Positions 1-64,000 of a stretch of DNA of 64,000 bases are shown here, in pieces. A program made the position numbers and the translations under genes. Source of the stretch: a candidate division FCPU426 bacterium. GTDB lineage: Bacteria; Oederibacteriota; JAAXVQ01; JAUVAV01. The stretch is from assembly GCA_040756875.1 (NCBI GenBank), contig JBFLYH010000001.1, forward strand, positions 768,001 to 832,000, given 5' to 3'. The first letter of the stretch is position 1. The number at the start of each line of letters is the position of its first letter. Under the pieces are notes generated by a model, which had not been told where the DNA came from, ran no database searches, and was given only the letters and a program-made list of their open reading frames with translations.

Positions 1-3000
1 GGTTTCACCCCTGCGCCTGGCAGTGGCGGTCGCGACCATCGCGGTCCTGGGGGTGTTTTCTTTCCTGCTTTCGCCGGATTCCGTCCTGTCCACGCTCTCG
101 ATTTGGGGCGCCGGCGCCGGCGTGTTGACTCTGGCCGGCGTATACGCGCCGCGGCTCTATTACGGGTGGCGTCTGGCCAGGCCGCGCGCGCCGGTTCTGG
201 ATCCCCGGTACCTCGACACCCAGCTGACGCGCCTGGTGGCCGATCTGGAAAAGAACGGCGGTTTGCCCGACGGCTATCAGCGCCCGCGTTTTAAAGTCCT
301 GCCGCGCCAGGCCATCCGGACTTCCTTTTGGAAAGGGCTTCGCGTCGGCTACGGTTCCTCCGGCGTGGTTTATTTGCACCCGAACTTCCTCTCGCTCCCG
401 ATCCCGGCCCAGCGGGCCGTCTTGCTCCATGAAATTTACGAAGCGCATCAGCGCGGCCACGTCCTGGCCACGCTCCTGGAGCTGGCCAGCTACCTCCGTT
501 CGGCCGTGGTCTACTTGCGTCCCGCGGCCCGGCGGTTCAGGCGGATCGAGCGGATCGGCTTCACGGCCAAGGCCGACCCCCTGGCCCGGCGGCGCCAGAT
601 CGAGCGCCTGCTTCACGAAATCGACCGGGAATTGCAGCAACCCGGCAGCGGCCGTCTGCCGCAAATGGCCGTGATCTCTGACCTGCATGCGGACGCCAAG
701 CGTTTCTCCGAACTGCTGGGCGACGCGCTGCGCCAGATCGCGGGCTTTCAGGGATCGTTGAATCCCGACCGTTCCATCGAACAGCAAATGAACGAACAGG
801 GGTTGTCGCTTAAAGACATGCCCGGCATGATCGTGGTCAACGGCGACTTGCTGGACCGCGGCGAGGACGGTCTGCGCTGTTTTAACCTGGTCCAGGAACT
901 GCGGCGCGTGGCGCCCGACCGGGTGGTGTACATCGTCGGCAACCATGATTTGTGGGCCGCCGGAAACCTCCTGGGCATTCATCTGCCCTGGTATCGCGGC
1001 TATGAATTTCACGGCGACGTGGAAGCCGAACGCCTGGTGGCCCAACAGCGCCGCAAAAACCCCGGGCAAGTGAACGACTTCGACTGGTGGACCGCCCGCC
1101 TGGCCGAATACAACGCCGACCAGGCGGCCTGGCAAAAAGACGAATTCGGTCAAAGGATGAAATCCGCGCGCGCTTCCTTCATGGATTTGTATAAGCGGGT
1201 GGGGCAGGGGTGGTCCGAAGCCCAGAAAGACACCTGGGAGGAATTCACGGGCAACTTCGCCCGCATCCAGGTGAAAGACCCGGCGGTCGGCCTCAACGCC
1301 ATCGGCCGCACCTCCGTGGCCTGGTGGCAGCGCATTCACTCGGAACTCATGGACCATCGCCGAGCCCGCGAAGGCGTGGCCGACGCGGAGGAGCTCCAGG
1401 CATGGGACGAAGCCATCGTCCTGGCCGCGCAAATCACCGCCGCTTATGAAGAACGCATGGCCGCGGCCCTGGCCGAAGGGAAATGGTGGGTCAGGGTCCT
1501 GCAGGGCATCAACACCCAGGCCTACGCGTCCATGGAATGGTGGTGCCAGGATTGGTCCAGCCATAAAGGCTGGGGCGAGGCACTGATCGCGGAACTCAAC
1601 CAGCGGCAACTGTACGTGGACGGAAAAAAAGTCACGCAAGCCAATTACACCCGGAGCCGCATCATCCAGGACATGGGGCAGTTCTTCCTGGAAAACTTCA
1701 ACCTCCACGTTTTCGACGCCTACGGCAACTTGGTCACGCACGGGATGCTGCCCGTGGATCCGGACGGCCAGATCCGCCTGGCGTTCAAGGGCAAAACCTA
1801 TACCGGCCGCGAGGTGTTCGCCGGGCTGGCCGCCATGTCCGAGGCGGTCAAAAAGTCGCGGGGAGACCGCCGGAAGATGCTCGAAACCTTCCGCCTGGTC
1901 AACGACTGGTACTCGGACAAAACCACGCGCATCAAACCCATGCACGTCCTCGCTTATCTGCGCGACATCGGCCAGCATGTGTTCCAGGCCTCCCTGCGCG
2001 TCTACAACTGGTTCACCGGCCACAACACCCTGGCCACCCTGGGCATGTCCTTCAGGCACCGGGACGGCGATTATTCCATGTTCTTCATCGACAAGGGCAT
2101 GTCGCCCAGGTTCGGAGGCGAAGGCTCCTACGCCCTAGTGGGCAACGGGATCCGATTCCGCGGGTTCGTGGCGGACCGCAGCCGCGCGGTGGTGGATTCC
2201 CCGCTGACCGTCACCCAGCAGGCGTTGATCGAAAATCCCGGCATGCCGCGCGAGGAATACCTGCGGCTGATGCACCGCGCCCTCAGCGAGGAATTGGCGC
2301 TGCTACCCGCAGGCCCCCTGGCCGAGGCGCGTAAACCGGCGCGTGAAATCACGACCGAAGCCATGCTGCACAACCGCCTGCTGGACCAGGTTTTTGCCCG
2401 CGGTTCGATCGGAGACAACGAACGCGACCGCCAAGTCCTGGCCGCCTTCCTGGTGCCCGACCATCCGTTCAAAGCCGAAGCCTTTGAACGCCTGGGCCGC
2501 CTGGACGACGAGGAAGTCCTGGCCCGCGTGGACGACCTGCTCGCCCGCGACCAGGGCGATTCGCCCAACGTCAGTTTCGGTCAGCACGCCTTCAGCCCCT
2601 TCCTGCAGCGCCACTTGAAACTGCGGGAACTGGCCCTGCATCCCACCAGCGGCCAACGTGACTTGCGCCAGATTCTGTTCAGCTCCATGACCATCGCCTA
2701 CACCCCGTCCGTGATGAACCTCATGAGCGAGAAGGGGAGGGAGGTCCTGGTTAAAACCAGCATCGAAGCCAACTACCTGCTCCTGCGCGCCCTGGCGATC
2801 CTGGCCCGCGATCCCGAACGCCTGCAGCTGACCGCCGCCCAGGTCCGCGAACTGAGCCAATACCTGCAAAGCCCGGACGTGATACGCGAGCTGGAATCCT
2901 TCCGCGAAGACCAGGCCCTGACCGGCCTGACCGCTCCCACGACCGTGACCAGCCTGCTGGCCCTCAGCCAGCTTTATCTTCCGGCCGATACGCCCGAAAA

Positions 3001-6000
3001 ACGCGCCAGTCTCGGCCGGCTGGTGGCCTTGATCGACCAGCTAAGGGCCGAGAGCCCGCTCTGGGCCGAGATGCTGCAGGATCCCACGCTTTCCGCGGCC
3101 GCCCAAGTCGAACGGATCCGCCGCCTGAACGCCTCGGCGGAACAGGCGGTTCTGCCTGCGCGGGCCGAACTGCGCCTGTCTTTCTGGCGTCTGCTCGCGG
3201 GTGCGGCCGTGGCCGTGGGCGTCGGCATCAGCCTGTCGCTGACCCTTTCGCCGGACGTGGTTGTGCGCACGGTTTCACTCTGGGGCGCCGCCTCAGGCCT
3301 GGCCGTGATGGCGTTTTTCGCGCCGCGTTTGTATTACGTTTGGCGCCTGGTGCGGCCCAGGGCGCCGGCCCTGGATCCGGACCAGGCCAAAAAACAGCTG
3401 GCCGAACTGATCGCGGACCTGGCCCGCCGCAGCGGATTGCCCGAAGGATATACGCCCGAAATCACGATCCTGCCCGCTCAAACCCTGGGTTCCATCTTCC
3501 GCCGGGGATTTATGATAGCCAAAGCCGAAAAAGGCCGGCTAAGCCTGCACGCCAACTTTTTATCCCTGCCCTGGCCCATCCAGCAGGCCGTGGTTTTGCA
3601 CGAACTGGTCGAAGCCAGCGGCCAGGGCCACTGGCGCGCCACCTGGGCGGAGTTCCGCTCCTATTTGCGCTCGCGGCCGTTCAGGCCCAGCTATCCGCAA
3701 AACATCTTCGCGAACGATTTCACGGTGCATGAACGCCAGGAAAGCGGCGCGACCTGGAACCGGTACCGGGTAACGTACAAGGACACCGATTACTTCTTCC
3801 AGGTGAGAAACGACCTGGACGCCCGCGACAGCCAGCATTTCCGGTTGGAGCGGCTGGCGCCGGACGCCCTTACCCAGCACGCCCTGGACGTGGTCCTCAA
3901 CGGCCTGAACCTGCAGCGCTTCCGCCTGCTCCGTTTCCGCCACCGTTTGGTGGCGCCGCGCGTCGAGGCCTTTGTCATGAACGAGAACGGCGTGGTGGTC
4001 GGGTACCTCACGCCGTACTGGCCGGGCGAACGCCTGTCCGACCTGGTGCGCGCCAAAAGCTTGAGCCCGGCGCAATTGGGACAGGTGCTGCGCCAGCTTC
4101 ATGGCCAGTTGGAAATGATGCACGCGAACCGCCTGATGCACGGCGACCCGCATTTCGACAACGTCCTGGTCAGACTGCCGTCGCCGTGGGTGCCGCGTTT
4201 CCTGGCCCGGCGCTTCCCGCGGCTCTTCCCGGTGGTCGCTCATTTTGTGAATTTCAAACCCAGCGAGGAATTCAACCCCACGGCGGACCTGTTCAAATTC
4301 CGCCTGCTGGTGGACCGCGCCAGCCGGGAAACCCTGGACGGCCGGGCTGCGGAATTTATTCCGGACCTGGTCCCGCGGCCCGAAGTGTCGCCGCTGGCCG
4401 GCCGGCTCGCGGACGCCCAAATCACGGCCGCGCTCAGGCGGGAAGGGGACCGGGTGACCGTGCTGGTGGTCAACCACCGCACCGGCGCCACGGTTTACCA
4501 GCGCCAATTCGCGCTGGCGCCCGAAGACCCGGTCGGCACGATTCGCGACGAGTTGACATACGTTCTTCGGCAACTGGGCGCCCGCATCGACACCGCCGGC
4601 ATTACCGGCTGGCCGGAAGCGGAATTCAACGACCTGCACGCCATACTGTGGAACGATCTGGACATCAAGGCCTTCTCGCCGGAAACCTCGCCGCCGGGGT
4701 TTTTCACGGACCGGGCCGACCCGCGGGCCGTGGCCGATGCCGCCCGCCGCCTGTTTTACGAAACCGCGGAAGTGGTCCGCGTGGAGCAGGACGGTCTGGT
4801 GCACGTCAATCGCCTGGGGAACCTTTCCGATTTCGAAACCGTGTTGGGGCCCGAACGGCTGGCGCGCCACCTCGCCCTGGCGGACATGGCTCGCGCCGAA
4901 GATCTGCGGATGGTTTTCATCAACTCCACGCCCAAGGGCGGCGGCGTGGCGATTATGCGGCACGGCATCCAGCGCTGGGCCGAACTCCTGCGCCTGCCTC
5001 TGCGCTGGCTGGTCATGAGTCCTGATGAGACAGGAACCATTTTCGATGTCACCAAATTGAAATTCCACAATGTCCTGCAGCTGGCGCAGGACAACCCCCT
5101 GACCGCCGAAGACACCCGGCGCCTGGACGCCTGGACCCAAGACCAGGCCCGCCGCTTCCAGCAACACCTGGCCTGGGGCAACGTCTTTGTCATCGATGAT
5201 CCTCAGCCCGCCGGACTGATCCGCCTGATCAAGCAGTCCAATCCGCAGGCCAAAATCATTTGGCGCTGCCATATCGAATTCAATGTCGAGGAAATCAACC
5301 GTCCCGGCACCACGGCCCACGAGACCTGGAAATACCTCGCCGATAAAATCGGACCGTCTGACCTCTTCCTGTTCCATGAAAAAGCCTTTGTCCCGGCCGG
5401 GTTCGAATCAGGCCACATGGTGCTGCAGATGTATCCGGCCATGGTCCCGCTGGACGGCATGAACAAACCCCTGCGCCCGATCCAGATGGATTATTACCTT
5501 AGGCTGTTCAATGAAATCATGGGCGAACAAGGCCAGACGCCGTTGGATCCCGACCGCCCGATCCTGACGCAAATCGCCCGTTTCGATCCCTCCAAGGGCA
5601 TTCCGGACGTTTTGGAATCCTTCCGCCTGTTGCGCCGCCGCCTGGCCCCGTTCCGGTTCCTGGCCGAATGGTCCATTCCGGTGTTTCACTTCCTGGCCGG
5701 TTGGGACATTCCCCTGGCCGGCCGGCTGGAGCGTCGCCTGGTGGATTTGGCCCGTTACCTTAAGCCGCAGTTGGTGATTCTTGGCAACGGCGCCAACGAC
5801 GACCCGGAAGCCATGCCCCTGTATAACCTGGCGCAGTCGATTAAAACCCAGCCTGAATATGCCCGCATCGCGGATGACATTAAAGTCGTGCTGGCGCCGC
5901 ACAACGACCAGTTGCTCAATGCCGTCCTGCGCTGGAGCCGGGTGGCTTTCCAGCTCTCGCACCGCGAAGGGTTCGAATTCAAGGTAACCGAAGCCCTGCA

Positions 6001-9000
6001 GAAGGGCGTGCCTGTGATCGCCTACCGGGCGGGCGGTATTCCGGCGCAGATCGAGGACGACCGCACCGGCTTCCTGCTTGAAGTGGGTGATGTGCGCGGC
6101 GTAGCCCGCCGCTTGCTCTGGCTGATGTTGAACCCGTTTTCTTACCGGCGCATGAGCCGGGCCGCCGCGGAAGAGACTCGCACGAATTACATCATTCAGG
6201 ACAACGCCGCCAACCTGATCAGCCTGGGCCTGCTCCTGCGCTCAAACCGCCTGACGCCCGAAACCCTGGCCCAGGCCTCGGCCGGCCGGGATGAACACCA
6301 GGTCACCGCCGACCTGCGCGAGCAGGTGATGGACGAGGCGGAAACGCGTTTCGGGGCCGGCGCCCGGGAAGCGCAACGCGGCCCGAATTGGCCTGCCGGC
6401 CTGATGCCCAAGTTCAGGGCAAAAGTCATCGATGAGTACGGGCGTTTCCACCCCGGAGCAGCGGCTCGGGCGATCCTACAGGAAAACATCTGGCTGCTGC
6501 CATGGGTGGTCCTGACCGGCGTCGCCACCGTGGCGGCAATGGCAGTAGCCGGGCAGGGAAGCGCGCTCGCGCCTCTCCTGCGCATCCTCATCCCTTCGCT
6601 CAGCGGCCTTTTCTACGCCGCCACCTTCACCCGCAGCCACGGTCCGACCGTGGTGGCTTTCGATCCCGACGAAATGCGCTATGTAGAGATTCCCAGGACC
6701 TGGAAGCATACCCTGCAACTGTTCGGCCTGGGTTTGGGCATGGCTGCCCTGACCCTCGGCGGATTGGCCCTGGGCAGCCTGGGCCTGCTCGGGCTGGGCG
6801 CGGTCAGCAGCCTGGCCATCGGTGTATTGACGGGCTTCGCGGCCGCTTATGCGCTCCACTTTGCCTGGAATTTTTCCTTTGCCCGCCGCCTGCCGGGTCT
6901 GGCCACGGGCTCGGCCCAACCCGTGCCCAAGCTGCCGCCATTGGAGAGCGTGGTCGAACTGACCGTGGAAAGCCGCCTCTCGCACGAATTGATCAACCGT
7001 ATCCGTGCCAACCTTAGTGATACAGCCCATCCCGAGCGGGCCCGGCTGGATCAGGAACTGTCCGCGTTGGGTGACAATCCCGAACTGGCGCTGCAATTGC
7101 TGGCCATGTCCGGCTCCATCGGTGGCATCGGCCCGCTGCTGACCGACCGGATCGAGGATTTGGGCAAGCAGGCGGGGTTCCGCAAGGTCGTGGGCATCCG
7201 GCCGCTCTACCAGCAGGTCTGGCGCCAGCAAGTCACGCCCAGCCAAAACGGCGGCCCCGAACAATTTTCTCTCTCCAAGGTCGAAGTCGGCGACATGCTG
7301 CGTTCGGCCCTGGAACGCACCCAGGTTCCGGGAACCGACCAGGACCTGACCCTCGAAGTTCCCATGTATGACGGCCGGGTGCGCAAGGTCGCGGTCTGGC
7401 AGGAAACGGATCCGAAGACCGGTACGGTCATGTACTACCTCGACGATTACGCGGCCGGCGAGGCCGAGCCCAATGTCTTTGACGTGGTGTATTCGGGATA
7501 TGCGGATAAAAACGCTTCGGCCCGCTTCCTCGGGGATTTCGAAGCCAAGAAACGCATCTCCATGGAGCAGAGCTACCTGCTCGGCCGCGCCTATTTGGCG
7601 CTTCTGGAAACCCTGCAGATTCAGCCTGACGCGGTGATCCTGTCCGAAATGAGCGCCGGTACCTTCGCCATTCCTCAAGTCGTCACGGACAAGTACCAGC
7701 ATAGCCCGGCCACGGCCCGCGCGCGTTTTATCTTCAACGACCATACGCCCCTGGAATACGCCCACGTGGTGGAACACAAGGATTTCCTGGCCAAATACCC
7801 CCTGGCGCACGAGGTGGTGGATCTGCTTACGGACGCCCAGGGGCAGGTGCACATCACCAGCCTGATCGCCACCCTGGCGGAGAGCGTGTACGGCGTGGCC
7901 CGCCTGCACTGGCAAACCATGCGCAACATGCCGGCTTACCAGCGCGTGCGCGACAAGCTGCGCTACATCACCAACGGCGTCAACCTGGATTTCTGGCAGT
8001 GGGGCGGTTTCCGGAATTGGGAAAAACTGAGCGACGAGGATTTATTAAAGGAAAAAGACCGGGCGCGTTCCGCCATGCTCAACCTGCTGGCCGACCGGCT
8101 GGGCCGGGACGACGCCTGGAAAACCCAAATGGCGGGGAAGCGTATTTTCAACTGGACCCGCCGGGTCGTGCGTTACAAGCAGCTGTACCGCCTGCTGGAG
8201 ATGGTTCGCGATCCGGAGCTGCGCCGGCAATTCCTGGAAAGCGACGCCGTGATCCTGTTCGGCGGCCGGGTGCACCAGGACGATACGCCCAGCCAGCAGC
8301 TGGTGCAGGAGTTCCTGAATGAAATCCACGCCCATCCCGAACTCCGCGACCGCCTGATTTTTTACCCCAATTTCAACACCCTGGACATGCAAACCATCGC
8401 CGCGGGCGTGGACGGCACCATCATGGGCGCCAACGAAGGCCGCGAAGCCTCGGCCACGGGCTTCATGAAGGTCCTGGCCAGCGGCGGCATTGTCATCGGC
8501 TCTCCGGACGGCGCGGTCCCCGAGAATTGCGTTTTTCTGGGCGAAGCCCAGCAGTACGCCAACCAGGTGCCCGCCGAAGGCATGCAGTTCTCCGCTGATC
8601 CGGCGGGGGCCAATGCCGTCTTGCTGCCTTACGACACCATTGACCATGAAGACGGCGGGCGCCGCAGTTTCTCGCCCCAGGCCCTGGTTTCAGCCCTGGC
8701 CCTGGCCAGCAGGACGCTGGCCGACCCTCAGGCCCGCGTTGGCATGATGCGCCGCGCTCTGGCCGAATCTCCGCGCCTCAGCACCAAGCGCGTGGTCCGC
8801 GAAATGACGTCCCTGTTGCGGGAGCTCGAGCAGATCTCGGATTCCCGCCAGCAGGCCCTGGCTTCCGGCCGTTCCGAGGGGGCCGTCATCCTTCCAACCC
8901 TGTCGTATGACCGTCTGAAAAAATTCTTGAATTTTCCCGTCGGAAATTTTGTCTGGAAGACAGAAGAAAGCAAGCTGGTTCCCGTCAGCCGCCCTGCGGG

Positions 9001-12000
9001 CGTACCCGAGGGAACACTGCGCGCCTTGTGGCATGAATTCAACTCCCTGCGTTCCCTGGGCGCCCTGGACGAACCGGTGCTGCTTTTCAACGCCATGGGC
9101 AATCCTGAATACAATGCCCAGCCCGGCCAGTCCGGTGGGTATCTCCTGGGTTATTTACGCAAAGCCTGCTCTGAAAACGAGCACTTCAAATTCCTGCCCA
9201 AAGCCAGCCAAGACGAAGTCCTGGGCACCCTGGACCGTCTGAACGAACGTGTCAAGCAAGCCCGCGAGCAGGGCGACCGCAACGCCATCATTGAGGCCCA
9301 CTATGAAGCCATGGGCCTGGTGCAGGAATGGATTCAGGCGGAAGTGCCATTCTTGCATTTCGAATGGCTCCGGGACGGCATCAGGCATTACTATCTCAAT
9401 CCCATCACCAGCATGGGCGGTTTTTTCTTCCGGTTGCTGAAAATGCAGCCGGAATATTTCGCCACCCGCATTCCCGGCACCGATCAGACCAGGGGCGAGT
9501 ATATAACCGGCATCCTCCGCAGCCAGGAAAAGTGGATTAACGAATCTCTCGAAACTCTGATCTGGAGGAATGCCGCCGTTTATGCCGACGATCCCGCGCA
9601 GCTGGACCAGGCCGTGCAACGAATCCTGCAGGAAACGTTCGAGATCATGGGCCAGTCGACGTCCACCTTGGCAGGCCTGGTCGCGGAAATGCCCAAAGCC
9701 GAATGGAACACCCAGACCCTGAATACCCTCGCGGTCATCCAAAACGAAATGCAGCGCATCCAGACGCAAAATAATTATCTGCGGGACGTAACGCGCGTTC
9801 ATTTCGGCCCCGCCCTGCCCACCAGCGCTTTTTGGGCGGTGAGGCGCGCGCTGCAGCGTTTGGGCGACCGCGCGGCGGCCATCACAGTTGACCGGCAGGT
9901 CGAGCGTTTGCCCCTGCTCGTGGATCCGGACCGGTTCTCAGCCTCCCTGGAGCATTTATTGGCCCTGGCCCTTGAAAACAATGCCGGAAAAATCAAATTA
10001 AGCCTGGGGCAGGAAAACCACCATTTAGTCATCACCATCGAAGACAACGGTAGCCTGTACACCGCCGAGGCATTGCAGCAGGCCACGCACATACCCTTTC
10101 TTGCCACATCCCTTGTGCCGCGCAACAGCGGTCTGGAGTATTTGGAAGCGCGCCAAATGGCCGAAATGTACGGAGGCGAGCTGCAACTGTCGCAGCACGA
10201 TAAGACGTTCGTTTTCAGATTGACGCTGCCGCTGTTCACCGAAGCCGGGCAAATTGTCGAAGTGCCGGATACGCAGTTATGGAGCGCCTGGGTCCATCTG
10301 ACCACGAGCTTGGCCGGCGCCCAGAGCGAGGCGGAAATACAAAGCAGTCTCATGCAGGCCCTGGACGACTTTTTCGGCTTCCGCCGCGCCAATTTTTACC
10401 GCCTGAACCGGGCCCCGGAAGGCGACTGGCGGTACGTCAGCACCGGTCGTTACGGTCTGCTCGGCTTTTCGACCGCCTTGAACGAGCAGCCCTTTGAACG
10501 GCCGGACGAAAAATACCATCTCCTGCGCCGTTATGAACAATCCCGGCTCGAAGCCGACCAGGTGCAGGTCATCGGCAACCGGGTGGACGATCCACGCGCC
10601 AATCCCCGGCACATCCTCAAGGACATCTTCAAATACAAACTGTTCGACGCCACGATCCAGTGGCAATACCGTTTCTTCGGCTGGTTGAACAACGATTTCA
10701 TCGCCTCTCTCGTCGGCCAGCGGATCTCCCGCTGGATCCTGCGTTTTACCTCCACGGCCTGGATTCAAGACGTCAACCGCTCCGTCACGCTCCTGTTCGC
10801 GCCTCCGGGCGAATCCGCAACCAGCATGCTCTTTATCCTGCCGTCGCGCACCATCACGGCCGAAGAAGAGCAACTCCTGGGCCGCATCACCCGTTTGGCC
10901 GGACAGGCCTACCAGCGCCTGGGCCGTCAGCGCCTGTTGACCCAGAATTGGACGTCCCTGGCCGAACGTCAGCCCGCCCAGGACGAATTGAACGCCCTGC
11001 TGGAGCAGGGAAGGGTTCTTTTCCAGCAATACCGCAAGCAAATTCAGGGAGTGCTCAAACCGCTGGCCAAAGCCGGGGAAGAGCAGAAAGAAGTGGCCGC
11101 TCAACTTTCCACCTTCTCCGCCGAAACCGAAGAATTATTGGCCCGGTTTTTCAGCCGGGCGGATGTTTCGCCGCGGGTTCCGGTTCCCGAAACCCCCCTG
11201 GATACTACGGATCCAGAGGCCTTTCTGGAGGATTTCACCCTACGCATAAATAAAGCGCAAACCGCGGATGAAATCGCCGGCCTTTCGCGCCTGGCCATCG
11301 AGTTGCTCGACACCCTGGCTTGGCCGCAGGCCCAGCGCGATCACCTGATCGCAGTTTGTAACCAGTTGGTGCGCGCGTCCACGGAAAACCTCAGCAATCT
11401 GGAATTGTTGGCCTTGGAACAGCCCCTGGCCGCCCAATTGGACAAACTCGCGGCATTGCCGGCCGACACGCTGCCGCCCTTGCTGAAACGACGTTTGGCG
11501 CAGACGCGGGACACGCTCCAAAATTTCCACCAACGTTTGCGTCTCTTGCAAGGGCTCAATCCCGCCGTTTTCACGGCCTTCGACTACGTCAAACGCCTTT
11601 TTGCCGCCCGGAACGCCCCTGACGTCCTGGAAAGTCTGTTCGAGAGCGTGCTTAACAATACTCCCTTTGCGGGCCTGAATATCTATTCCGTGCGGCCGGA
11701 TGAACGCGGCGCCCTCTGGTACCGAAGCCTGCGGCGCAGCGGCATGTTCGGCCGTTCGGCTGCTCGCAATTGGCTCGCACTCTCCCCGCGCAGCGAAAAA
11801 ACCAGGGCTTTGTCCCTGGCCGAACAGGGTCCGATCGAAGAACGGGACTCCAGCGGCTCCCTCATTTACGAGCAAGGCCGCGGCCCGCAGGGTTTCGACT
11901 ATCTGTACATCGCCCAGCGGCACGAAGCGCCGTTCGTGGACCAACGCGAATTGCTGCGCGACGTCGTCCGTCACTCGGCTTTGCCGGCGCCAAGCTGGCT

Positions 12001-15000
12001 GCGCGCCTTTGGCGAGAACGTGGCCCTGGCGCTGCATCACGGCGTAGCGCGGTTCTTTGTACGCATGATCGTTTTTATCCGTCCCGCGGCGGTCAGGCGG
12101 GTGGACGAAATCTTGTACCTGCCCGTGCTGGACGCCCAGGAAAAACCGCAGGGATTGATGCTGCTCAACAATTGGCGCAATCGCCAGCCGTTATTCGCCG
12201 ATGACGCCCAGCGCGCCCAGTTCCTGCAAAGCCTCGCGCTGCTGCGTTTTCTGACCACCAGCCATCTGACCGCCCTGGACCACCAGCAATCCCTGCTGAC
12301 CTCGGTCGAGGAACTCCGTCTGGTGACGAGCGAGCTCAACGGAACCTTCCGCAGCGCGTTGTTCGGACGTTTATCCGGTTTGCAGCGGCTGTTGTCAGAA
12401 GGTGATTTTCTCCTCCAATTGCTGCCTCAGGCCAAAACCGCCGGATTGATTTCCAGTCGCCAGGCCAGAGTCACCCGGCGCTGGCTGAACCTGCTGCCCA
12501 AACTCCCCGGCCAGCTCGAACAGCTCCTCTCCAGAGTGGTGGAAATAAACGCCGTTGCGCGCGCTCAAACAGAGGCCGCCGGCGCCGAAGCCGAAGCCAG
12601 TCTGAACAAGCTGGAATCACGCACGGATTTGGAGCCGGATCGTCCTTTCGAAGGCGACGAGCAAACGGTATTGTCCGAATTCAACCAGCGGATGGCTTCG
12701 GCCCAATCCTCGGCCGAACTCGAACAGATCGCCATCGACTCCTTGCGCCAGGCGGGCAATAACCTCCTGCTGCGCGGCCTCATGCTGGTCCAATTGCGTC
12801 TGGCCTGGGAGCGCATCCTGCGACTGCAAGCGCTCCGCGCGGAACAGCAGGCGCTCCAAGAAGCGCTGCGCGCTCTCAGCGAAACATTCTCCAGCCTATT
12901 CGGGCAACTGGAAGAGGGCTATGCGGTTCTCGGCCAGCTTGGCCGGCTGGAAACGGACCGAGAAAAAATCCAGGCGGCCAGGCAGCAGCTGAGCGAATTG
13001 GCCGCGCTTTATCCGAACGTGCAGTTGTTCACCGCCAGCCTGAACCGGGTCCTGGCGACCCGGGCGCGGCTGCTGACCGAAACCGACGACCGCCTCCTGC
13101 CGGTCACGCTTCCCGGCAACCAATACTTGCTTCTCTCCGATGCGTTGACCTCCCGTCAGCCGGAACAGGAACTGCAACGCATTATTCGCTACGGATTATT
13201 CGGCCAGCTCCCCGAATACCGGCACCTCGAACTGGCGCAGGAACGCCGGGATTCCTGGCCCCGGTTTGCACTGGGGCTGACCGACACCCTGGGGCAGCTT
13301 CGGTCCGGTTTTTGGAAACACGCACGGCGTTTGCGGAGAGCATCGCCGTTCGGCGCATCGCTCCGGCTGGCGCAACTCCGGTCGTGGTCGGGCCTGATCC
13401 GCCAGGCTCAGCTCGACGGCCATGAACACCTGTTGGATTTCCTCGTTCTGCTCCTGCCCGAACCCGGAGTGGCCGTAACCCTGCCCGCTGCCCGGCAGCA
13501 GCTTTCTGCGCTGCTGGCGCGGGGCCTGGCGGAAAGGTACGCCCGCGAATCCGGCCGGCCCCTCAACCCGGATCTGGCGGTCAAAATCCTCCAGACCTAT
13601 CCCCGGATCGTATCGCACCTCCAGGGCGATCTAAGTTCCGGAGCCTTGCAGCGGATGCTCGAGCCTTTCCAGGCGGACGAACTCACCCTTCTGGCCCTGA
13701 TCACGCTCCTGGCCTTGAAAAACAGCGGTCTCGAAGGCGCCCTGACGCGCGAACGGGCCGCATTCCTCCTGGGACACCTGGGCAATTTGGAAGGCTATGT
13801 TCGCTGGCTGCGTACGGAGTTGGCATCGCCGCCTGACCAGCTGGCGGATCGGCGTCTGCATGCCTGGGCGTATCAGCCTGAATCGGGTCTGACTCCCGAA
13901 GAGAGCGGCGCCAAGCTCGACCGGATGCAGCAGGGCCTTCACCAGCGCATCCCCGAAGCCGAACGTCCTGATTTCGACCGCTGGCTGGCACAGGCGGACT
14001 TCAGCCGCGCGGCCTCCAATTTCATCCATCTCTCGGCTGACAACGCGGCCAAGTTGCTGGTCCTGCTCTGGCGGGTGCAGCAACTCGCGCCCACCGACCA
14101 AACCATTCTCGAGGCCGAAGGCCAAACCGGCCTGCTGGAGGCGGCCCTGCAAAACTTCGACGAAAAGGCCTGGGAGGCGCATTATCCGCGCCTTATTCAG
14201 GACTTGCAGGAAAAACAGAACGGGGAACTCAATCATCTCAAGTGGCAGATCAGCACCGAGGCGCCCAATGTGAGTCAATTGAGCGTGAACGTCGTGGGTC
14301 TGACGACCGGTCTCCGGCCTGCGCCAACCGAACCCCTGCGCAAACCCTCCCGCTTCGGCAAACGCGGCCGCAACTTGCTCTTCCTGATTTTGGCACTGAC
14401 CGCTGCAGCCGCCTGGCTGACCTTCTCGCCCGAGGCGAGTTGGGAAATCGCCGGCAAAGTCCCGGCCTGGGACTCGCTGGATCAAACCGCCCGCGCCGCC
14501 ATCGCGCCTTTCTTCGGCGGCCTGCTCCTGTCACCGGAAAACGCGGAACGCCTGCGACGTCTTTCCGGGAGAACGGCCCAGTCGCTGCAGAGGATCTGGA
14601 ACCAAATCCGCGGTTTGCGGTATACGCCCCTGGACTCCCTGCGTTTCGACCGGCGTCTGGAATCCGGCTCCATGTCGAACGTCTATCGCGTCGAATACCA
14701 AGGCCGGAAATGGGCGTTCATCCAAAACAAGCTTCTGGATGAGCGGGACCCCAATCGGCCGCAAGCCGGATATACAGCCGAGGCTTTGCGCGACCTGCAA
14801 TCCGGCATCGAGGACACTGTTAAAAATTATCGCCTCTACCAGGGCTTGAACTATCGCGGCCATGCCATCGCGCCGGAAATCGGGCCGCTGGTTATGGACC
14901 GCAATGGCATCGTGGTGGGGTACCTGAGCGAGGAAATACCCGGGAAGGATTTGGGGACCCTGGTTCGTTTCGGCGCCATCACCCCGGAACAGCTCGAAGC

Positions 15001-18000
15001 CGTTCTGGTGCAGTTGCGTGGTCAGCTGGACGTGCTGCACAAGCGCGGTTTGGTGCACGGCGACACGCGCCCTGAAAACGTACTCGTGGCCTTCACTCCC
15101 GAAGGCGAGCCCATCGCCCGCTTTATTGATTTCGATCCGGCACGCGGTCGCTGGACCGTCAAGGACGACCTTACGCTTTTTGAGGAACGGCTGGTCACTT
15201 TGACCCGCTTTGAACTGCAGCCTCAAAACGTCGCCCACATCCGGGAGCTGGTGGCGGATGAATTCGAACGGCAGCAATGGCTCGCGGACCGCGAAACAGC
15301 CTATCAGGAACTGCGGAAAGTCCGCCTGACCTGGCACCGGCTGATGGATCAACTGACCGACACGATCAACCAGGACGAACTGCAAAACCTGATGTGGGAC
15401 TTTCTCGGGCAATTCGATGCCTTGCCCAAGGAAAGCCGCTTGTGGACCCGATCCGACGTGGCACTGGCGAGGCAACGCTTGGCCGAATCTTTCCCGGCGT
15501 TTTTCGGGGAACTGAATCGCCTGCTGGACGAACCCCTGCGCACCTATCAGAACGACCTCCAGTCGGCCGTGACGAACCTTTTATCCACCTGGCTCACCTT
15601 GACCGGGCCGGAATTCGACGCCAAAGCCAGGGATATTGTGGCTCAAAAAGTCAAGCAACTGGCCGATTCATCCCAACTGCCGGCCACCATGCAGGTTTTC
15701 CGGCTGGTGCCGGCCTCCAATGCACCACGATCCATTTTAGGAACACTCTTCGTTAATGAAACGGGCATTATCCGCCTCGACCTCATCCCGGCACTGCTGA
15801 CCAGTTTGGCCAACTGGATACTGCGGCGGCCGAACGCCGAATGGACATGGCGCGTGCCGGACAGCGGCCAGGAAACGCCTTACAGTCGCATTTCGGCGTT
15901 TCGATTGAGCATTCTCGACCAAATGCGGCCCTTCTTGCGCACTTTGGGCCGGGTCAAACGCGCCTTCTACCCAGCCAGCGCCGGCGATGCCTCCACCCTC
16001 CTCCTGGTTGCGGATCCGGACCGGATGCTCCTGGTGGATAAGCTGCCGTTCGGAACCCCGGAGGATTTCGCACGGGTCGAATCCATGCGCGAAGCCTATT
16101 GGGCGGATAAAACGGGCGAAGGGAAGGAAGGCTGGTCGAAGACCAAACCCCTGGAAAATATAGGCGTCTTAATCGGGCCCCTGGTCTGGGACCTGCAAAT
16201 GATCGGCGCCCAGAACATCCGCGTCACGCGTTTCTCGCCCACGGAACACCGCATCCGTTTTGTCTGGGGCCGCACCCCCGAGGAAGCGCGGCCGCGTGAA
16301 ATCCTCTTCATCAGCAACTGCGATTTGGAATATCCTGAAAATTATCCACCTTCCTTGATCAGGTGGTTAAAAGCGAACTACGATTTCTACCTGCAAAAAA
16401 GCGGCGAAAAGCTTCATCGCCTGGACGCCATGGATTATCACCTCCGGTTCCTCAAGGATACCGGCCTGCTTTTATCCGACCTTCTGAACAGGGAAGTCAT
16501 GATCGACGAAAGTTATAAATCCGTACCCTGGCCTTTCAATCTGGAAGGATTTGGCATCGGTTATGGGGAACATAATTTCCTGCGCCAAAAGAACCCGCGT
16601 TACATCATTCGTTTGACCAACCAGGTCAGGACGAACGAGGCCGGTTTCACCACGCCGGAGACGGCTGCCGCGCTCTCCGCCCTGGTCGGGCTGGGCCTGC
16701 TGCTGTCTGCCGGTCTGGGGTTGGTCTTCGGCGGTTTGAGCCTGGCAGCCGGGGCCGCTGGTTTGGCCTTGGGCGGTCTACTGACAATAGGTCCCGCGTT
16801 GATTTATTACTTAAATGCCCGTCGGCCGGAAGCTAGTCCCACGGGCCGCCAGCAACCCTCTGCCGCGGAAACCGGCATTTCCGATGTGGAACAGGCCCTC
16901 CAGTTGGATCAAACCATCTTGCCCAGGGACCCCAACGAGCCTTTCCGTCAATCCGAGTCCAGGACGGTCCGCGCGCTCCAAGCCTGGTTTGGGGATGTGC
17001 TTTTCGCCGGCGACCTCCAGACCGTCGGACGACCCGGAATCCGGAGGCCGTTCGAAGGCGCCCAAGCTGTTTTTGCTTCAGCCTGGACCATGGCACACGC
17101 CCTGGTCATGCTGATCGCCAGCACGCGGCCCGGCCAGCAGTTGGTCTTCGACCCGCAAAACCCGGACTTGTTGGATATGGCCCGCAAACAGTCTCTCCCG
17201 GATGCCGAAACCGCGGCCGCATTTGCCCGCAAGTATGCCGTGCAAGTGACGCCCCTGCACATCAGGCCTGTATCCAGCCTCAAGACCGCAGGCTGGGCGC
17301 GATTCCGGCTGTTCCTGAACCTCAATTCCGCCTACCAGGAAGACGGGGCGAACCTTCAACCCACCTTGTATCTGCCTGATAACATGCTGCTGGAATTGCA
17401 AAAGGGCATTCCCACCACGACGGGTTTGCGGGGATTGGGGCAGCGCTGGCTTTGGTATGGAAACCGCTTCCTCCTTGGTCTTCTGGCCCGATATCAATCC
17501 TCTGCCTATTTTTCAGATCTCCGCCAGGGGCTGGCCTGGAGCCAAAACCAAATGGCCGCCAATCAGGATTTCACCGAAGCCCGGGCCTTGGCCTTGGATC
17601 ATCTGGGCGGCCAAGAACGGGCCGTTGATTATTACTCCCGCCGGCCGGCCGCGAAGACAGCCCTGAGTCCTTATGATGTCATTAAAATATCGGTCAGGTT
17701 GATGCAAACCGGCGCCAGGCTCCTCGGAGAACCAGCTGTCACACCCTGGCAGGTTGTGGAGAACCGCTTGGACGCATCCCTTCGCGAAGGTGCTGAACCA
17801 GGCATTGAGACTCTTATGAAACTCCTTTCGACCGCCCCGGCCTTGGATTCCGCCGAAACCGCCGTTTTAAGGACCCTGACCGAAGAAAGCGCCGGTTTGC
17901 AGGGCAATTTGCAGCCTTGGGTCCTCAGGGATATCGCTGCCTCCCTGATCGACGGACAAGCCCGGTCATTAGCCGACAGCGGGGCATTGCCAACGCCCTC

Positions 18001-19114
18001 GGCTTTGAAACCGGATGAAGAGGTTTATCTGCTGAGTTTGCCCCAGACTTATGCCCGAATGATTGCAGAACTGGACCGTCTGGCCAAGCTTGCCGCGGCC
18101 AAAGCCGGCGCCCAGCCGGCCTTGCAGCCCTGGTTGGAAAGGGTGGACCAGTTCCGCGAGGCGCTTGTAATGGCTTCGACCTTGCGTCCCGGACAACTGC
18201 AGGTCCTTGCTCCTGATTTGGCCGCATCCCTACTTGGCGAAACCCTGGCTTTGGCCGGTGAAGAGGGAACTGCGATGGTGGATTTGGGACAGGACATCGA
18301 TTCCCGTCGCGTAGGCGTTACAACCGGCGAAGTCATTGCCAGGGAAGTTGCTCAGGGCGTGCAAATGCCCAGCAGGGAAGTCTACCAAATCAGCGGGCCT
18401 TCCCTGGAAACGATCGCCTCAAGTCTTTCCCAGTCCCAGCTTCCTACCCGGGGATTGTTCGCACAAGCTTATGAAGGTTCTGTCCACGTGACGATTGCGC
18501 GGCCTGAGGTCAGGTTTCAAACCTTAAGCCGGATGATTATTTCGATATCCCGCCTGCTTCCGGTCTCCGCGCAAAGAACTCTCCATCGTTTAATAATACG
18601 CTTTAATCCCAGGGGTTATCTAGACATTATACTAAACGGCGTCATGGTCGCGCCTTGGTCAATCTTGTTGCAGAATCACTCCAGCCCCCTGGGACAAGCC
18701 TATTTGCGCTGGGCCCAGCAGCAGACCCCGTCTTCAGAAAGCCAATTGCTTAGGGCCATGATCAGAGTGTTAAAATATCAAAAAATCGAAATCGAAAATA
18801 CCCAGGGCATATTGGCAGACTCCCAAGTGTCTGGCATGCGCGCTGACCATCAGGCTTCTTTAATCGCTTTCTTCGAAACCGCCCGCAGAATTTCCGCCTT
18901 GTCTCCAGTGCGCATTGGCCGCTGGGATTCGCTGCCCAGCGGCGTACATCGCGCAGACATCCTCATGCCCGGCTTGTTATCCCAACCAGGCAATATGGGT
19001 ACCTGGGGCGCTCTTATGGATGTCATGCGCGGTTTCGAAGCCATACGCATCGAAAATGACGTTTTCAAACACCGCAGACGTCAGCTGTTCCGCACTTCGG
19101 CACAAGCAGCGTAA
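1..19114 (+). CDS. Giant multidomain membrane-anchored protein (>=6363 aa, 5'-partial: frame open to window edge)
   Basis: Uninterrupted ORF 23..19114. Upstream in-frame codons 2-22 (VSPLRLA) contain no stop, so the true start lies outside the window. Many recognisable enzyme motifs occur in this frame, with strong GC3 bias. Confidence 0.95.
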   Translation, partial: VSPLRLAVAVATIAVLGVFSFLLSPDSVLSTLSIWGAGAGVLTLAGVYAPRLYYGWRLARPRAPVLDPRYLDTQLTRLVADLEKNGGLPDGYQRPRFKVLPRQAIRTSFWKGLRVGYGSSGVVYLHPNFLSLPIPAQRAVLLHEIYEAHQRGHVLATLLELASYLRSAVVYLRPAARRFRRIERIGFTAKADPLARRRQIERLLHEIDRELQQPGSGRLPQMAVISDLHADAKRFSELLGDALRQIAGFQGSLNPDRSIEQQMNEQGLSLKDMPGMIVVNGDLLDRGEDGLRCFNLVQELRRVAPDRVVYIVGNHDLWAAGNLLGIHLPWYRGYEFHGDVEAERLVAQQRRKNPGQVNDFDWWTARLAEYNADQAAWQKDEFGQRMKSARASFMDLYKRVGQGWSEAQKDTWEEFTGNFARIQVKDPAVGLNAIGRTSVAWWQRIHSELMDHRRAREGVADAEELQAWDEAIVLAAQITAAYEERMAAALAEGKWWVRVLQGINTQAYASMEWWCQDWSSHKGWGEALIAELNQRQLYVDGKKVTQANYTRSRIIQDMGQFFLENFNLHVFDAYGNLVTHGMLPVDPDGQIRLAFKGKTYTGREVFAGLAAMSEAVKKSRGDRRKMLETFRLVNDWYSDKTTRIKPMHVLAYLRDIGQHVFQASLRVYNWFTGHNTLATLGMSFRHRDGDYSMFFIDKGMSPRFGGEGSYALVGNGIRFRGFVADRSRAVVDSPLTVTQQALIENPGMPREEYLRLMHRALSEELALLPAGPLAEARKPAREITTEAMLHNRLLDQVFARGSIGDNERDRQVLAAFLVPDHPFKAEAFERLGRLDDEEVLARVDDLLARDQGDSPNVSFGQHAFSPFLQRHLKLRELALHPTSGQRDLRQILFSSMTIAYTPSVMNLMSEKGREVLVKTSIEANYLLLRALAILARDPERLQLTAAQVRELSQYLQSPDVIRELESFREDQALTGLTAPTTVTSLLALSQLYLPADTPEKRASLGRLVALIDQLRAESPLWAEMLQDPTLSAAAQVERIRRLNASAEQAVLPARAELRLSFWRLLAGAAVAVGVGISLSLTLSPDVVVRTVSLWGAASGLAVMAFFAPRLYYVWRLVRPRAPALDPDQAKKQLAELIADLARRSGLPEGYTPEITILPAQTLGSIFRRGFMIAKAEKGRLSLHANFLSLPWPIQQAVVLHELVEASGQGHWRATWAEFRSYLRSRPFRPSYPQNIFANDFTVHERQESGATWNRYRVTYKDTDYFFQVRNDLDARDSQHFRLERLAPDALTQHALDVVLNGLNLQRFRLLRFRHRLVAPRVEAFVMNENGVVVGYLTPYWPGERLSDLVRAKSLSPAQLGQVLRQLHGQLEMMHANRLMHGDPHFDNVLVRLPSPWVPRFLARRFPRLFPVVAHFVNFKPSEEFNPTADLFKFRLLVDRASRETLDGRAAEFIPDLVPRPEVSPLAGRLADAQITAALRREGDRVTVLVVNHRTGATVYQRQFALAPEDPVGTIRDELTYVLRQLGARIDTAGITGWPEAEFNDLHAILWNDLDIKAFSPETSPPGFFTDRADPRAVADAARRLFYETAEVVRVEQDGLVHVNRLGNLSDFETVLGPERLARHLALADMARAEDLRMVFINSTPKGGGVAIMRHGIQRWAELLRLPLRWLVMSPDETGTIFDVTKLKFHNVLQLAQDNPLTAEDTRRLDAWTQDQARRFQQHLAWGNVFVIDDPQPAGLIRLIKQSNPQAKIIWRCHIEFNVEEINRPGTTAHETWKYLADKIGPSDLFLFHEKAFVPAGFESGHMVLQMYPAMVPLDGMNKPLRPIQMDYYLRLFNEIMGEQGQTPLDPDRPILTQIARFDPSKGIPDVLESFRLLRRRLAPFRFLAEWSIPVFHFLAGWDIPLAGRLERRLVDLARYLKPQLVILGNGANDDPEAMPLYNLAQSIKTQPEYARIADDIKVVLAPHNDQLLNAVLRWSRVAFQLSHREGFEFKVTEALQKGVPVIAYRAGGIPAQIEDDRTGFLLEVGDVRGVARRLLWLMLNPFSYRRMSRAAAEETRTNYIIQDNAANLISLGLLLRSNRLTPETLAQASAGRDEHQVTADLREQVMDEAETRFGAGAREAQRGPNWPAGLMPKFRAKVIDEYGRFHPGAAARAILQENIWLLPWVVLTGVATVAAMAVAGQGSALAPLLRILIPSLSGLFYAATFTRSHGPTVVAFDPDEMRYVEIPRTWKHTLQLFGLGLGMAALTLGGLALGSLGLLGLGAVSSLAIGVLTGFAAAYALHFAWNFSFARRLPGLATGSAQPVPKLPPLESVVELTVESRLSHELINRIRANLSDTAHPERARLDQELSALGDNPELALQLLAMSGSIGGIGPLLTDRIEDLGKQAGFRKVVGIRPLYQQVWRQQVTPSQNGGPEQFSLSKVEVGDMLRSALERTQVPGTDQDLTLEVPMYDGRVRKVAVWQETDPKTGTVMYYLDDYAAGEAEPNVFDVVYSGYADKNASARFLGDFEAKKRISMEQSYLLGRAYLALLETLQIQPDAVILSEMSAGTFAIPQVVTDKYQHSPATARARFIFNDHTPLEYAHVVEHKDFLAKYPLAHEVVDLLTDAQGQVHITSLIATLAESVYGVARLHWQTMRNMPAYQRVRDKLRYITNGVNLDFWQWGGFRNWEKLSDEDLLKEKDRARSAMLNLLADRLGRDDAWKTQMAGKRIFNWTRRVVRYKQLYRLLEMVRDPELRRQFLESDAVILFGGRVHQDDTPSQQLVQEFLNEIHAHPELRDRLIFYPNFNTLDMQTIAAGVDGTIMGANEGREASATGFMKVLASGGIVIGSPDGAVPENCVFLGEAQQYANQVPAEGMQFSADPAGANAVLLPYDTIDHEDGGRRSFSPQALVSALALASRTLADPQARVGMMRRALAESPRLSTKRVVREMTSLLRELEQISDSRQQALASGRSEGAVILPTLSYDRLKKFLNFPVGNFVWKTEESKLVPVSRPAGVPEGTLRALWHEFNSLRSLGALDEPVLLFNAMGNPEYNAQPGQSGGYLLGYLRKACSENEHFKFLPKASQDEVLGTLDRLNERVKQAREQGDRNAIIEAHYEAMGLVQEWIQAEVPFLHFEWLRDGIRHYYLNPITSMGGFFFRLLKMQPEYFATRIPGTDQTRGEYITGILRSQEKWINESLETLIWRNAAVYADDPAQLDQAVQRILQETFEIMGQSTSTLAGLVAEMPKAEWNTQTLNTLAVIQNEMQRIQTQNNYLRDVTRVHFGPALPTSAFWAVRRALQRLGDRAAAITVDRQVERLPLLVDPDRFSASLEHLLALALENNAGKIKLSLGQENHHLVITIEDNGSLYTAEALQQATHIPFLATSLVPRNSGLEYLEARQMAEMYGGELQLSQHDKTFVFRLTLPLFTEAGQIVEVPDTQLWSAWVHLTTSLAGAQSEAEIQSSLMQALDDFFGFRRANFYRLNRAPEGDWRYVSTGRYGLLGFSTALNEQPFERPDEKYHLLRRYEQSRLEADQVQVIGNRVDDPRANPRHILKDIFKYKLFDATIQWQYRFFGWLNNDFIASLVGQRISRWILRFTSTAWIQDVNRSVTLLFAPPGESATSMLFILPSRTITAEEEQLLGRITRLAGQAYQRLGRQRLLTQNWTSLAERQPAQDELNALLEQGRVLFQQYRKQIQGVLKPLAKAGEEQKEVAAQLSTFSAETEELLARFFSRADVSPRVPVPETPLDTTDPEAFLEDFTLRINKAQTADEIAGLSRLAIELLDTLAWPQAQRDHLIAVCNQLVRASTENLSNLELLALEQPLAAQLDKLAALPADTLPPLLKRRLAQTRDTLQNFHQRLRLLQGLNPAVFTAFDYVKRLFAARNAPDVLESLFESVLNNTPFAGLNIYSVRPDERGALWYRSLRRSGMFGRSAARNWLALSPRSEKTRALSLAEQGPIEERDSSGSLIYEQGRGPQGFDYLYIAQRHEAPFVDQRELLRDVVRHSALPAPSWLRAFGENVALALHHGVARFFVRMIVFIRPAAVRRVDEILYLPVLDAQEKPQGLMLLNNWRNRQPLFADDAQRAQFLQSLALLRFLTTSHLTALDHQQSLLTSVEELRLVTSELNGTFRSALFGRLSGLQRLLSEGDFLLQLLPQAKTAGLISSRQARVTRRWLNLLPKLPGQLEQLLSRVVEINAVARAQTEAAGAEAEASLNKLESRTDLEPDRPFEGDEQTVLSEFNQRMASAQSSAELEQIAIDSLRQAGNNLLLRGLMLVQLRLAWERILRLQALRAEQQALQEALRALSETFSSLFGQLEEGYAVLGQLGRLETDREKIQAARQQLSELAALYPNVQLFTASLNRVLATRARLLTETDDRLLPVTLPGNQYLLLSDALTSRQPEQELQRIIRYGLFGQLPEYRHLELAQERRDSWPRFALGLTDTLGQLRSGFWKHARRLRRASPFGASLRLAQLRSWSGLIRQAQLDGHEHLLDFLVLLLPEPGVAVTLPAARQQLSALLARGLAERYARESGRPLNPDLAVKILQTYPRIVSHLQGDLSSGALQRMLEPFQADELTLLALITLLALKNSGLEGALTRERAAFLLGHLGNLEGYVRWLRTELASPPDQLADRRLHAWAYQPESGLTPEESGAKLDRMQQGLHQRIPEAERPDFDRWLAQADFSRAASNFIHLSADNAAKLLVLLWRVQQLAPTDQTILEAEGQTGLLEAALQNFDEKAWEAHYPRLIQDLQEKQNGELNHLKWQISTEAPNVSQLSVNVVGLTTGLRPAPTEPLRKPSRFGKRGRNLLFLILALTAAAAWLTFSPEASWEIAGKVPAWDSLDQTARAAIAPFFGGLLLSPENAERLRRLSGRTAQSLQRIWNQIRGLRYTPLDSLRFDRRLESGSMSNVYRVEYQGRKWAFIQNKLLDERDPNRPQAGYTAEALRDLQSGIEDTVKNYRLYQGLNYRGHAIAPEIGPLVMDRNGIVVGYLSEEIPGKDLGTLVRFGAITPEQLEAVLVQLRGQLDVLHKRGLVHGDTRPENVLVAFTPEGEPIARFIDFDPARGRWTVKDDLTLFEERLVTLTRFELQPQNVAHIRELVADEFERQQWLADRETAYQELRKVRLTWHRLMDQLTDTINQDELQNLMWDFLGQFDALPKESRLWTRSDVALARQRLAESFPAFFGELNRLLDEPLRTYQNDLQSAVTNLLSTWLTLTGPEFDAKARDIVAQKVKQLADSSQLPATMQVFRLVPASNAPRSILGTLFVNETGIIRLDLIPALLTSLANWILRRPNAEWTWRVPDSGQETPYSRISAFRLSILDQMRPFLRTLGRVKRAFYPASAGDASTLLLVADPDRMLLVDKLPFGTPEDFARVESMREAYWADKTGEGKEGWSKTKPLENIGVLIGPLVWDLQMIGAQNIRVTRFSPTEHRIRFVWGRTPEEARPREILFISNCDLEYPENYPPSLIRWLKANYDFYLQKSGEKLHRLDAMDYHLRFLKDTGLLLSDLLNREVMIDESYKSVPWPFNLEGFGIGYGEHNFLRQKNPRYIIRLTNQVRTNEAGFTTPETAAALSALVGLGLLLSAGLGLVFGGLSLAAGAAGLALGGLLTIGPALIYYLNARRPEASPTGRQQPSAAETGISDVEQALQLDQTILPRDPNEPFRQSESRTVRALQAWFGDVLFAGDLQTVGRPGIRRPFEGAQAVFASAWTMAHALVMLIASTRPGQQLVFDPQNPDLLDMARKQSLPDAETAAAFARKYAVQVTPLHIRPVSSLKTAGWARFRLFLNLNSAYQEDGANLQPTLYLPDNMLLELQKGIPTTTGLRGLGQRWLWYGNRFLLGLLARYQSSAYFSDLRQGLAWSQNQMAANQDFTEARALALDHLGGQERAVDYYSRRPAAKTALSPYDVIKISVRLMQTGARLLGEPAVTPWQVVENRLDASLREGAEPGIETLMKLLSTAPALDSAETAVLRTLTEESAGLQGNLQPWVLRDIAASLIDGQARSLADSGALPTPSALKPDEEVYLLSLPQTYARMIAELDRLAKLAAAKAGAQPALQPWLERVDQFREALVMASTLRPGQLQVLAPDLAASLLGETLALAGEEGTAMVDLGQDIDSRRVGVTTGEVIAREVAQGVQMPSREVYQISGPSLETIASSLSQSQLPTRGLFAQAYEGSVHVTIARPEVRFQTLSRMIISISRLLPVSAQRTLHRLIIRFNPRGYLDIILNGVMVAPWSILLQNHSSPLGQAYLRWAQQQTPSSESQLLRAMIRVLKYQKIEIENTQGILADSQVSGMRADHQASLIAFFETARRISALSPVRIGRWDSLPSGVHRADILMPGLLSQPGNMGTWGALMDVMRGFEAIRIENDVFKHRRRQLFRTSAQAA
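23..520 (+). other. Giant-protein module: TM hairpin + HExxE zincin-like repeat, copy 1
   Basis: Hydrophobic pair ending APRLYYGWRL, then LHPNFLSLP...AVLLHEIYEAHQRGH; homologous to copy 2 at about 3180-3680. Confidence 0.6.
665..2180 (+). other. Giant-protein module: calcineurin-like metallophosphoesterase resembling class-3 fructose-1,6-bisphosphatase
   Basis: Motifs ISDLH, NGDLLDRG, VGNHD, GNLVTHGMLP, TGHN, IDKGMS occur in the order of Firmicute-type Fbp. Confidence 0.7.
3180..3680 (+). other. Giant-protein module: TM hairpin + HExxE zincin-like repeat, copy 2
   Basis: LSPDVV...APRLYYVWRLVRPRAPALDP...LHANFLSLP...AVVLHELVEASGQGH. Confidence 0.6.
3700..4330 (+). other. Giant-protein module: atypical (RIO/Bud32/Kdo-like) kinase fold, copy 1, probably degenerate
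   Basis: VVGYLTPYWPGERLSDL...MHANRLMHGDPHFDNVLV; the DFG position reads VNF. Confidence 0.65.
4430..6240 (+). other. Giant-protein module: GT4 trehalose phosphorylase/synthase (fungal-type signature)
   Basis: INSTPKGGGVAIMRH, KFHNVLQ, IDDPQP, WRCHI, ARFDPSKG, NDDPE, DQLLN, EGFEFKVTEA, GGIPAQI. Confidence 0.85.
6470..6890 (+). other. Giant-protein module: multi-TM block with CPBP/Abi (CAAX protease)-like motifs
   Basis: QENIW ... FTRSH (FxxxH) ... HFAWN (HxxxN) across about 4 hydrophobic helices; motif 1 (EExxxR) is degenerate. Confidence 0.45.
7100..8820 (+). other. Giant-protein module: GT35 alpha-glucan (glycogen/maltodextrin) phosphorylase-like
   Basis: IGGIG, FNDHTP, GVARLH, ITNGV, RRVVRYK, GGRVHQDD, EASATGFMK (PLP lysine position retained, 8468-8470), SPDG. 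Confidence 0.85.
9370..10235 (+). other. Giant-protein module: degenerate histidine kinase (HisKA + HATPase)
   Basis: H-box-like RHYYLNPITSMGGF, second DHp helix IQNEMQRI, ITIEDNG, GLEYLEARQMAEMYGGEL, FRLTLP; N and G2 boxes eroded. Confidence 0.65.
10270..12830 (+). other. Giant-protein module: two tandem GAF-like + helical units (internal duplication)
   Basis: RRANFYRL..RYGLLG..DEK..ILKDIFKY vs AGLNIYSV..RSGMFG..SEK..LLRDVVRH; DPEAFLEDFTLRINKAQTADEI vs DEQTVLSEFNQRMASAQSSAEL. Confidence 0.5.
14620..15220 (+). other. Giant-protein module: atypical kinase fold, copy 2
   Basis: ESGSMSNVYRV...VVGYLSEEIPGKDL...LHKRGLVHGDTRPENVLV...ARFIDFD; paralogous to copy 1. Confidence 0.75.
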
Positions 19115-19193
19115 TATTCATCTCCTTCTAGACTTCACTTTTTAATCATGGTATGATCCCGCATATCTTCAAATCGATTTCAAGGAGGACTTT

Positions 19194-19838
19194 ATGCGTA
19201 AATGGCTGGCCGGGATGGCTGTCATTGGTTTGGTCTTCGATCTTTCGCTGGTTTTTGCCCAGGAGGGCAACATCCATGAAGCAGCTGTGCTTATCAGCGA
19301 TGATCAGTTGATTCCTGGTGAAATTTACGTTCCAAAAGGGAAGGATCTTCGATTAAATGTCCTGAATATCCGTAAAAATCAAGGTCAGTTCAACGTCCCC
19401 GGCATCAAGGAAACCTTTATTTTAAAACCCGGAAAGGTACAAATCGTCGACATTCCCGAAACACTGCTTACCGATGGCGCCAAATGTGAATTTAGCTGTA
19501 AAAAGACCCATTTTAGCGCTTCCAGCACCATCGTTAGGGATATCCCCGCAGATAAACCATTGGAAATTGCTGTTATCGGCATATGGAAGAATTTCCTGCC
19601 CGGAGTGATCGAGATACCGGCGGATGTACCCATGGTTTTACGTCTATACGCCCAGGCCAAATCTCCTCATTCGGATTTCGAAATATACGGCACTGACGTC
19701 AAATTGCCGTTTTCACTGAAAAAAATCACGTCTGTCGAACTGCCCGAAGGACTCAAGCCGGGAACATATCCTATTTCTCGTCCTAAATTCCCAAATCAGA
19801 ATCATGGAATTAAAAGTAAATTTGTAGTATCTGAATAA
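19194..19838 (+). CDS. Secreted protein with two cupredoxin-like domains
   Basis: AAGGAGG RBS; signal peptide (MRKW...VFA); repeated PxxIxVP/IP..V.L strand pattern and GTY motif typical of EfeO-type cupredoxin folds. Confidence 0.55.
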   Translation: MRKWLAGMAVIGLVFDLSLVFAQEGNIHEAAVLISDDQLIPGEIYVPKGKDLRLNVLNIRKNQGQFNVPGIKETFILKPGKVQIVDIPETLLTDGAKCEFSCKKTHFSASSTIVRDIPADKPLEIAVIGIWKNFLPGVIEIPADVPMVLRLYAQAKSPHSDFEIYGTDVKLPFSLKKITSVELPEGLKPGTYPISRPKFPNQNHGIKSKFVVSE

Positions 19839-19862
19839 ACAAAAACAAGATCGGCGGAATAA

Positions 19863-19900
19863 TTAAAAATGGGAGCGCTTCCGGGCGTTCCCATTTTTAA
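19863..19900. terminator. Intrinsic terminator (bidirectional)
   Basis: TTAAAAATGGGA..TCCCATTTTTAA inverted repeat between convergent genes. Confidence 0.75.
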
Positions 19901-19910
19901 TATGAGTTTA

Positions 19911-19938
19911 AGTTAACATAATATATATTATGCGACTT
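19911..19938 (-). other. dif: dif-like XerC/XerD recombination site
   Basis: Minus strand AAGTCGCATAA-TATATA-TTATGTTAACT: 11-6-11 architecture close to E. coli GGTGCGCATAA-TGTATA-TTATGTTAAAT. Confidence 0.85.
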
Positions 19939-19974
19939 TATAATTTTATTTTTATGCTTATTTTTACAGCATTT

Positions 19975-21162
19975 TTAGGATATGTAATTTGCGTTGATTT
20001 TGATGTATTCCAGTGAATAGTCACACGTCCACACCCTTTTGGATGCAGGGCCGGCATTGAGATTGACTTGAATGCTTATTTCTTTCTGCTTTAAAGTGGC
20101 TTCAGCTCTCCGGCAGATTTCTTCATTTTGCGGTTCGCCTTTAACGACCACTGGTATCGCATTAATGGCAACATCGAGGGTCTCAGGATCCGCTCCAATC
20201 ATCGTTTTGCCGACAGCCATGACAATTCTGCCCCAATTCAACTGTTCCCCGAAAAATGCCGTCTTCACCAAAGGCGAATTGGCTATCGAAAAAGCCGCTT
20301 GGTGGGCGGCCTCCGAGGTCTTGGCGCCCAGGACTTCCACCGTCAGGCGCTTGGTCGCGCCTTCGGCATCCGCGATCAACTCCAAGGCCAATATCTGCAT
20401 TAATTCCTGCAGTTTTTTCGTAAAAGACTGATAACGCTCATCTTCATCCGAAATAATCGCATTTCCGGCCCGTCCATTGGCCAGGATAAATACCGTGTCA
20501 TTCGTGCTGGTATCGCTGTCAACAGTGATGCTGTTTAAAGTTTCCTGGGCTGCGCTGGCCAAAGACCTGCGGAGCAATGTTTGTTTGATTTTAACATCCG
20601 TAATTATGAAGCAAAGCATGGTTGCCAGATTGGGCTGAATCATTCCGGCACCTTTTATGCACCCGGCCAAATGGACCGTTTTTCCATCCAAAATAAAGTC
20701 CACAACCGCAATTTTGGGCTTGGTGTCAGTGGTTAATATAGAGTGCACGAAATTTAGTGCACTTTCCGGTTTTTCGTCCAATTGCAATTCATCAATCGCC
20801 TTTGACATGGCACCCATTTCCAACCGTTGGCCGATCACTCCGGTCGAAGCGATGTAGCATTCTTCCGCCGGGACTTCCAGCTTGCGTGCCATGGCTTTTA
20901 GGCAGGCATCCGCGTCGGCATATCCGCCACGGCCGGTAAAAGCATTGGCACAGCCGCTATTGACTAAAATACCGCGCTTTCTCGTGCTCAGCTGATCCTG
21001 CCGTTGGGATACGATGACTGGCGCCGCCTTGAAATCATTCTGGGTATAAAGCGCCGCTCCCGCAGTATCAGGCTCTTCAGAAAATAACATTCCGACCCGG
21101 CCTTTAACCCCTGACAGGGGCACACCGGCAAATCGAAAACCCGGAACGGATGACATGTCCAT
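19975..21162 (-). CDS. argJ: Bifunctional glutamate N-acetyltransferase/amino-acid acetyltransferase
   Basis: NSGCANAFTG, ASTGVIG, KGAGMIQPNLATML, DSDTSTNDT, SPLVKTA, NWGRI motifs. Confidence 0.96.
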   Translation of the reverse strand: MDMSSVPGFRFAGVPLSGVKGRVGMLFSEEPDTAGAALYTQNDFKAAPVIVSQRQDQLSTRKRGILVNSGCANAFTGRGGYADADACLKAMARKLEVPAEECYIASTGVIGQRLEMGAMSKAIDELQLDEKPESALNFVHSILTTDTKPKIAVVDFILDGKTVHLAGCIKGAGMIQPNLATMLCFIITDVKIKQTLLRRSLASAAQETLNSITVDSDTSTNDTVFILANGRAGNAIISDEDERYQSFTKKLQELMQILALELIADAEGATKRLTVEVLGAKTSEAAHQAAFSIANSPLVKTAFFGEQLNWGRIVMAVGKTMIGADPETLDVAINAIPVVVKGEPQNEEICRRAEATLKQKEISIQVNLNAGPASKRVWTCDYSLEYIKINANYIS

Positions 21163-21186
21163 GACCGCACCTCTTCCCTTCCACCT

Positions 21187-23118
21187 TTACAGTTCAGCCG
21201 ACTTGCTCTCGTCCTTTTCCTTGATATTCTTAATGATGTCCGCAACGGGAATGGCACCGCGGTTTTCTCCAGTGCGGATCCGCACAGCGGCGGCGTTCTG
21301 TTCGACTTCCCTGTCTCCCACCACCAGCATATAGGGGATTTTTTCCAACTGGGCATCGCGGATTTTTCCGTTGATTTTTTCACTGCGAAGGTCCGCATCC
21401 GCGCGGACTCCGGCTGTCCGGAGTTGCTTCAGAACCTCCTGGGCAAACGTCTGATGCCGGTCGGCAATGGTCAAAACCCTCGCTTGAACCGGAGCCAGCC
21501 AGACCGGGAAAGCGCCGGCATAATGCTCCAATAAAACGCCGAAGAACCGTTCCAGTGATCCCATCAGAGCGCGGTGGATCATGATCGGCCGGTGTTCTTT
21601 GCCATCTTCGCCGATATAATTCATATCAAATCGTTCAGGTTCATTGAAATCCACTTGAACCGTCGAACATTGCCAGGTCCGGCCCAGGCTATCTTTGATT
21701 TTAATGTCGATTTTCGGCCCATAAAAAGCGCCGCCGCCCTCGTCCACGCCATAGGACATGCCGGAAAGGTCCAACGCCTTCCTGAGGGCCGCCGTGGCTT
21801 CCGCCCACCCTTGTTCCGTGCCCACCGATCCCTGCTTGGGCATGGTGGCCAAATATACTTCGTATTCCGTGAATCCGAAGGTTTTCAGCACGAAGAGAAT
21901 GAAGCGAATGACTTCCTGAACTTCGCTTTCCAACTGCTCCCGGGTGCAAAAAATATGGGCGTCATCCTGCGTGAAACCCCGCACGCGGAACAGGCCGTGC
22001 AGCACGCCGGATTTTTCGTAGCGGTAAACCGTGCCCAATTCAGCCCAGCGCATCGGCAATTGGCGGTAACTCCGCACGTCTGTTTTGTAAATCTTGATGT
22101 GAAAAGGACAGTTCATAGGCTTGATGTAATAATCGTTTTCATCGATCGCCATCGGCGAATACATGGACTCGCGGTAGAAGCCCAGATGCCCCGAGGTTTC
22201 CCACAAGTGCGCTTTGCCGATGTGCGGCGTGAATAAAAGGTCGTATCCGTTGGCCAGGTGTTCGTTTCGCCAAAAATCCTCCATTACTTTTCTGATCAAG
22301 GCCCCTTTGGGATGCCAATAAACCAGGCCTGCGCCGGCATCTTCGTGCAGGGAGAAAAGATCCAGCTCCTTGCCCAGCCGCCGGTGGTCGCGGCGTTTGG
22401 CCTCTTCCAACCGTTTAAGATAATCCTCGAGCGCCGCCGGCTGGTCGAAACTGGTGCCGTAAATCCGCTGCAGCATTTTGTTCCGTTCGTCGCCTCGCCA
22501 ATATGCCCCTGCCACCGACAGCAATTTGAACGCCCGCATGAATCCCGAATGTGGCACATGCGGCCCCCGGCACAAATCCAGAAAATTTCCCAAGGTGTAC
22601 AGGGAGACTTCGCCCTCGGCGATGGCGTCCAACAACTCCAGCTTGTAGGTCTCCCCCGTTTCGGTGAAAATCCGCCGGGCTTCCTCCTTGCTGACTACCT
22701 GTCGTGTAAACGGCAATTTTTGCGAGGCCAGGTCCCGCATTTTCGCTTCAATCGCCTGCAGGTCATCCGGGGTAAACGGCTGTTCGCGGTCGAAATCGTA
22801 ATAGAACCCATCCTCGATGGACGGCCCGATGGTGACTTTGGTTTGAGGATATAGTTCCTTGACGGCGGCGGCCATGAGATGGGCCGTGGAATGGCGCAGG
22901 ATTTCCAAGCCTTCCGGCGCACTCGCCGTCAGGGGCTGGAAAATGTGCTCCCCAGCGGGAACGGCGCGGTGCAGATCCAGCGCCATGCCACCTACTTTGA
23001 CGGCCAAGGCGTTTGACGCCGTTTTGGCGTTTAAAGTCTTCAACACCTGGCCCCAGGTCGTACCCTCCGGCACCTCCGTCGGGATACCGTCAGGCAAAGC
23101 CACGCGATAGGCATTCAT
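21187..23118 (-). CDS. thrS: Threonine--tRNA ligase
   Basis: TGS domain, RHSTAHLMA, DLCRGPH, KPMNCP, RVRGFTQDDAH, IHRALMGSLERF; start set at MNAYRV (RBS AAGGAG, ATGA overlap with pssA stop). Confidence 0.97.
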   Translation of the reverse strand: MNAYRVALPDGIPTEVPEGTTWGQVLKTLNAKTASNALAVKVGGMALDLHRAVPAGEHIFQPLTASAPEGLEILRHSTAHLMAAAVKELYPQTKVTIGPSIEDGFYYDFDREQPFTPDDLQAIEAKMRDLASQKLPFTRQVVSKEEARRIFTETGETYKLELLDAIAEGEVSLYTLGNFLDLCRGPHVPHSGFMRAFKLLSVAGAYWRGDERNKMLQRIYGTSFDQPAALEDYLKRLEEAKRRDHRRLGKELDLFSLHEDAGAGLVYWHPKGALIRKVMEDFWRNEHLANGYDLLFTPHIGKAHLWETSGHLGFYRESMYSPMAIDENDYYIKPMNCPFHIKIYKTDVRSYRQLPMRWAELGTVYRYEKSGVLHGLFRVRGFTQDDAHIFCTREQLESEVQEVIRFILFVLKTFGFTEYEVYLATMPKQGSVGTEQGWAEATAALRKALDLSGMSYGVDEGGGAFYGPKIDIKIKDSLGRTWQCSTVQVDFNEPERFDMNYIGEDGKEHRPIMIHRALMGSLERFFGVLLEHYAGAFPVWLAPVQARVLTIADRHQTFAQEVLKQLRTAGVRADADLRSEKINGKIRDAQLEKIPYMLVVGDREVEQNAAAVRIRTGENRGAIPVADIIKNIKEKDESKSAEL

Positions 23119-23951
23119 GAATGGGTTACGCTCCTTGTTATACGATCCTGCCCGGGCTTGGTTTGCAGACCCAAAATCCGGTGCAGAAAATACTGGTACA
23201 TGCCCATGAACAAATACAAGCACAGCACCAGGAGTAAAACCTGCCCCACGGGGAAAATCAGCGAAAGAACCGTGAAAAACAGTATAACGCCGCATAAAAC
23301 CAGCAAATTGCGCCGGTTAATGTGCTTGAAAGCCGGAAAAGGAATGCGGCTGACCATCAAGAAAGCCAAAATGACCATCAGCAAAGCCGTGCCGGTTCCA
23401 AAAACCGCCGGTGGCAGGTTGGAAAACGTCCGGCCGAGAAACCGTGGCGCACCCTCGTAAGCCGGTTCGGCCGTCACCAACGTCAGGGTGCTCATCAAGG
23501 CTGAAGCGGCGGGGATGGGCAAGCCGGTGAAGTAAGGCCAGGCCGGCAGCGGCGAGCTCTCACAATTGAACCTCGCCAGCCTGAAGCCTCCCGCAGTTAA
23601 ATAGGCCAGACAGGCAGCAGCCCGTCCTGTTTCGGGAATGGCATTCAGAAGAGCGGTATAGGACAGCACCGCCGGCCCGATGCCAAAAGAAATGAAATCG
23701 GACAGCGAGTCAATCTTCACTCCAAATTCGCTGACCGTGTTGGTCCAGCGCGCCACCTTGCCGTCGATGAAATCAAAGACCATGGCTGCCAGCAGCAGCC
23801 AGGCTGACAAAGCGTATTCTGCGGCTTCGCGGACTCCGCTGGCGTAGGTTTCCAGCGCCAGGAGAATGGACAACAGCCCGCAAAACAGATTAAAAGCCGT
23901 CAACAAGTTCGGCAGCCAATATGTATGCGGCGCAGGATTCGCCTTAGCCAT
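23115..23951 (-). CDS. pssA: CDP-diacylglycerol--serine O-phosphatidyltransferase
   Basis: LPNLLT, DFIDGKVAR...FGVKIDSLSDFISFG CDP-alcohol phosphatidyltransferase motif, RLARFN, FTGLPIP. Confidence 0.92.
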   Translation of the reverse strand: MAKANPAPHTYWLPNLLTAFNLFCGLLSILLALETYASGVREAAEYALSAWLLLAAMVFDFIDGKVARWTNTVSEFGVKIDSLSDFISFGIGPAVLSYTALLNAIPETGRAAACLAYLTAGGFRLARFNCESSPLPAWPYFTGLPIPAASALMSTLTLVTAEPAYEGAPRFLGRTFSNLPPAVFGTGTALLMVILAFLMVSRIPFPAFKHINRRNLLVLCGVILFFTVLSLIFPVGQVLLLVLCLYLFMGMYQYFLHRILGLQTKPGQDRITRSVTHS

Positions 23952-24615
23952 TTGCAGCCCATTTCCCAAGCACGGTTTCTCCGGCCCGAACCCGGTCCCC
24001 TACCCTGACCTGGATCGAAGCCGACAATGGCAGATAGAGATCGACTTCCGATCCCATCGTAATCATGCCCAAGCGAACGCCGCGTGGATAAACCCGGCCG
24101 GATTGCAGCCAGCACCTCGTCCGTCTCGCCACCAAGCCGGCGATTTGCACAAGCGCATATTTCCCGAATTCGCCTTCAAAAGCGTACCAACACTGCTCAT
24201 TTTCCCGGGCGGCGCGTTCCGACCAGGCCGGCAGCCAGCGTCCTGACTGCTGACGCGTCCACAGCAATTTTCCGGAACCCGGCGTTCGTTGCACGTGGAC
24301 ATTGCCCAGATGCATAAAAACGGCAATACGCTGGGCCGGCCCGCCCATATGACGGAGTTCATTACAGGTTTCGACTGCTACCACCCGTCCGTCAGCCGCC
24401 GACAAAATGAGGTCAGGCGCGGCGGTCGAGCGGCGTTCAGGATCCCTGTAAAAAACCGCTGCGATGATTCCCATGGACAATGACAAAACCCCGAAGCACC
24501 ATACGGCCGGTTGCCAGGCCGGCGGAACCCATCGGCCGACAGCGATGCCGCCGACCGTGACCAAGACGAGGATCGCCAACCATTTGCGACCTTCGGGCGC
24601 GAAAGGCCACCTCAT
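23944..24615 (-). CDS. psd: Phosphatidylserine decarboxylase proenzyme
   Basis: FYRDPER, SAADGRVV, NVHVQR, QIAGLVARR, MGSEVD self-cleavage site; adjacent to pssA. Confidence 0.92.
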   Translation of the reverse strand: MRWPFAPEGRKWLAILVLVTVGGIAVGRWVPPAWQPAVWCFGVLSLSMGIIAAVFYRDPERRSTAAPDLILSAADGRVVAVETCNELRHMGGPAQRIAVFMHLGNVHVQRTPGSGKLLWTRQQSGRWLPAWSERAARENEQCWYAFEGEFGKYALVQIAGLVARRTRCWLQSGRVYPRGVRLGMITMGSEVDLYLPLSASIQVRVGDRVRAGETVLGKWAANG

Positions 24616-25292
24616 GCCCGGGCGGCTTCCCAGATCTGCCGGATGCGCTGCAGGGCGTCCTGGTTTTGCACGGGATCTTCACCGGTCTCCCAAACCCATC
24701 CGCACCAGTTTTCCTCTTCCACCCGTAAAGTCGGTCCGGAAACGGTGACCGGCGGACGTGAAAAAACGCCGTTGAATCCCTCGACAATCTCCCGGCAATC
24801 GCGGGCGGTTAAGAGCAAATAGAGAGTGGGTTGAAACCTTATCAACCGGAAAGCGACCAATTCGTTCCCCACCAGAAAATCCCCGACTACGGCTTGGTGT
24901 CGGAAAGCCCAGTTGGCCGCTTCCAAACTGTATTCGAAAGCCGGAAGCCCAAGTTCGTCCAGACGCTTTTCAATCTCCTCCGCCGTATTCCAAGGAAGGC
25001 CGTCTATCAATCGCCTCAGTGCCGATGGTTCGTCGATTCGGAAAATATTGGTGGATTGCGCCTCTTCCTCGCGGTTTTGCTGCAGCCAATCACGAACTAA
25101 AGCGACAAATGCGTTCCGTTCGTCCGGCTTTATCCCACGAGCCATTGGCATGATTTCCGAAAGAGTGTTCCACAACTGGTTTTCAGACGGCGTAGGAAGG
25201 ACCGGCTCCATGCAGGCATCTCTTTCCCCCGCAACGCCCATGGCAGCGGCCTGGCTGAAGTCTAAGGCCGTAAAGACGTTGCGGAATTTCAT
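24612..25292 (-). CDS. Hypothetical protein (start uncertain, possibly 25212)
   Basis: 226-aa ORF whose stop overlaps the psd start; no recognised motif. Confidence 0.65.
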   Translation of the reverse strand: MKFRNVFTALDFSQAAAMGVAGERDACMEPVLPTPSENQLWNTLSEIMPMARGIKPDERNAFVALVRDWLQQNREEEAQSTNIFRIDEPSALRRLIDGLPWNTAEEIEKRLDELGLPAFEYSLEAANWAFRHQAVVGDFLVGNELVAFRLIRFQPTLYLLLTARDCREIVEGFNGVFSRPPVTVSGPTLRVEEENWCGWVWETGEDPVQNQDALQRIRQIWEAARA

Positions 25293-25441
25293 CCCCAGAC
25301 GGGAATTTCCCCGCGGTCAACCGTGACGAACGGGCGGATACCGCGAGGTTGTTTCATAGTGCCCCGGCTTTCGGCCGCGGGGGTCCACTCTATCGGTTTT
25401 GCGACGGCCATACGAATTCGCGGGATGATCCGGGGCGGGAG

Positions 25442-26203
25442 TCAGCCGCCGATGCGGCTGCGCAGTTTCTCCATTAAGGCATCCGGTATATCGAAATTAG
25501 CATGTACTTTCTGCACATCGTCATGATCTTCCAGGGATTCTACCAGCGCCAGAAGCTGCTCCGCGGTCTTTTCATCCTCGACCGCAACGACATTTTTCGG
25601 CACCAGGGTCACTTCCGCCGACTCCGGTTCAAGCTTGGCTTTGACCGCCTGATAGACGGTTTCGAATTCACGCGGCCCCGTGGATACGGTGAAGGAATTT
25701 TCTTCACCGGTCACATCATCGGCGCCCGCTTCCAAAGCAATGGCGATCAATTCATCTTCCTGAATTGATTGACGCGGCACTACGATTTGCCCTTTTTTCT
25801 CGAACATCCAGGCTACGCTGCCCGGCTCGCCCATATTGCCGTTGCGTTTCGAAAAAAGTGCGCGGATGTCCGAAGCGGAACGGTTTTTATTATCTGTCGT
25901 TACTTCAACCATGATGGCTACACCGCCCGGCCCGTACCCTTCATAGACAATATCCTCCAACGTGTCGGTTACCAGTTCCCCAGTTCCCTTCATAACGGCT
26001 TTTTTTATGTTGTCCTGGGGCATGTTGACGGCGCGGGCCGCCAGAATAGCGCTACGCAAACGCGGATTCATATCGGGATTGCCGCCGCCGATTTTGGCTG
26101 CCTGGATGATTTCGCGGGTCACTTTGGTGAACATCTTCCCGCGTTTGGCGTCAACCGCCGCCTTGGCCCTTTTTATCGTGGCCCATTTCGAATGACCGGA
26201 CAT
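25442..26203 (-). CDS. yebC: YebC/PmpR family protein
   Basis: MSGHSKW start, NPRLR, YEGYGPGG, TDNKNR, DDVQKVHAN. Confidence 0.95.
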   Translation of the reverse strand: MSGHSKWATIKRAKAAVDAKRGKMFTKVTREIIQAAKIGGGNPDMNPRLRSAILAARAVNMPQDNIKKAVMKGTGELVTDTLEDIVYEGYGPGGVAIMVEVTTDNKNRSASDIRALFSKRNGNMGEPGSVAWMFEKKGQIVVPRQSIQEDELIAIALEAGADDVTGEENSFTVSTGPREFETVYQAVKAKLEPESAEVTLVPKNVVAVEDEKTAEQLLALVESLEDHDDVQKVHANFDIPDALMEKLRSRIGG

Positions 26204-26330
26204 ATCAGGATGCCTCCCAGCCGAAAAAGATAGTGGAATTATACCTTTTTTCACTGGCTTGTAAAGCGAAAAGCCCCCATGCGTGCAAGCCTTTCAGCAT
26301 AAAAAATCTTCATTCGCAGAGCTTTTTTTC

Positions 26331-26360
26331 TTGACATTATATTATAATATTATATATTAT
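26331..26360 (+). promoter_or_regulatory. sigma70-type promoter with AT-rich palindromic core
   Basis: Perfect TTGACA at 26331; TATATT/TATTAT at 16-18 bp spacing; GGAGG RBS at 26378. Confidence 0.55.
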
Positions 26361-26387
26361 CTTATATGATATTAATTGGAGGCGGAT

Positions 26388-26570
26388 ATGATCGTCAATT
26401 TCTATTTACCGGATAGCGATGCCAAATTGCTGGAGTTGGTCAAATCCGTTTCAGGTCAAAAGAGACGTAGCGTCAGTTATGTCGTGCGTGAAGCGCTTGA
26501 GTACTATCTGCTCCATACCCAGCGCAGTCAGGTGGCCCAACGCCATCTAAAAAACAAAAAGGAGGTTTGA
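26388..26570 (+). CDS. Ribbon-helix-helix (CopG-like) DNA-binding protein
   Basis: N-terminal beta strand VNFYLP followed by two helices (RSVSYVVREALEYYL); RBS upstream of the ATG. Confidence 0.7.
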   Translation: MIVNFYLPDSDAKLLELVKSVSGQKRRSVSYVVREALEYYLLHTQRSQVAQRHLKNKKEV

Positions 26571-26947
26571 ACAGCATGACCCGTCATCAACGTTCTGATG
26601 AGCGTATCTCCGTGGATTTGCCGATCACCTTCACCTATGAAAATGAGAACCTTCAGCACAAGATTTCATCTCGGGGAAGAATACAAGATATCAGCTTAAA
26701 CGGGATGAAAGTGGAGCTTCCCTTATCTGCAGAATTGATTGAAAACCACGCATTGGACTTCGCAGTCGAACTTCCCAACCCTTTTATGCAGATCAAGGGA
26801 CATGGAAAAATCCAATGGAAAAAGTGGGACGCCGAGCGTAATTGCACGACCTGCGGGTTAAAACTGGAACCCATGACATTGAAGCAGCTATCCGAATTGG
26901 ATATCATTATTAGCGAAGTAACGGCGGATAGCTTAAAAAAGTCCTAG
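26567..26947 (+). CDS. PilZ domain (c-di-GMP-binding) protein
   Basis: RxxxR (QRSDER) and DxSxxG (DISLNG) motifs. Confidence 0.85.
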   Translation: MNSMTRHQRSDERISVDLPITFTYENENLQHKISSRGRIQDISLNGMKVELPLSAELIENHALDFAVELPNPFMQIKGHGKIQWKKWDAERNCTTCGLKLEPMTLKQLSELDIIISEVTADSLKKS

Positions 26948-27004
26948 CTTTATTAGCGCACCTTGCCCGTTAAACACTAAATGGGCTAATGACTTTTTAG
27001 CTGA

Positions 27005-27442
27005 TCAAACGGGGATTTCTTCGTCCATTTCGTATTCTACAAGGAAATGTTTGAGAAGTTTTCGGCGCTGGCGTTCAATGTCAATGAACGCCAAACCAAT
27101 TTTGTATTGGGTCTCTCCTACTCTGCGGCACCATACTACTCGACACAGTATGGTGATCGGCAGGCATTCCGTTTCACAATATTCCCGTGGTTGCTCCGCA
27201 GGCGGATGTGCGTACTGAAACTGCGGAAGATAAAGAATAACTGTCAACAATTGATCGGGCACATACTCATTTCGGCTATGTATGGCCATTCCGCCCGCTC
27301 CGACATCCAGAGCCAAACTTTTAACGGGTTTCGGCAATTCCCCGGATTTCAAGGGAGCCATTCGCAGCCTGAGTTTGAAGCGATGGCGGGGATATTTGCG
27401 ATTCTCTACCTCGACATCACCGCGATCGGTTTGCACTGCCAT
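27005..27442 (-). CDS. PilZ domain protein
   Basis: NRKYPR and DVGAGG motifs, CRVVWCR, IGLAF. Confidence 0.85.
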   Translation of the reverse strand: MAVQTDRGDVEVENRKYPRHRFKLRLRMAPLKSGELPKPVKSLALDVGAGGMAIHSRNEYVPDQLLTVILYLPQFQYAHPPAEQPREYCETECLPITILCRVVWCRRVGETQYKIGLAFIDIERQRRKLLKHFLVEYEMDEEIPV

Positions 27443-27522
27443 TGGTTGCGTTTTCCTCCCTTACTTATTGCGCTTTTCTATCTTTTCTAAGTTTATCCGA
27501 TATTTCACGGATTGCCAGTATA

Positions 27523-28131
27523 TTATCCTGCCGTTGGTTCTGCCGGATAGGTTGCCACAACTAATTCCTCCGTTTCCTTTAGCCACTTTTCCCTTTCTTC
27601 GAACGTGCTGGTTATCACTACTCCAAACATGCGACGGGTGACCTGCTTTATTCCGCAATATTCAAGGATGCATTTCTTCCAGATTGCTTCCAAGGGGTCA
27701 CCCATATTTGAGATTTCACGCTCTCGGGGAGTATCGGAAGTGTTTAAAATCAGGGCCTTTTCAATCCCCAACAATCCCTCTGGAATTCCCTCCCCTTGAT
27801 CACCTGGTAAAAAACGGTAGGCCACGCCTGATCTAAATACTCTGTCCACCCAGCCTTTAAGAATGGCAGGAGGTTGCCCCCACCAATTGGGATGAATAAT
27901 AACCAAGCCTTGAGCGTTCTGTAGATCACAGCAATGATTTTCAATCACTGAATCAACCGGATTTCGTCCGGCTATTTCACTGCCGGACATGACGCAGGGG
28001 AATTGTTCAGCGTACAGATCATGCAGTAAAATGGAATGCCCCAATTTTTTCAAGGTCTCCATTACACGCCGGGCGATCGCATGATTCAAGCTTTTAGGTT
28101 CAGGGTGTGCCAATATCAGTAGTATCCGCAT
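27523..28131 (-). CDS. NAD(P)H-dependent oxidoreductase, flavodoxin-2 family
   Basis: LAHPEPKSLN, DLYAE, PNWWGQPPAILKGWVDRVF. Confidence 0.92.
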   Translation of the reverse strand: MRILLILAHPEPKSLNHAIARRVMETLKKLGHSILLHDLYAEQFPCVMSGSEIAGRNPVDSVIENHCCDLQNAQGLVIIHPNWWGQPPAILKGWVDRVFRSGVAYRFLPGDQGEGIPEGLLGIEKALILNTSDTPREREISNMGDPLEAIWKKCILEYCGIKQVTRRMFGVVITSTFEEREKWLKETEELVVATYPAEPTAG

Positions 28132-28163
28132 TATTTCTCCACCATCATGGTTTTCTAATCAAA

Positions 28164-28562
28164 TTATGCCGAGGCCAGGGAGGGAAACATCTTGGCTTCA
28201 ACGGCCGATAATAATTCATTTGGACGAAACGGCCGCGGAAGGAGCGTGTCGATCATTTCCGGCAGATCCTGTGGAATGTTTTCCATGAAGGGTTTGCAAA
28301 TTTGAGTGCCAATGAGAATGATCGGCAGTTCTTGCTTTGACCAACGCCGTCGTATTTGGCGAAGCCAATCAAGCTCAATCTCGGATTTGGCGGAAGCACA
28401 TGCAGCCACCAAAAGTTCCGGGCGGAATTGTTCAATCAAGCGCAGGGCGTCTTCCCTTTCATGAACGCGCATGGCTTTACATTTGAATTCCGACTCCAAT
28501 ACCATCGCCAGACCGTCGGCCACTTCTTGATTTTGATCAAAAACCAGTATTTTCTTCATCAT
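28164..28562 (-). CDS. Single-domain response regulator-like (atypical receiver)
   Basis: KKILVFD..PELLVAA..LPIILI..RPF fold; the phospho-Asp and conserved Lys are substituted. Confidence 0.75.
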   Translation of the reverse strand: MMKKILVFDQNQEVADGLAMVLESEFKCKAMRVHEREDALRLIEQFRPELLVAACASAKSEIELDWLRQIRRRWSKQELPIILIGTQICKPFMENIPQDLPEMIDTLLPRPFRPNELLSAVEAKMFPSLASA

Positions 28563-28771
28563 TCGGGAATTCCGTCAGATTGTCTACTCCACCTTTTTAA
28601 TCTCTTTTAATGCAAAAGGCAATCTTTTTTACGGGATTTCTCCCCATTCACAAAGCTTTTCCGATTTTTCGGTTTGAAGATTTATTGTATTTTTTCAAGG
28701 CTAAAAGCCTAAGGGAGGGGTTATATTAAGTCGTTACTAAAAGCATCTATTCCTCTGAGGGCGGAGCTTTA

Positions 28772-31066
28772 ATGCTTTTTTCCAATCCGTACGGCATCCC
28801 AGTGCTACTTTCAGGTCTTCTCGTCCTGGGAGTGGCTATTTATAGTCTGCGTTCAACCAACCGAATTAATAAAGCCTTTGGATTTATCGGCATTTCACTC
28901 TCTTTGTATCTGTTGGGAATGCTTCCGTACTATTATCCACTTTATCTATCCTGGACTCCTCTTTTCAAGATACCTTTTCTGGGGTCGATTTCCCTGCCAT
29001 TGGCCTTTTTCTATTTCACTCTCGTGTTTCTGGGAGAACTTCCCCGCCTGCGTATACTACTTTATTGCGCTATTTGTATAGATGCGTTCGTTATTCTGTC
29101 TGCAGAATTCAATTTGGGATTCTGCCGCGACAATAAGACTTTCTTTTTCGGCGAGTATATGCAGTTCGCTGGTATGGGTTATTTCTTCACGGCTTTTTTT
29201 ATAGCCCTCTATTTTTTATCCTTAGCATTACTTTATCGAGCATATCGCCAGGCCACCTGGCAAACCCACCGGCGCAGACTTCTTTTTATCCTATTAGGGT
29301 TCAGTTTAATCATTTTAGGTTCCGTTGACTTTGTGCCAACTTTCGGATTGGAAATATACCCCTTCGGCTGGTTGATCGCCGCGGTGGCCATGGGCTTTTT
29401 AGCGTATGCACTTTTTGTTTTTCGAGTTGCCGAAGTTGAAGCGACGGTCATTAAAATCGGGACCTGGATAATGGCATTGCTAGCCGTTACGATCCCTTAC
29501 ATCGCACTCGTATGGCTTTATTTGAAAATGTATAATTCTTTTTCATTTAGTTCACTTTTTTGGCATTTATGCGGCAGCTTCATTCTGATGGCCTCGCTAT
29601 TGCCTATTATCCGCCGTTGGCTTCGCGCGAGGCAAACGGCATATGTCATGGTGTTGGAAAGGGTTTTAAAAGAAATCGCCTCCCTTCAAAACCCTTTAAA
29701 ATTAGTCCAGTCCATTCGTACAACTCTGGAATCAACGTTGGCTGTCGAATCGGTGACTATTATTATCCGCGAGAACATTCGCAATCAGTACTACGCCTAT
29801 CTGGCTGACGGCAGCCGTCATGAAGCGCCCCCGATTTTAATACCCTTTCTTCCCTATTTATCCACCCACCCCCGCACATTGCTGCGCTACGATGTTACGC
29901 TGGATCCGAATTATGCCGCTATACGCCCGTTGGCATTGCCCGCCTTCGAAGCACTCCACGCCCAATTGTTCCTGCCCCTGGTCAAGGGAGACATGCTGAT
30001 GGGACTCATCAGCTTCGGCGAAAAGAAAAACCAAGGAATCCTCCAAGCCAGCGAACTGGAATTTCTTGCCCGCTTGCAACCACTGGCTGCCATCGCTTTA
30101 AACAATGCGTATTTTTACAATCACATCCAGCAGTTAAATCAAGCCCTACTCGAAACCAATCAATCACTTAACGCGAGGGTAAAAGCCAGAACACAGGAAT
30201 TGGAAATTGCCCTGGACGAAACCAAGCGTTTAAACGAAGAACAGAGCCGTTTTTTCGAACTGGCGTCCCATAATTTGGGCACTCCCTTTACTGCCGTAAA
30301 AGTCGCTTTTATGATTCTTAAGAAACAATTCCCGGATTTGGAAACCGACCTTTATGACATCATTTATAAAAACCTTCTGCGCCTGGAATTGTTGATTCAA
30401 AACATTCTCCTGATTTCGCTGGCGGAAAACAACCGCCTGCAACTTGATATCGTGCCCATTCCCATCGAAAAAACCGTTTTGGATACCTTCGCGAAGGTGC
30501 GGGCCCTCTATCCCGAGATGGACGTTGATTTCGAGTTCAACGGCGACCCGGAGCTGGTTTTTATCAACGGTGATTATATGCGGATACGTACAGTTCTGTT
30601 CAATCTGCTTTCCAACGCAATGAAATACTCGGAATCTCCGGCCAGCATACAAATCCAGGTCCGTAAACTTGTCCGCCCCTCGCCGGAATATGATTCGGGC
30701 ATTGGCGGGCATTCATTTCCTCGCCATTTTGCCGAAATTATCATCGCTGATCACGGCGAAGGCATCGGCGCCGAGGAATTGAAATACATTTTCCAAAAAT
30801 TCAATCAAACTAACAACCGCAAACAATACACCGGGCACGGCCTGGGTTTGCATTTGGCAAAAAAAATCATTGAGTATCACGGCGGAAGAATGCGGGTCAC
30901 AAGCACTCCCGGCAAAGGTTCAACCTTCGCTTTCTGTCTACCGTTACACCCCGAAAACTACGAACCTCCGGAATCGTTGGAAACCCGTGAAATCATTTCG
31001 AATCTTCCGCTCGCCATCATGCGCGAGTTGCATTCCGAGTTGGATCAAAACAAAGGGAACCCCTGA
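28772..31066 (+). CDS. Membrane sensor histidine kinase (multi-TM N-terminus, GAF, HisKA, HATPase)
   Basis: About 9 TM segments, SHNLGTP H-box, NLLSNAMKY, DHGEGI, GHGLGL. Confidence 0.9.
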   Translation: MLFSNPYGIPVLLSGLLVLGVAIYSLRSTNRINKAFGFIGISLSLYLLGMLPYYYPLYLSWTPLFKIPFLGSISLPLAFFYFTLVFLGELPRLRILLYCAICIDAFVILSAEFNLGFCRDNKTFFFGEYMQFAGMGYFFTAFFIALYFLSLALLYRAYRQATWQTHRRRLLFILLGFSLIILGSVDFVPTFGLEIYPFGWLIAAVAMGFLAYALFVFRVAEVEATVIKIGTWIMALLAVTIPYIALVWLYLKMYNSFSFSSLFWHLCGSFILMASLLPIIRRWLRARQTAYVMVLERVLKEIASLQNPLKLVQSIRTTLESTLAVESVTIIIRENIRNQYYAYLADGSRHEAPPILIPFLPYLSTHPRTLLRYDVTLDPNYAAIRPLALPAFEALHAQLFLPLVKGDMLMGLISFGEKKNQGILQASELEFLARLQPLAAIALNNAYFYNHIQQLNQALLETNQSLNARVKARTQELEIALDETKRLNEEQSRFFELASHNLGTPFTAVKVAFMILKKQFPDLETDLYDIIYKNLLRLELLIQNILLISLAENNRLQLDIVPIPIEKTVLDTFAKVRALYPEMDVDFEFNGDPELVFINGDYMRIRTVLFNLLSNAMKYSESPASIQIQVRKLVRPSPEYDSGIGGHSFPRHFAEIIIADHGEGIGAEELKYIFQKFNQTNNRKQYTGHGLGLHLAKKIIEYHGGRMRVTSTPGKGSTFAFCLPLHPENYEPPESLETREIISNLPLAIMRELHSELDQNKGNP

Positions 31067-31181
31067 CGCCTTCCTCTTCGTTCCGCCCTCCCGCGCCCAA
31101 ACCTCCCCGACGAACGTTAACCCTTTACAAGCTCGCCTCGCGTGTTTATAATACGCCGATTAAATTTCCCACGGAGCCCAA

Positions 31182-32876
31182 ATGCCTCTTACTACAAACC
31201 CTGACAAGCCCCTCGATTTTATACGCAAAAGGATTATCGAGGACGTTAAAAGCGGGAAAAACAGCGGGCGGGTAGAAACGCGCTTCCCTCCCGAACCCAA
31301 CGGCTACTTGCATATCGGGCACGCCAAATCCATCAATCTCAATTTCGGTGTCGCCCGCGAGTTCGGCGGCGTTTGCCATCTGCGTTTCGATGATACCAAC
31401 CCCGAGAAGGAAGAGATTGAATATATCGAATCCATCAAGCGGGATGTGCAGTGGCTCGGCTTCGACTGGGGGCCCCATCTTTATCACGCGGCGGATTATT
31501 TCGAGCAGTTTTACGCTTTCGCTATCGAACTCGTACGCAAAGGGCTTGCGTACGTGGACCATCTGACCCCCGATGAAATCCGAGTCTACCGGGGTACGTT
31601 GACCGAACCCGGGAAAAACAGTCCCCACCGCAACCGTTCGGCGGAAGAAAACTTGGACCTGCTCGAACGCATGCGCAAGGGCGAGTTTCCCGACGAAACC
31701 TGCGTATTGCGCGCTAAAATCGACATGGCTCATCCGAACATTACCATGCGTGACCCGACGCTCTATCGAATCAAACATATCTCGCATCACCGAACGGGTG
31801 ACGCCTGGTGCATTTACCCCATGTACGACTTCGCCCACTGCCTCTCGGACGCCATCGAAAACATTACCCACTCCCTGTGCACCCTCGAATTTGAGGATCG
31901 CCGGCCGCTATACGACTGGGTTTTGGACCATGTCACAGCTCCCTGCCATCCCCAGCAAATCGAATTCGCCCGCTTGGAACTGACTTACACCGTACTCAGT
32001 AAACGAAAGTTGCTGCAATTGGTGAAGGAAAATATCGTACGCGGTTGGGATGATCCTCGGATGCCGACCTTGTCGGGCATCCGCCGGCGCGGATACACCC
32101 CCGAAGCGATCCGGTCTTTTTGTCACGCCATCGGCATGGATAAAACCAACAGCATCGTGGACATCAGCGTCTTGGAAAATCACGTGCGGGATGATCTGAA
32201 CCAGCGCGCCCAAAGAGTCATGGCCGTGCTACGGCCTTTGCGCGTAGTCATCGAAAACTATCCCGAGGGACAAGTGGAGGAATTCGAGGCCGAAAACAAT
32301 CCCGAGGATCCGAAAGCCGGAACCCGCCGGCTGCCCTTCTCGCGCGAGATATACATCGAACGCGATGATTTCAGCGAGAACCCTCCCAAAGGCTTTTTCA
32401 GGCTCTCGCCGGGCAAGGAAGTGCGACTTAAATTCGCTTACTACATCACTTGCCAGCAGGTCATCAAGGACGAAACGTCCGGAGAAATCGTCGAATTGCG
32501 CTGCACATACGATCCCGCCTCCCGGGGCGGTGGCACACCGGACAACCGCAAAGTCCAGGGAACGCTTCACTGGGTATCAGTAAGCCACGCCCTCGAGGCG
32601 GAAGTGCGCTTATACGATCACTTGTTCTCTAAACCGAATCCGGACGACGTAGCACCCGGGCAGGATTACAAAAACAATTTGAACCCTAATTCCCTCGTCG
32701 TGCGTTCTTCTTGCAAAGTAGAACCCCGTTTGGCTTCCGCTTTACCTGGCGATCATTTTCAATTTCTTAGGTTGGGTTACTTTTGCCTGGATCCCGATTC
32801 CGGCAACGGACATTGGGTGTTCAATCGCACCGTCAGCCTCAAGGATACTTGGGCCAAAATCCAGAAAAAGCAATAA
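31182..32876 (+). CDS. glnS: Glutamine--tRNA ligase
   Basis: [41 protein letters not shown]. Confidence 0.97.
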
Positions 32877-32926
32877 AACACACCAACTGAAAAACAGCGG
32901 TTCGGCACCGCTTTCATGTACAACCG

Positions 32927-35116
32927 TCAAACAGAAGGACGCGATTTAGGCAATTCAAAGATGAAGGTGCTGCCTTTTCCAATTTCGCTCTCGACCCAGA
33001 TGCGTCCGTAGTGAAGTTCAATAATGATTTTTGCGATCGCCAATCCCAGCCCCGTCCCCTCTTCACGATCCTTTGAAAACGTTTCCGGACGCCAAAATTT
33101 CTCGAATATCTTCTCCTTGTTCTCCGGGGCGATCCCTCCGCCCTCATCCCTGACTTGGCAGCGGACCCGGTCGTTTTCGGCCCAAGCCGACACCCATAAT
33201 TTTTTGCCGGCAGTCGAAAACTTGATTGCATTGTGCAGTAAATTGACCACTACTTGTTGCAGACGTTCGCGGTCCGCAGGAATAAAGGGCAGTGTTTCCG
33301 AAAATTCCTCTTGAACAAGTATGTCTTTTCTGGCTAAAAGCGGGCCTACGGTCTCAATGGCGGACCTGAAGACCATCGCCACGGAAAGTGGCTGAAAATC
33401 CATTTTCAATTGTCCGGATTCGAGCCGCGAAAGGTCCAACAGGTCATTGATCAGGTTGACCAGCCGATCGATGTTTCGGCTGCACATTTCCAAATAATTT
33501 CCGAGTCGCGGGCCGATTTCGCCTTTATTATGCAGCTCCACGGCCATGAGTAGAGCGCCTTTAATCGAGGTGGTCGGCGTGCGGAGTTCGTGGGAAGCCG
33601 TGGCGATGAAATCCGATTTTAAATGATCGATGCGCTGCAACTGTTCCAAGGCGCTTTCCAATTCGCTCGTCCGCAACGCCACTCGCAATTCCAGGTTTTC
33701 GCTGGTCTCCTTGACTTCCTGATAGAGCGTATTGATTTTTTGATACAATCGGGAATTGCTTAGCGCCAAACTCAGGTCATGACGAAGGGTGGCCAGAAAA
33801 CGCAGGTCTGCCGGGATGTAATCCCTCCCGCTCGTTTTGGGGCCAAGATGGATGACGCCTATTAGGCGACGGTCGAAAACCAAAGGGATAATGACTGCCG
33901 CACCGACTTCGGCAAAATAAGCTTCAGCGTCTTCACGGACCTCCTGATACACGGGGTTGATCTCGACCTGTCCCAGTTCATGGACTTCATCCGTTTTTTC
34001 CAGCCATTGTAAAAACCGCTGATGTTCGGCCGGGGTGAATGTGGTATCCGCAAACGACCCATTCAGACGACGCAAACCGCGCCCCCCCTCTTGGAGCGCC
34101 AAGATCGACAGGCGCACGGGTTTGTACAGCTCATGTAAATGCCGGTTGATGTCTTCACCGAATTCTTCAAGGGTTCGTAGGTGGCTCATTTCACGATTGA
34201 GGCTCTCCATGACCATCTTGACATCGGTTTGGCCAAAGGGCAACCGGCGTTCCAACCAGGGTTTGATCCAACGATAATAGATCATGACCAATCCGAAAAG
34301 GCCCAAGCCAAAAAGCGAAATGCCTAAATCACTGGTGTGCTCCAGCCACGGGCGGGCCAAGCGCACACCTAAAAAGATGACCGCGACCGTTACCATTCCC
34401 GTTAGTATCGTCATAAAAGTCGTCAATGCCATGCGTGAAATATCCAGCGCCCGATAGCGAATGATCGCATACGCTGTAAATCCAACAAAAATTAGGAATG
34501 CCGGTTGGCCGGCAAAAAACAATTGGGGCACCCCGAAATACGGCAAAATAAACATAAACAAAACAACCGTAGGTATGACGAGGACCAGTCCGAAAAAGAC
34601 ATACCGCACTTTTTGCCTCTCGACGTTGAAACGAAGGCGACGATAGGCAAACGCCAGATTGAGAATGGCGGTTACACCGGCACCAACAGTGTAGCCGGCA
34701 AAAAGAAGGTATAAAGGGCCAAAAGCCCGGACCAAACGACCATCGATCAGTTGGGTCGAACGAATACTGGCTGGTGTGAACGACAAGCCCGCAACAATGA
34801 GGGCCAAGGCAAAACTGAATAAAACCAGGCGGAGGTTGATCCAGGGATGAGGTTGAGGAAAATAGCATGAAAAAACCAGCAAAGAATTTGCGGCAAGACA
34901 AATCATGGACATGGACAGTCTCGGCGTCAAATCCGACAGGATGCCCAGGCGCACTTGCATGTTCCATAAAAATCCGAAAACAACCCAGAGCCCAAGAAAA
35001 ACGGCAAACAGACTGAAACCAAGGCTGGCTGGGTTCTTGGGGGCGCGGACAAATACGCCAATGCCGATGCTCAAACAAATAATGACGGTCAAAACCTGAA
35101 AAACCAAGACCAGCAT
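32927..35116 (-). CDS. Membrane sensor histidine kinase (7TM-type, GAF, HisKA, HATPase)
   Basis: SHELRTP, NLLHNAIKF, DEGGGI, GTGLGL; start set at MLVLVF after GGGAGG. Confidence 0.92.
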   Translation of the reverse strand: MLVLVFQVLTVIICLSIGIGVFVRAPKNPASLGFSLFAVFLGLWVVFGFLWNMQVRLGILSDLTPRLSMSMICLAANSLLVFSCYFPQPHPWINLRLVLFSFALALIVAGLSFTPASIRSTQLIDGRLVRAFGPLYLLFAGYTVGAGVTAILNLAFAYRRLRFNVERQKVRYVFFGLVLVIPTVVLFMFILPYFGVPQLFFAGQPAFLIFVGFTAYAIIRYRALDISRMALTTFMTILTGMVTVAVIFLGVRLARPWLEHTSDLGISLFGLGLFGLVMIYYRWIKPWLERRLPFGQTDVKMVMESLNREMSHLRTLEEFGEDINRHLHELYKPVRLSILALQEGGRGLRRLNGSFADTTFTPAEHQRFLQWLEKTDEVHELGQVEINPVYQEVREDAEAYFAEVGAAVIIPLVFDRRLIGVIHLGPKTSGRDYIPADLRFLATLRHDLSLALSNSRLYQKINTLYQEVKETSENLELRVALRTSELESALEQLQRIDHLKSDFIATASHELRTPTTSIKGALLMAVELHNKGEIGPRLGNYLEMCSRNIDRLVNLINDLLDLSRLESGQLKMDFQPLSVAMVFRSAIETVGPLLARKDILVQEEFSETLPFIPADRERLQQVVVNLLHNAIKFSTAGKKLWVSAWAENDRVRCQVRDEGGGIAPENKEKIFEKFWRPETFSKDREEGTGLGLAIAKIIIELHYGRIWVESEIGKGSTFIFELPKSRPSV

Positions 35117-35317
35117 GCCAGCCTCCCGCTGCCAGTCCAGCATCCTTGCCGGCTGTCGCGCAACGGTATTATAGGCCAAATGACGTGCAGCCCCAATAGC
35201 ATTTACGAGATTTCACCCAACCCGGATGCCCGCAACAATGGCCATAGACGCTTAATCTTTATCAAAAATTGGATAAAATCCCAACGGAACAGCACGATGT
35301 ATCTGCGACCGCGCTCG

Positions 35318-36118
35318 TTACTCGCCAGCGCTTTGTTGATTGGACTCAATAATGTCTTTAAGGATGACTTCCGGATGATGATAGCGAGGGTACTGCAGAG
35401 TCTTTTTTCCGTATTGAATGGCAGTTTGTGGACACCATTGAATGCACGCCATGCATTGTTCACAAGTACGGGACCATACCGGGCGTCCATCCGGAATGCG
35501 AATATTGCGTGCCGGACAGACTTGGGCGCATATGCCGCATTGATTGCATTTTTCATCAACCCAAAACGCCCTGTCCATGTGCGGCACGTGCGGAAAAGCC
35601 ATCTTATATACGGGGGTAAATAAAAGTCTGTGCAACCACGGCCCGCGCTCTGCGTGTCGGATGATCTGTTGTTGAATATATGGCGTCATACGCCGTATTT
35701 TTTCTTCCGCTTGAATAAATCGCCGGTTCATTTCAGCAGCCGGTCCGGGTCCACCCCAGGGCAGATAATTGGTGGGCAAAACCACTTCAAACCCGGCGCT
35801 GAGTGACATCCCCTTGACTGCCATAGCCTCCTGCAATTGGATTAACGTCCTTGAAACTTGGCCAGCGTTTACAGCAACTGCAAAATAAAACTGGTCAGGG
35901 TCAGGAACCAGGCGTTGTAAAAACGACAACACCGGCGAGGGCACTCCCCACATATGCACGGGGAAAATCAAACCCACTTTTTCGGTTTGAACATGCAGAG
36001 GATTTTGCTTCATTTGGGGAATAGAGTATAAAGAGCTCTTCCCTAGCTCGATGGCAAGCCGGCGCGCCACCCACAAGGAATTACCTGTGCCGGTATAATA
36101 GAACAGCGTTGCATTCAT
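35318..36118 (-). CDS. EFR1-family flavodoxin/ferredoxin fusion
   Basis: YYTGTGNS, FPVHMWG, two CxxCxxCxxxCP 4Fe-4S motifs. Confidence 0.9.
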   Translation of the reverse strand: MNATLFYYTGTGNSLWVARRLAIELGKSSLYSIPQMKQNPLHVQTEKVGLIFPVHMWGVPSPVLSFLQRLVPDPDQFYFAVAVNAGQVSRTLIQLQEAMAVKGMSLSAGFEVVLPTNYLPWGGPGPAAEMNRRFIQAEEKIRRMTPYIQQQIIRHAERGPWLHRLLFTPVYKMAFPHVPHMDRAFWVDEKCNQCGICAQVCPARNIRIPDGRPVWSRTCEQCMACIQWCPQTAIQYGKKTLQYPRYHHPEVILKDIIESNQQSAGE

Positions 36119-36119
36119 T

Positions 36120-36953
36120 TCAGGGTTCCCTTCTCCATACGTTCCAAAATTTCCGGGGCCGGGGATCCGGTTCCAACCCCGCCTCAATTTGCAAAGCGCG
36201 CAATCTCGATTTATCTTCGGGGTGTCCGCCCCATTTCTCGACGAATCGCATTACATCTTTTTCCTGCTGCTCGGAACTGCGCGGCATCTGACCCCTGGTT
36301 ATTTTTCCCGGATGGTACACCGGACTGGGAATGGTATAACGCTCCGCTCCAGAAACCGCCACCTTCCAGGCAAAATCATCCGAAGCGCAAATATTGCGAA
36401 ATCCTTCGTCCCAACCGCCAACGCGTTCGAAAAGTTCCCGTGAACTTAACCAGCACGAACCCGTAGCGCGGTGGGTCTCCAATCTGGCTTTAAAACCGGT
36501 TTTTTCGAGTTTTTTCATCTTGGCCGGGGTTAAATCCGCCGGCGATCGGAAGAAGGTGGTGCCCAATTTTTTTTGAATCCAGGGCCAGTTTGGCGAAACC
36601 AGGCTTCCCGGATGTAGGTGCATCCATTCTATTAAGCAGGAGAGGCTGCGGGGACCGAAAACCACATCGTTGTCCGCTTGCAGGACATATTCGGTTTCTG
36701 CAAGTTTAAATCCCCGATTGACCGCGGCCGCCACCCCACGGTTTTCGGGAAAAGCGAAGTAAATCAAGCCTTTAAAGTTCGGATTGACATCCAAGCGATA
36801 TTTATGCACCAGTTCTCGCGTACTGTCCGTAGAGCCATTATCGATGAATATTAGCTTAAAAGCGAGGTCGGCGCATTCCGGCCGGGCTAAGCTAGCGAGT
36901 AGCATTTCAGTGTATTTGCGTTGATTAAAGGCGATGCTAAGAATTGAGATCAT
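36120..36953 (-). CDS. Glycosyltransferase family 2
   Basis: IDNGSTD, NRGVAAAVNRG, ADND, GGWDEGF. Confidence 0.9.
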   Translation of the reverse strand: MISILSIAFNQRKYTEMLLASLARPECADLAFKLIFIDNGSTDSTRELVHKYRLDVNPNFKGLIYFAFPENRGVAAAVNRGFKLAETEYVLQADNDVVFGPRSLSCLIEWMHLHPGSLVSPNWPWIQKKLGTTFFRSPADLTPAKMKKLEKTGFKARLETHRATGSCWLSSRELFERVGGWDEGFRNICASDDFAWKVAVSGAERYTIPSPVYHPGKITRGQMPRSSEQQEKDVMRFVEKWGGHPEDKSRLRALQIEAGLEPDPRPRKFWNVWRREP

Positions 36954-37579
36954 TGCTTGGCGAGCAGGCAAAACAGGTTTCCCGGCGTTTCAACGGGCGT
37001 GAAAGTTCTTACGATCTTGACACCAGCCGCCCGGATAGCATTTATAAATTTCCGTTTCGAATATCCCGGCCGACCTATTTCCCAGTGATGCCCTGCCACC
37101 ATAGGGGCGGTGACAGGTGGCCAGGAAAAATGCATGGTCCAGCCGCGTTTGCGGCCAAATGGCAATTTGGAAAGAAGATACACCACGCGCGCGGAATAAG
37201 GGACCGAAATAAGGACTCGGGTTCTGGAAACGCGAGCCAATTCAGCAACCGCGGAACCCAGTTCGGCAAACGGCAAATGTTCCAAAACTTGGCAGCAAAG
37301 GGCAAAATCTACTGCGTTGTCCGGAAGCGGGAGACGCCGCACATCAGCGCAGATATCGGCACCTAGTTCGGGATTTACATCGCAGGTGGCAAGTTGCAAA
37401 CCGGCGCGCCGCAGGATATGGGCCACCACACCAGGTCCGGTCCCTATCTCCAATACGCTTTGCGCACTCGCTTCCCTGATGCTTTCGATTTGGAAAAAGT
37501 ATTGAGCCATGCGTTCGGGGGAATAATACTCCAAACGGGTATAACGTTCAGCATCTGAAATGTTTGTAGATCGTCCCAT
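36950..37579 (-). CDS. Class I SAM-dependent methyltransferase
   Basis: VLEIGTGPG, ADVRRLP, QVLEHL; start set at MGRST. Confidence 0.88.
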   Translation of the reverse strand: MGRSTNISDAERYTRLEYYSPERMAQYFFQIESIREASAQSVLEIGTGPGVVAHILRRAGLQLATCDVNPELGADICADVRRLPLPDNAVDFALCCQVLEHLPFAELGSAVAELARVSRTRVLISVPYSARVVYLLSKLPFGRKRGWTMHFSWPPVTAPMVAGHHWEIGRPGYSKRKFINAIRAAGVKIVRTFTPVETPGNLFCLLAKQ

Positions 37580-38370
37580 CAGATCAATCCAACGCCCAGG
37601 CCCAGGGCTACGGCAATGATAAAAATACCCGCAACATACTTCAGCATTCTCACATTGACTTTGAGGGTGAGGTAGTTCCCCAGGGCTATCCCCCCCAGAG
37701 AGGCCCCCAAACCGGTGGCAACCAACAGCCATTGCGAGAATGAATAACAAACAACTTCGTTCGCGAACCAGGCCATGCTAATGGCATAAATCAGAAACCG
37801 AACGGCATCCACGAGGAGGCTGATGACAGCCGTCGAATTTTTGTATACGGACGCCGAAAGGCTCCCCCGGCTTAAAAAAGCCGTGCGGAGCATTCCTTGG
37901 TGTCCGGATAAACCGCCAAAAAAGCCCGATAAAAGACCGCCCAATGGTTGATAGGACTTCGGATAATGCGCCGTCCGCGTTTCCGAACGCATTTCCAAAA
38001 TCCCAAATCCAAGTATCAGGATTGCCAGGATCAGCTTCAATGGCGTGATAACCGCAGTCATTTGGCCTATCGGGAAAATAGCCCATTGCTTCATCTCGGC
38101 CAATATCACAAGCAAAACGGCGCCTGCGACAGCTGCACCCATTGCCGGAAATCCAAATCGAATTATAAGTTCTCTTTCAACCATTGATTTCTTCCAAAAA
38201 ATATGAGGAAGCCGGTTTACCCCGTGAATAACCGCCGTTACGGCAATAGCCACTTCCAAAGGAAAAAACAAAGCAAACATCGGCATTAGCACCGTTCCAA
38301 CCCCAAACCCTGACAAGACAGTCACCCCGGCGGCCACAAAAGCAGTAATGCCGATAATGAAGAATTCCAC
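37579..38370 (-). CDS. TauE/SafE (sulfite exporter/TSUP) family membrane protein
   Basis: SGFGVGTVLMP, GLLSGFFGGLSGHQG repeats, multiple TM segments. Confidence 0.85.
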   Translation of the reverse strand: MEFFIIGITAFVAAGVTVLSGFGVGTVLMPMFALFFPLEVAIAVTAVIHGVNRLPHIFWKKSMVERELIIRFGFPAMGAAVAGAVLLVILAEMKQWAIFPIGQMTAVITPLKLILAILILGFGILEMRSETRTAHYPKSYQPLGGLLSGFFGGLSGHQGMLRTAFLSRGSLSASVYKNSTAVISLLVDAVRFLIYAISMAWFANEVVCYSFSQWLLVATGLGASLGGIALGNYLTLKVNVRMLKYVAGIFIIAVALGLGVGLI

Positions 38371-38572
38371 GCCTTTTCCTCCCGTTCAGGTGGAAGCCCC
38401 TCTATTTCTCATATTTCCCGGCGGAGCTGTTTTGTTTACAAACCGTTCCCAGGTCTTCTTCCCGGCTTTGAATCCAGGATACCTGTGGAGGGATTGAACG
38501 CTCCCCATTGCCGTGTGTTCATTTTAGCTTGCTACGCCAGACTCTGGCAAATACAATTATCCGGCGATAGCT

Positions 38573-39532
38573 TCAACCTTTCCTGCCAGGCTTAAGCTCG
38601 AATGAAAAATCAAGCCCGAAAGGCCATAAACCGGGCAATGATCGCAAATGTCCATACCAAAAACGGAAATCATAATACCATGACGGTCGCGCCCGATGAC
38701 TTGTTTGAGGAATTGCGGTTTGGTTCCTCGGACAGGCCTGGCGGGGCTGATATGCGGTTTTCCAGCCTGGTTTCGGCGGAAGCCATTTTAAGTGGCGCAA
38801 CCCTCTTTTTATTCCGTGGGTGCGCTGGCGCTCCACGCGAAAAAAAGTCCTCTCAAACAAACGGCGCAAACCGCGCGCTGATAAAAAATACAAATGCCCA
38901 TCCTTGCCATACGGAGGGATTCCTTCCGTGCGCCAAAAGTCCAGAATAGGCAGGACATCATTTGAACCATTGGGAACGTTTAACAGCAAACGCCCTTCCG
39001 GTTTAAGAATGCGGTGGATTTCAACCAGGAGGCCGGCCGGATCCAAAACGTGCTCCAGAACGTTATTGACCTGAACGACATCGAAAAACGCGTCGGGATA
39101 TGCGGCATCCGCTAATTGGCCGGTTGCTACTTGAAGCCCCAAAGTATCACGGGCGAAGGCCGAAGCTGCAGGCGAAAACTCGCATCCATAGACTTCCCAC
39201 GAGGAATGCCGCCGGATCCCGTTCAGCATGAAGCCAGTGGCGCAGCCTACATCCAAAAAAGTGCCGGTTGGTTTTTGCCGAGAAAGGCGGGCGGCGAAAC
39301 AACGGCCTTTGCCCTCCTCCTGGTCGCGATCGAAGGAATAATAATCAGCGGCATAAAAATCCGCCAATTGACGGCCGGAAGGAAGCGGATGGAAAAACCA
39401 ACTGGCGCATTCAACACATAACAGCAGATTGAATTGGTCATTTGGCCTCAACTGGACCCGAGCCGATACCGTCTTGGGGCTTGCACTGGCGCAAACCGGG
39501 CATGGTATGTTGTTTTCAGTCATGGTTCCCAC
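38573..39532 (-). CDS. Class I SAM-dependent methyltransferase with N-terminal Zn-ribbon
   Basis: CPVC..CVEC, LDVGCATG, VLEHVLDP, ILKPEG. Confidence 0.88.
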   Translation of the reverse strand: MGTMTENNIPCPVCASASPKTVSARVQLRPNDQFNLLLCVECASWFFHPLPSGRQLADFYAADYYSFDRDQEEGKGRCFAARLSRQKPTGTFLDVGCATGFMLNGIRRHSSWEVYGCEFSPAASAFARDTLGLQVATGQLADAAYPDAFFDVVQVNNVLEHVLDPAGLLVEIHRILKPEGRLLLNVPNGSNDVLPILDFWRTEGIPPYGKDGHLYFLSARGLRRLFERTFFRVERQRTHGIKRGLRHLKWLPPKPGWKTAYQPRQACPRNQTAIPQTSHRARPSWYYDFRFWYGHLRSLPGLWPFGLDFSFELKPGRKG

Positions 39533-39568
39533 GTTCTCTCGGGGGGTGAAAATTCCCCAATCCCGGAG

Positions 39569-40258
39569 CTATTGTTCTTCGATTAAATCAATGGCTTCTT
39601 GAGGGGACAAATTTCCGTATAAAACATTCATGATTCCCGGAAGATAAATATCCAGGGTGATGACGTTGGCATACAGCATATTATTCAGCATATTGAAGGT
39701 CAACTGGCCGCCTTCGACATCGATGGATGTTTTATAACCAAGTTCCCCGTCGGAAAAATCCAGTTCGAAATTTCCCAGCAGCAGACGGCTGTTTGCGCGC
39801 GTGATAAATTCCGCCACTTCAGCCCGTTTGCTCTCGGGAATGGGATTTGACAGCATGGAATAAAACACCAACGCTTCCCGCTCGGGTATCAATTCGGCAT
39901 AGCAGTTCCACGACCCGTTTTTGGCCTTGTATGGAATTTCCACCGTCAATTTATCTTCGTGGGCTTTGAATATCCATTCCTTGTATTCTAAAAAACGCAG
40001 CAACGTTTTGAATAACTCGCGTCTACGACGTTCTAGCATGATAAAGTTCTGATTGTCATCAACCTCAGGGAGGGTAATCGTCTCCAAAGCTTGATCACGC
40101 GAATCACCCGGGGCGCGGGACAATTTTTTAATTATCCAATAAAGAACCGGCCCCAATAAAAATAGCACCGCCAATAGGAATCCCGGAAAAAACCATTGCC
40201 GCCACGCTTCGAAATAGGGGGTTATGAATTGCCTGACCAAGGGCATATTGATTACCAT
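39569..40258 (-). CDS. YbjN-domain protein with N-terminal TM helix
   Basis: EFITRAN..LLGNFELDFSDGE..YKTSIDVEG. Confidence 0.8.
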   Translation of the reverse strand: MVINMPLVRQFITPYFEAWRQWFFPGFLLAVLFLLGPVLYWIIKKLSRAPGDSRDQALETITLPEVDDNQNFIMLERRRRELFKTLLRFLEYKEWIFKAHEDKLTVEIPYKAKNGSWNCYAELIPEREALVFYSMLSNPIPESKRAEVAEFITRANSRLLLGNFELDFSDGELGYKTSIDVEGGQLTFNMLNNMLYANVITLDIYLPGIMNVLYGNLSPQEAIDLIEEQ

Positions 40259-40433
40259 CCGATTCGTCTTGATAATATCAGCGATAATAATTTCCGCTCA
40301 TCATTATTAAAATTATAGTACTACGCTATTACAGCACGGTCAACAAGCACAGGCGAAGGTTATCTGTAGCTTTAAGCACCACTTATTATTTATCGTATAA
40401 TTAGAGTTAATTTGCATTCGTAAGATTTCGTGG

Positions 40434-41207
40434 TCACATATTAATGGTTGTTTTACGGCAGACAAAAAATGCATAATTGCACGTTTCCAAGTTTCGACCG
40501 ATTATTTTTTCTTCTTGTTCCAATTCATGCAAAATATCCAAGGCTTCCGCATCCATACGATATTTGCATTTTAATTCCGCCACACGTTTCATTAAAGGGT
40601 GATAATAGTTGTCATACCATGCCGATTCGGATAGCGTGAAATACCCGCAGGGTTCGAACCCATTTTCACGAATATTCTCCAGGCGGGTGGAAACATCGGA
40701 CATTTCAGGATATTCACCTTTCCAAAACAGTTGTACTTCATACGAGGGGTTTTTCTTCAGCCAAACCATTTCACTGACCGCCATGTAGCCCCCATTTTTT
40801 AACAGGGGATTCCAACTCTTCAATCCGTTTTCAAATCCCATTTGATAAATGGCTCCCTCACTCCAAATGAGATCGAAAAATGCCTCCGGAAATTCCAGTT
40901 GGCGCATGTCTCCGATTTGAGCAATCAGTCTTCCCTGGAAGGCTTGGGCTTTCAACGCAAGCCGATGAATGAACGGTTCATGGTTATCAACCGCCCAAAT
41001 TTTAGCCTTGGGTAGCGTACGGGCCAGGTCGATGGTCTGCATCCCGGGACCGCAGCCGATGTCAAGAATCTTGGGTTGGTCAGGCAAAAAAGAGGCCATA
41101 GCGAGCGCTCGTCCGGTAGAAAGAGCATCTCCCGGCCCTCCCCGGGGCAGATTATCATAGACTTCAAAAAATATCTTTCTGACATGGGCGTCCATCAAAT
41201 CAGACAT
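40434..41207 (-). CDS. Class I SAM-dependent methyltransferase
   Basis: PRGGPG, ILDIGCGPG, FDLIWSEGAIY. Confidence 0.9.
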   Translation of the reverse strand: MSDLMDAHVRKIFFEVYDNLPRGGPGDALSTGRALAMASFLPDQPKILDIGCGPGMQTIDLARTLPKAKIWAVDNHEPFIHRLALKAQAFQGRLIAQIGDMRQLEFPEAFFDLIWSEGAIYQMGFENGLKSWNPLLKNGGYMAVSEMVWLKKNPSYEVQLFWKGEYPEMSDVSTRLENIRENGFEPCGYFTLSESAWYDNYYHPLMKRVAELKCKYRMDAEALDILHELEQEEKIIGRNLETCNYAFFVCRKTTINM

Positions 41208-41231
41208 CAGCAGCTTTTAACCTCTCGGGGC

Positions 41232-41273
41232 GAAAAAAAAGGGAACCCGCCTTCGTGGCAGGTTCCCTTTTTC
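41232..41273 (-). terminator. Intrinsic terminator downstream of the OmpA gene
   Basis: AAAAAGGGAACC..GGTTCCCTTTTT hairpin with U-tract. Confidence 0.8.
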
Positions 41274-41303
41274 AAAATGTGGCTCTTCCTGGGTCTCTGA
41301 GGA

Positions 41304-41969
41304 TTAATTCAGCGTCCCTTTCATCGCTTCCTTTTTCATCTTCTCGTTGGCAAATATCGCGACTTCCACGCGCCGATTTTGCTGGCGGCCCATATCGGTC
41401 TCATTATCCGCCACCGGTTGACTTTCTCCATATCCCATCATGTTGATACGGGCTGGTGTAACTCCCGTGCCAATGAGCTGGTTCCCCACCGATTTTGCGC
41501 GGCGTTCGGACAGTTCCTGATTCAGCGATTCTGTTCCGGTCGAATCCGTATGGCCTTCCACTAGGATATTGGTATCCGGATATTTGTTGAGAATCTTGGC
41601 AAGGTTGGCGATATTTTGCTGCGAAGTCGAATTTAACATGGCTGAACTGGTTTGAAACAGAAGCCCCGATTCAAAAGTGATTTTAATGCCCTCGCCGACC
41701 CTTTCGACTTTGGCGTTCTTCAGGTCTTTGCGCATTTCTTCAGCTTGCCGGTCCATGTTGGCACCAATCAAGGCGCCGGCCGTGCCGCCAACCGCAGCCC
41801 CGATAATAGCGCCCAGGGCGGTATTCCCTGCTTGCTTGCCGATCACCGCTCCGATCAAACCGCCACCGGCTGCGCCGATAACGCCGCCTTTCAAGGCATT
41901 GCTGGCTGCACAACCCGATCCGGCAACAGCCATGATGAGTCCTGCCACAAGCAGTGATTTCATTTGCAT
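41304..41969 (-). CDS. OmpA-family lipoprotein with glycine zipper (YiaD-like)
   Basis: Lipobox-like GSGC, GAxxG zipper, VEGHTD, NQELSERRA, QNRRVE. Confidence 0.92.
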   Translation of the reverse strand: MQMKSLLVAGLIMAVAGSGCAASNALKGGVIGAAGGGLIGAVIGKQAGNTALGAIIGAAVGGTAGALIGANMDRQAEEMRKDLKNAKVERVGEGIKITFESGLLFQTSSAMLNSTSQQNIANLAKILNKYPDTNILVEGHTDSTGTESLNQELSERRAKSVGNQLIGTGVTPARINMMGYGESQPVADNETDMGRQQNRRVEVAIFANEKMKKEAMKGTLN

Positions 41970-42112
41970 AAAATTTCCTCCTTGACATTCAAATAATTGG
42001 TGGGATTATCTTAACCGAAAATGATTTAAAGTCAATAACAATTCCTATTTCGGAGCTTTCCAAATCACTTCAACCGGGTATAATGGAACATAATCAAACT
42101 TGGAGGATTGCC

Positions 42113-42736
42113 ATGTTGGTGCGATTCAGCCGTTATGCCATGATTCTCATCTGCATGCCTATGCTTGCATCCTGCTATTTCACCTCCCTACACCCCTTGC
42201 CAGTATCATCAACCATCGATAATGCCCTTCTGGGCTTGTGGCAATCCGCGCCTGCTTCTGATGACAAAGAATCCAAACCGTCTTATCTCCTGATCACAAA
42301 ATACGAAAACAGAGTATGGATTACTATTTTCGAGGATTTTTATCGCGCCAGCGAACTATACCTGGGTTATTGTTCGGTCATAAAAGGAGAAAAATACCTA
42401 AGCGTTCAGCTATCCAAGCCTGTTTCCCAAGGAACCACCATGGCCGCGGACGAGGGATTTCTGCTTGTTCATTATTCCATTTCGCCGACCGGCCAATTGA
42501 AGCTCACTTTGTTGAACGAGGATTTCATTGAAAAAGCGGTATCTCAAAAAAGCCTTTCAGGAACGCTTGATAACAAAGAAGTACAACTGACGGCTTCCTC
42601 AGCGGCATTAGCTGATTTTCTCGGGCGCTCCCAAACCCGTGATTTTTTAGACGCGGACAGCTTGTTGACCGCAATCAAAGTGCCTCTGCCTTCCTTGATC
42701 AAACCGCAGGCCTCACCCACTCACCAAGCGCCCTAG
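42113..42736 (+). CDS. Putative lipoprotein
   Basis: GGAGG RBS, LASC lipobox, LLGLW motif. Confidence 0.7.
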   Translation: MLVRFSRYAMILICMPMLASCYFTSLHPLPVSSTIDNALLGLWQSAPASDDKESKPSYLLITKYENRVWITIFEDFYRASELYLGYCSVIKGEKYLSVQLSKPVSQGTTMAADEGFLLVHYSISPTGQLKLTLLNEDFIEKAVSQKSLSGTLDNKEVQLTASSAALADFLGRSQTRDFLDADSLLTAIKVPLPSLIKPQASPTHQAP

Positions 42737-42740
42737 GGAA

Positions 42741-43523
42741 TCATTCGTTTTTAAAATAAAAGGAATCCATTGAAATCGAACCATTCTGCAAGCCTTGATG
42801 AATAAAAGCAATGGATTCCCGCTCCTGGAGCGCTAACGTATAGAGCATTGGCAAATAATGATCCAAAGTCGGCATGCCGCGGCGAGCTTCAAGCCCTGAA
42901 TCAGGGAATGTCGTTAAAGCCTGGTGTTGATGCTCCGTGATCATGGTCCGCAGTTGAAATGCCAATTTCCGAGCCCAGGGCATCTCCGGCGAATGCTCCT
43001 CCCAGCTGATATCCCCCAGATTATGAACCATGTTTCCACTGCCTATAATGAGACAAGGTTCTTCCTTCAACGGCTGCAACGCCCGGCCAAGGGCATAATG
43101 ATAGGCAGGCGCCTGTGTCATATCCAGGCTTATCTCAACCACAGGTATATCGGCATGGGGAAATACATGCGTTAGGACCGCCCATGCGGCATGGTCAATG
43201 CCCCATTCCTCGGAGCACTCCACTTTATGGGCCTTGAGCAGTTTGACGATTTTCTTGGCCCATTCAGGCGCGCCAGGGCATGGATACGCAACCTGGTAAA
43301 GTTCCTCCGGAAATCCGTAGAAATCATAAACTTGACGCGGCTGGTTTTGGCAGGAAACGAAAGTTCCGCGGGTCTGCCAATGCGCCGAGATGACGATGAC
43401 CGCTTCGGGCCGGGGCAATCCCCGCGACCATGCTCTTAGATCCTGCGTATATTTATTGTTCGCGAGGATATTTAAGGGCGAACCATGGCCGATAAATGCG
43501 ATGGTCGCTTTCGTTCGTTTCAT
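42741..43523 (-). CDS. ygiD: 4,5-DOPA extradiol dioxygenase (LigB/YgiD family)
   Basis: FIGHGSP, ISAHW, YDFYGFP, DHAAW, GSGNMVHNL, PTLDHYLP. Confidence 0.9.
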   Translation of the reverse strand: MKRTKATIAFIGHGSPLNILANNKYTQDLRAWSRGLPRPEAVIVISAHWQTRGTFVSCQNQPRQVYDFYGFPEELYQVAYPCPGAPEWAKKIVKLLKAHKVECSEEWGIDHAAWAVLTHVFPHADIPVVEISLDMTQAPAYHYALGRALQPLKEEPCLIIGSGNMVHNLGDISWEEHSPEMPWARKLAFQLRTMITEHQHQALTTFPDSGLEARRGMPTLDHYLPMLYTLALQERESIAFIHQGLQNGSISMDSFYFKNE

Positions 43524-43548
43524 TGGGGCCGGTTCCAAAGCGGCAACA

Positions 43549-45438
43549 TCATTTAATGATTTCCAATACTTGTTGCTTTTTCTGGGCGTGTTCGAGATGT
43601 TGAAGGGCTTTTTCGTTTCCCGGATCTAAAATCAGAACCGTTCGCCAATTGTCAATCGCCGCTTCCAGATTGTTTCGAATATACATTTCCACACCCTTGC
43701 GGTCATAGTCTTCCGCCAGTAGCACGATGGACTCCCGGTACTTCGCTAACGCAGCCATAGCATCGGCCTGATTTGCATCCATATCCAGAATATAGCGCCA
43801 TTTCTTGACCGCGTCGACCTGTTGCCCTCCCTCCCAATCCTTTTGGGCCAATTCCAACAACTCTTGGGTTAAATCCTCCATCTTGCTCTTGGTAATCTTG
43901 AGATACTGAGCCACGCGCTGGTTTCCCGGATCCAGGCCGAGTATTTTTTTCCACATGTTCAGCGCTTCTTGATACCGGTTTTTCTGCAGGCTTTGAAGCC
44001 CCTTTTGGAAATAATCCTCGATCAATTTTTGGTTTTTACTGTTGGCGACAGATAGCTTTTCCTCCGAAAGCCGCCGGTTGGCCGTTGCCAGCAACTGGCG
44101 AATGGTCGAATCGCGGGGGATCAATTCCAAAGCCTTGCTCCATTCAACCAATGCGGTCAAATAATCCTGGGCTTTAAAAGCTTTGTGGCCTTTGGAAACA
44201 AATACATCTGCTTGCTGCCTTTTTTGGTTTTCTTCAGTGAGCTTCAATTTTCGATTCAATTCCTTGTCTTGATTGTTGAGGCTGAACGCCTTGGCATAGA
44301 AGGTTGTGGCTTTAGCATAGTCGCCGGCTGCAAACGCCTGATCGCCTTCATGGATTAGACTGTCGAATATTTTTTTCTGTTTGGCTTTTACCTGATTTTC
44401 CAATTTTTCCAATATTTTCTGCTCTTCCCACATACTGCGGCCGAATGGAAGGGTGATGCCGATTTTATGAACATCTCCCAGGCCGGGAAAAGGGGTGTAG
44501 GCATAATCAAGGGAGTATTCAGAAATCTGCAGGCCGATTCCCAACGTCAATCCGGACAATGGCCCCAGGTCATTACCGTACTGATAATAACGATATCCGG
44601 CGCGCAACCAAAGCAAGTCCTCCAATACCATTCCCTCCATGCCGAATTTGAAAAGCATTTCCTGATAAACCGGTTTGTATATATCGAACGACAATTGCAT
44701 GCGTTTTCGCCAAAGAGAATAAGCCGCTCCTGCCTCCGCGCCCAGGTTGAGGGCATAGCTTTCTTCCAGCAGTTTCATAGGCATGCCGATGTTCCGTATC
44801 ACCAGCCCCAGTTGCAAATCAGGCAGAAGGTCGGCAATCATCAGCCCAAGGTCCGCAGCCAGGCTCCAGCCGCTGTAGACATCGATCATTTGGTAAACGT
44901 TCTTCAGTGCAATTCCGGCGGAGTAGCGAGCGTCAAAAGCATGGCTATAAGCCAGACTCAAGTAGAGGTCGTAATCCATAAAATCGCCAATGGCATCGCC
45001 CTCGGCATTGTATTTCTCTATGGGTTCGCTGTAGCCGGCAAAGACGTTGACCCCAAACGTATCGCTGGCGGACCAAGGCAGGCAAAAGGCCAGGTATTCG
45101 TGGCGAAAGCCTTGCAGATATTGGGCGTGAGAAACTGCCAATTCCACCCGCGAGGCGCGCGATAATCCCCCGGGATTCCAAAAAACCGCCTGACTATTGT
45201 CCGCCCGTGCCACATAGGCCCCGGCCAAGGCTGCGGGGCGCGCACCCACTGGTTCGTCCAGAAAAACGGCTCCAACGGACTCTTCCGCCGCCAGAACCGG
45301 TTCCAGGCTCCCCATGAATCCCGCCATGAAGGCAAGGCCGATAACGAACAGCAATCCCCTTCCCTTTTCCCACAAAAGCGGTGCCGTTCTGGCAAGGAAA
45401 GACACGTCAATCATCAGGCCGGGTTCCGGAATTCTCAT
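43549..45438 (-). CDS. PorV/PorQ (UPF0164)-like beta-barrel protein fused to C-terminal TPR repeats
   Basis: GARPAALAGAYVA..AVFWNPGGL, LRAGY, GLTLGIG, LDYAY..LGDVHKI; followed by about 6 TPRs. Confidence 0.8.
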   Translation of the reverse strand: MRIPEPGLMIDVSFLARTAPLLWEKGRGLLFVIGLAFMAGFMGSLEPVLAAEESVGAVFLDEPVGARPAALAGAYVARADNSQAVFWNPGGLSRASRVELAVSHAQYLQGFRHEYLAFCLPWSASDTFGVNVFAGYSEPIEKYNAEGDAIGDFMDYDLYLSLAYSHAFDARYSAGIALKNVYQMIDVYSGWSLAADLGLMIADLLPDLQLGLVIRNIGMPMKLLEESYALNLGAEAGAAYSLWRKRMQLSFDIYKPVYQEMLFKFGMEGMVLEDLLWLRAGYRYYQYGNDLGPLSGLTLGIGLQISEYSLDYAYTPFPGLGDVHKIGITLPFGRSMWEEQKILEKLENQVKAKQKKIFDSLIHEGDQAFAAGDYAKATTFYAKAFSLNNQDKELNRKLKLTEENQKRQQADVFVSKGHKAFKAQDYLTALVEWSKALELIPRDSTIRQLLATANRRLSEEKLSVANSKNQKLIEDYFQKGLQSLQKNRYQEALNMWKKILGLDPGNQRVAQYLKITKSKMEDLTQELLELAQKDWEGGQQVDAVKKWRYILDMDANQADAMAALAKYRESIVLLAEDYDRKGVEMYIRNNLEAAIDNWRTVLILDPGNEKALQHLEHAQKKQQVLEIIK

Positions 45439-47984
45439 TTGACAATCGACAACCGCTTGACCACTTGGCGGGTTCCCAGAATCGATTTTGCCTCAATGTG
45501 GCAGAAATAGGTTCCGCTGGCAAATGTGCTGACATCCAGCGTAAATTGAGCGGGTTCCGACCCGCCGCGGACGGCAAAATGATACTTTTTCAACTCCTTC
45601 CCAAGAATGTTGAAGAGGCTGAGCGTGATCTCGGCGTCAACGCTGAGCATCATTTGTACTTGTACCTCCCGGCTTCGAACAGCCGGATTGGGATAAACCT
45701 TCGCGCTCCTTATTTCCAAGCTATTCGCCAGACTGAAGCTTCTGGTTTCCGACCAGGGACCCCATGAAACTCCATCCTGGGCTTGGACCCTCCAGGCATA
45801 GGAACGTCCCCTTTCCAGGCCCAGCCCGGCCGGCAGGTAATAGACTGCAACTTCTCCCGACGGATATGCGGCGGCCGGGGTCAGCGATATCCAGGTGGTT
45901 ATAAAATCATCCTGGCTTAATTCGCAGCGATAGGTCAGCGTGTTGCCGGATTCGCTGACAGCATAAAACTGCAGTGCCAGATCGGCGTCCGGCGCCGAAT
46001 AATGATCAGGAGGAAAGACCAACTGCGGCAGTAAAGGAGGAGTGATGACTTGATAGGTTGCGCTGGCCGAGGTGTCACTCCAGTTATCATTGGGTTGGTC
46101 ATAAGCAGCTGCCCGCCAGCTGTATGTTTTGCCCGGCACCAGGGAATACGCCACGGGTATTTGCAGGCGCGCGGTTTCGCCGGAGTCATATTGTGTCTTC
46201 GTCCAGCCCGGGCTGCTGGCCGAAAGGAACGTGATGATGGTCTGGTAATTGTCGGAACTCAATTCCAGCCGGTATTGCAGTGGATTTCCGGTTGGACTGG
46301 TTGAAGTTAGATCCAAATTGGGATTCTTGGTGGTCACGATGCCGAGGTCCGGCGGCGAAAGGAGAACTGGAATTGCCGGGGTATCAACCACGGTAAAAGT
46401 GCTGATATCCGAACTGTTGGTTTCCTCCAACTCGTCGGCGGCGATCACCTTCCAAAAGTAAGTCACCCCGGGTTGCAGAGCATCCGGATAGGACGAATTG
46501 TTGAGGATTTGACAGGTGGCGGTAATGCCCGCGTATTGATAGGCTGAACCATATGAACTTTGGTCCCATCCCGGATAACTGGTTTGAAAAAGATCGGGAT
46601 TCAACAAAACGGGATCTTGGGAAAGGACCACGGTAAAGGTGAGTGAATTCCCGTCCGGATCAGCGCATAAAACCTGGAGCGACGGGGTTTTCGAAATAAA
46701 ATCCTGCCCCGAGAGCGGGGCCAGAAGCGAAGGTTTAAGCGGAGGGTGATTGGTCACCGTCGAGGTTTGGAAACTCCTCACCACTGATTCCGGACTCCAG
46801 GTCGCTCCCTGATCATTGGTGACCAGCACCCTCCAATAATAGGTCTGAGCAGGGTTTAAAATGCCCGGCGGCATGTAGTAATAGGCGCCTTCATTAGAAC
46901 GGAAATATTCGCGGCCAGCCCACCCGGTGTCCGGGCTTAACTGGTCATTTTCATGGACCAGCAGTGAAAAGCCGAGATTTTCGCTGATTTGGATTCGATA
47001 TTGCAGGAATTGGGACAGCATGGGATCATAAGATACGAAAGTGAAGGTCGGCGAAAGTCCCACCACCTGGCCTTCATTAGGGGTCAACAATTGCGGCGGA
47101 TTAGGCAAAGGTGCGATCTGGACTTGGCAGACACCATCGCCGCCAGGTAGGGCCGTCCCACCTCCCGAAGCGCCGCCGGCGACGTTGATGCTGCCTCCCT
47201 GATCAACGAAATCTGTATATTTAATTATTTTTATACGCCCGCCCGCCCCCCCTCCGCCACCGGGAGTCGCCGTGGCAGTGGGCAAATAAGTCGGGGTGGA
47301 AGAAGCCACGACATTTTCATGTATCTGGCCGTTTCCACCCCTGGCGGTCAGGGCGTAGTTGGCGGTTAAAAAAGTATGAATCCCGTTTAAAAAAATACCG
47401 CCGCCCGAACCACCGCCGCCTGTTGAACTGGGCAGGTAAGCATTGGTATTCAGGCGGGAAAGCCCACCTAATGTCAATTGCATGGCATCAAGGCGTATGT
47501 TGCCGCCGCCGCCGTTTGGATTCAATATGCCCTTGGACCCGTTGGTTTCCCGGTATGACTGATCATAGGCCAACCCGCCACTATTCGGATAATTATGACC
47601 GTCGCCGCCTTTATTGCCGTGCCCGCTTCCACCCGGACCGGTAGAGCCGGACCCCGGCAAGCCGACTCCTTGAGTGTTATAGCTCACGCCATTGCCCTGG
47701 ATGACCCCTTCAATTGTGATTTCAGGCGCGATAAGCTGCAAACGCCATTTTTCCGAATCCACCAGATCACCTGGCACGATGATAGAAGCGCCGGCTTTGA
47801 CGTGTATGGAAACACTTTTATAGACCGTTCCAAACAAACTCCGACTCTCCCCCGGTTCAAGAATTAACGCTTCGTACGTATCCACCAGCGCTACTCCTGA
47901 ACCTGGGAGCATGGTTATAAAAGCCAAACCTAGCATCAACGCTTTCTTCAAGTGATACTCCCCATGGGAAACGACCGATTTCAT
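45435..47984 (-). CDS. Secreted Gly-rich/FN3-like repeat protein with T9SS type-A-like C-terminal domain
   Basis: Signal peptide; GGGGSGG adhesin-like region; four PxLxxP..YxWRV repeats; C-terminal VYPNPA..LFNILG..ASGTYF..KRLSIVK. Confidence 0.8.
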   Translation of the reverse strand: MKSVVSHGEYHLKKALMLGLAFITMLPGSGVALVDTYEALILEPGESRSLFGTVYKSVSIHVKAGASIIVPGDLVDSEKWRLQLIAPEITIEGVIQGNGVSYNTQGVGLPGSGSTGPGGSGHGNKGGDGHNYPNSGGLAYDQSYRETNGSKGILNPNGGGGNIRLDAMQLTLGGLSRLNTNAYLPSSTGGGGSGGGIFLNGIHTFLTANYALTARGGNGQIHENVVASSTPTYLPTATATPGGGGGAGGRIKIIKYTDFVDQGGSINVAGGASGGGTALPGGDGVCQVQIAPLPNPPQLLTPNEGQVVGLSPTFTFVSYDPMLSQFLQYRIQISENLGFSLLVHENDQLSPDTGWAGREYFRSNEGAYYYMPPGILNPAQTYYWRVLVTNDQGATWSPESVVRSFQTSTVTNHPPLKPSLLAPLSGQDFISKTPSLQVLCADPDGNSLTFTVVLSQDPVLLNPDLFQTSYPGWDQSSYGSAYQYAGITATCQILNNSSYPDALQPGVTYFWKVIAADELEETNSSDISTFTVVDTPAIPVLLSPPDLGIVTTKNPNLDLTSTSPTGNPLQYRLELSSDNYQTIITFLSASSPGWTKTQYDSGETARLQIPVAYSLVPGKTYSWRAAAYDQPNDNWSDTSASATYQVITPPLLPQLVFPPDHYSAPDADLALQFYAVSESGNTLTYRCELSQDDFITTWISLTPAAAYPSGEVAVYYLPAGLGLERGRSYAWRVQAQDGVSWGPWSETRSFSLANSLEIRSAKVYPNPAVRSREVQVQMMLSVDAEITLSLFNILGKELKKYHFAVRGGSEPAQFTLDVSTFASGTYFCHIEAKSILGTRQVVKRLSIVK

Positions 47985-48169
47985 TTTATTATACCTTTAC
48001 CAACTACCCTCCGAAACTTGAAAATCCCTTAAATTCGCCATTATCCGCTTGCGTCTTTCCGGAAGTTTCACCCTGACAAACCATCTTTTTAACTGGATTT
48101 TTATCGTGCGAATCCATATAGTGTTCCTTTGAATTCTCAGTAACTTTTATTCACACGAGCGAGGTTGCC

Positions 48170-49138
48170 ATGTATCGTAAAGAAATCAAGGTTTTGGACT
48201 GCACCATCCGGGACGGTGGATTGATCAATAATTACCAGTTTACCGAAGAACTTGTCAAAGCCGTGTATCGTGCCATATGCGAAGCTGGCGTGGATATCAT
48301 CGAGCTCGGGAAAAAATTGGCGGTCAGCGAACAGTATCCGACATCCAAATACGGTCCCTGGAACTTCTGCGATGACGATGTTGTCAAACGGATCGTTGAA
48401 AGTTACCAGGGAAACTACAAGCCTTTGATCGCAGTCATGTTTGACATCGGCCGGATTGATCTGGCGGCCCTGCGGCATAAAAAAGACACGCCTTTTGACA
48501 TGATCCGGACCGCTTGCTATGTTCCGCAGGTTGACAAAGGGTTGGATGCCGTAAAGCGGTGCAAAGATTTGGGTTATATCACCACTTTGAATCTCATGGC
48601 CGTGTCAGCTGCCATCGAAACAGAAATCAATGAAGCCCTGGAAGCGGTTGCCAAGGTGTCCGAACTGGATTATCTTTACGTCGTGGATAGCTACGGCGCT
48701 TATTATTCAGAGCAAGTCACTCATATGATCAAATGGTACAGCCAATACGTCCCCCTCGAGAAGCTTGGGTTTCACGGTCACAACAACCAGCAGTTGGGTT
48801 TCTCCAACACTCAGCAGGCCATCATCGACGGCGTCAACCTGCTCGATGCCACTGTGAACGGCATCGGCCGGGGCGCCGGAAATTGCTGCCTGGAGCTTTT
48901 GCTGGGCTTCCTAAAAAATCCTAAGTTCGATGTGCGGCCCATCTACAAAGTCATTCAGGAATATTTCCTGCCCCTGCGCAAGGAAATCGAATGGGGATAC
49001 AATGACATCTATGGCATTTCCGGGATTTTAAACCAGCATCCCCGTGAGGCGATGGAATTCCGCTCACATAAAGACAAACAGGACAATTGCCTGGAATTTT
49101 ATGATTTGGTCACACGGCAGGATGTGAATATCGAGTAA
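48170..49138 (+). CDS. DRE-TIM (HMGL-like) aldolase/pyruvate carboxyltransferase-domain protein
   Basis: LDCTIRDGG, VDSYG, FHGHNN, GIGRGAGN. Confidence 0.88.
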   Translation: MYRKEIKVLDCTIRDGGLINNYQFTEELVKAVYRAICEAGVDIIELGKKLAVSEQYPTSKYGPWNFCDDDVVKRIVESYQGNYKPLIAVMFDIGRIDLAALRHKKDTPFDMIRTACYVPQVDKGLDAVKRCKDLGYITTLNLMAVSAAIETEINEALEAVAKVSELDYLYVVDSYGAYYSEQVTHMIKWYSQYVPLEKLGFHGHNNQQLGFSNTQQAIIDGVNLLDATVNGIGRGAGNCCLELLLGFLKNPKFDVRPIYKVIQEYFLPLRKEIEWGYNDIYGISGILNQHPREAMEFRSHKDKQDNCLEFYDLVTRQDVNIE

Positions 49139-49150
49139 TTCATTCCGTCG

Positions 49151-49195
49151 AAAATAAAAAGCCGGCCGGATTTTCTGGCCGGCTTTTTATTTTTT
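49151..49195. terminator. Bidirectional intrinsic terminator
   Basis: AAAATAAAAAGCCGGCC..GGCCGGCTTTTTATTTT between convergent genes. Confidence 0.85.
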
Positions 49196-49206
49196 CCATT
49201 CTTATC

Positions 49207-49842
49207 CTATTTTTGATGCTGCAAATGGCGGGTCCTGGCTGGTGGTAGGTTGATCCAGGCATAGTCGCAATGCGTTTGGTGGCGGCGGGTATATGTTTCA
49301 AGCTGATGTAACAGGCGGCGCATCTGTTCGCGGCGGTGGGGCTTTAAAAGCATCATTCGCAGCCGGTGAGGAAGCAGGTACTCAAAATAGGATATCACGC
49401 CCTTCGGCGCCAAATGGTCAAGATAAAGGTCAATAATCTCGCGCACGCATTCGGCATCGAAATTGGCGAAGGGTAAACCCGATATAATGTAATCGTATTT
49501 TATCCGGCCCTGCAAATGACGGATATCCCGATGATACAGCCCGACTTCCACACCCGGCCGTTTGGCACAATGCGAAGGCAACCGCTGATGCAAATGCTTG
49601 AAAAACCGTTGGTTTAACTCGTAAATATCCAGTACATCGCCCGGCCGGAGATGGCGGAGGATGGAAAAGGTTATGGCACCGGTTCCCGGACCCACTTCCA
49701 GGACTTTAACAGGATGCGCCGGACGCTTACGCAGCGGTCCAAGCATGGATCGAACCAAAGCCGGCGAACTGGGGGCAATGGCACCGGTAGAAAAGAAATT
49801 TTTTCGGAATTCGTCGAAAAAAAGGCCTAGGTCTTTTAGCAA
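49207..49842 (-). CDS. Phospholipid N-methyltransferase-like SAM methyltransferase
   Basis: TGAIAPSS, VLEVGPGTG, IISGLPF, INLPPA. Confidence 0.85.
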   Translation of the reverse strand: MLKDLGLFFDEFRKNFFSTGAIAPSSPALVRSMLGPLRKRPAHPVKVLEVGPGTGAITFSILRHLRPGDVLDIYELNQRFFKHLHQRLPSHCAKRPGVEVGLYHRDIRHLQGRIKYDYIISGLPFANFDAECVREIIDLYLDHLAPKGVISYFEYLLPHRLRMMLLKPHRREQMRRLLHQLETYTRRHQTHCDYAWINLPPARTRHLQHQK

Positions 49843-49867
49843 AGCAGTTATCGACTCCTATTCGCCA

Positions 49868-50677
49868 TCATTGGGCAGGCGACGACTGTGGTTTGCTTCC
49901 CACTCGTTCCGCAATATCCAAAATCAGGCTGGCTGCAAGTCTGGCCCGGCTGACAACCCCCTTGAATTGGCCCTCGCGGTCAACAACCGGCAAGACGTCA
50001 CGGTTTTGTTTTTCCATCTCTTCCAAAACGGTTTTTTTATCTTGGGTATCCCGAACCGCGTCTTTGGCCTCCAAGTAACCGGGCAATTGCGAAAGCGAAG
50101 CCTGGTCATTGTTTTTTATCCAATCGGCAAACTGGTCTGCTGTAATCGAACGTGCCGAAGGATATTCAAACATTTTGCCGAGCGTCCGGGCATCAGCCAA
50201 GGCAATAAATTTCCCTTGTAAATCGTTGAAAATCAAGTGTTTAAGGTAGGGGCCTTGGGAAAGCGCCAGATATTCCCGGATGGCACCTCCTTCATACCCC
50301 TTCGCTCCCAATTGAAAGCTGATAGCTTCCGAGCGGTTGTGCATGAGCTCCGGAATTTTTTCAATCGGACCCTTCGTACTGATACGTAAAGATTTCACTG
50401 GTAATGATTCGACTTTGGTCACCTGGCCGGCGACCTCCGCTCCTGCGGCTTGGGCGAAAATCGTCTCGAAACTCAGGTCCCCCATTTTAAATTTCGTTAT
50501 TTTTCCCGTCAACAGCAGCCACAAGGCGACAATGACCATGGCCGCGGCCAAATCCGTACTTTTTACCTCCCACTTGGGAAATTTCGCCCGAAGCCAGATA
50601 ATTCCGGCCAGGGCGACAATGAAAAGGACAACGCCAAGTATGGTTTCAAGTATGCCGATCATTATTTCCTCCTTCAT
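49868..50677 (-). CDS. Membrane protein with C-terminal CBS domain
   Basis: Two N-terminal TMs; LPVVDREGQFKGVVS CBS motif. Confidence 0.75.
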   Translation of the reverse strand: MKEEIMIGILETILGVVLFIVALAGIIWLRAKFPKWEVKSTDLAAAMVIVALWLLLTGKITKFKMGDLSFETIFAQAAGAEVAGQVTKVESLPVKSLRISTKGPIEKIPELMHNRSEAISFQLGAKGYEGGAIREYLALSQGPYLKHLIFNDLQGKFIALADARTLGKMFEYPSARSITADQFADWIKNNDQASLSQLPGYLEAKDAVRDTQDKKTVLEEMEKQNRDVLPVVDREGQFKGVVSRARLAASLILDIAERVGSKPQSSPAQ

Positions 50678-50710
50678 CCATATATTTCACTATTGATCTG
50701 CCCCTTCGCT

Positions 50711-51172
50711 TTAACCAACATCGTCCATCCCCGCATGCGGATATTTCAACAATCCTGTGTGATAAATGAGCAACCACTTGCCATTCACTTTCGAATAGCC
50801 TTTACCCGCACGCCCTTGCCAGGCCGATACGACCCCGGTGTTTCGATTTTTCCATTGCGTATCCACATCAACAACGGCGAACGCCCCATCCCCCTGTTCG
50901 GAAACAATAATGCGAACGGTTCGGCGGGCGTTATGAATCATATCATGAGTGCGAAAAAGCTCTTCCCAACTTTCCTGCCAGCGTCGCCGGTCGTAGCGGC
51001 CCATGGGAAAGATCCAGGACGCGGGATCGTGGGCCAAAGGATTCGGCGGCCAGGGCCAAACCATGTCCGGATGAAAAATGGAAACCAAGGTTGCGGCATC
51101 CCGCGCATTCCAAGCGGCCGTTTCCTTGTCTATTATCGTTTGGATTTCTCTTTCGATTTCACGAGGATTCAT
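50711..51172 (-). CDS. NTF2/SnoaL-like (DUF4440-type) protein
   Basis: AWNARDA..FHPDMV, GDGAFAVV, WLLIYHTG. Confidence 0.8.
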   Translation of the reverse strand: MNPREIEREIQTIIDKETAAWNARDAATLVSIFHPDMVWPWPPNPLAHDPASWIFPMGRYDRRRWQESWEELFRTHDMIHNARRTVRIIVSEQGDGAFAVVDVDTQWKNRNTGVVSAWQGRAGKGYSKVNGKWLLIYHTGLLKYPHAGMDDVG

Positions 51173-51323
51173 GGCGGCCTGACCGCCTCCAAGGTTGCGC
51201 CCGGGTTTCCCACCAGGCCGCGTTCTTGTCTTTAATTATATAACCGACGCAATGTGCCGCCAACCTGCCATGGCATTATTCCAAATCGCTTATATTATAT
51301 CCTTCAAATATGAATTTGCATCT

Positions 51324-52550
51324 TTAAACTGACGGCCGCGTTTCCCCAAGATCAATCGTTGTCTTTGTTCTGGCGGGAATGACGATTCTCAGCGCCGATA
51401 AAAGGTTTATTAAAGCGATGATCGCCCCCAGTAAAAATACTGCCTGAAATCCATACAATTTCCACAAAACGCCGCCGGCCACGGCCATGGAGATGGAAAA
51501 AACGTGGTCAATGCTGGTGGCTGCCGTCAAGGTTTGAGAAATATGTTCGGGGTCAAGGGCGATTTTTTTAAGGTAGGTAGCGCGAGCCATGCTGACGGAC
51601 ATCAGCAACTGATCCGCGACAAAACAGGCGCAAACCACCACCAAGGCTAGTGAATGCGGAAACCATGACCCCGAAAAGCCGTATAACAGGCACACCCCTA
51701 TAAGCAACAACGCCTCTCCTGACAGCACGAACTTTTCGCCGCGGGTGTCCACCCACTTCCCCAGCAACGGCTGGAAAAAGATTCCCGCCACCCCGCCCAA
51801 GGTCAATAATAAAGCGATCATTTGGGTCGGCTGGTGATAAACCGTCACCAAGACCCAGGGCGCAAAGGTGATGAATATTTGTTTTCGCGTTCCATATAGA
51901 ATGTTCAACCAATAAAAAAGCCGGTATTCCTTGTATAGCTTCAAATGCATGGCTGCTGGCTGAGGTTTGTTGGGGCGCATGCGAAAAATCGACCAGGCTG
52001 CCAGGGCGAATCCCAACGCAGCCAGCGTAAATGTCAACGGAAACGTAAAATGCAGATATTTAAACCCGATGAGAACAAACAGACTGCCAAGTACGATCAC
52101 CAGGTTTTTGACAGCGTTTAATTGCCCTAATCGCTGCCCCGACCGGTCCACATTCGCCAATTCCATGCCAATGGCGGAGTTCAACGGCAGAAAAAGATGC
52201 TGGCCGACACTGGTGATAAAGAGCCAGACCAACATGACCGGATACGTCCAAGCCGCCCAGCCGAGCAGTCCGACGCCTGCGGCCATTGCGAACATCGCAA
52301 ATACCGCCCGACGCCGATTGCAAAGAAACCCAAGCGCCGCCGAAACGAAAACCACCAGCAAACCGGGCAGTTCTCTCGGAACTTCCAACAGGCTGCGCTG
52401 CAAATCCGTCAGGCGGAAAGTATCGTTCAGGAAGTTGTTAAACGTGGAATCCACCAGGCTCTGGGAAAACCCGAATAATGCCACTCCCACCAGAAAAAAC
52501 TGCAAATCAGGATGGGTACGGGAAAACCGTTGGATCCAATGACGAACCAT
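51324..52550 (-). CDS. MFS transporter
   Basis: About 12 TMs, RELPG, GKWVDTRGEK motif. Confidence 0.88.
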   Translation of the reverse strand: MVRHWIQRFSRTHPDLQFFLVGVALFGFSQSLVDSTFNNFLNDTFRLTDLQRSLLEVPRELPGLLVVFVSAALGFLCNRRRAVFAMFAMAAGVGLLGWAAWTYPVMLVWLFITSVGQHLFLPLNSAIGMELANVDRSGQRLGQLNAVKNLVIVLGSLFVLIGFKYLHFTFPLTFTLAALGFALAAWSIFRMRPNKPQPAAMHLKLYKEYRLFYWLNILYGTRKQIFITFAPWVLVTVYHQPTQMIALLLTLGGVAGIFFQPLLGKWVDTRGEKFVLSGEALLLIGVCLLYGFSGSWFPHSLALVVVCACFVADQLLMSVSMARATYLKKIALDPEHISQTLTAATSIDHVFSISMAVAGGVLWKLYGFQAVFLLGAIIALINLLSALRIVIPARTKTTIDLGETRPSV

Positions 52551-52624
52551 GGCGGGGACTCCGGGCCAAAAGAATTCCGGTCATTTTAGGGAGAGGCCGT
52601 GGATTTGTCCACGAAAAAGGCTTG

Positions 52625-53017
52625 TCAGGTTTTGCAATTCCGCTGCTTTGGGGCAGTTTCTTCACACTCTTCACGCTCCGCCCTTTTGCCGCCAAATGCA
52701 TGGATGGTCCGGGTGCCTGCGCAACAGCGCCCTCCGTGCCGCAGGCCTGCCGGTATGTGCAATTCATCTCCCGGTTTAAGGATTACTGTCTTTTCCGGCA
52801 AAATCACGGAATATTCCCCCTGCACGCACACGAGGTACTCGTCATATTCATGGGCATGAGCATTCGATTCACGGTCCTGATAACAGGTCCAGAAAGCCAT
52901 TTGGCTGCCGTCGACTCCGTCATAGACATAACCTTCAATGTCCCGGGTATATTGGGAGCTGCTTTTGATACGGTTGGCTGCTTTGCGCATGAATTCGGGA
53001 AAATGTTCCATAATCAC
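52625..53017 (-). CDS. Cupin domain protein
   Basis: HAHEYDEY..QG..PGDELHIPAGLRH. Confidence 0.88.
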   Translation of the reverse strand: MIMEHFPEFMRKAANRIKSSSQYTRDIEGYVYDGVDGSQMAFWTCYQDRESNAHAHEYDEYLVCVQGEYSVILPEKTVILKPGDELHIPAGLRHGGRCCAGTRTIHAFGGKRAEREECEETAPKQRNCKT

Positions 53018-53189
53018 CTCTCATTTTTTTAAAATCCTTCATATGTATAAATCCGCAGCACGAAAATCCACGGGTTTTGCTTAAGTTTTACAGATATCAG
53101 CGGATACTACCAAATGGGATAGTCGAATGGCAGCTCGCGGCCCGGTAAAAAGCAAGGGGCGGCCGCCCCTATTAAGAGGTACACCCGTC

Positions 53190-53594
53190 ATGAAACCCGT
53201 GACAATCATTGACGACGATTATATGACCGTTTGGTATCACATCGAAGATAAAATCCTGCATCACAAATTTAAAAAGTTTACTTCAGGCAGTCATCTCCGG
53301 GACAACATGCTCAAAGCAGCTGAAATCTTCCGTGACCGCGGTGCCTGTAAATGGCTGTCGGATGACCGCGAAAACTCCGCCATCCCCTCGGAAGACCGCG
53401 CCTGGGGCGATCAATACTGGCTGCCGATCGTCTTGAAAGCCGGTTGGAAGTACTGGGCGATGGTCCTGCCCCGCAAGATCGTGGGCCAAATGAACATGAA
53501 ACGGATCATTGACGCGTATGCCAAGCTCGGATTAACCACACAAATCTTTTCGGACCCCGAAACGGCCATGGGGTGGCTGAAAAATCAATCCTGA
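53190..53594 (+). CDS. Hypothetical protein (STAS/SEC14-like small domain)
   Basis: GAGG RBS; KWLSDDR, AGWKYWAMV, FSDPETAMGWL pattern. Confidence 0.7.
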   Translation: MKPVTIIDDDYMTVWYHIEDKILHHKFKKFTSGSHLRDNMLKAAEIFRDRGACKWLSDDRENSAIPSEDRAWGDQYWLPIVLKAGWKYWAMVLPRKIVGQMNMKRIIDAYAKLGLTTQIFSDPETAMGWLKNQS

Positions 53595-53671
53595 CCAACT
53601 CAGCGTCCTATAGCGAGGCATTTTGTATAGGGAATGATTTCACATGGACTTCCAGCACTATTTACTGCGCA

Positions 53672-55435
53672 TCATTTGATTACTGCAAACTTAACGGAAG
53701 CTTTCAATACGCCATTCATTCGCACCCTAGCCAGATAAATGCCGCTTGCCACAGAATGGCAATCCCATAATAAATCCAGCTCCGGCCCCTGGGAGGCAGA
53801 ACCTCGCATTCCTGCGATCCGCTCTCCGGCCGGATTGAAAATATCTATGGTCACTTCGGCAGCTTGGGCTGTTTCTATGACAAAACGCACATGTTCCCGC
53901 GCGGGGTTGGGATAAACCAATATGCCATGAGCCCGCAGGAGATCGTCCGCCCGCGGATCGCGAGGCCAAACGGTACAGGTCTGTGTGACGGTTGGGCTGG
54001 CCGTGCTCAGAACGGTTGCGAAGGCCGAAGGACTTGCCGTTTGGGTTGGGGTTGAAGTAACAGTAGTGGTATCTGGCGGAGTTCCAGTCTCGGAAGCCGT
54101 GGCAGTGGACGTTACGGTGGAAGTGACGCTGGCAGTCCAGGTTGGAGTCGTCGTTGGAGTGGGTGTTGGGGTGGAGGTCATGGTCGGCGTCGAGGTGCTC
54201 GTGCCCGTTGCAGTTGTGGTAGCAGTCGGCGAAACGGTTGTTGTAGGCGTGGGCGTTGGAAAGGCATGGTGTTTGATATAAAGCCGAGCCGGAGCGCCTT
54301 CGCTCCAACCTGCGAAAAGGTAGTAATTGCCCTGGGCGAGACTGGGGTTCACGGCGGAAGCGTTGACATCGTAATTTAAATACGTCCCGTCCAGGGCCCA
54401 GCTGGAACCGTTATAATATTTGACGTAAATGAAGTTCTGGCCTGACCCGCTTTCTTGCCAGGCAACATATTGGGTGCCAGCATAGAAAACGGAGCTTGGA
54501 TTCGCCGCACTGCGGTTCACGTCTGCATTGAGATACGTCCCCCTGGAATACCAGGCGCCGCCGCTGTAGTATTTAACATAGACAGAGGTAGGACCGGCAA
54601 CCGTCTCCTCCTGCCAGGCCACAGCCGGGATTCCGCTGTCCGCGCAGATGCTCGGATTGGTCGCATTGCGGTTCGCATCCACATTGAGGAAGCTTCCGCA
54701 TGGTTGCCAGGAGGCGCCGTCATAGTACTTAACCCAGACGTGCTGGCGCAAACCATCGCTCTCCTGCCAGGCTACATAAGGCGTGCTGCCGCTGAATGCC
54801 AAGCTGGGATTGAGTGCGCTATAATTTGCATCGTAATTGAGGTAGCTTCCGCACAACTGCCATAAACCGCCTGAGTAGCGTTTCACATACAACCGGCTCG
54901 CGCCCGCAGTGGTCTCATTCCAAGCGACATAGGGCACGCCGCCGTTTACCGCCAGGCTGGGATTGGTCGCGGAACGGTTTGCATCCACATTGAGTTGAGC
55001 GCCCTGCGGTTGCCAGTTGAATCCATCGTAATACCTGACCCAGATTTTGTTGTTAATCCCATCGGTTTCCTGCCAGGCTATATACGGCGTACTGCCGTTA
55101 AACGCTAGGCTGGGATTGGCCGCACTGCGGTTAACGTCCTGGTTGAGCGAGCCCCCGCACGGCTGCCAACCGAAACCGTTGTAAAATCGCACATAGATTT
55201 GTTCGGCTGTGCCGTTGTTCTCTTGCCAAGCGACAAATGGGGTGGAGCTGTCAATAGATACGCTTGGTGCCAAAGCACTACGATTGACATCAATATTAAG
55301 GCTGCCATTGTCCGGAACCCAGGAAGCGCGAAGCAAACCAGGTGGAATCAGGAGTAAAAGGAAGGTAAAAATAAAAAAAAACCGCTTAAATCGGGGTTCC
55401 GTGCTACCATTTACACCATAATATCGAGATTGCAT
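53672..55435 (-). CDS. Secreted 7-bladed beta-propeller (lectin-like) protein with Pro/Thr linker and T9SS-like CTD
   Basis: Seven repeats of about 51 aa (W.P.G..LN.D.NRSA.NPS....PYVAWQE), PT-rich linker, VYPNPA..IFNPAGE..ASGIY..KFAVIK; start set at MQSRY. Confidence 0.85.
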   Translation of the reverse strand: MQSRYYGVNGSTEPRFKRFFFIFTFLLLLIPPGLLRASWVPDNGSLNIDVNRSALAPSVSIDSSTPFVAWQENNGTAEQIYVRFYNGFGWQPCGGSLNQDVNRSAANPSLAFNGSTPYIAWQETDGINNKIWVRYYDGFNWQPQGAQLNVDANRSATNPSLAVNGGVPYVAWNETTAGASRLYVKRYSGGLWQLCGSYLNYDANYSALNPSLAFSGSTPYVAWQESDGLRQHVWVKYYDGASWQPCGSFLNVDANRNATNPSICADSGIPAVAWQEETVAGPTSVYVKYYSGGAWYSRGTYLNADVNRSAANPSSVFYAGTQYVAWQESGSGQNFIYVKYYNGSSWALDGTYLNYDVNASAVNPSLAQGNYYLFAGWSEGAPARLYIKHHAFPTPTPTTTVSPTATTTATGTSTSTPTMTSTPTPTPTTTPTWTASVTSTVTSTATASETGTPPDTTTVTSTPTQTASPSAFATVLSTASPTVTQTCTVWPRDPRADDLLRAHGILVYPNPAREHVRFVIETAQAAEVTIDIFNPAGERIAGMRGSASQGPELDLLWDCHSVASGIYLARVRMNGVLKASVKFAVIK

Positions 55436-55530
55436 TGGAATTCCTTTCCAGAGGATTCCATTTAATACCCATTTATATCGGCTGGCAACAGATTTCTGAA
55501 CACTTCTATGGCAGCGGGCGGTAAAGCAGC

Positions 55531-57516
55531 ATGGAAGCACCATCAAATAGCCTCCTCAAAACCAATCCTTTCCTAACCGTGGTCTATGTCACTACTGCGG
55601 CACTCCTGCTCTTCGGATTATTTCTGCAGCCCATTCAGGATCCGGACGTTTATATCCATTTGCGGGACGGAAAAGAATGGGTGGATTCCGGGTTTACGCC
55701 GGGAGCAGATCCTTTCACTTTTACCCTAGGCGAGCACCATTCCGCTGAAAAAGTCGAATGGCTGTTCCGGATACTGCTGTACTCCGTGTGGCAGGCCGGA
55801 GGCCTGACCGCGCTCATCCTGCTTAAAGCACTGATCATGACCCTTTCGGTCCTGGGCCTAGGGGCATTACTCTGGCGCCAATGGCCGAATTTATTCGTGG
55901 TCAGTATCCTGCTGGGTTTGGGTTTGCTTGCTCCCGGTCTGCCGGTTTTTGATCCCCGACCCTGGCTGGTGACTTATCCCTGTTTGATTCTCAGCCTATG
56001 GCTCCTGGAAAACGTCCGGGAAGAGTTTATCCAAACTCCATTTCGCAAATGGCGATATATACTGTTTTTTCCCGCACTGACGGTTTTTTGGGTTAATTGC
56101 CACCCGGGCTTTGTCCTACTGCCGGTCGTATTGGGCGCAGAATGTGCCGAAGCACTCTGGCACTATGCGGTCAAACGGTCCAAAACCGCCCGCCGCCACA
56201 TGCTTTTCGCAAGCGGATTATTGCTGGCGGTTATCCTCGCAGGCGCCGCGAATCCCCTCGGATTTAATATTTACACCTGGGTGCTCAGTATTCCTTTTAA
56301 TCCCCTCTTGACCACGACCATCGTCGAATGGCTGCCGCCGGAGCTTGTGCGCAAACCATTTTTCTTCCTGATTTTGGCTTCATTTTGGATAGGGGCGCTC
56401 GTCGCGTGGCGCCGCGTGCGCTTGCGCGACGTGTTGTTGTTGGCACTTTTCTCATTTCTGGCCGTGAAATCACGCCGCCAAATAGGCGTGTTCATCATCC
56501 TGGTGCTTCCGCCACTGACGGCTCTGCTGCATCTGATTTCCAAACGTTTTCATCCGCTTTTTTCTCGCCCAGATTCGTGGCGCCGTATCAGCTTAAGTGC
56601 TTCTGCTGCCGGGCTGCTTTTGGCAGCCATTCTAGGCGCGGTTCAGGGCTGGGCCTTCAGAACGGGCGAGAACTTCGAAGCCTACCCATCGGCAGCCCTG
56701 GCCTGGCTGCAACAGGAAAATAAAACCGGCCGCCTTTTTTGCCCCTTGCACTGGGGCGGATTTGTCGGCTGGAAGGCAAAAGGATGTTTTACGATTTTTC
56801 TCGACGGCCGGCTGCCCGAATACCCGCAACCCCTTTACCAGGATTACCTAGATATATACTACGGCAAACCCGGACGCGCACTCAATTTGCTGCAGGATTG
56901 GCGCGTGCAAATCCTCTTGCTCTCCCCTCACGACGATCCTGCTCTCTTTCGGGAACTTGCTCTTTCTCGCCATTGGAATTTGGTTTATTGGGACCACACA
57001 GCCGAAGTTTTCCTGCCAACCGAGGGATCACACGAGGAGTGGATGCAAGCGCACGCCTATCGTTACCTTGATCCCAACAGCCAGCCGTTTTTCGATCCCA
57101 ACCACCCAGACCTGGCTTATGCCGAAGCGCGACGTGCCATCCATGCGGCACCAGAATCTTATCTCCCCTACTATTTTGCCGGAAATCTCCTGGTGCGCGC
57201 CGCCGAATTGTCCGCAGCGCAAAAGCCGTTGCAGACTGCCATTGCCCTGGAACCTACATACGCCTACGCGCTGTTTGATTTGGCCTTTATTGCCTGGCGG
57301 CAATCCCGTTCTCCAGAGGCCGAAACCTACGCCCGCCGTGTCCTCCAACACAGCCAAAATCGGATGTTGAGCGCAAAAACCCACATGCTACTGGCGGAGA
57401 TTCTCGAGTCTCAGCCGCGACGGCGCTCTGAAGCCAGACGCCAAGCCCGTCTGGCCAAGCAAAAAGATCCAGCTTTAAACGGAATCGACGAACTCATTGA
57501 AAGGCTGTCGCACTGA
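55531..57516 (+). CDS. Polytopic membrane protein (GT-C-like) with C-terminal TPR
   Basis: DPDVYIHL..G, EWLF, RP, WVNCHPGF, NPLG, EWLP, WGGF, FLDGR motifs; TPRs. Confidence 0.75.
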   Translation: MEAPSNSLLKTNPFLTVVYVTTAALLLFGLFLQPIQDPDVYIHLRDGKEWVDSGFTPGADPFTFTLGEHHSAEKVEWLFRILLYSVWQAGGLTALILLKALIMTLSVLGLGALLWRQWPNLFVVSILLGLGLLAPGLPVFDPRPWLVTYPCLILSLWLLENVREEFIQTPFRKWRYILFFPALTVFWVNCHPGFVLLPVVLGAECAEALWHYAVKRSKTARRHMLFASGLLLAVILAGAANPLGFNIYTWVLSIPFNPLLTTTIVEWLPPELVRKPFFFLILASFWIGALVAWRRVRLRDVLLLALFSFLAVKSRRQIGVFIILVLPPLTALLHLISKRFHPLFSRPDSWRRISLSASAAGLLLAAILGAVQGWAFRTGENFEAYPSAALAWLQQENKTGRLFCPLHWGGFVGWKAKGCFTIFLDGRLPEYPQPLYQDYLDIYYGKPGRALNLLQDWRVQILLLSPHDDPALFRELALSRHWNLVYWDHTAEVFLPTEGSHEEWMQAHAYRYLDPNSQPFFDPNHPDLAYAEARRAIHAAPESYLPYYFAGNLLVRAAELSAAQKPLQTAIALEPTYAYALFDLAFIAWRQSRSPEAETYARRVLQHSQNRMLSAKTHMLLAEILESQPRRRSEARRQARLAKQKDPALNGIDELIERLSH

Positions 57517-57615
57517 ACCGGCTTCCGTCCTCCCATTCGAGTGAATAACCCTCATTTCCCCAGGTTGCCTTGCTGGCCCAAGTGAATCAAAACGCATATT
57601 TTGGAGGACAATAAC

Positions 57616-57647
57616 AAAAAACCCCTGCGCCTTTCGACGCAGGGGTT
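57616..57647 (-). terminator. Intrinsic terminator
   Basis: AACCCCTGCG..CGCAGGGGTT hairpin, U-tract on the minus strand. Confidence 0.75.
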
Positions 57648-57699
57648 GATTATTAATCCTTAATTATGCCGCCCGGTTTTCGGGGGGGCCGAATGCCGT

Positions 57700-58221
57700 T
57701 TACCACCTGTCAAATACCCATATCAATGCAGCCGCAATAATGAAAAAGACCGCCAACCCAAAAGTAAATAAAATGCCGATTATATCGCAGCCCTTGATTA
57801 ATACCGCCTGTCTTGGATAGTCTGGTTGATAATAGACGGTCACCTGATCGCCGGCAGGATATACGGCAATCAGACCGCGGCGGGAGAACACCATGCCGAA
57901 TTGAATCCGTTCCCCTCGATACTCTTGGCCGTCGACCGTATAGGTGTAGGCTATTTTGGGATAAGCCGTCTTCACACTCCCGCCGGTTCTGCCGCCGTAT
58001 GCCAAATTTTGCGATATCACGTTTTTAGCATCCGCGACCATACCGGTCGTGCTCGGCCATTTTTCAGTCCATATACCGCGCACATATTGCGTAACGCCCA
58101 GATAGATTTCATACCCGGCCAGCAGCAAGCAGAGGGTCATCAACATTCTCGAAACAAACGACGACTCTGACATTGCATACTTCTCATTTTGGCTGGTATT
58201 GTTTTCAGGGTTCTCTTTCAT
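57700..58221 (-). CDS. DUF3592-type membrane protein
   Basis: TM-WPSTTG..YTYTVDGQEY..YPAGDQVTVYYQP..AVL-TM. Confidence 0.85.
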   Translation of the reverse strand: MKENPENNTSQNEKYAMSESSFVSRMLMTLCLLLAGYEIYLGVTQYVRGIWTEKWPSTTGMVADAKNVISQNLAYGGRTGGSVKTAYPKIAYTYTVDGQEYRGERIQFGMVFSRRGLIAVYPAGDQVTVYYQPDYPRQAVLIKGCDIIGILFTFGLAVFFIIAAALIWVFDRW

Positions 58222-58348
58222 GACCTTCTCTCCACATAACGAGGCCGGTTGCTTCTAGGTTGTTTGCATTTTACAAATTGTAGTATGGGTTAAAAAGAAT
58301 TGGCAAGGTCATTTTGATTGGAAGACTGTTCGACGATTGATAAAAAGC

Positions 58349-58506
58349 AAAACCCCCGCAGGATTTCTCCCGCAGGGGCTTTGGTATTATAATTCCGGCG
58401 ACGTCCTAACACGTTCGCCGCGCAGCGGCAGTAAATGTGTCACTATTTCATCTCGTGTCATGACGCCGCGTATTCCAGCGGCGGAATTCTTCCCACGCAG
58501 TTGCCC
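58349..58506 (-). repeat. Terminator hairpin + duplicated 5S rRNA 3' end(s), copy A
   Basis: AATTCCGGCGACGTCCTA (58391) and degenerate ATTCCAGCGGCG..TTCCCACGCAGTTGCCC (58472) match the intact 5S 3' region AATTCCGGCGGCGTCCTACTTTCCCACACAGTTACCC. Confidence 0.75.
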
Positions 58507-58525
58507 AAATTTCGACTTTGTTAAC

Positions 58526-58843
58526 AAGTTGACTCCGGCCCCATTCATGATACCGCGTCTTCTGAATATAGTTTTACATCATTCCACGTCCGGTTCGGCA
58601 ATTGGCCTGATATCACTCTCCCCTTTCAACTTTCAAATGATGACAGGTTGTATAGACCAGGGATCAAGGGGAGTTGCGAAGTTGTTAATTCAATTCCAGC
58701 GGCGGAATTCGTTCCATGCAGTTGTCCGAATTTCGACTTAAGTTAATAAGTTAACTCCGGCCCCGTTCAAATATTTCCGGAGGTTAACTAGTTATTTTAA
58801 TTACGTCCCCTACCCACACATAAGTTAACTCCGGCCCCGTTCA
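58526..58843. repeat. Three copies of a 22-nt REP-like motif AAGTT[AG]ACTCCGGCCCC[AG]TTCA
   Basis: Copies at 58526, 58748 and 58822. Confidence 0.8.
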
Positions 58844-58948
58844 TGTGGCAGTTTGGGACGCAATTAAAATAACCATTTAATTATCTAATGACCACGTTAG
58901 TATAATTATGCGGAGGCTAACTAGTTATTTTAATTACGTCCCCTACCC
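58844..58948. repeat. 105-bp REPIN-like element, copy 1
   Basis: Identical to 60718-60822; internal IR GGGACG[CT]AATTAAAATAAC; partial third copy at 58778-58817. Confidence 0.85.
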
Positions 58949-59026
58949 CCCATTTTCATTTTGCGCCTATCTTTTTTGCGTTTATTTTGAAAGCCTATTA
59001 AATTGCGCGATTTAACCGCCTAATTT

Positions 59027-59256
59027 GAATTCAAATTAAAAAAAGCCCCCGGAAATCACCCTGGGGCTTTTTTTTAATTTAAATTCCGACGGCGTCCTAA
59101 CATGTTAACTGCGAAGCAGTTGCGGAGCAGAATTGTAATGTTATTCTCACCTTCCATGTCATGACGCCGCATTCTTCGGCGGCAGAATTCTTCCCACGGA
59201 GTTGCCCACGCAGTTATCCCCACGCAGAATCATCGGCTCCGAGGGGCTTAACGACC
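59027..59256 (-). pseudogene. Interrupted partial 5S rRNA copy with rrn-type terminator, copy B
   Basis: Terminator nearly identical to 63163-63221, then AATTCCGACGGCGTCCTA, an insert of about 70 nt, then 5S-like sequence up to ATCATCGGCTCCGAGGGGCTTAACGACC. Confidence 0.8.
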
Positions 59257-59288
59257 ACGTTAGGGTTGCTTCTCACCTCCAGGTTTCG

Positions 59289-59849
59289 TCATCGCTTGAT
59301 CTTTCGATCTGCGCTACGTCTTTTTGAAGACTTTTTTATTCGCTTTGCTTGTAGATCGTTTTCAAGTAACTTAAGGAGCGCAGTATTAAATTTCCGCTCA
59401 ATTTCATCCGTGTTAATTTTTTCACTAAACCCGATTTGCGCAACTTTTTCTTCCATAAATTGGCCATCCTTCTGAATATGTCGAACAACTAAATCAAGAG
59501 GAGGGCAACGATCACCCTTTTTACCGCCCTCTGAGTGCGCATTAATAATGGCGGCAATAAGATCAATGATGCTTTTCGCAAGAGAGATTCCAGCAGTAGT
59601 TAATGCTAAATAAACAAGAATTTCCGGGCCACTTTCATGCTCTTCAAACTGAAATGTAGTTTGGTCTGGCGTTAACGCGTTTAAGAATTTATCAATTTCG
59701 GCATATGCATAAGGCGCATGTTGCCTATGAAAACATCCTACTTTAACGCGAAGTTTGATCGAGACTGTTATATAATTTTCAGGGACAGAGTAAGCACGCT
59801 CAAAATCAAGCATACGTTTCTTAAATACGCCGTTCCAGGTTGATTCCAT
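59289..59849 (-). CDS. Hypothetical protein (AT-rich cargo)
   Basis: 186-aa ORF from MESTWN, GAGG RBS. Confidence 0.65.
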   Translation of the reverse strand: MESTWNGVFKKRMLDFERAYSVPENYITVSIKLRVKVGCFHRQHAPYAYAEIDKFLNALTPDQTTFQFEEHESGPEILVYLALTTAGISLAKSIIDLIAAIINAHSEGGKKGDRCPPLDLVVRHIQKDGQFMEEKVAQIGFSEKINTDEIERKFNTALLKLLENDLQAKRIKKSSKRRSADRKIKR

Positions 59850-59949
59850 TTTTTCGCCTCGCTTCGCGTGAAAAAATGATTCAAACACCTGCAAGCATTT
59901 AAAATTATAGGTTTTCTTTCATAATTTGGAAAGGGGATTTCGAATATAA

Positions 59950-60717
59950 TGTAAAGCCAAAGTAAGAATGTCCGGTTTCTACCAAAATAGAAATATCCGG
60001 TTTTAGCCTGCCAATGCCAGCTTGCCTCCGGAGGCGATTCTCAGTTTGTAAGTCGCCTCTTTCCAAGGATGTGAGTCAGCTGCCGGGCGCTTTACTTGGC
60101 GCAATCGTGGGCGTGCTTGAGCCAACGGAACCGCAGTCAACTCGAGACGCTTCGCCAATTTTTTATAGGGAACGATCCGCTCCCCTGACACGATTCGCAT
60201 TTTGCCGTTGCATTGCTCTTGTACCTCTGCTTTTCCGCCCGTGCGGCGGCCCATCAGTTGATACCATTGCCCGCGATGCACGATGGTGCCGTCTTTGCGC
60301 ACTGGATGCTCCGTTCTGACGCTTAAAATCGCATTCAAATCCGTCCCGGCGGCTAGCGGACGATGAAAGTCTTCGGGTTCCATGGCGGCCACACTAAAGC
60401 GCTGGTTGTGATTTTTCCAGTATTCCTCCAAAAAACGGTTGGCTTCCTCAAGCGTGCTGATATTCCTCAGCCTCAGTTCCTTGACTAGCCGGTCTTGATC
60501 GGTTCTAAACGACCGCTCGATTCTTCCCTTGGCCGGCGCCGAGTGTGCATGAATGACCCGGATGCCTAGCCGTTCGGCCGCTTTTTCAAACTCGCTCTGC
60601 GCTTTTTGGTTTTCCAGCTCTTCCCGCACGGTCTCTCGACGCTTGGCCTGGTACGTTCCATGCCGGTCCACATAAATAGAACCCGGTATACCGTTGCGCC
60701 TTATATACCGTTTGAGT
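59950..60717 (-). mobile_element. 5'-truncated ISNCY/IS1202-like DDE transposase remnant with one end
   Basis: YVDRHGTY, LGIRVIHAHSAPAKGRIERSF..QDRLVKELRL..EEANRFL..HNQRF; repeated TCCGGTTT motifs just beyond the stop; N-terminus replaced by the 105-bp repeat. Confidence 0.85.
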
Positions 60718-60822
60718 TGTGGCAGTTTGGGACGCAATTAAAATAACCATTTAATTATCTAATGACCACGTTAGTATAATTATGCGGAGGCTAACTAGTT
60801 ATTTTAATTACGTCCCCTACCC
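60718..60822. repeat. 105-bp REPIN-like element, copy 2
   Basis: Direct repeat of 58844-58948. Confidence 0.85.
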
Positions 60823-61054
60823 ACGCAATGTGGGCAGCAGAGCATTTGAGAGGCGACAGGAGAGAGTGGATAACACCTCAAATGCGGTCTACTCTCCACT
60901 ATCTACTTTCAAAGGATGTCAGGATGTATAGATCGGGGATCAAGGGGGAGTTGCGAAGTTGCAGATTCAATTCCGACGGCGTCCTTACGCGCAACAGCAG
61001 CGAAGTTGACTAGGATTAAGTATGGTGTCCCCGTAATTAAGCGAGAGATCAATT

Positions 61055-61717
61055 TCAAGGTCGCTTAAATAAATTTACTATAATCGTTATTGCAGCGCCA
61101 ATTATCGCGCCAATTATAATTTTAATAATGTCATCTTTTTGCCTGATAACAAAATTTTTACTCTCGTGAGATTTAATTAATTCCAACCTAGAGAAGAAAC
61201 CCATTTGCATGAAAATTGACAATAAAAAGCTTAATGACGAACTTAGAAATAATGGTAAAACAACACACAATCTAACAACGCGATTAGGTATCCAAGCCTT
61301 AATTATATCAACGGGAATTATAATTATTAAGAATAATAATAGGGTATATGAAACCCCTACCACAATAGGATTTAATATGCGGCTAATTAATATCCTTCTC
61401 CTTTTTAATATCGCCATTATTTTCTCAAATGCATAAAATGCATTTTTATCTGAAACCGAACCATACAGCCACACATTAGTTTTGCTCACATCCAAAGATA
61501 TATAATAAGGCGTATATACCCTTATAGCAATTTTAGGTGGCGTTATACCTCTGGTGGATATTAATTCTTCAAGCGAACTATATCTGTTCTCACCATCTTC
61601 TATTATAACTTCAGGTGACATCTCAGACAGAAGGCTAATTATTTCCTCGACGTCATCCTTAAATAACTTTACCGTAAAACAGTGCACACCCTTTGTTTTG
61701 TTGGTTATTTTTTCCAT
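61055..61717 (-). CDS. Hypothetical membrane protein (3 TM, very AT-rich)
   Basis: 220-aa ORF with hydrophobic C-terminal half. Confidence 0.75.
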   Translation of the reverse strand: MEKITNKTKGVHCFTVKLFKDDVEEIISLLSEMSPEVIIEDGENRYSSLEELISTRGITPPKIAIRVYTPYYISLDVSKTNVWLYGSVSDKNAFYAFEKIMAILKRRRILISRILNPIVVGVSYTLLLFLIIIIPVDIIKAWIPNRVVRLCVVLPLFLSSSLSFLLSIFMQMGFFSRLELIKSHESKNFVIRQKDDIIKIIIGAIIGAAITIIVNLFKRP

Positions 61718-61805
61718 TGCATGTTCCCTTGTTTTTATAATATTTGTGCCTAAGTGGAGTTCCTCAAAAGCACTGCACTACCGTTCTTGACCCCAAGATG
61801 CCGTA

Positions 61806-62606
61806 CTACTTCTTTAGTTTCGCACATTCTTTACAATATGGACGTTGCCTACTAGTATCTATTTGTTTATCTCGCGAAAATACCTTATTACATTCTCCAC
61901 AATTGTAAGTATATCGTCCATGAATTAGTTCCTTAATGTGATCCTGGAAATAAAAGGGGGCGATGTCAAACTGAAATTCAGATAGCGAAAAAGATGTTTG
62001 ACGATTTTCAGCCTTCAATTCGTCCGGGTGCGAGGTAGCAACAATAACATTACGTGTATATTCGGGATAGGCAATTTTAATAGCCGGTAAAACATCAGAA
62101 TCACCGGTTACTATTACATGATAATCTTCATGTCTTGTTATTGCATATTTAATTAACAGGGCAACAACGGTTGTATCTACCTGTTTTTCTTGATAGGTAT
62201 GCTCAACCCACCTTTCAAACATATATTTCTTTAATATCGGTCTATAGATCGCCTGATCTGAATATCCCGCATTTATAGCGTGGTGCGTAAATTTTTGTCT
62301 GGCATCTATACCTTTTTTCAGATTTGAAATATTATCCTTGGAATATTTTCCATCAGAAAATAACAACCATTGTTCTATTTCTTTTACCGAAGGCCAAGTA
62401 AATATCGAAGTGCTAATAAACCTATCGCCCAATTCAGCACATCCCGGATCAATGTGATTAATATAATTTAATAAAGTCTGGTCAAATTTCTTAAAATTGA
62501 ATGGGAAGAATATGTCTGGCGTTTCCGTTTTCCTCGCCAAAACTTTATTTGGTGCACAAATCCTAAATAACCAAGAACCATCTACATAGGTATTTATTCT
62601 GCTCAT
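61806..62606 (-). CDS. NYN (LabA/DUF88, PIN-like) domain protein with C-terminal Zn ribbon
   Basis: YVDGSW, EKQVDT, IVTGDSDVLPAI, CGEC..CKEC; start set at MSRIN. Confidence 0.82.
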   Translation of the reverse strand: MSRINTYVDGSWLFRICAPNKVLARKTETPDIFFPFNFKKFDQTLLNYINHIDPGCAELGDRFISTSIFTWPSVKEIEQWLLFSDGKYSKDNISNLKKGIDARQKFTHHAINAGYSDQAIYRPILKKYMFERWVEHTYQEKQVDTTVVALLIKYAITRHEDYHVIVTGDSDVLPAIKIAYPEYTRNVIVATSHPDELKAENRQTSFSLSEFQFDIAPFYFQDHIKELIHGRYTYNCGECNKVFSRDKQIDTSRQRPYCKECAKLKK

Positions 62607-62798
62607 CTCAACCCCCTTCGGCGCCCGTAGCATTCTTCGTTCAAAACAAGGTACCAGGCACCCGGAAATATTGGAATTATAGGCGTTACTATGCGGCTTG
62701 AAAAGGGAAATTCGGGGATATTCAACAATCTTAAAGGGATTCTCAAAAAACGCGGAGTTTCCTCCGCAGGGGCTTTAATACAGATAAGAATAAAGTAC

Positions 62799-62933
62799 TT
62801 AGGGCAGGGCCCTAGCAAAACACCCTAGAACTACTCGCAGCCAAAGCGTTAGTTGAAGTTCGTTATTAAAACTAACCGCAATAAAACAGGCCCAACCTAA
62901 AGTGATTGTTAGGACACGTATTAGTTTGGCCAA
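62799..62933 (-). CDS. Unannotated 44-aa hydrophobic peptide, candidate type I toxin
   Basis: AAGGAGGT 7 nt before TTG; MAKLIRVLTITLGWACFIAVSFNNELQLTLWLRVVLGCFARALP*; embedded in long-range RNA pairing. Confidence 0.55.
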   Translation of the reverse strand: MAKLIRVLTITLGWACFIAVSFNNELQLTLWLRVVLGCFARALP

Positions 62934-63036
62934 GGTCAACACCTCCTTCTTTTCAGAAGCTGGTGTTTTACCAGGGTCATCCTGCCACGCATTAGGCCAT
63001 GCCCTAAATACTTTATCCTCCTTGTTGTATCATTAG

Positions 63037-63077
63037 AAAAAGTCCCCGCGGAGTTTCCTCCACGGGGGCTTTTTAAC
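63037..63077. terminator. Intrinsic terminator-like hairpin
   Basis: AAAAAGTCCCCGCGGAG..CTCCACGGGGGCTTTTT; related hairpins near 62745 and 58349. Confidence 0.65.
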
Positions 63078-63162
63078 CTTACACATCAAACGAGCAATTG
63101 AGCAATTTGACCGCCCCGAGTGGAATGGGATTGATATGCGCCTTCGGCGACCTTGGGGCTCT

Positions 63163-63221
63163 GAATTTAAATTAAAAAAAGCCCCAGGGGGTTTCCCTGG
63201 GGCTTTTTTTAATTTAAATTC
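63163..63221 (-). terminator. rRNA operon terminator
   Basis: GAATTTAAATTAAAAAAAGCCCCAGGG..CCCTGGGGCTTTTTTTAATTTAAATTC immediately after 5S. Confidence 0.85.
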
Positions 63222-63336
63222 CGGCGGCGTCCTACTTTCCCACACAGTTACCCGTGCAGTATCATCGGCTCTGAGGGGCTTAACGACCGTGTTCGGAATG
63301 GGAACGGGTGTGGCCCCCTCGATATGGCCACCGGAA
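63219..63336 (-). rRNA. rrf: 5S ribosomal RNA
   Basis: Minus strand TTCCGGTGGCCATATCGAGGGGGCCACACCCGTTCCCATTCCGAACACGG..GGGAAAGTAGGACGCCGCCGGAA. Confidence 0.97.
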
Positions 63337-63463
63337 AGCGTTGGCTTCGCAAATTGTTCCAATCCCCATACCGGCGGATTGGACTTTCGGACATAATGAG
63401 AGCTGTATTTTCGAGCTGAGAAGGCAGAATGACAAACGACCATATGCTTTACAGCCAAATAAT

Positions 63464-64000
<537 letters not shown>

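Follow-up and report, generated by a model that had tools for sequence, protein, structure and literature searches.

A prepilin-like junction motif inside a giant bacterial protein as a possible head of a recurrent membrane hairpin

Giant bacterial proteins of 5,000 to more than 100,000 residues have only lately been catalogued. In one of them, encoded in the 64,000-nucleotide stretch of DNA analysed here (the window), a sequence that looks like a prepilin (class III) cleavage site lies thousands of residues behind the start of the reading frame. Does this site mark a point at which the giant chain is cut, or does it serve another purpose at the membrane?

A prepilin-like junction deep within a multi-anchor giant

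Following the frame beyond the window into its genome (G000) gave 8,807 codons from stop to stop (G000:C1:760691-787114). Five Pfam families scored above threshold in the giant (Metallophos, TreT_GT1, Glycos_transf_1, Phosphorylase and HATPase_c), and a Kyte-Doolittle scan found about ten hydrophobic membrane regions, which are kept in the orthologue of genome G001. A length above 5,000 residues, together with several enzyme domains that are unrelated to one another and with many membrane helices or hairpins, makes the giant a multi-enzyme, multi-anchor membrane protein. A second Gly/Leu-rich hairpin, 48 residues long at 4675-4722, carries no such motif. The giants of G000 share a conserved N-terminal membrane segment ending in ...P-x-[LV]-[TA]-W-A-F-E, and some of them carry EE-x-x-F-R...H stretches, which we take to be CPBP/CAAX-protease-like. 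The features of the locus, all on the forward strand, are as follows.

2..19114, + strand: giant gene, of which the 3' 6,370 codons lie in the window (ORF listing)
14369..14431, + strand: single membrane segment, giant residues 7227-7247, with the strongly basic N flank KPSRFGKRGR (Kyte-Doolittle; kept in G001)
14933..15145, + strand: weak protein-kinase/APH-like catalytic-loop region, HGDxxxxN...DFD, between the single membrane segment and the hairpin (sub-threshold in Pfam: Pkinase 20.6 bits, cut-off 31.7; APH 20.0 bits, cut-off 23.2)
16610..16636, + strand: basic n-region ahead of the junction, with Arg at 16610-16612 and 16628-16630 (sequence)
16637..16660, + strand: junction motif E-A-G/F-T-T-P-E, a class III signal look-alike; the slash marks the junction here and below (sequence, pattern match, orthologues)
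between 16645 and 16646, + strand: putative scissile bond of the junction motif (position in the motif)
16655..16729, + strand: predicted membrane helix 1, P19-F43 of the translation of window 16601-19111 (AlphaFold2, DSSP)
16730..16735, + strand: predicted Gly-Gly turn of the hairpin (break between the modelled helices)
16736..16819, + strand: predicted membrane helix 2, L46-A73 (AlphaFold2)
16820..16825, + strand: putative Arg-Arg clamp closing the hairpin (invariant column R75 in a 10-sequence module alignment)
16847..19111, + strand: conserved C-terminal module of about 750 residues (homology search, AlphaFold2)

The translation of window 16511-16930 in the giant frame reads ...RLTNQVRTNEAGFTTPETAAALSALVGLGLLLSAGLGLVFGGLSLAAGAAGLALGGLLTIGPALIYYLNARRPE..., and NEAG/FTTPE with the hydrophobic run behind it occupies 16637-16813. 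Read from the DNA, Gly(-1) is encoded at 16643-16645, Phe(+1) at 16646-16648 and Glu(+5) at 16658-16660. An earlier note on this DNA had reported a prepilin motif inside the giant protein with about 820 residues on its C-terminal side, and both points were borne out: the motif starts at residue 7984 of the frame, Gly and Phe are residues 7985 and 7986, and 822 residues extend from Phe(+1) to the stop. A prepilin signal is expected no more than a few dozen residues from the N-terminus and preceded by a short basic leader, whereas this one begins at 7984 of 8,807. The full pattern match claimed by the same note was also found. The pattern was PROSITE PS00409, the prokaryotic N-terminal methylation pattern, in the form x-G-[FYLIVM]-[ST]-[LT]-[LIVP]-E plus 14 small or hydrophobic residues. 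The giant contains one full match, and no other was found when all six frames of the genome were searched from stop to stop for ORFs of 60 aa or longer (4,127,087 residues); the core G-[FYLIVM]-[ST]-[LT]-[LIVP]-E likewise occurs once across the 8,807 residues. By chance, 0.018-0.019 matches are expected per genome, a figure derived from 2,303 runs of 14 or more hydrophobic residues in ORFs of 100 aa or longer. A single match is unlikely in one genome, yet chance matches are expected somewhere among thousands of genome-equivalents, and the conservation and recurrence of the motif weigh more than the lone pattern match. The pattern itself discriminates poorly here, as the real pilin of this genome (AGFTFIE) fails it and the giant passes.

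The hydrophobic stretch after the motif is 51 residues long by Kyte-Doolittle (giant residues 7991-8041, window 16661-16813), and its counterpart in G001 has 55. AlphaFold2 and DSSP placed a helix at 19-43, a turn at G44-G45 and a second helix at 46-73, with a pLDDT of about 50-60, so that the hairpin shape is a low-confidence prediction. A pilin signal is expected to form a single N-in/C-out span of about 20 residues, whereas these 51 residues are modelled, at that low confidence, as helix-turn-helix. No Pfam match to glycine-zipper families was obtained with the 70-aa motif piece at E<=1. The C-terminal module was modelled with a pLDDT mostly above 85 over residues 340-830. With the 837-residue model of the C-terminal region, Foldseek against the PDB gave no match at E<=0.001, and VIA-align wide gave a best Z of 5.9 with no pilin among the best 50 matches listed; because the model is so long, single domains may have escaped these fold searches, which place the module in no family. 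Homology matches to the module begin at query residues 438-470 and were found in 15 of 61 genomes (10/10 of family f1, 4/4 of f2 and 0/46 of other families). The module thus appears common to many giants and, among the 61 genomes searched, to occur in this order only.

Both flanks of the hydrophobic stretch are basic, which by the positive-inside rule suggests that Gly(-1) faces the cytoplasm. A Gly on the extracytoplasmic side, which the earlier note took to speak against its own reading, received a divided answer that did not refute it: the basic flanks favour a cytoplasmic Gly, whereas the upstream single segment 7227-7247 with its basic N flank gives the opposite parity to an in-in hairpin. 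Because these parities contradict each other, segment counting was dropped as a test of whole-protein topology.

The lineage's own pilin and prepilin peptidase

The major pilin of the lineage is encoded at G000:C2:532547-533041 and begins MRSCRRPEAG/FTFIE.... Its junction reads [EQ]-x-G/F-T-[FY]-[IL]-E in 10 of 11 aligned orthologues, the pilin of G001 having Ala at -1. At the sequence level, the head of the giant's hairpin mirrors RRPEAG/FTFIE: both have a basic n-region, [EQ] at -3, Gly at -1, Phe at +1, Glu at +5 and then a hydrophobic helix. The two differ in that a prepilin leader has about 10 residues while the giant's motif lies 7,985 residues from the frame start, and in that about 21 hydrophobic residues of a pilin run into an amphipathic helix and a globular domain, in place of the giant's 51-residue Gly/Ala/Leu-rich predicted hairpin.

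Pilin models gave little for the giant. The 70-aa motif piece hit no Pfam family by hmmscan at E<=1, and among NCBIfam models at E<=10 it did not hit TIGR02532 and hit only TIGR03750 below threshold (13.8 bits, cut-off 70.75). The PF07963 scan proposed in the earlier note did not help its case: in the search of the genome, with 13 candidates scored and 2 matches, the genuine pilin was reported with 25.1 bits and the giant's motif was absent. A TIGR02532 search of the same genome (4 candidates, 1 match) likewise reported the real pilin and not the giant. Profile-profile comparison of the hairpin module with the pilin N-terminus by hhalign covered 15 columns with 53% identity, a pairwise E of 0.005 and a probability of 7%, which points to motif-level similarity and is not evidence of common descent; homology between the two was rejected on this ground. 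The "pilin-like anchored unit" suggested earlier is therefore unsupported, since the segment is modelled as a hairpin, no pilin fold was seen among the structure matches listed, PF07963 and TIGR02532 are silent, one orthologue lacks the segment and the paralogues are free of the motif.

The earlier note had also asked for pilD or tad genes, and these were present in the form of one conserved A24 peptidase and a tad-like locus with Flp genes. The peptidase is the only A24 enzyme of the genome, a TadV-like protein of 175 residues (PF01478, 66.3 bits). Of 15 genomes from the order, 14 carry it as a single copy, and both Asp columns are invariant in 14 sequences. It adjoins two Flp-type pilin genes with G/QGLVEY and G/QSLTEY on contig C2 and must already accept both G/F (pilin) and G/Q (Flp) substrates. 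The G-x4-E spacing of the Flp genes is the same as that of the giant; unlike the Flp pilins, the giant has Thr rather than Tyr after Glu(+5) and is not a small all-helical pilin, and its gene lies on C1, not near the tad-like locus on C2. An A24 N-terminal methyltransferase domain (A24_N_bact) was not found above threshold in the genome, the best hit reaching 16.8 bits against a cut-off of 23 and containing an internal stop codon, which leaves the N-methyl-Phe terminus expected earlier without support. A complex prediction of the A24 peptidase (alignment A4) with a 90-residue motif segment (A1 residues 148-237), run without controls, scored 0.00 against a mark of 0.32 and counts neither way. 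No pilus parts were found among the 20 ORFs scanned downstream of the giant, which comprise housekeeping, sensor-kinase, methyltransferase and OmpA-like genes and one T9SS-tailed protein, and the three T2SSE ATPases of the genome lie away from the giant.

Conservation and recurrence of the head

In orthologues at 59% and 38-43% identity the motif is conserved, and its counterparts are SQAG/FTTLE in G001 and GLG/LARLE in G004. Conservation of G(-1), F(+1) and E(+5) had been set beforehand as a possible refutation and did not refute the motif: Gly(-1), a hydrophobic +1 residue (Phe in G001, Leu in G004) and Glu(+5) are retained in each of the two segment-bearing orthologues, and the 20 residues ahead of the motif diverge. 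In the third orthologue, P0003 (40% identity; 5,061 aa), the domains on either side align but the entire segment between them, some 85 residues, is missing, and paralogues with the same C-terminal module carry no such motif. The hairpin segment is thus dispensable, and cutting at it cannot be essential to the C-terminal module. Further orthologues were few: metagenome contigs (alignment A1) gave 72 pattern matches with none confirmed, the genome-contig scan gave the G001 locus only, and an exhaustive HMMER search against 1.84 billion representatives returned 45 proteins at E<=0.001. P0003 alone among these 45 aligned as an orthologue across the region ahead of the hairpin.

We then read the boundaries of membrane regions in 38 giants of this order. 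The sequence [EQ]-x-G-F was found at 10 of 136 hairpin-length regions and at 1 of 269 shorter membrane regions of the same giants; in non-giant ORFs it was found at 21 of 2,866 membrane regions (0.73%), against a composition-based expectation of 0.74%. The head basic-[EQ]-x-G-F is therefore enriched ten-fold at the hairpins of giants and is more specific than a generic membrane-segment flank, although it sits on a minority of the hairpin anchors. The flanks of the module hairpins (n=10) contain 2.3 K+R per 15 residues on the N side and 2.7 on the C side, the same as the other 126 hairpins (2.3 and 2.5; background 1.55).

In one genome, two giants contain three AGF...E heads between them, and in another genus the homologous positions still have Gly-Phe. 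Gly(-1) was kept in all position-homologous comparisons possible (8 sequences, 3 groups), a count that is largely circular, since the pattern or profile used to find most heads already requires G-F. Glu(+5) is present in 9 of the 22 distinct heads read (about 40%) and is lost at homologous sites, as in RRGQAGFATVE (G000) versus RSGEAGFVTLP (G003), and in RRGEAGFISAE versus GGQAGFIQIS (the other repeat copy) and GEGGFINLN (G003). A profile of the internal heads also retrieved, from other families in the phylum, ORFs that have such a head at a pseudopilin-like N-terminus, for example ...ARRGQAG/FTLVE in L111.

Readings of the motif and their consequences

The reading that we favour, and to which we give about an even chance, is that the motif is the uncleaved signal-anchor head of a recurrent hairpin tether. 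The hairpin would be one of about ten membrane anchors that tether the 8,800-residue multi-enzyme protein to the inner membrane. The upstream basic residues would remain cytoplasmic and Gly-Phe would sit at the membrane interface, with T-T-P-E capping the start of helix 1, which would cross the membrane; the Gly-Gly turn would reverse the chain, helix 2 would return, and the Arg-Arg pair would clamp the end of the hairpin. A two-helix hairpin of this kind would keep the C-terminal module on the side of the upstream chain, unlike a pilin. The sequence, its conservation and recurrence and the flank charges are observed; both this topology and the absence of cleavage are what we infer, with the head acting as an uncleaved internal signal-anchor, and the head may resemble a class III signal because both are built alike, from a charged n-region, Gly, an interface aromatic and a capped hydrophobic helix. 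Against a purely anchoring role stand the specificity of the head, the way it copies the lineage's own pilin junction, the presence of an A24 peptidase and the low confidence of the hairpin model.

A possible, though on balance unlikely, reading takes the motif for a genuine class III signal within the chain. On the cytoplasmic side of the membrane, the TadV-like A24 peptidase would then cleave the bond between Gly 7985 and Phe 7986 and free an 822-residue hairpin-anchored C-terminal protein, giants with the same head would likewise be polyproteins, and neither methylation nor pilus assembly would be expected. The motif has every element of such a site, from the basic n-region through [EQ] at -3, a small residue at -2, Gly, Phe and Glu(+5) to the hydrophobic helix; it is kept in both segment-bearing orthologues next to a diverging sequence, is ten-fold enriched at hairpin heads (10/136 versus 0.73%) and matches the lineage's own pilin junction over the 15 hhalign columns. 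In addition, the profile of internal heads picks up genuine pseudopilin-like signals at N-termini in other parts of the phylum, the peptidase is conserved beside two Flp-type pilins, and the basic flanks fit a cytoplasmic Gly. Whether giants remain one chain or are cut into pieces is named as an explicit open question, with no cleavage points known, in bioRxiv 10.1101/2023.11.21.568195. The silence of PF07963 and TIGR02532, the lack of the segment in one orthologue and of the motif in paralogues, the restriction of the head to 10 of 136 hairpins and the largely circular conservation count argue against cleavage, and the segment 7227-7247, if truly N-in/C-out, would place Gly outside. Moreover, we know of no A24 substrate with thousands of residues before Gly, and no paper on such a substrate was found in the portion of the literature that was searched. 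In its general form, that basic-[EQ]-x-G/F hairpin heads are internal substrates of a single promiscuous A24 peptidase and that the order's giants are polyproteins which are split on the cytoplasmic side of the membrane into enzymes with anchors of their own, the proposal is conceivable but doubtful.

If the head is recognised or cleaved, another membrane-embedded system might be responsible, either a non-A24 intramembrane protease or a factor devoted to inserting or sorting the giants. The further family-specific membrane motifs of the G000 giants suggest dedicated handling, and the conserved head is carried by a hairpin, not by the shape that A24 substrates usually have; since no specific candidate enzyme or factor was found and the closest sequence match of the motif is a class III junction, we consider this improbable. 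Very improbable in our judgement is plain coincidence, a low-information pattern falling on the start of an ordinary hydrophobic segment under no shared constraint. Chance matches are expected in a large scan (0.018 per 3.2-Mb genome), the pattern passes the giant and fails the real pilin, and the profile models are negative, but the motif is kept in orthologues at the identities given above, and the coincidence reading is already disfavoured by the recurrence of three AGF...E heads in two giants of one genome, the ten-fold enrichment and the retention of Gly-Phe at homologous positions in another genus. That translation also starts internally, shortly ahead of the motif, and so yields a prepilin of its own, some 830 residues long and with a short leader, is scarcely credible. 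An in-frame TTG ten codons ahead of Ala-Gly (window 16613-16615) would give an 11-residue leader, but no Shine-Dalgarno-like purine run occurs in the 20 bases upstream, the corresponding stretch of G001 (...TARPQGPASSQAG directly before Phe) has no in-frame Met, Val or Leu codon, and the frame is continuous and conserved across the junction; a separate prepilin from such a start was rejected for these reasons.

Membrane giants of this kind have been described in Omnitrophota, where two preprints (bioRxiv 10.1101/2023.11.21.568195 and 10.64898/2026.06.07.730766) report multi-enzyme giants anchored in the inner membrane by many membrane helices. Like the protein described here, those giants have thousands of residues, glycosyltransferase group 1, HATPase_c and kinase-like domains and many membrane helices. 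According to the preprints, pilus or type II secretion genes often lie near them, whereas no pilus genes were found among the 20 ORFs downstream of our giant, and its C-terminal module was found in this order only (15/61 genomes, 0/46 from other families). The word "prepilin" has no occurrence in either preprint.

A conserved, ten-fold enriched head that copies the lineage's own prepilin junction makes the question of cleavage in giants concretely testable. If such heads are cut by the A24 peptidase, the motif would be the first class III signal to lie within a protein chain and would mark the first defined cleavage point of a bacterial giant. Prepilin peptidases would gain a new class of substrate, and there would be a rationale for why giants repeatedly occur together with pilus or type II secretion genes. 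If the site remains uncut, as in the signal-anchor reading that we favour, a recurrent anchor module of the order's giants has nonetheless been defined, and a PROSITE-style prepilin match within a long membrane protein would be no evidence for a pilin.

Position of the motif and its conservation

The giant frame spans 8,807 codons stop to stop in the source genome (G000:C1:760691-787114); its first ATG is codon 15. It is open at the 5' end of the window, which holds 6,370 of its codons. Its translation over window:16511-16930 reads ...RLTNQVRTNEAGFTTPETAAALSALVGLGLLLSAGLGLVFGGLSLAAGAAGLALGGLLTIGPALIYYLNARRPE..., and the motif A-G|F-T-T-P-E starts at residue 7984:

16643-16645, + strand, Gly(-1)
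16646-16648, + strand, Phe(+1)
16658-16660, + strand, Glu(+5)
19112-19114, + strand, stop codon of the giant, 822 residues counted from Phe(+1)

As the earlier note had stated, the motif fits in full the prokaryotic N-terminal methylation pattern (PROSITE PS00409). It was the only full match in the giant and in the genome (3.22 Mb; every six-frame ORF of 60 aa or longer). Based on 2,303 maximal runs of 14 or more small/hydrophobic residues in ORFs of at least 100 aa and the residue frequencies preceding them, 0.018 full matches per genome were expected by chance, or 0.019 when conditioned on Glu before the run. A lone match is improbable in one genome, yet expected somewhere across a large scan; it is therefore weak evidence, and conservation and recurrence were then sought.

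Profile models were also applied. With a 70-aa piece containing the motif, Pfam hmmscan returned no family at E<=1, and the NCBIfam scan gave a sub-threshold match to TIGR03750 alone. In own-genome searches, PF07963 (13 candidates scored) and TIGR02532 (4 candidates) recovered the real pilin at C2:532949-533029 with 25.1 and 18 bits, respectively, and PF07963 gave a second, weak match beside the A24 (prepilin peptidase family) gene. Neither search reported the giant, so the PF07963 scan proposed for the motif did not back it. The PROSITE pattern was passed by the giant and failed by the real pilin (AGFTFIE), showing that it is a poor discriminator here.

Among the 15 genomes of the order, the region upstream of the predicted hairpin was found only in G001 (59% identity; head SSQAG|FTTLE) and G004 (38-43%; GSGLG|LARLE). 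The proposed conservation held for Gly(-1) and Glu(+5) in both, with Phe or Leu at +1, while the preceding 20 residues diverge. A third orthologue (P0003, 5,061 aa, 40% identity), from a library of 1.84 billion proteins, aligned on both sides without the entire ~85-residue segment. Scans of metagenome and genome contigs gave no further orthologues.

Recurrence of prepilin-like heads on hairpin-length stretches

Above threshold, Pfam found in the giant a metallophosphoesterase, a trehalose-synthase-type GT1 N-domain with glycosyltransferase group 1, a glycogen-phosphorylase-like segment and a HATPase_c domain; two kinase-like stretches were both sub-threshold. By Kyte-Doolittle analysis there are about 10 hydrophobic regions, all kept in the 8,820-residue G001 orthologue. 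Besides the 51-residue stretch after the motif (7991-8041) and a single span (7227-7247), these include a segment at the N-terminus and several stretches of hairpin length, among them a motif-free one of 48 residues at 4675-4722. In an AlphaFold2 model of window:16601-19111, built from a 20-sequence alignment (mean pLDDT 77), the stretch after the motif is predicted to be a hairpin (helix 19-43, break Gly44-Gly45, helix 46-73; pLDDT only 50-60), with the putative cut site 4 residues ahead of helix 1. The giant's combination of enzyme domains and hydrophobic regions is the architecture described in the accessible text of two preprints on inner-membrane-anchored multi-enzyme giants (bioRxiv 10.1101/2023.11.21.568195; 10.64898/2026.06.07.730766), in which the term 'prepilin' is absent.

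When G000 was scanned with a relaxed pattern (G-hydrophobic-x3-E, then 12 or more hydrophobic residues), 16 matches were obtained, four of the form AGF...E: the real pilin (mrscrrpeAGFTFIE, 9 residues past a start codon), the window site and, on contig C4, two sites within a second giant (tarrgqAGFATVE and atrrgeAGFISAE) that each precede a stretch of hairpin length. Heads without Glu(+5) were found in the C4 giant and a C3 giant (GEAGFATLG twice, GQAGFIQIS and GQGGFITAP). Ten giants of relatives supplied SQAGFADLS, AQAGFVSPE and SERGFASLG, all in G014, besides the head of the G001 orthologue, and the library protein P0004 carries AQAGFVNSA. The C4 giant, a 6,812-codon open frame on the minus strand, fills its whole 20.4-kb contig (L072) and is an internal tandem duplication with a unit of ~3,756 residues: residues 49-104 recur identically at 3805-3860, the remaining membrane regions follow in the same order in both copies, and the prepilin-like heads are not alike in the two.

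For an unbiased count, 10 giants from relatives were pooled with the 28 G000 frames of 2,000 aa or longer (239,984 residues in all), giving 405 hydrophobic regions, 136 of hairpin length (at least 40 residues). A head was counted when [EQ]-x-G-F fell in the -14..+8 boundary window of a region. Heads occurred at 10 of the 136 hairpin-length regions, including one orthologue pair and one identical repeat pair, and at 1 of the 269 shorter ones; the composition-based expectation was 0.74% per region, and G000 frames of 200-1,999 aa gave 21/2,866 (0.73%). Through flanking-domain searches, the positions of two C4 heads were located in a giant of G003, where RSGEAGFVTLP corresponds to RRGQAGFATVE and GEGGFINLN to RRGEAGFISAE. 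Across genera, [EQ]-x-G-F is retained at homologous positions, and +5 varies.

The profile of the ten heads (A3) was searched over 99 genomes of the phylum. Its 18 best matches (E<=1.3e-5), 10 of them training rows, all lay in five genomes of the order, in open frames no shorter than 2,491 aa. Weaker matches included N-terminal pseudopilin-like ORFs of other families, e.g. MKKQKTLTGRKG|FTLLE and ...ARRGQAG|FTLVE, and one false positive, a Rossmann-type motif. With one match (G003:C13:110837) left out, the new matches added MQGGFARLE, NEAGFFRLG, NQRGFILSP, SERGMVDVK, SISGFKTIE, KQSGQITAE, SEAGFISRN and SEQGSATLP. Glu(+5) is present in 9 of 22 distinct heads; Phe(+1) in 18 and [EQ](-3) in 20 are largely circular fractions, since 13 heads came from a pattern demanding [EQ]-x-G-F and most others from a profile trained on them. 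The motif is real rather than a chance match, and is one case of a recurrent hairpin-head module.

The cell's pilin system and the fate of the C-terminal module

The real pilin (C2:532547-533041, 164 aa) adjoins a PilT-like ATPase and ORFs read as PilM/N/O-like. Orthologues were found in 15/15 genomes of the order, with the junction [EQ]-x-G|F-T-[FY]-[IL]-E in 10 of 11 aligned; the G001 orthologue (L053, G001:C1:759361-759630) differs from the other 10 in having Ala for Gly at -1 (MRNLWRSEKA|FTFIE). Each genome also has a second pilin-like paralogue, which in G000 (C3:80658-80834, minus strand) has a hydrophobic N-terminus without a G|F...E junction. A search for prepilin peptidase or tad genes, as earlier suggested, found one A24 peptidase of 175 residues (PF01478, 66.3 bits) adjoining two Flp-like genes (junctions G|QGLVEY and G|QSLTEY). 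In 14/15 genomes it is present as a single copy, and both of its Asp columns are invariant. No A24 N-terminal methyltransferase domain scored above threshold in G000, so the N-methyl-Phe terminus earlier envisaged is not expected. Profile-profile comparison of the heads with pilin N-termini aligned 15 columns at the junction with 53% identity (pairwise E 0.005, probability 7%); the likeness is one of motif and not homology.

Charged residues per 15 residues at the N and C flanks of hairpins
Module hairpins, opened by [EQ]-x-G-F (n=10): K+R N 2.3, C 2.7; D+E N 1.3, C 0.8
Other hairpins (n=126): K+R N 2.3, C 2.5; D+E N 1.3, C 1.0
Background: K+R 1.55; D+E 1.68

By the positive-inside rule, both hairpin ends would be cytoplasmic; the single span at 7227-7247, whose N flank is very basic, has the opposite parity. 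With both ends cytoplasmic, Gly(-1) would be reachable by the A24 enzyme. The motif may be a true internal A24 site, which we consider the less likely reading; in the accessible literature, no internal site for a prepilin peptidase was found to be reported. Under the same topology, and unlike a pilin, the C-terminal module would stay cytoplasmic. The part of the earlier proposal in which a pilus machine would handle a pilin-like unit was not supported. The most economical reading, to which we give about even chances, is an uncleaved internal signal-anchor that would tether the conserved C-terminal module, the likeness to a prepilin signal arising from shared construction.

The ~750-residue C-terminal module (window 16847-19111) is common to many giants of the order, most of which lack the motif ahead of it. 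It was found in 15/61 genomes searched (f1 10/10, f2 4/4, other families 0/46). Residues 340-830 of the AlphaFold2 model form a confident fold (pLDDT mostly >85). Foldseek gave no match in the PDB at E<=0.001, the top Z by VIA-align was 5.9, and no pilin was among the matches listed by either. In alignment A2, the order-restricted module ends in a conserved tail, ...RRRLFRSxxQAA. It may serve the giants as a shared domain for assembly or targeting.

Other features of the giants

At 59-65% G+C, the giant gene resembles the G000 contigs (58-62%), whereas downstream housekeeping genes, including ArgJ, two tRNA synthetases, YebC and sensor kinases, have only 43-57% (window 1-18000 versus 18001-64000); the giants may be unlike the rest of the genome in composition. 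The 849-residue protein encoded at window 45438-47984 (minus strand) combines Ig-like domains with a C-terminal sorting domain of the T9SS (Por_Secre_tail, 32.4 bits).

Nearly all G000 giants have in common an N-terminal, conserved hydrophobic segment ending ...[LF]-P-x-[LV]-[TA]-W-A-F-E (e.g. ILPHVTWAFE, LAPLLTWAFD, LMPALAWAFE), located in the window giant at G000:C1:760775-760852 (L029:85-162). One possible role is that of a family-specific signal peptide, its small-x-Ala site being like that of signal peptidase I; another is that of a sorting signal for the giants. The C2 giant starting at 97805 (minus strand) has repeated membrane blocks (residues ~7020-7065, 7630-7665 and others) containing GEELIFRVAP...FLVAH, a sequence that may resemble CPBP/CAAX-type intramembrane protease motifs. 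If this identity is true, some giants would bear their own membrane proteases.
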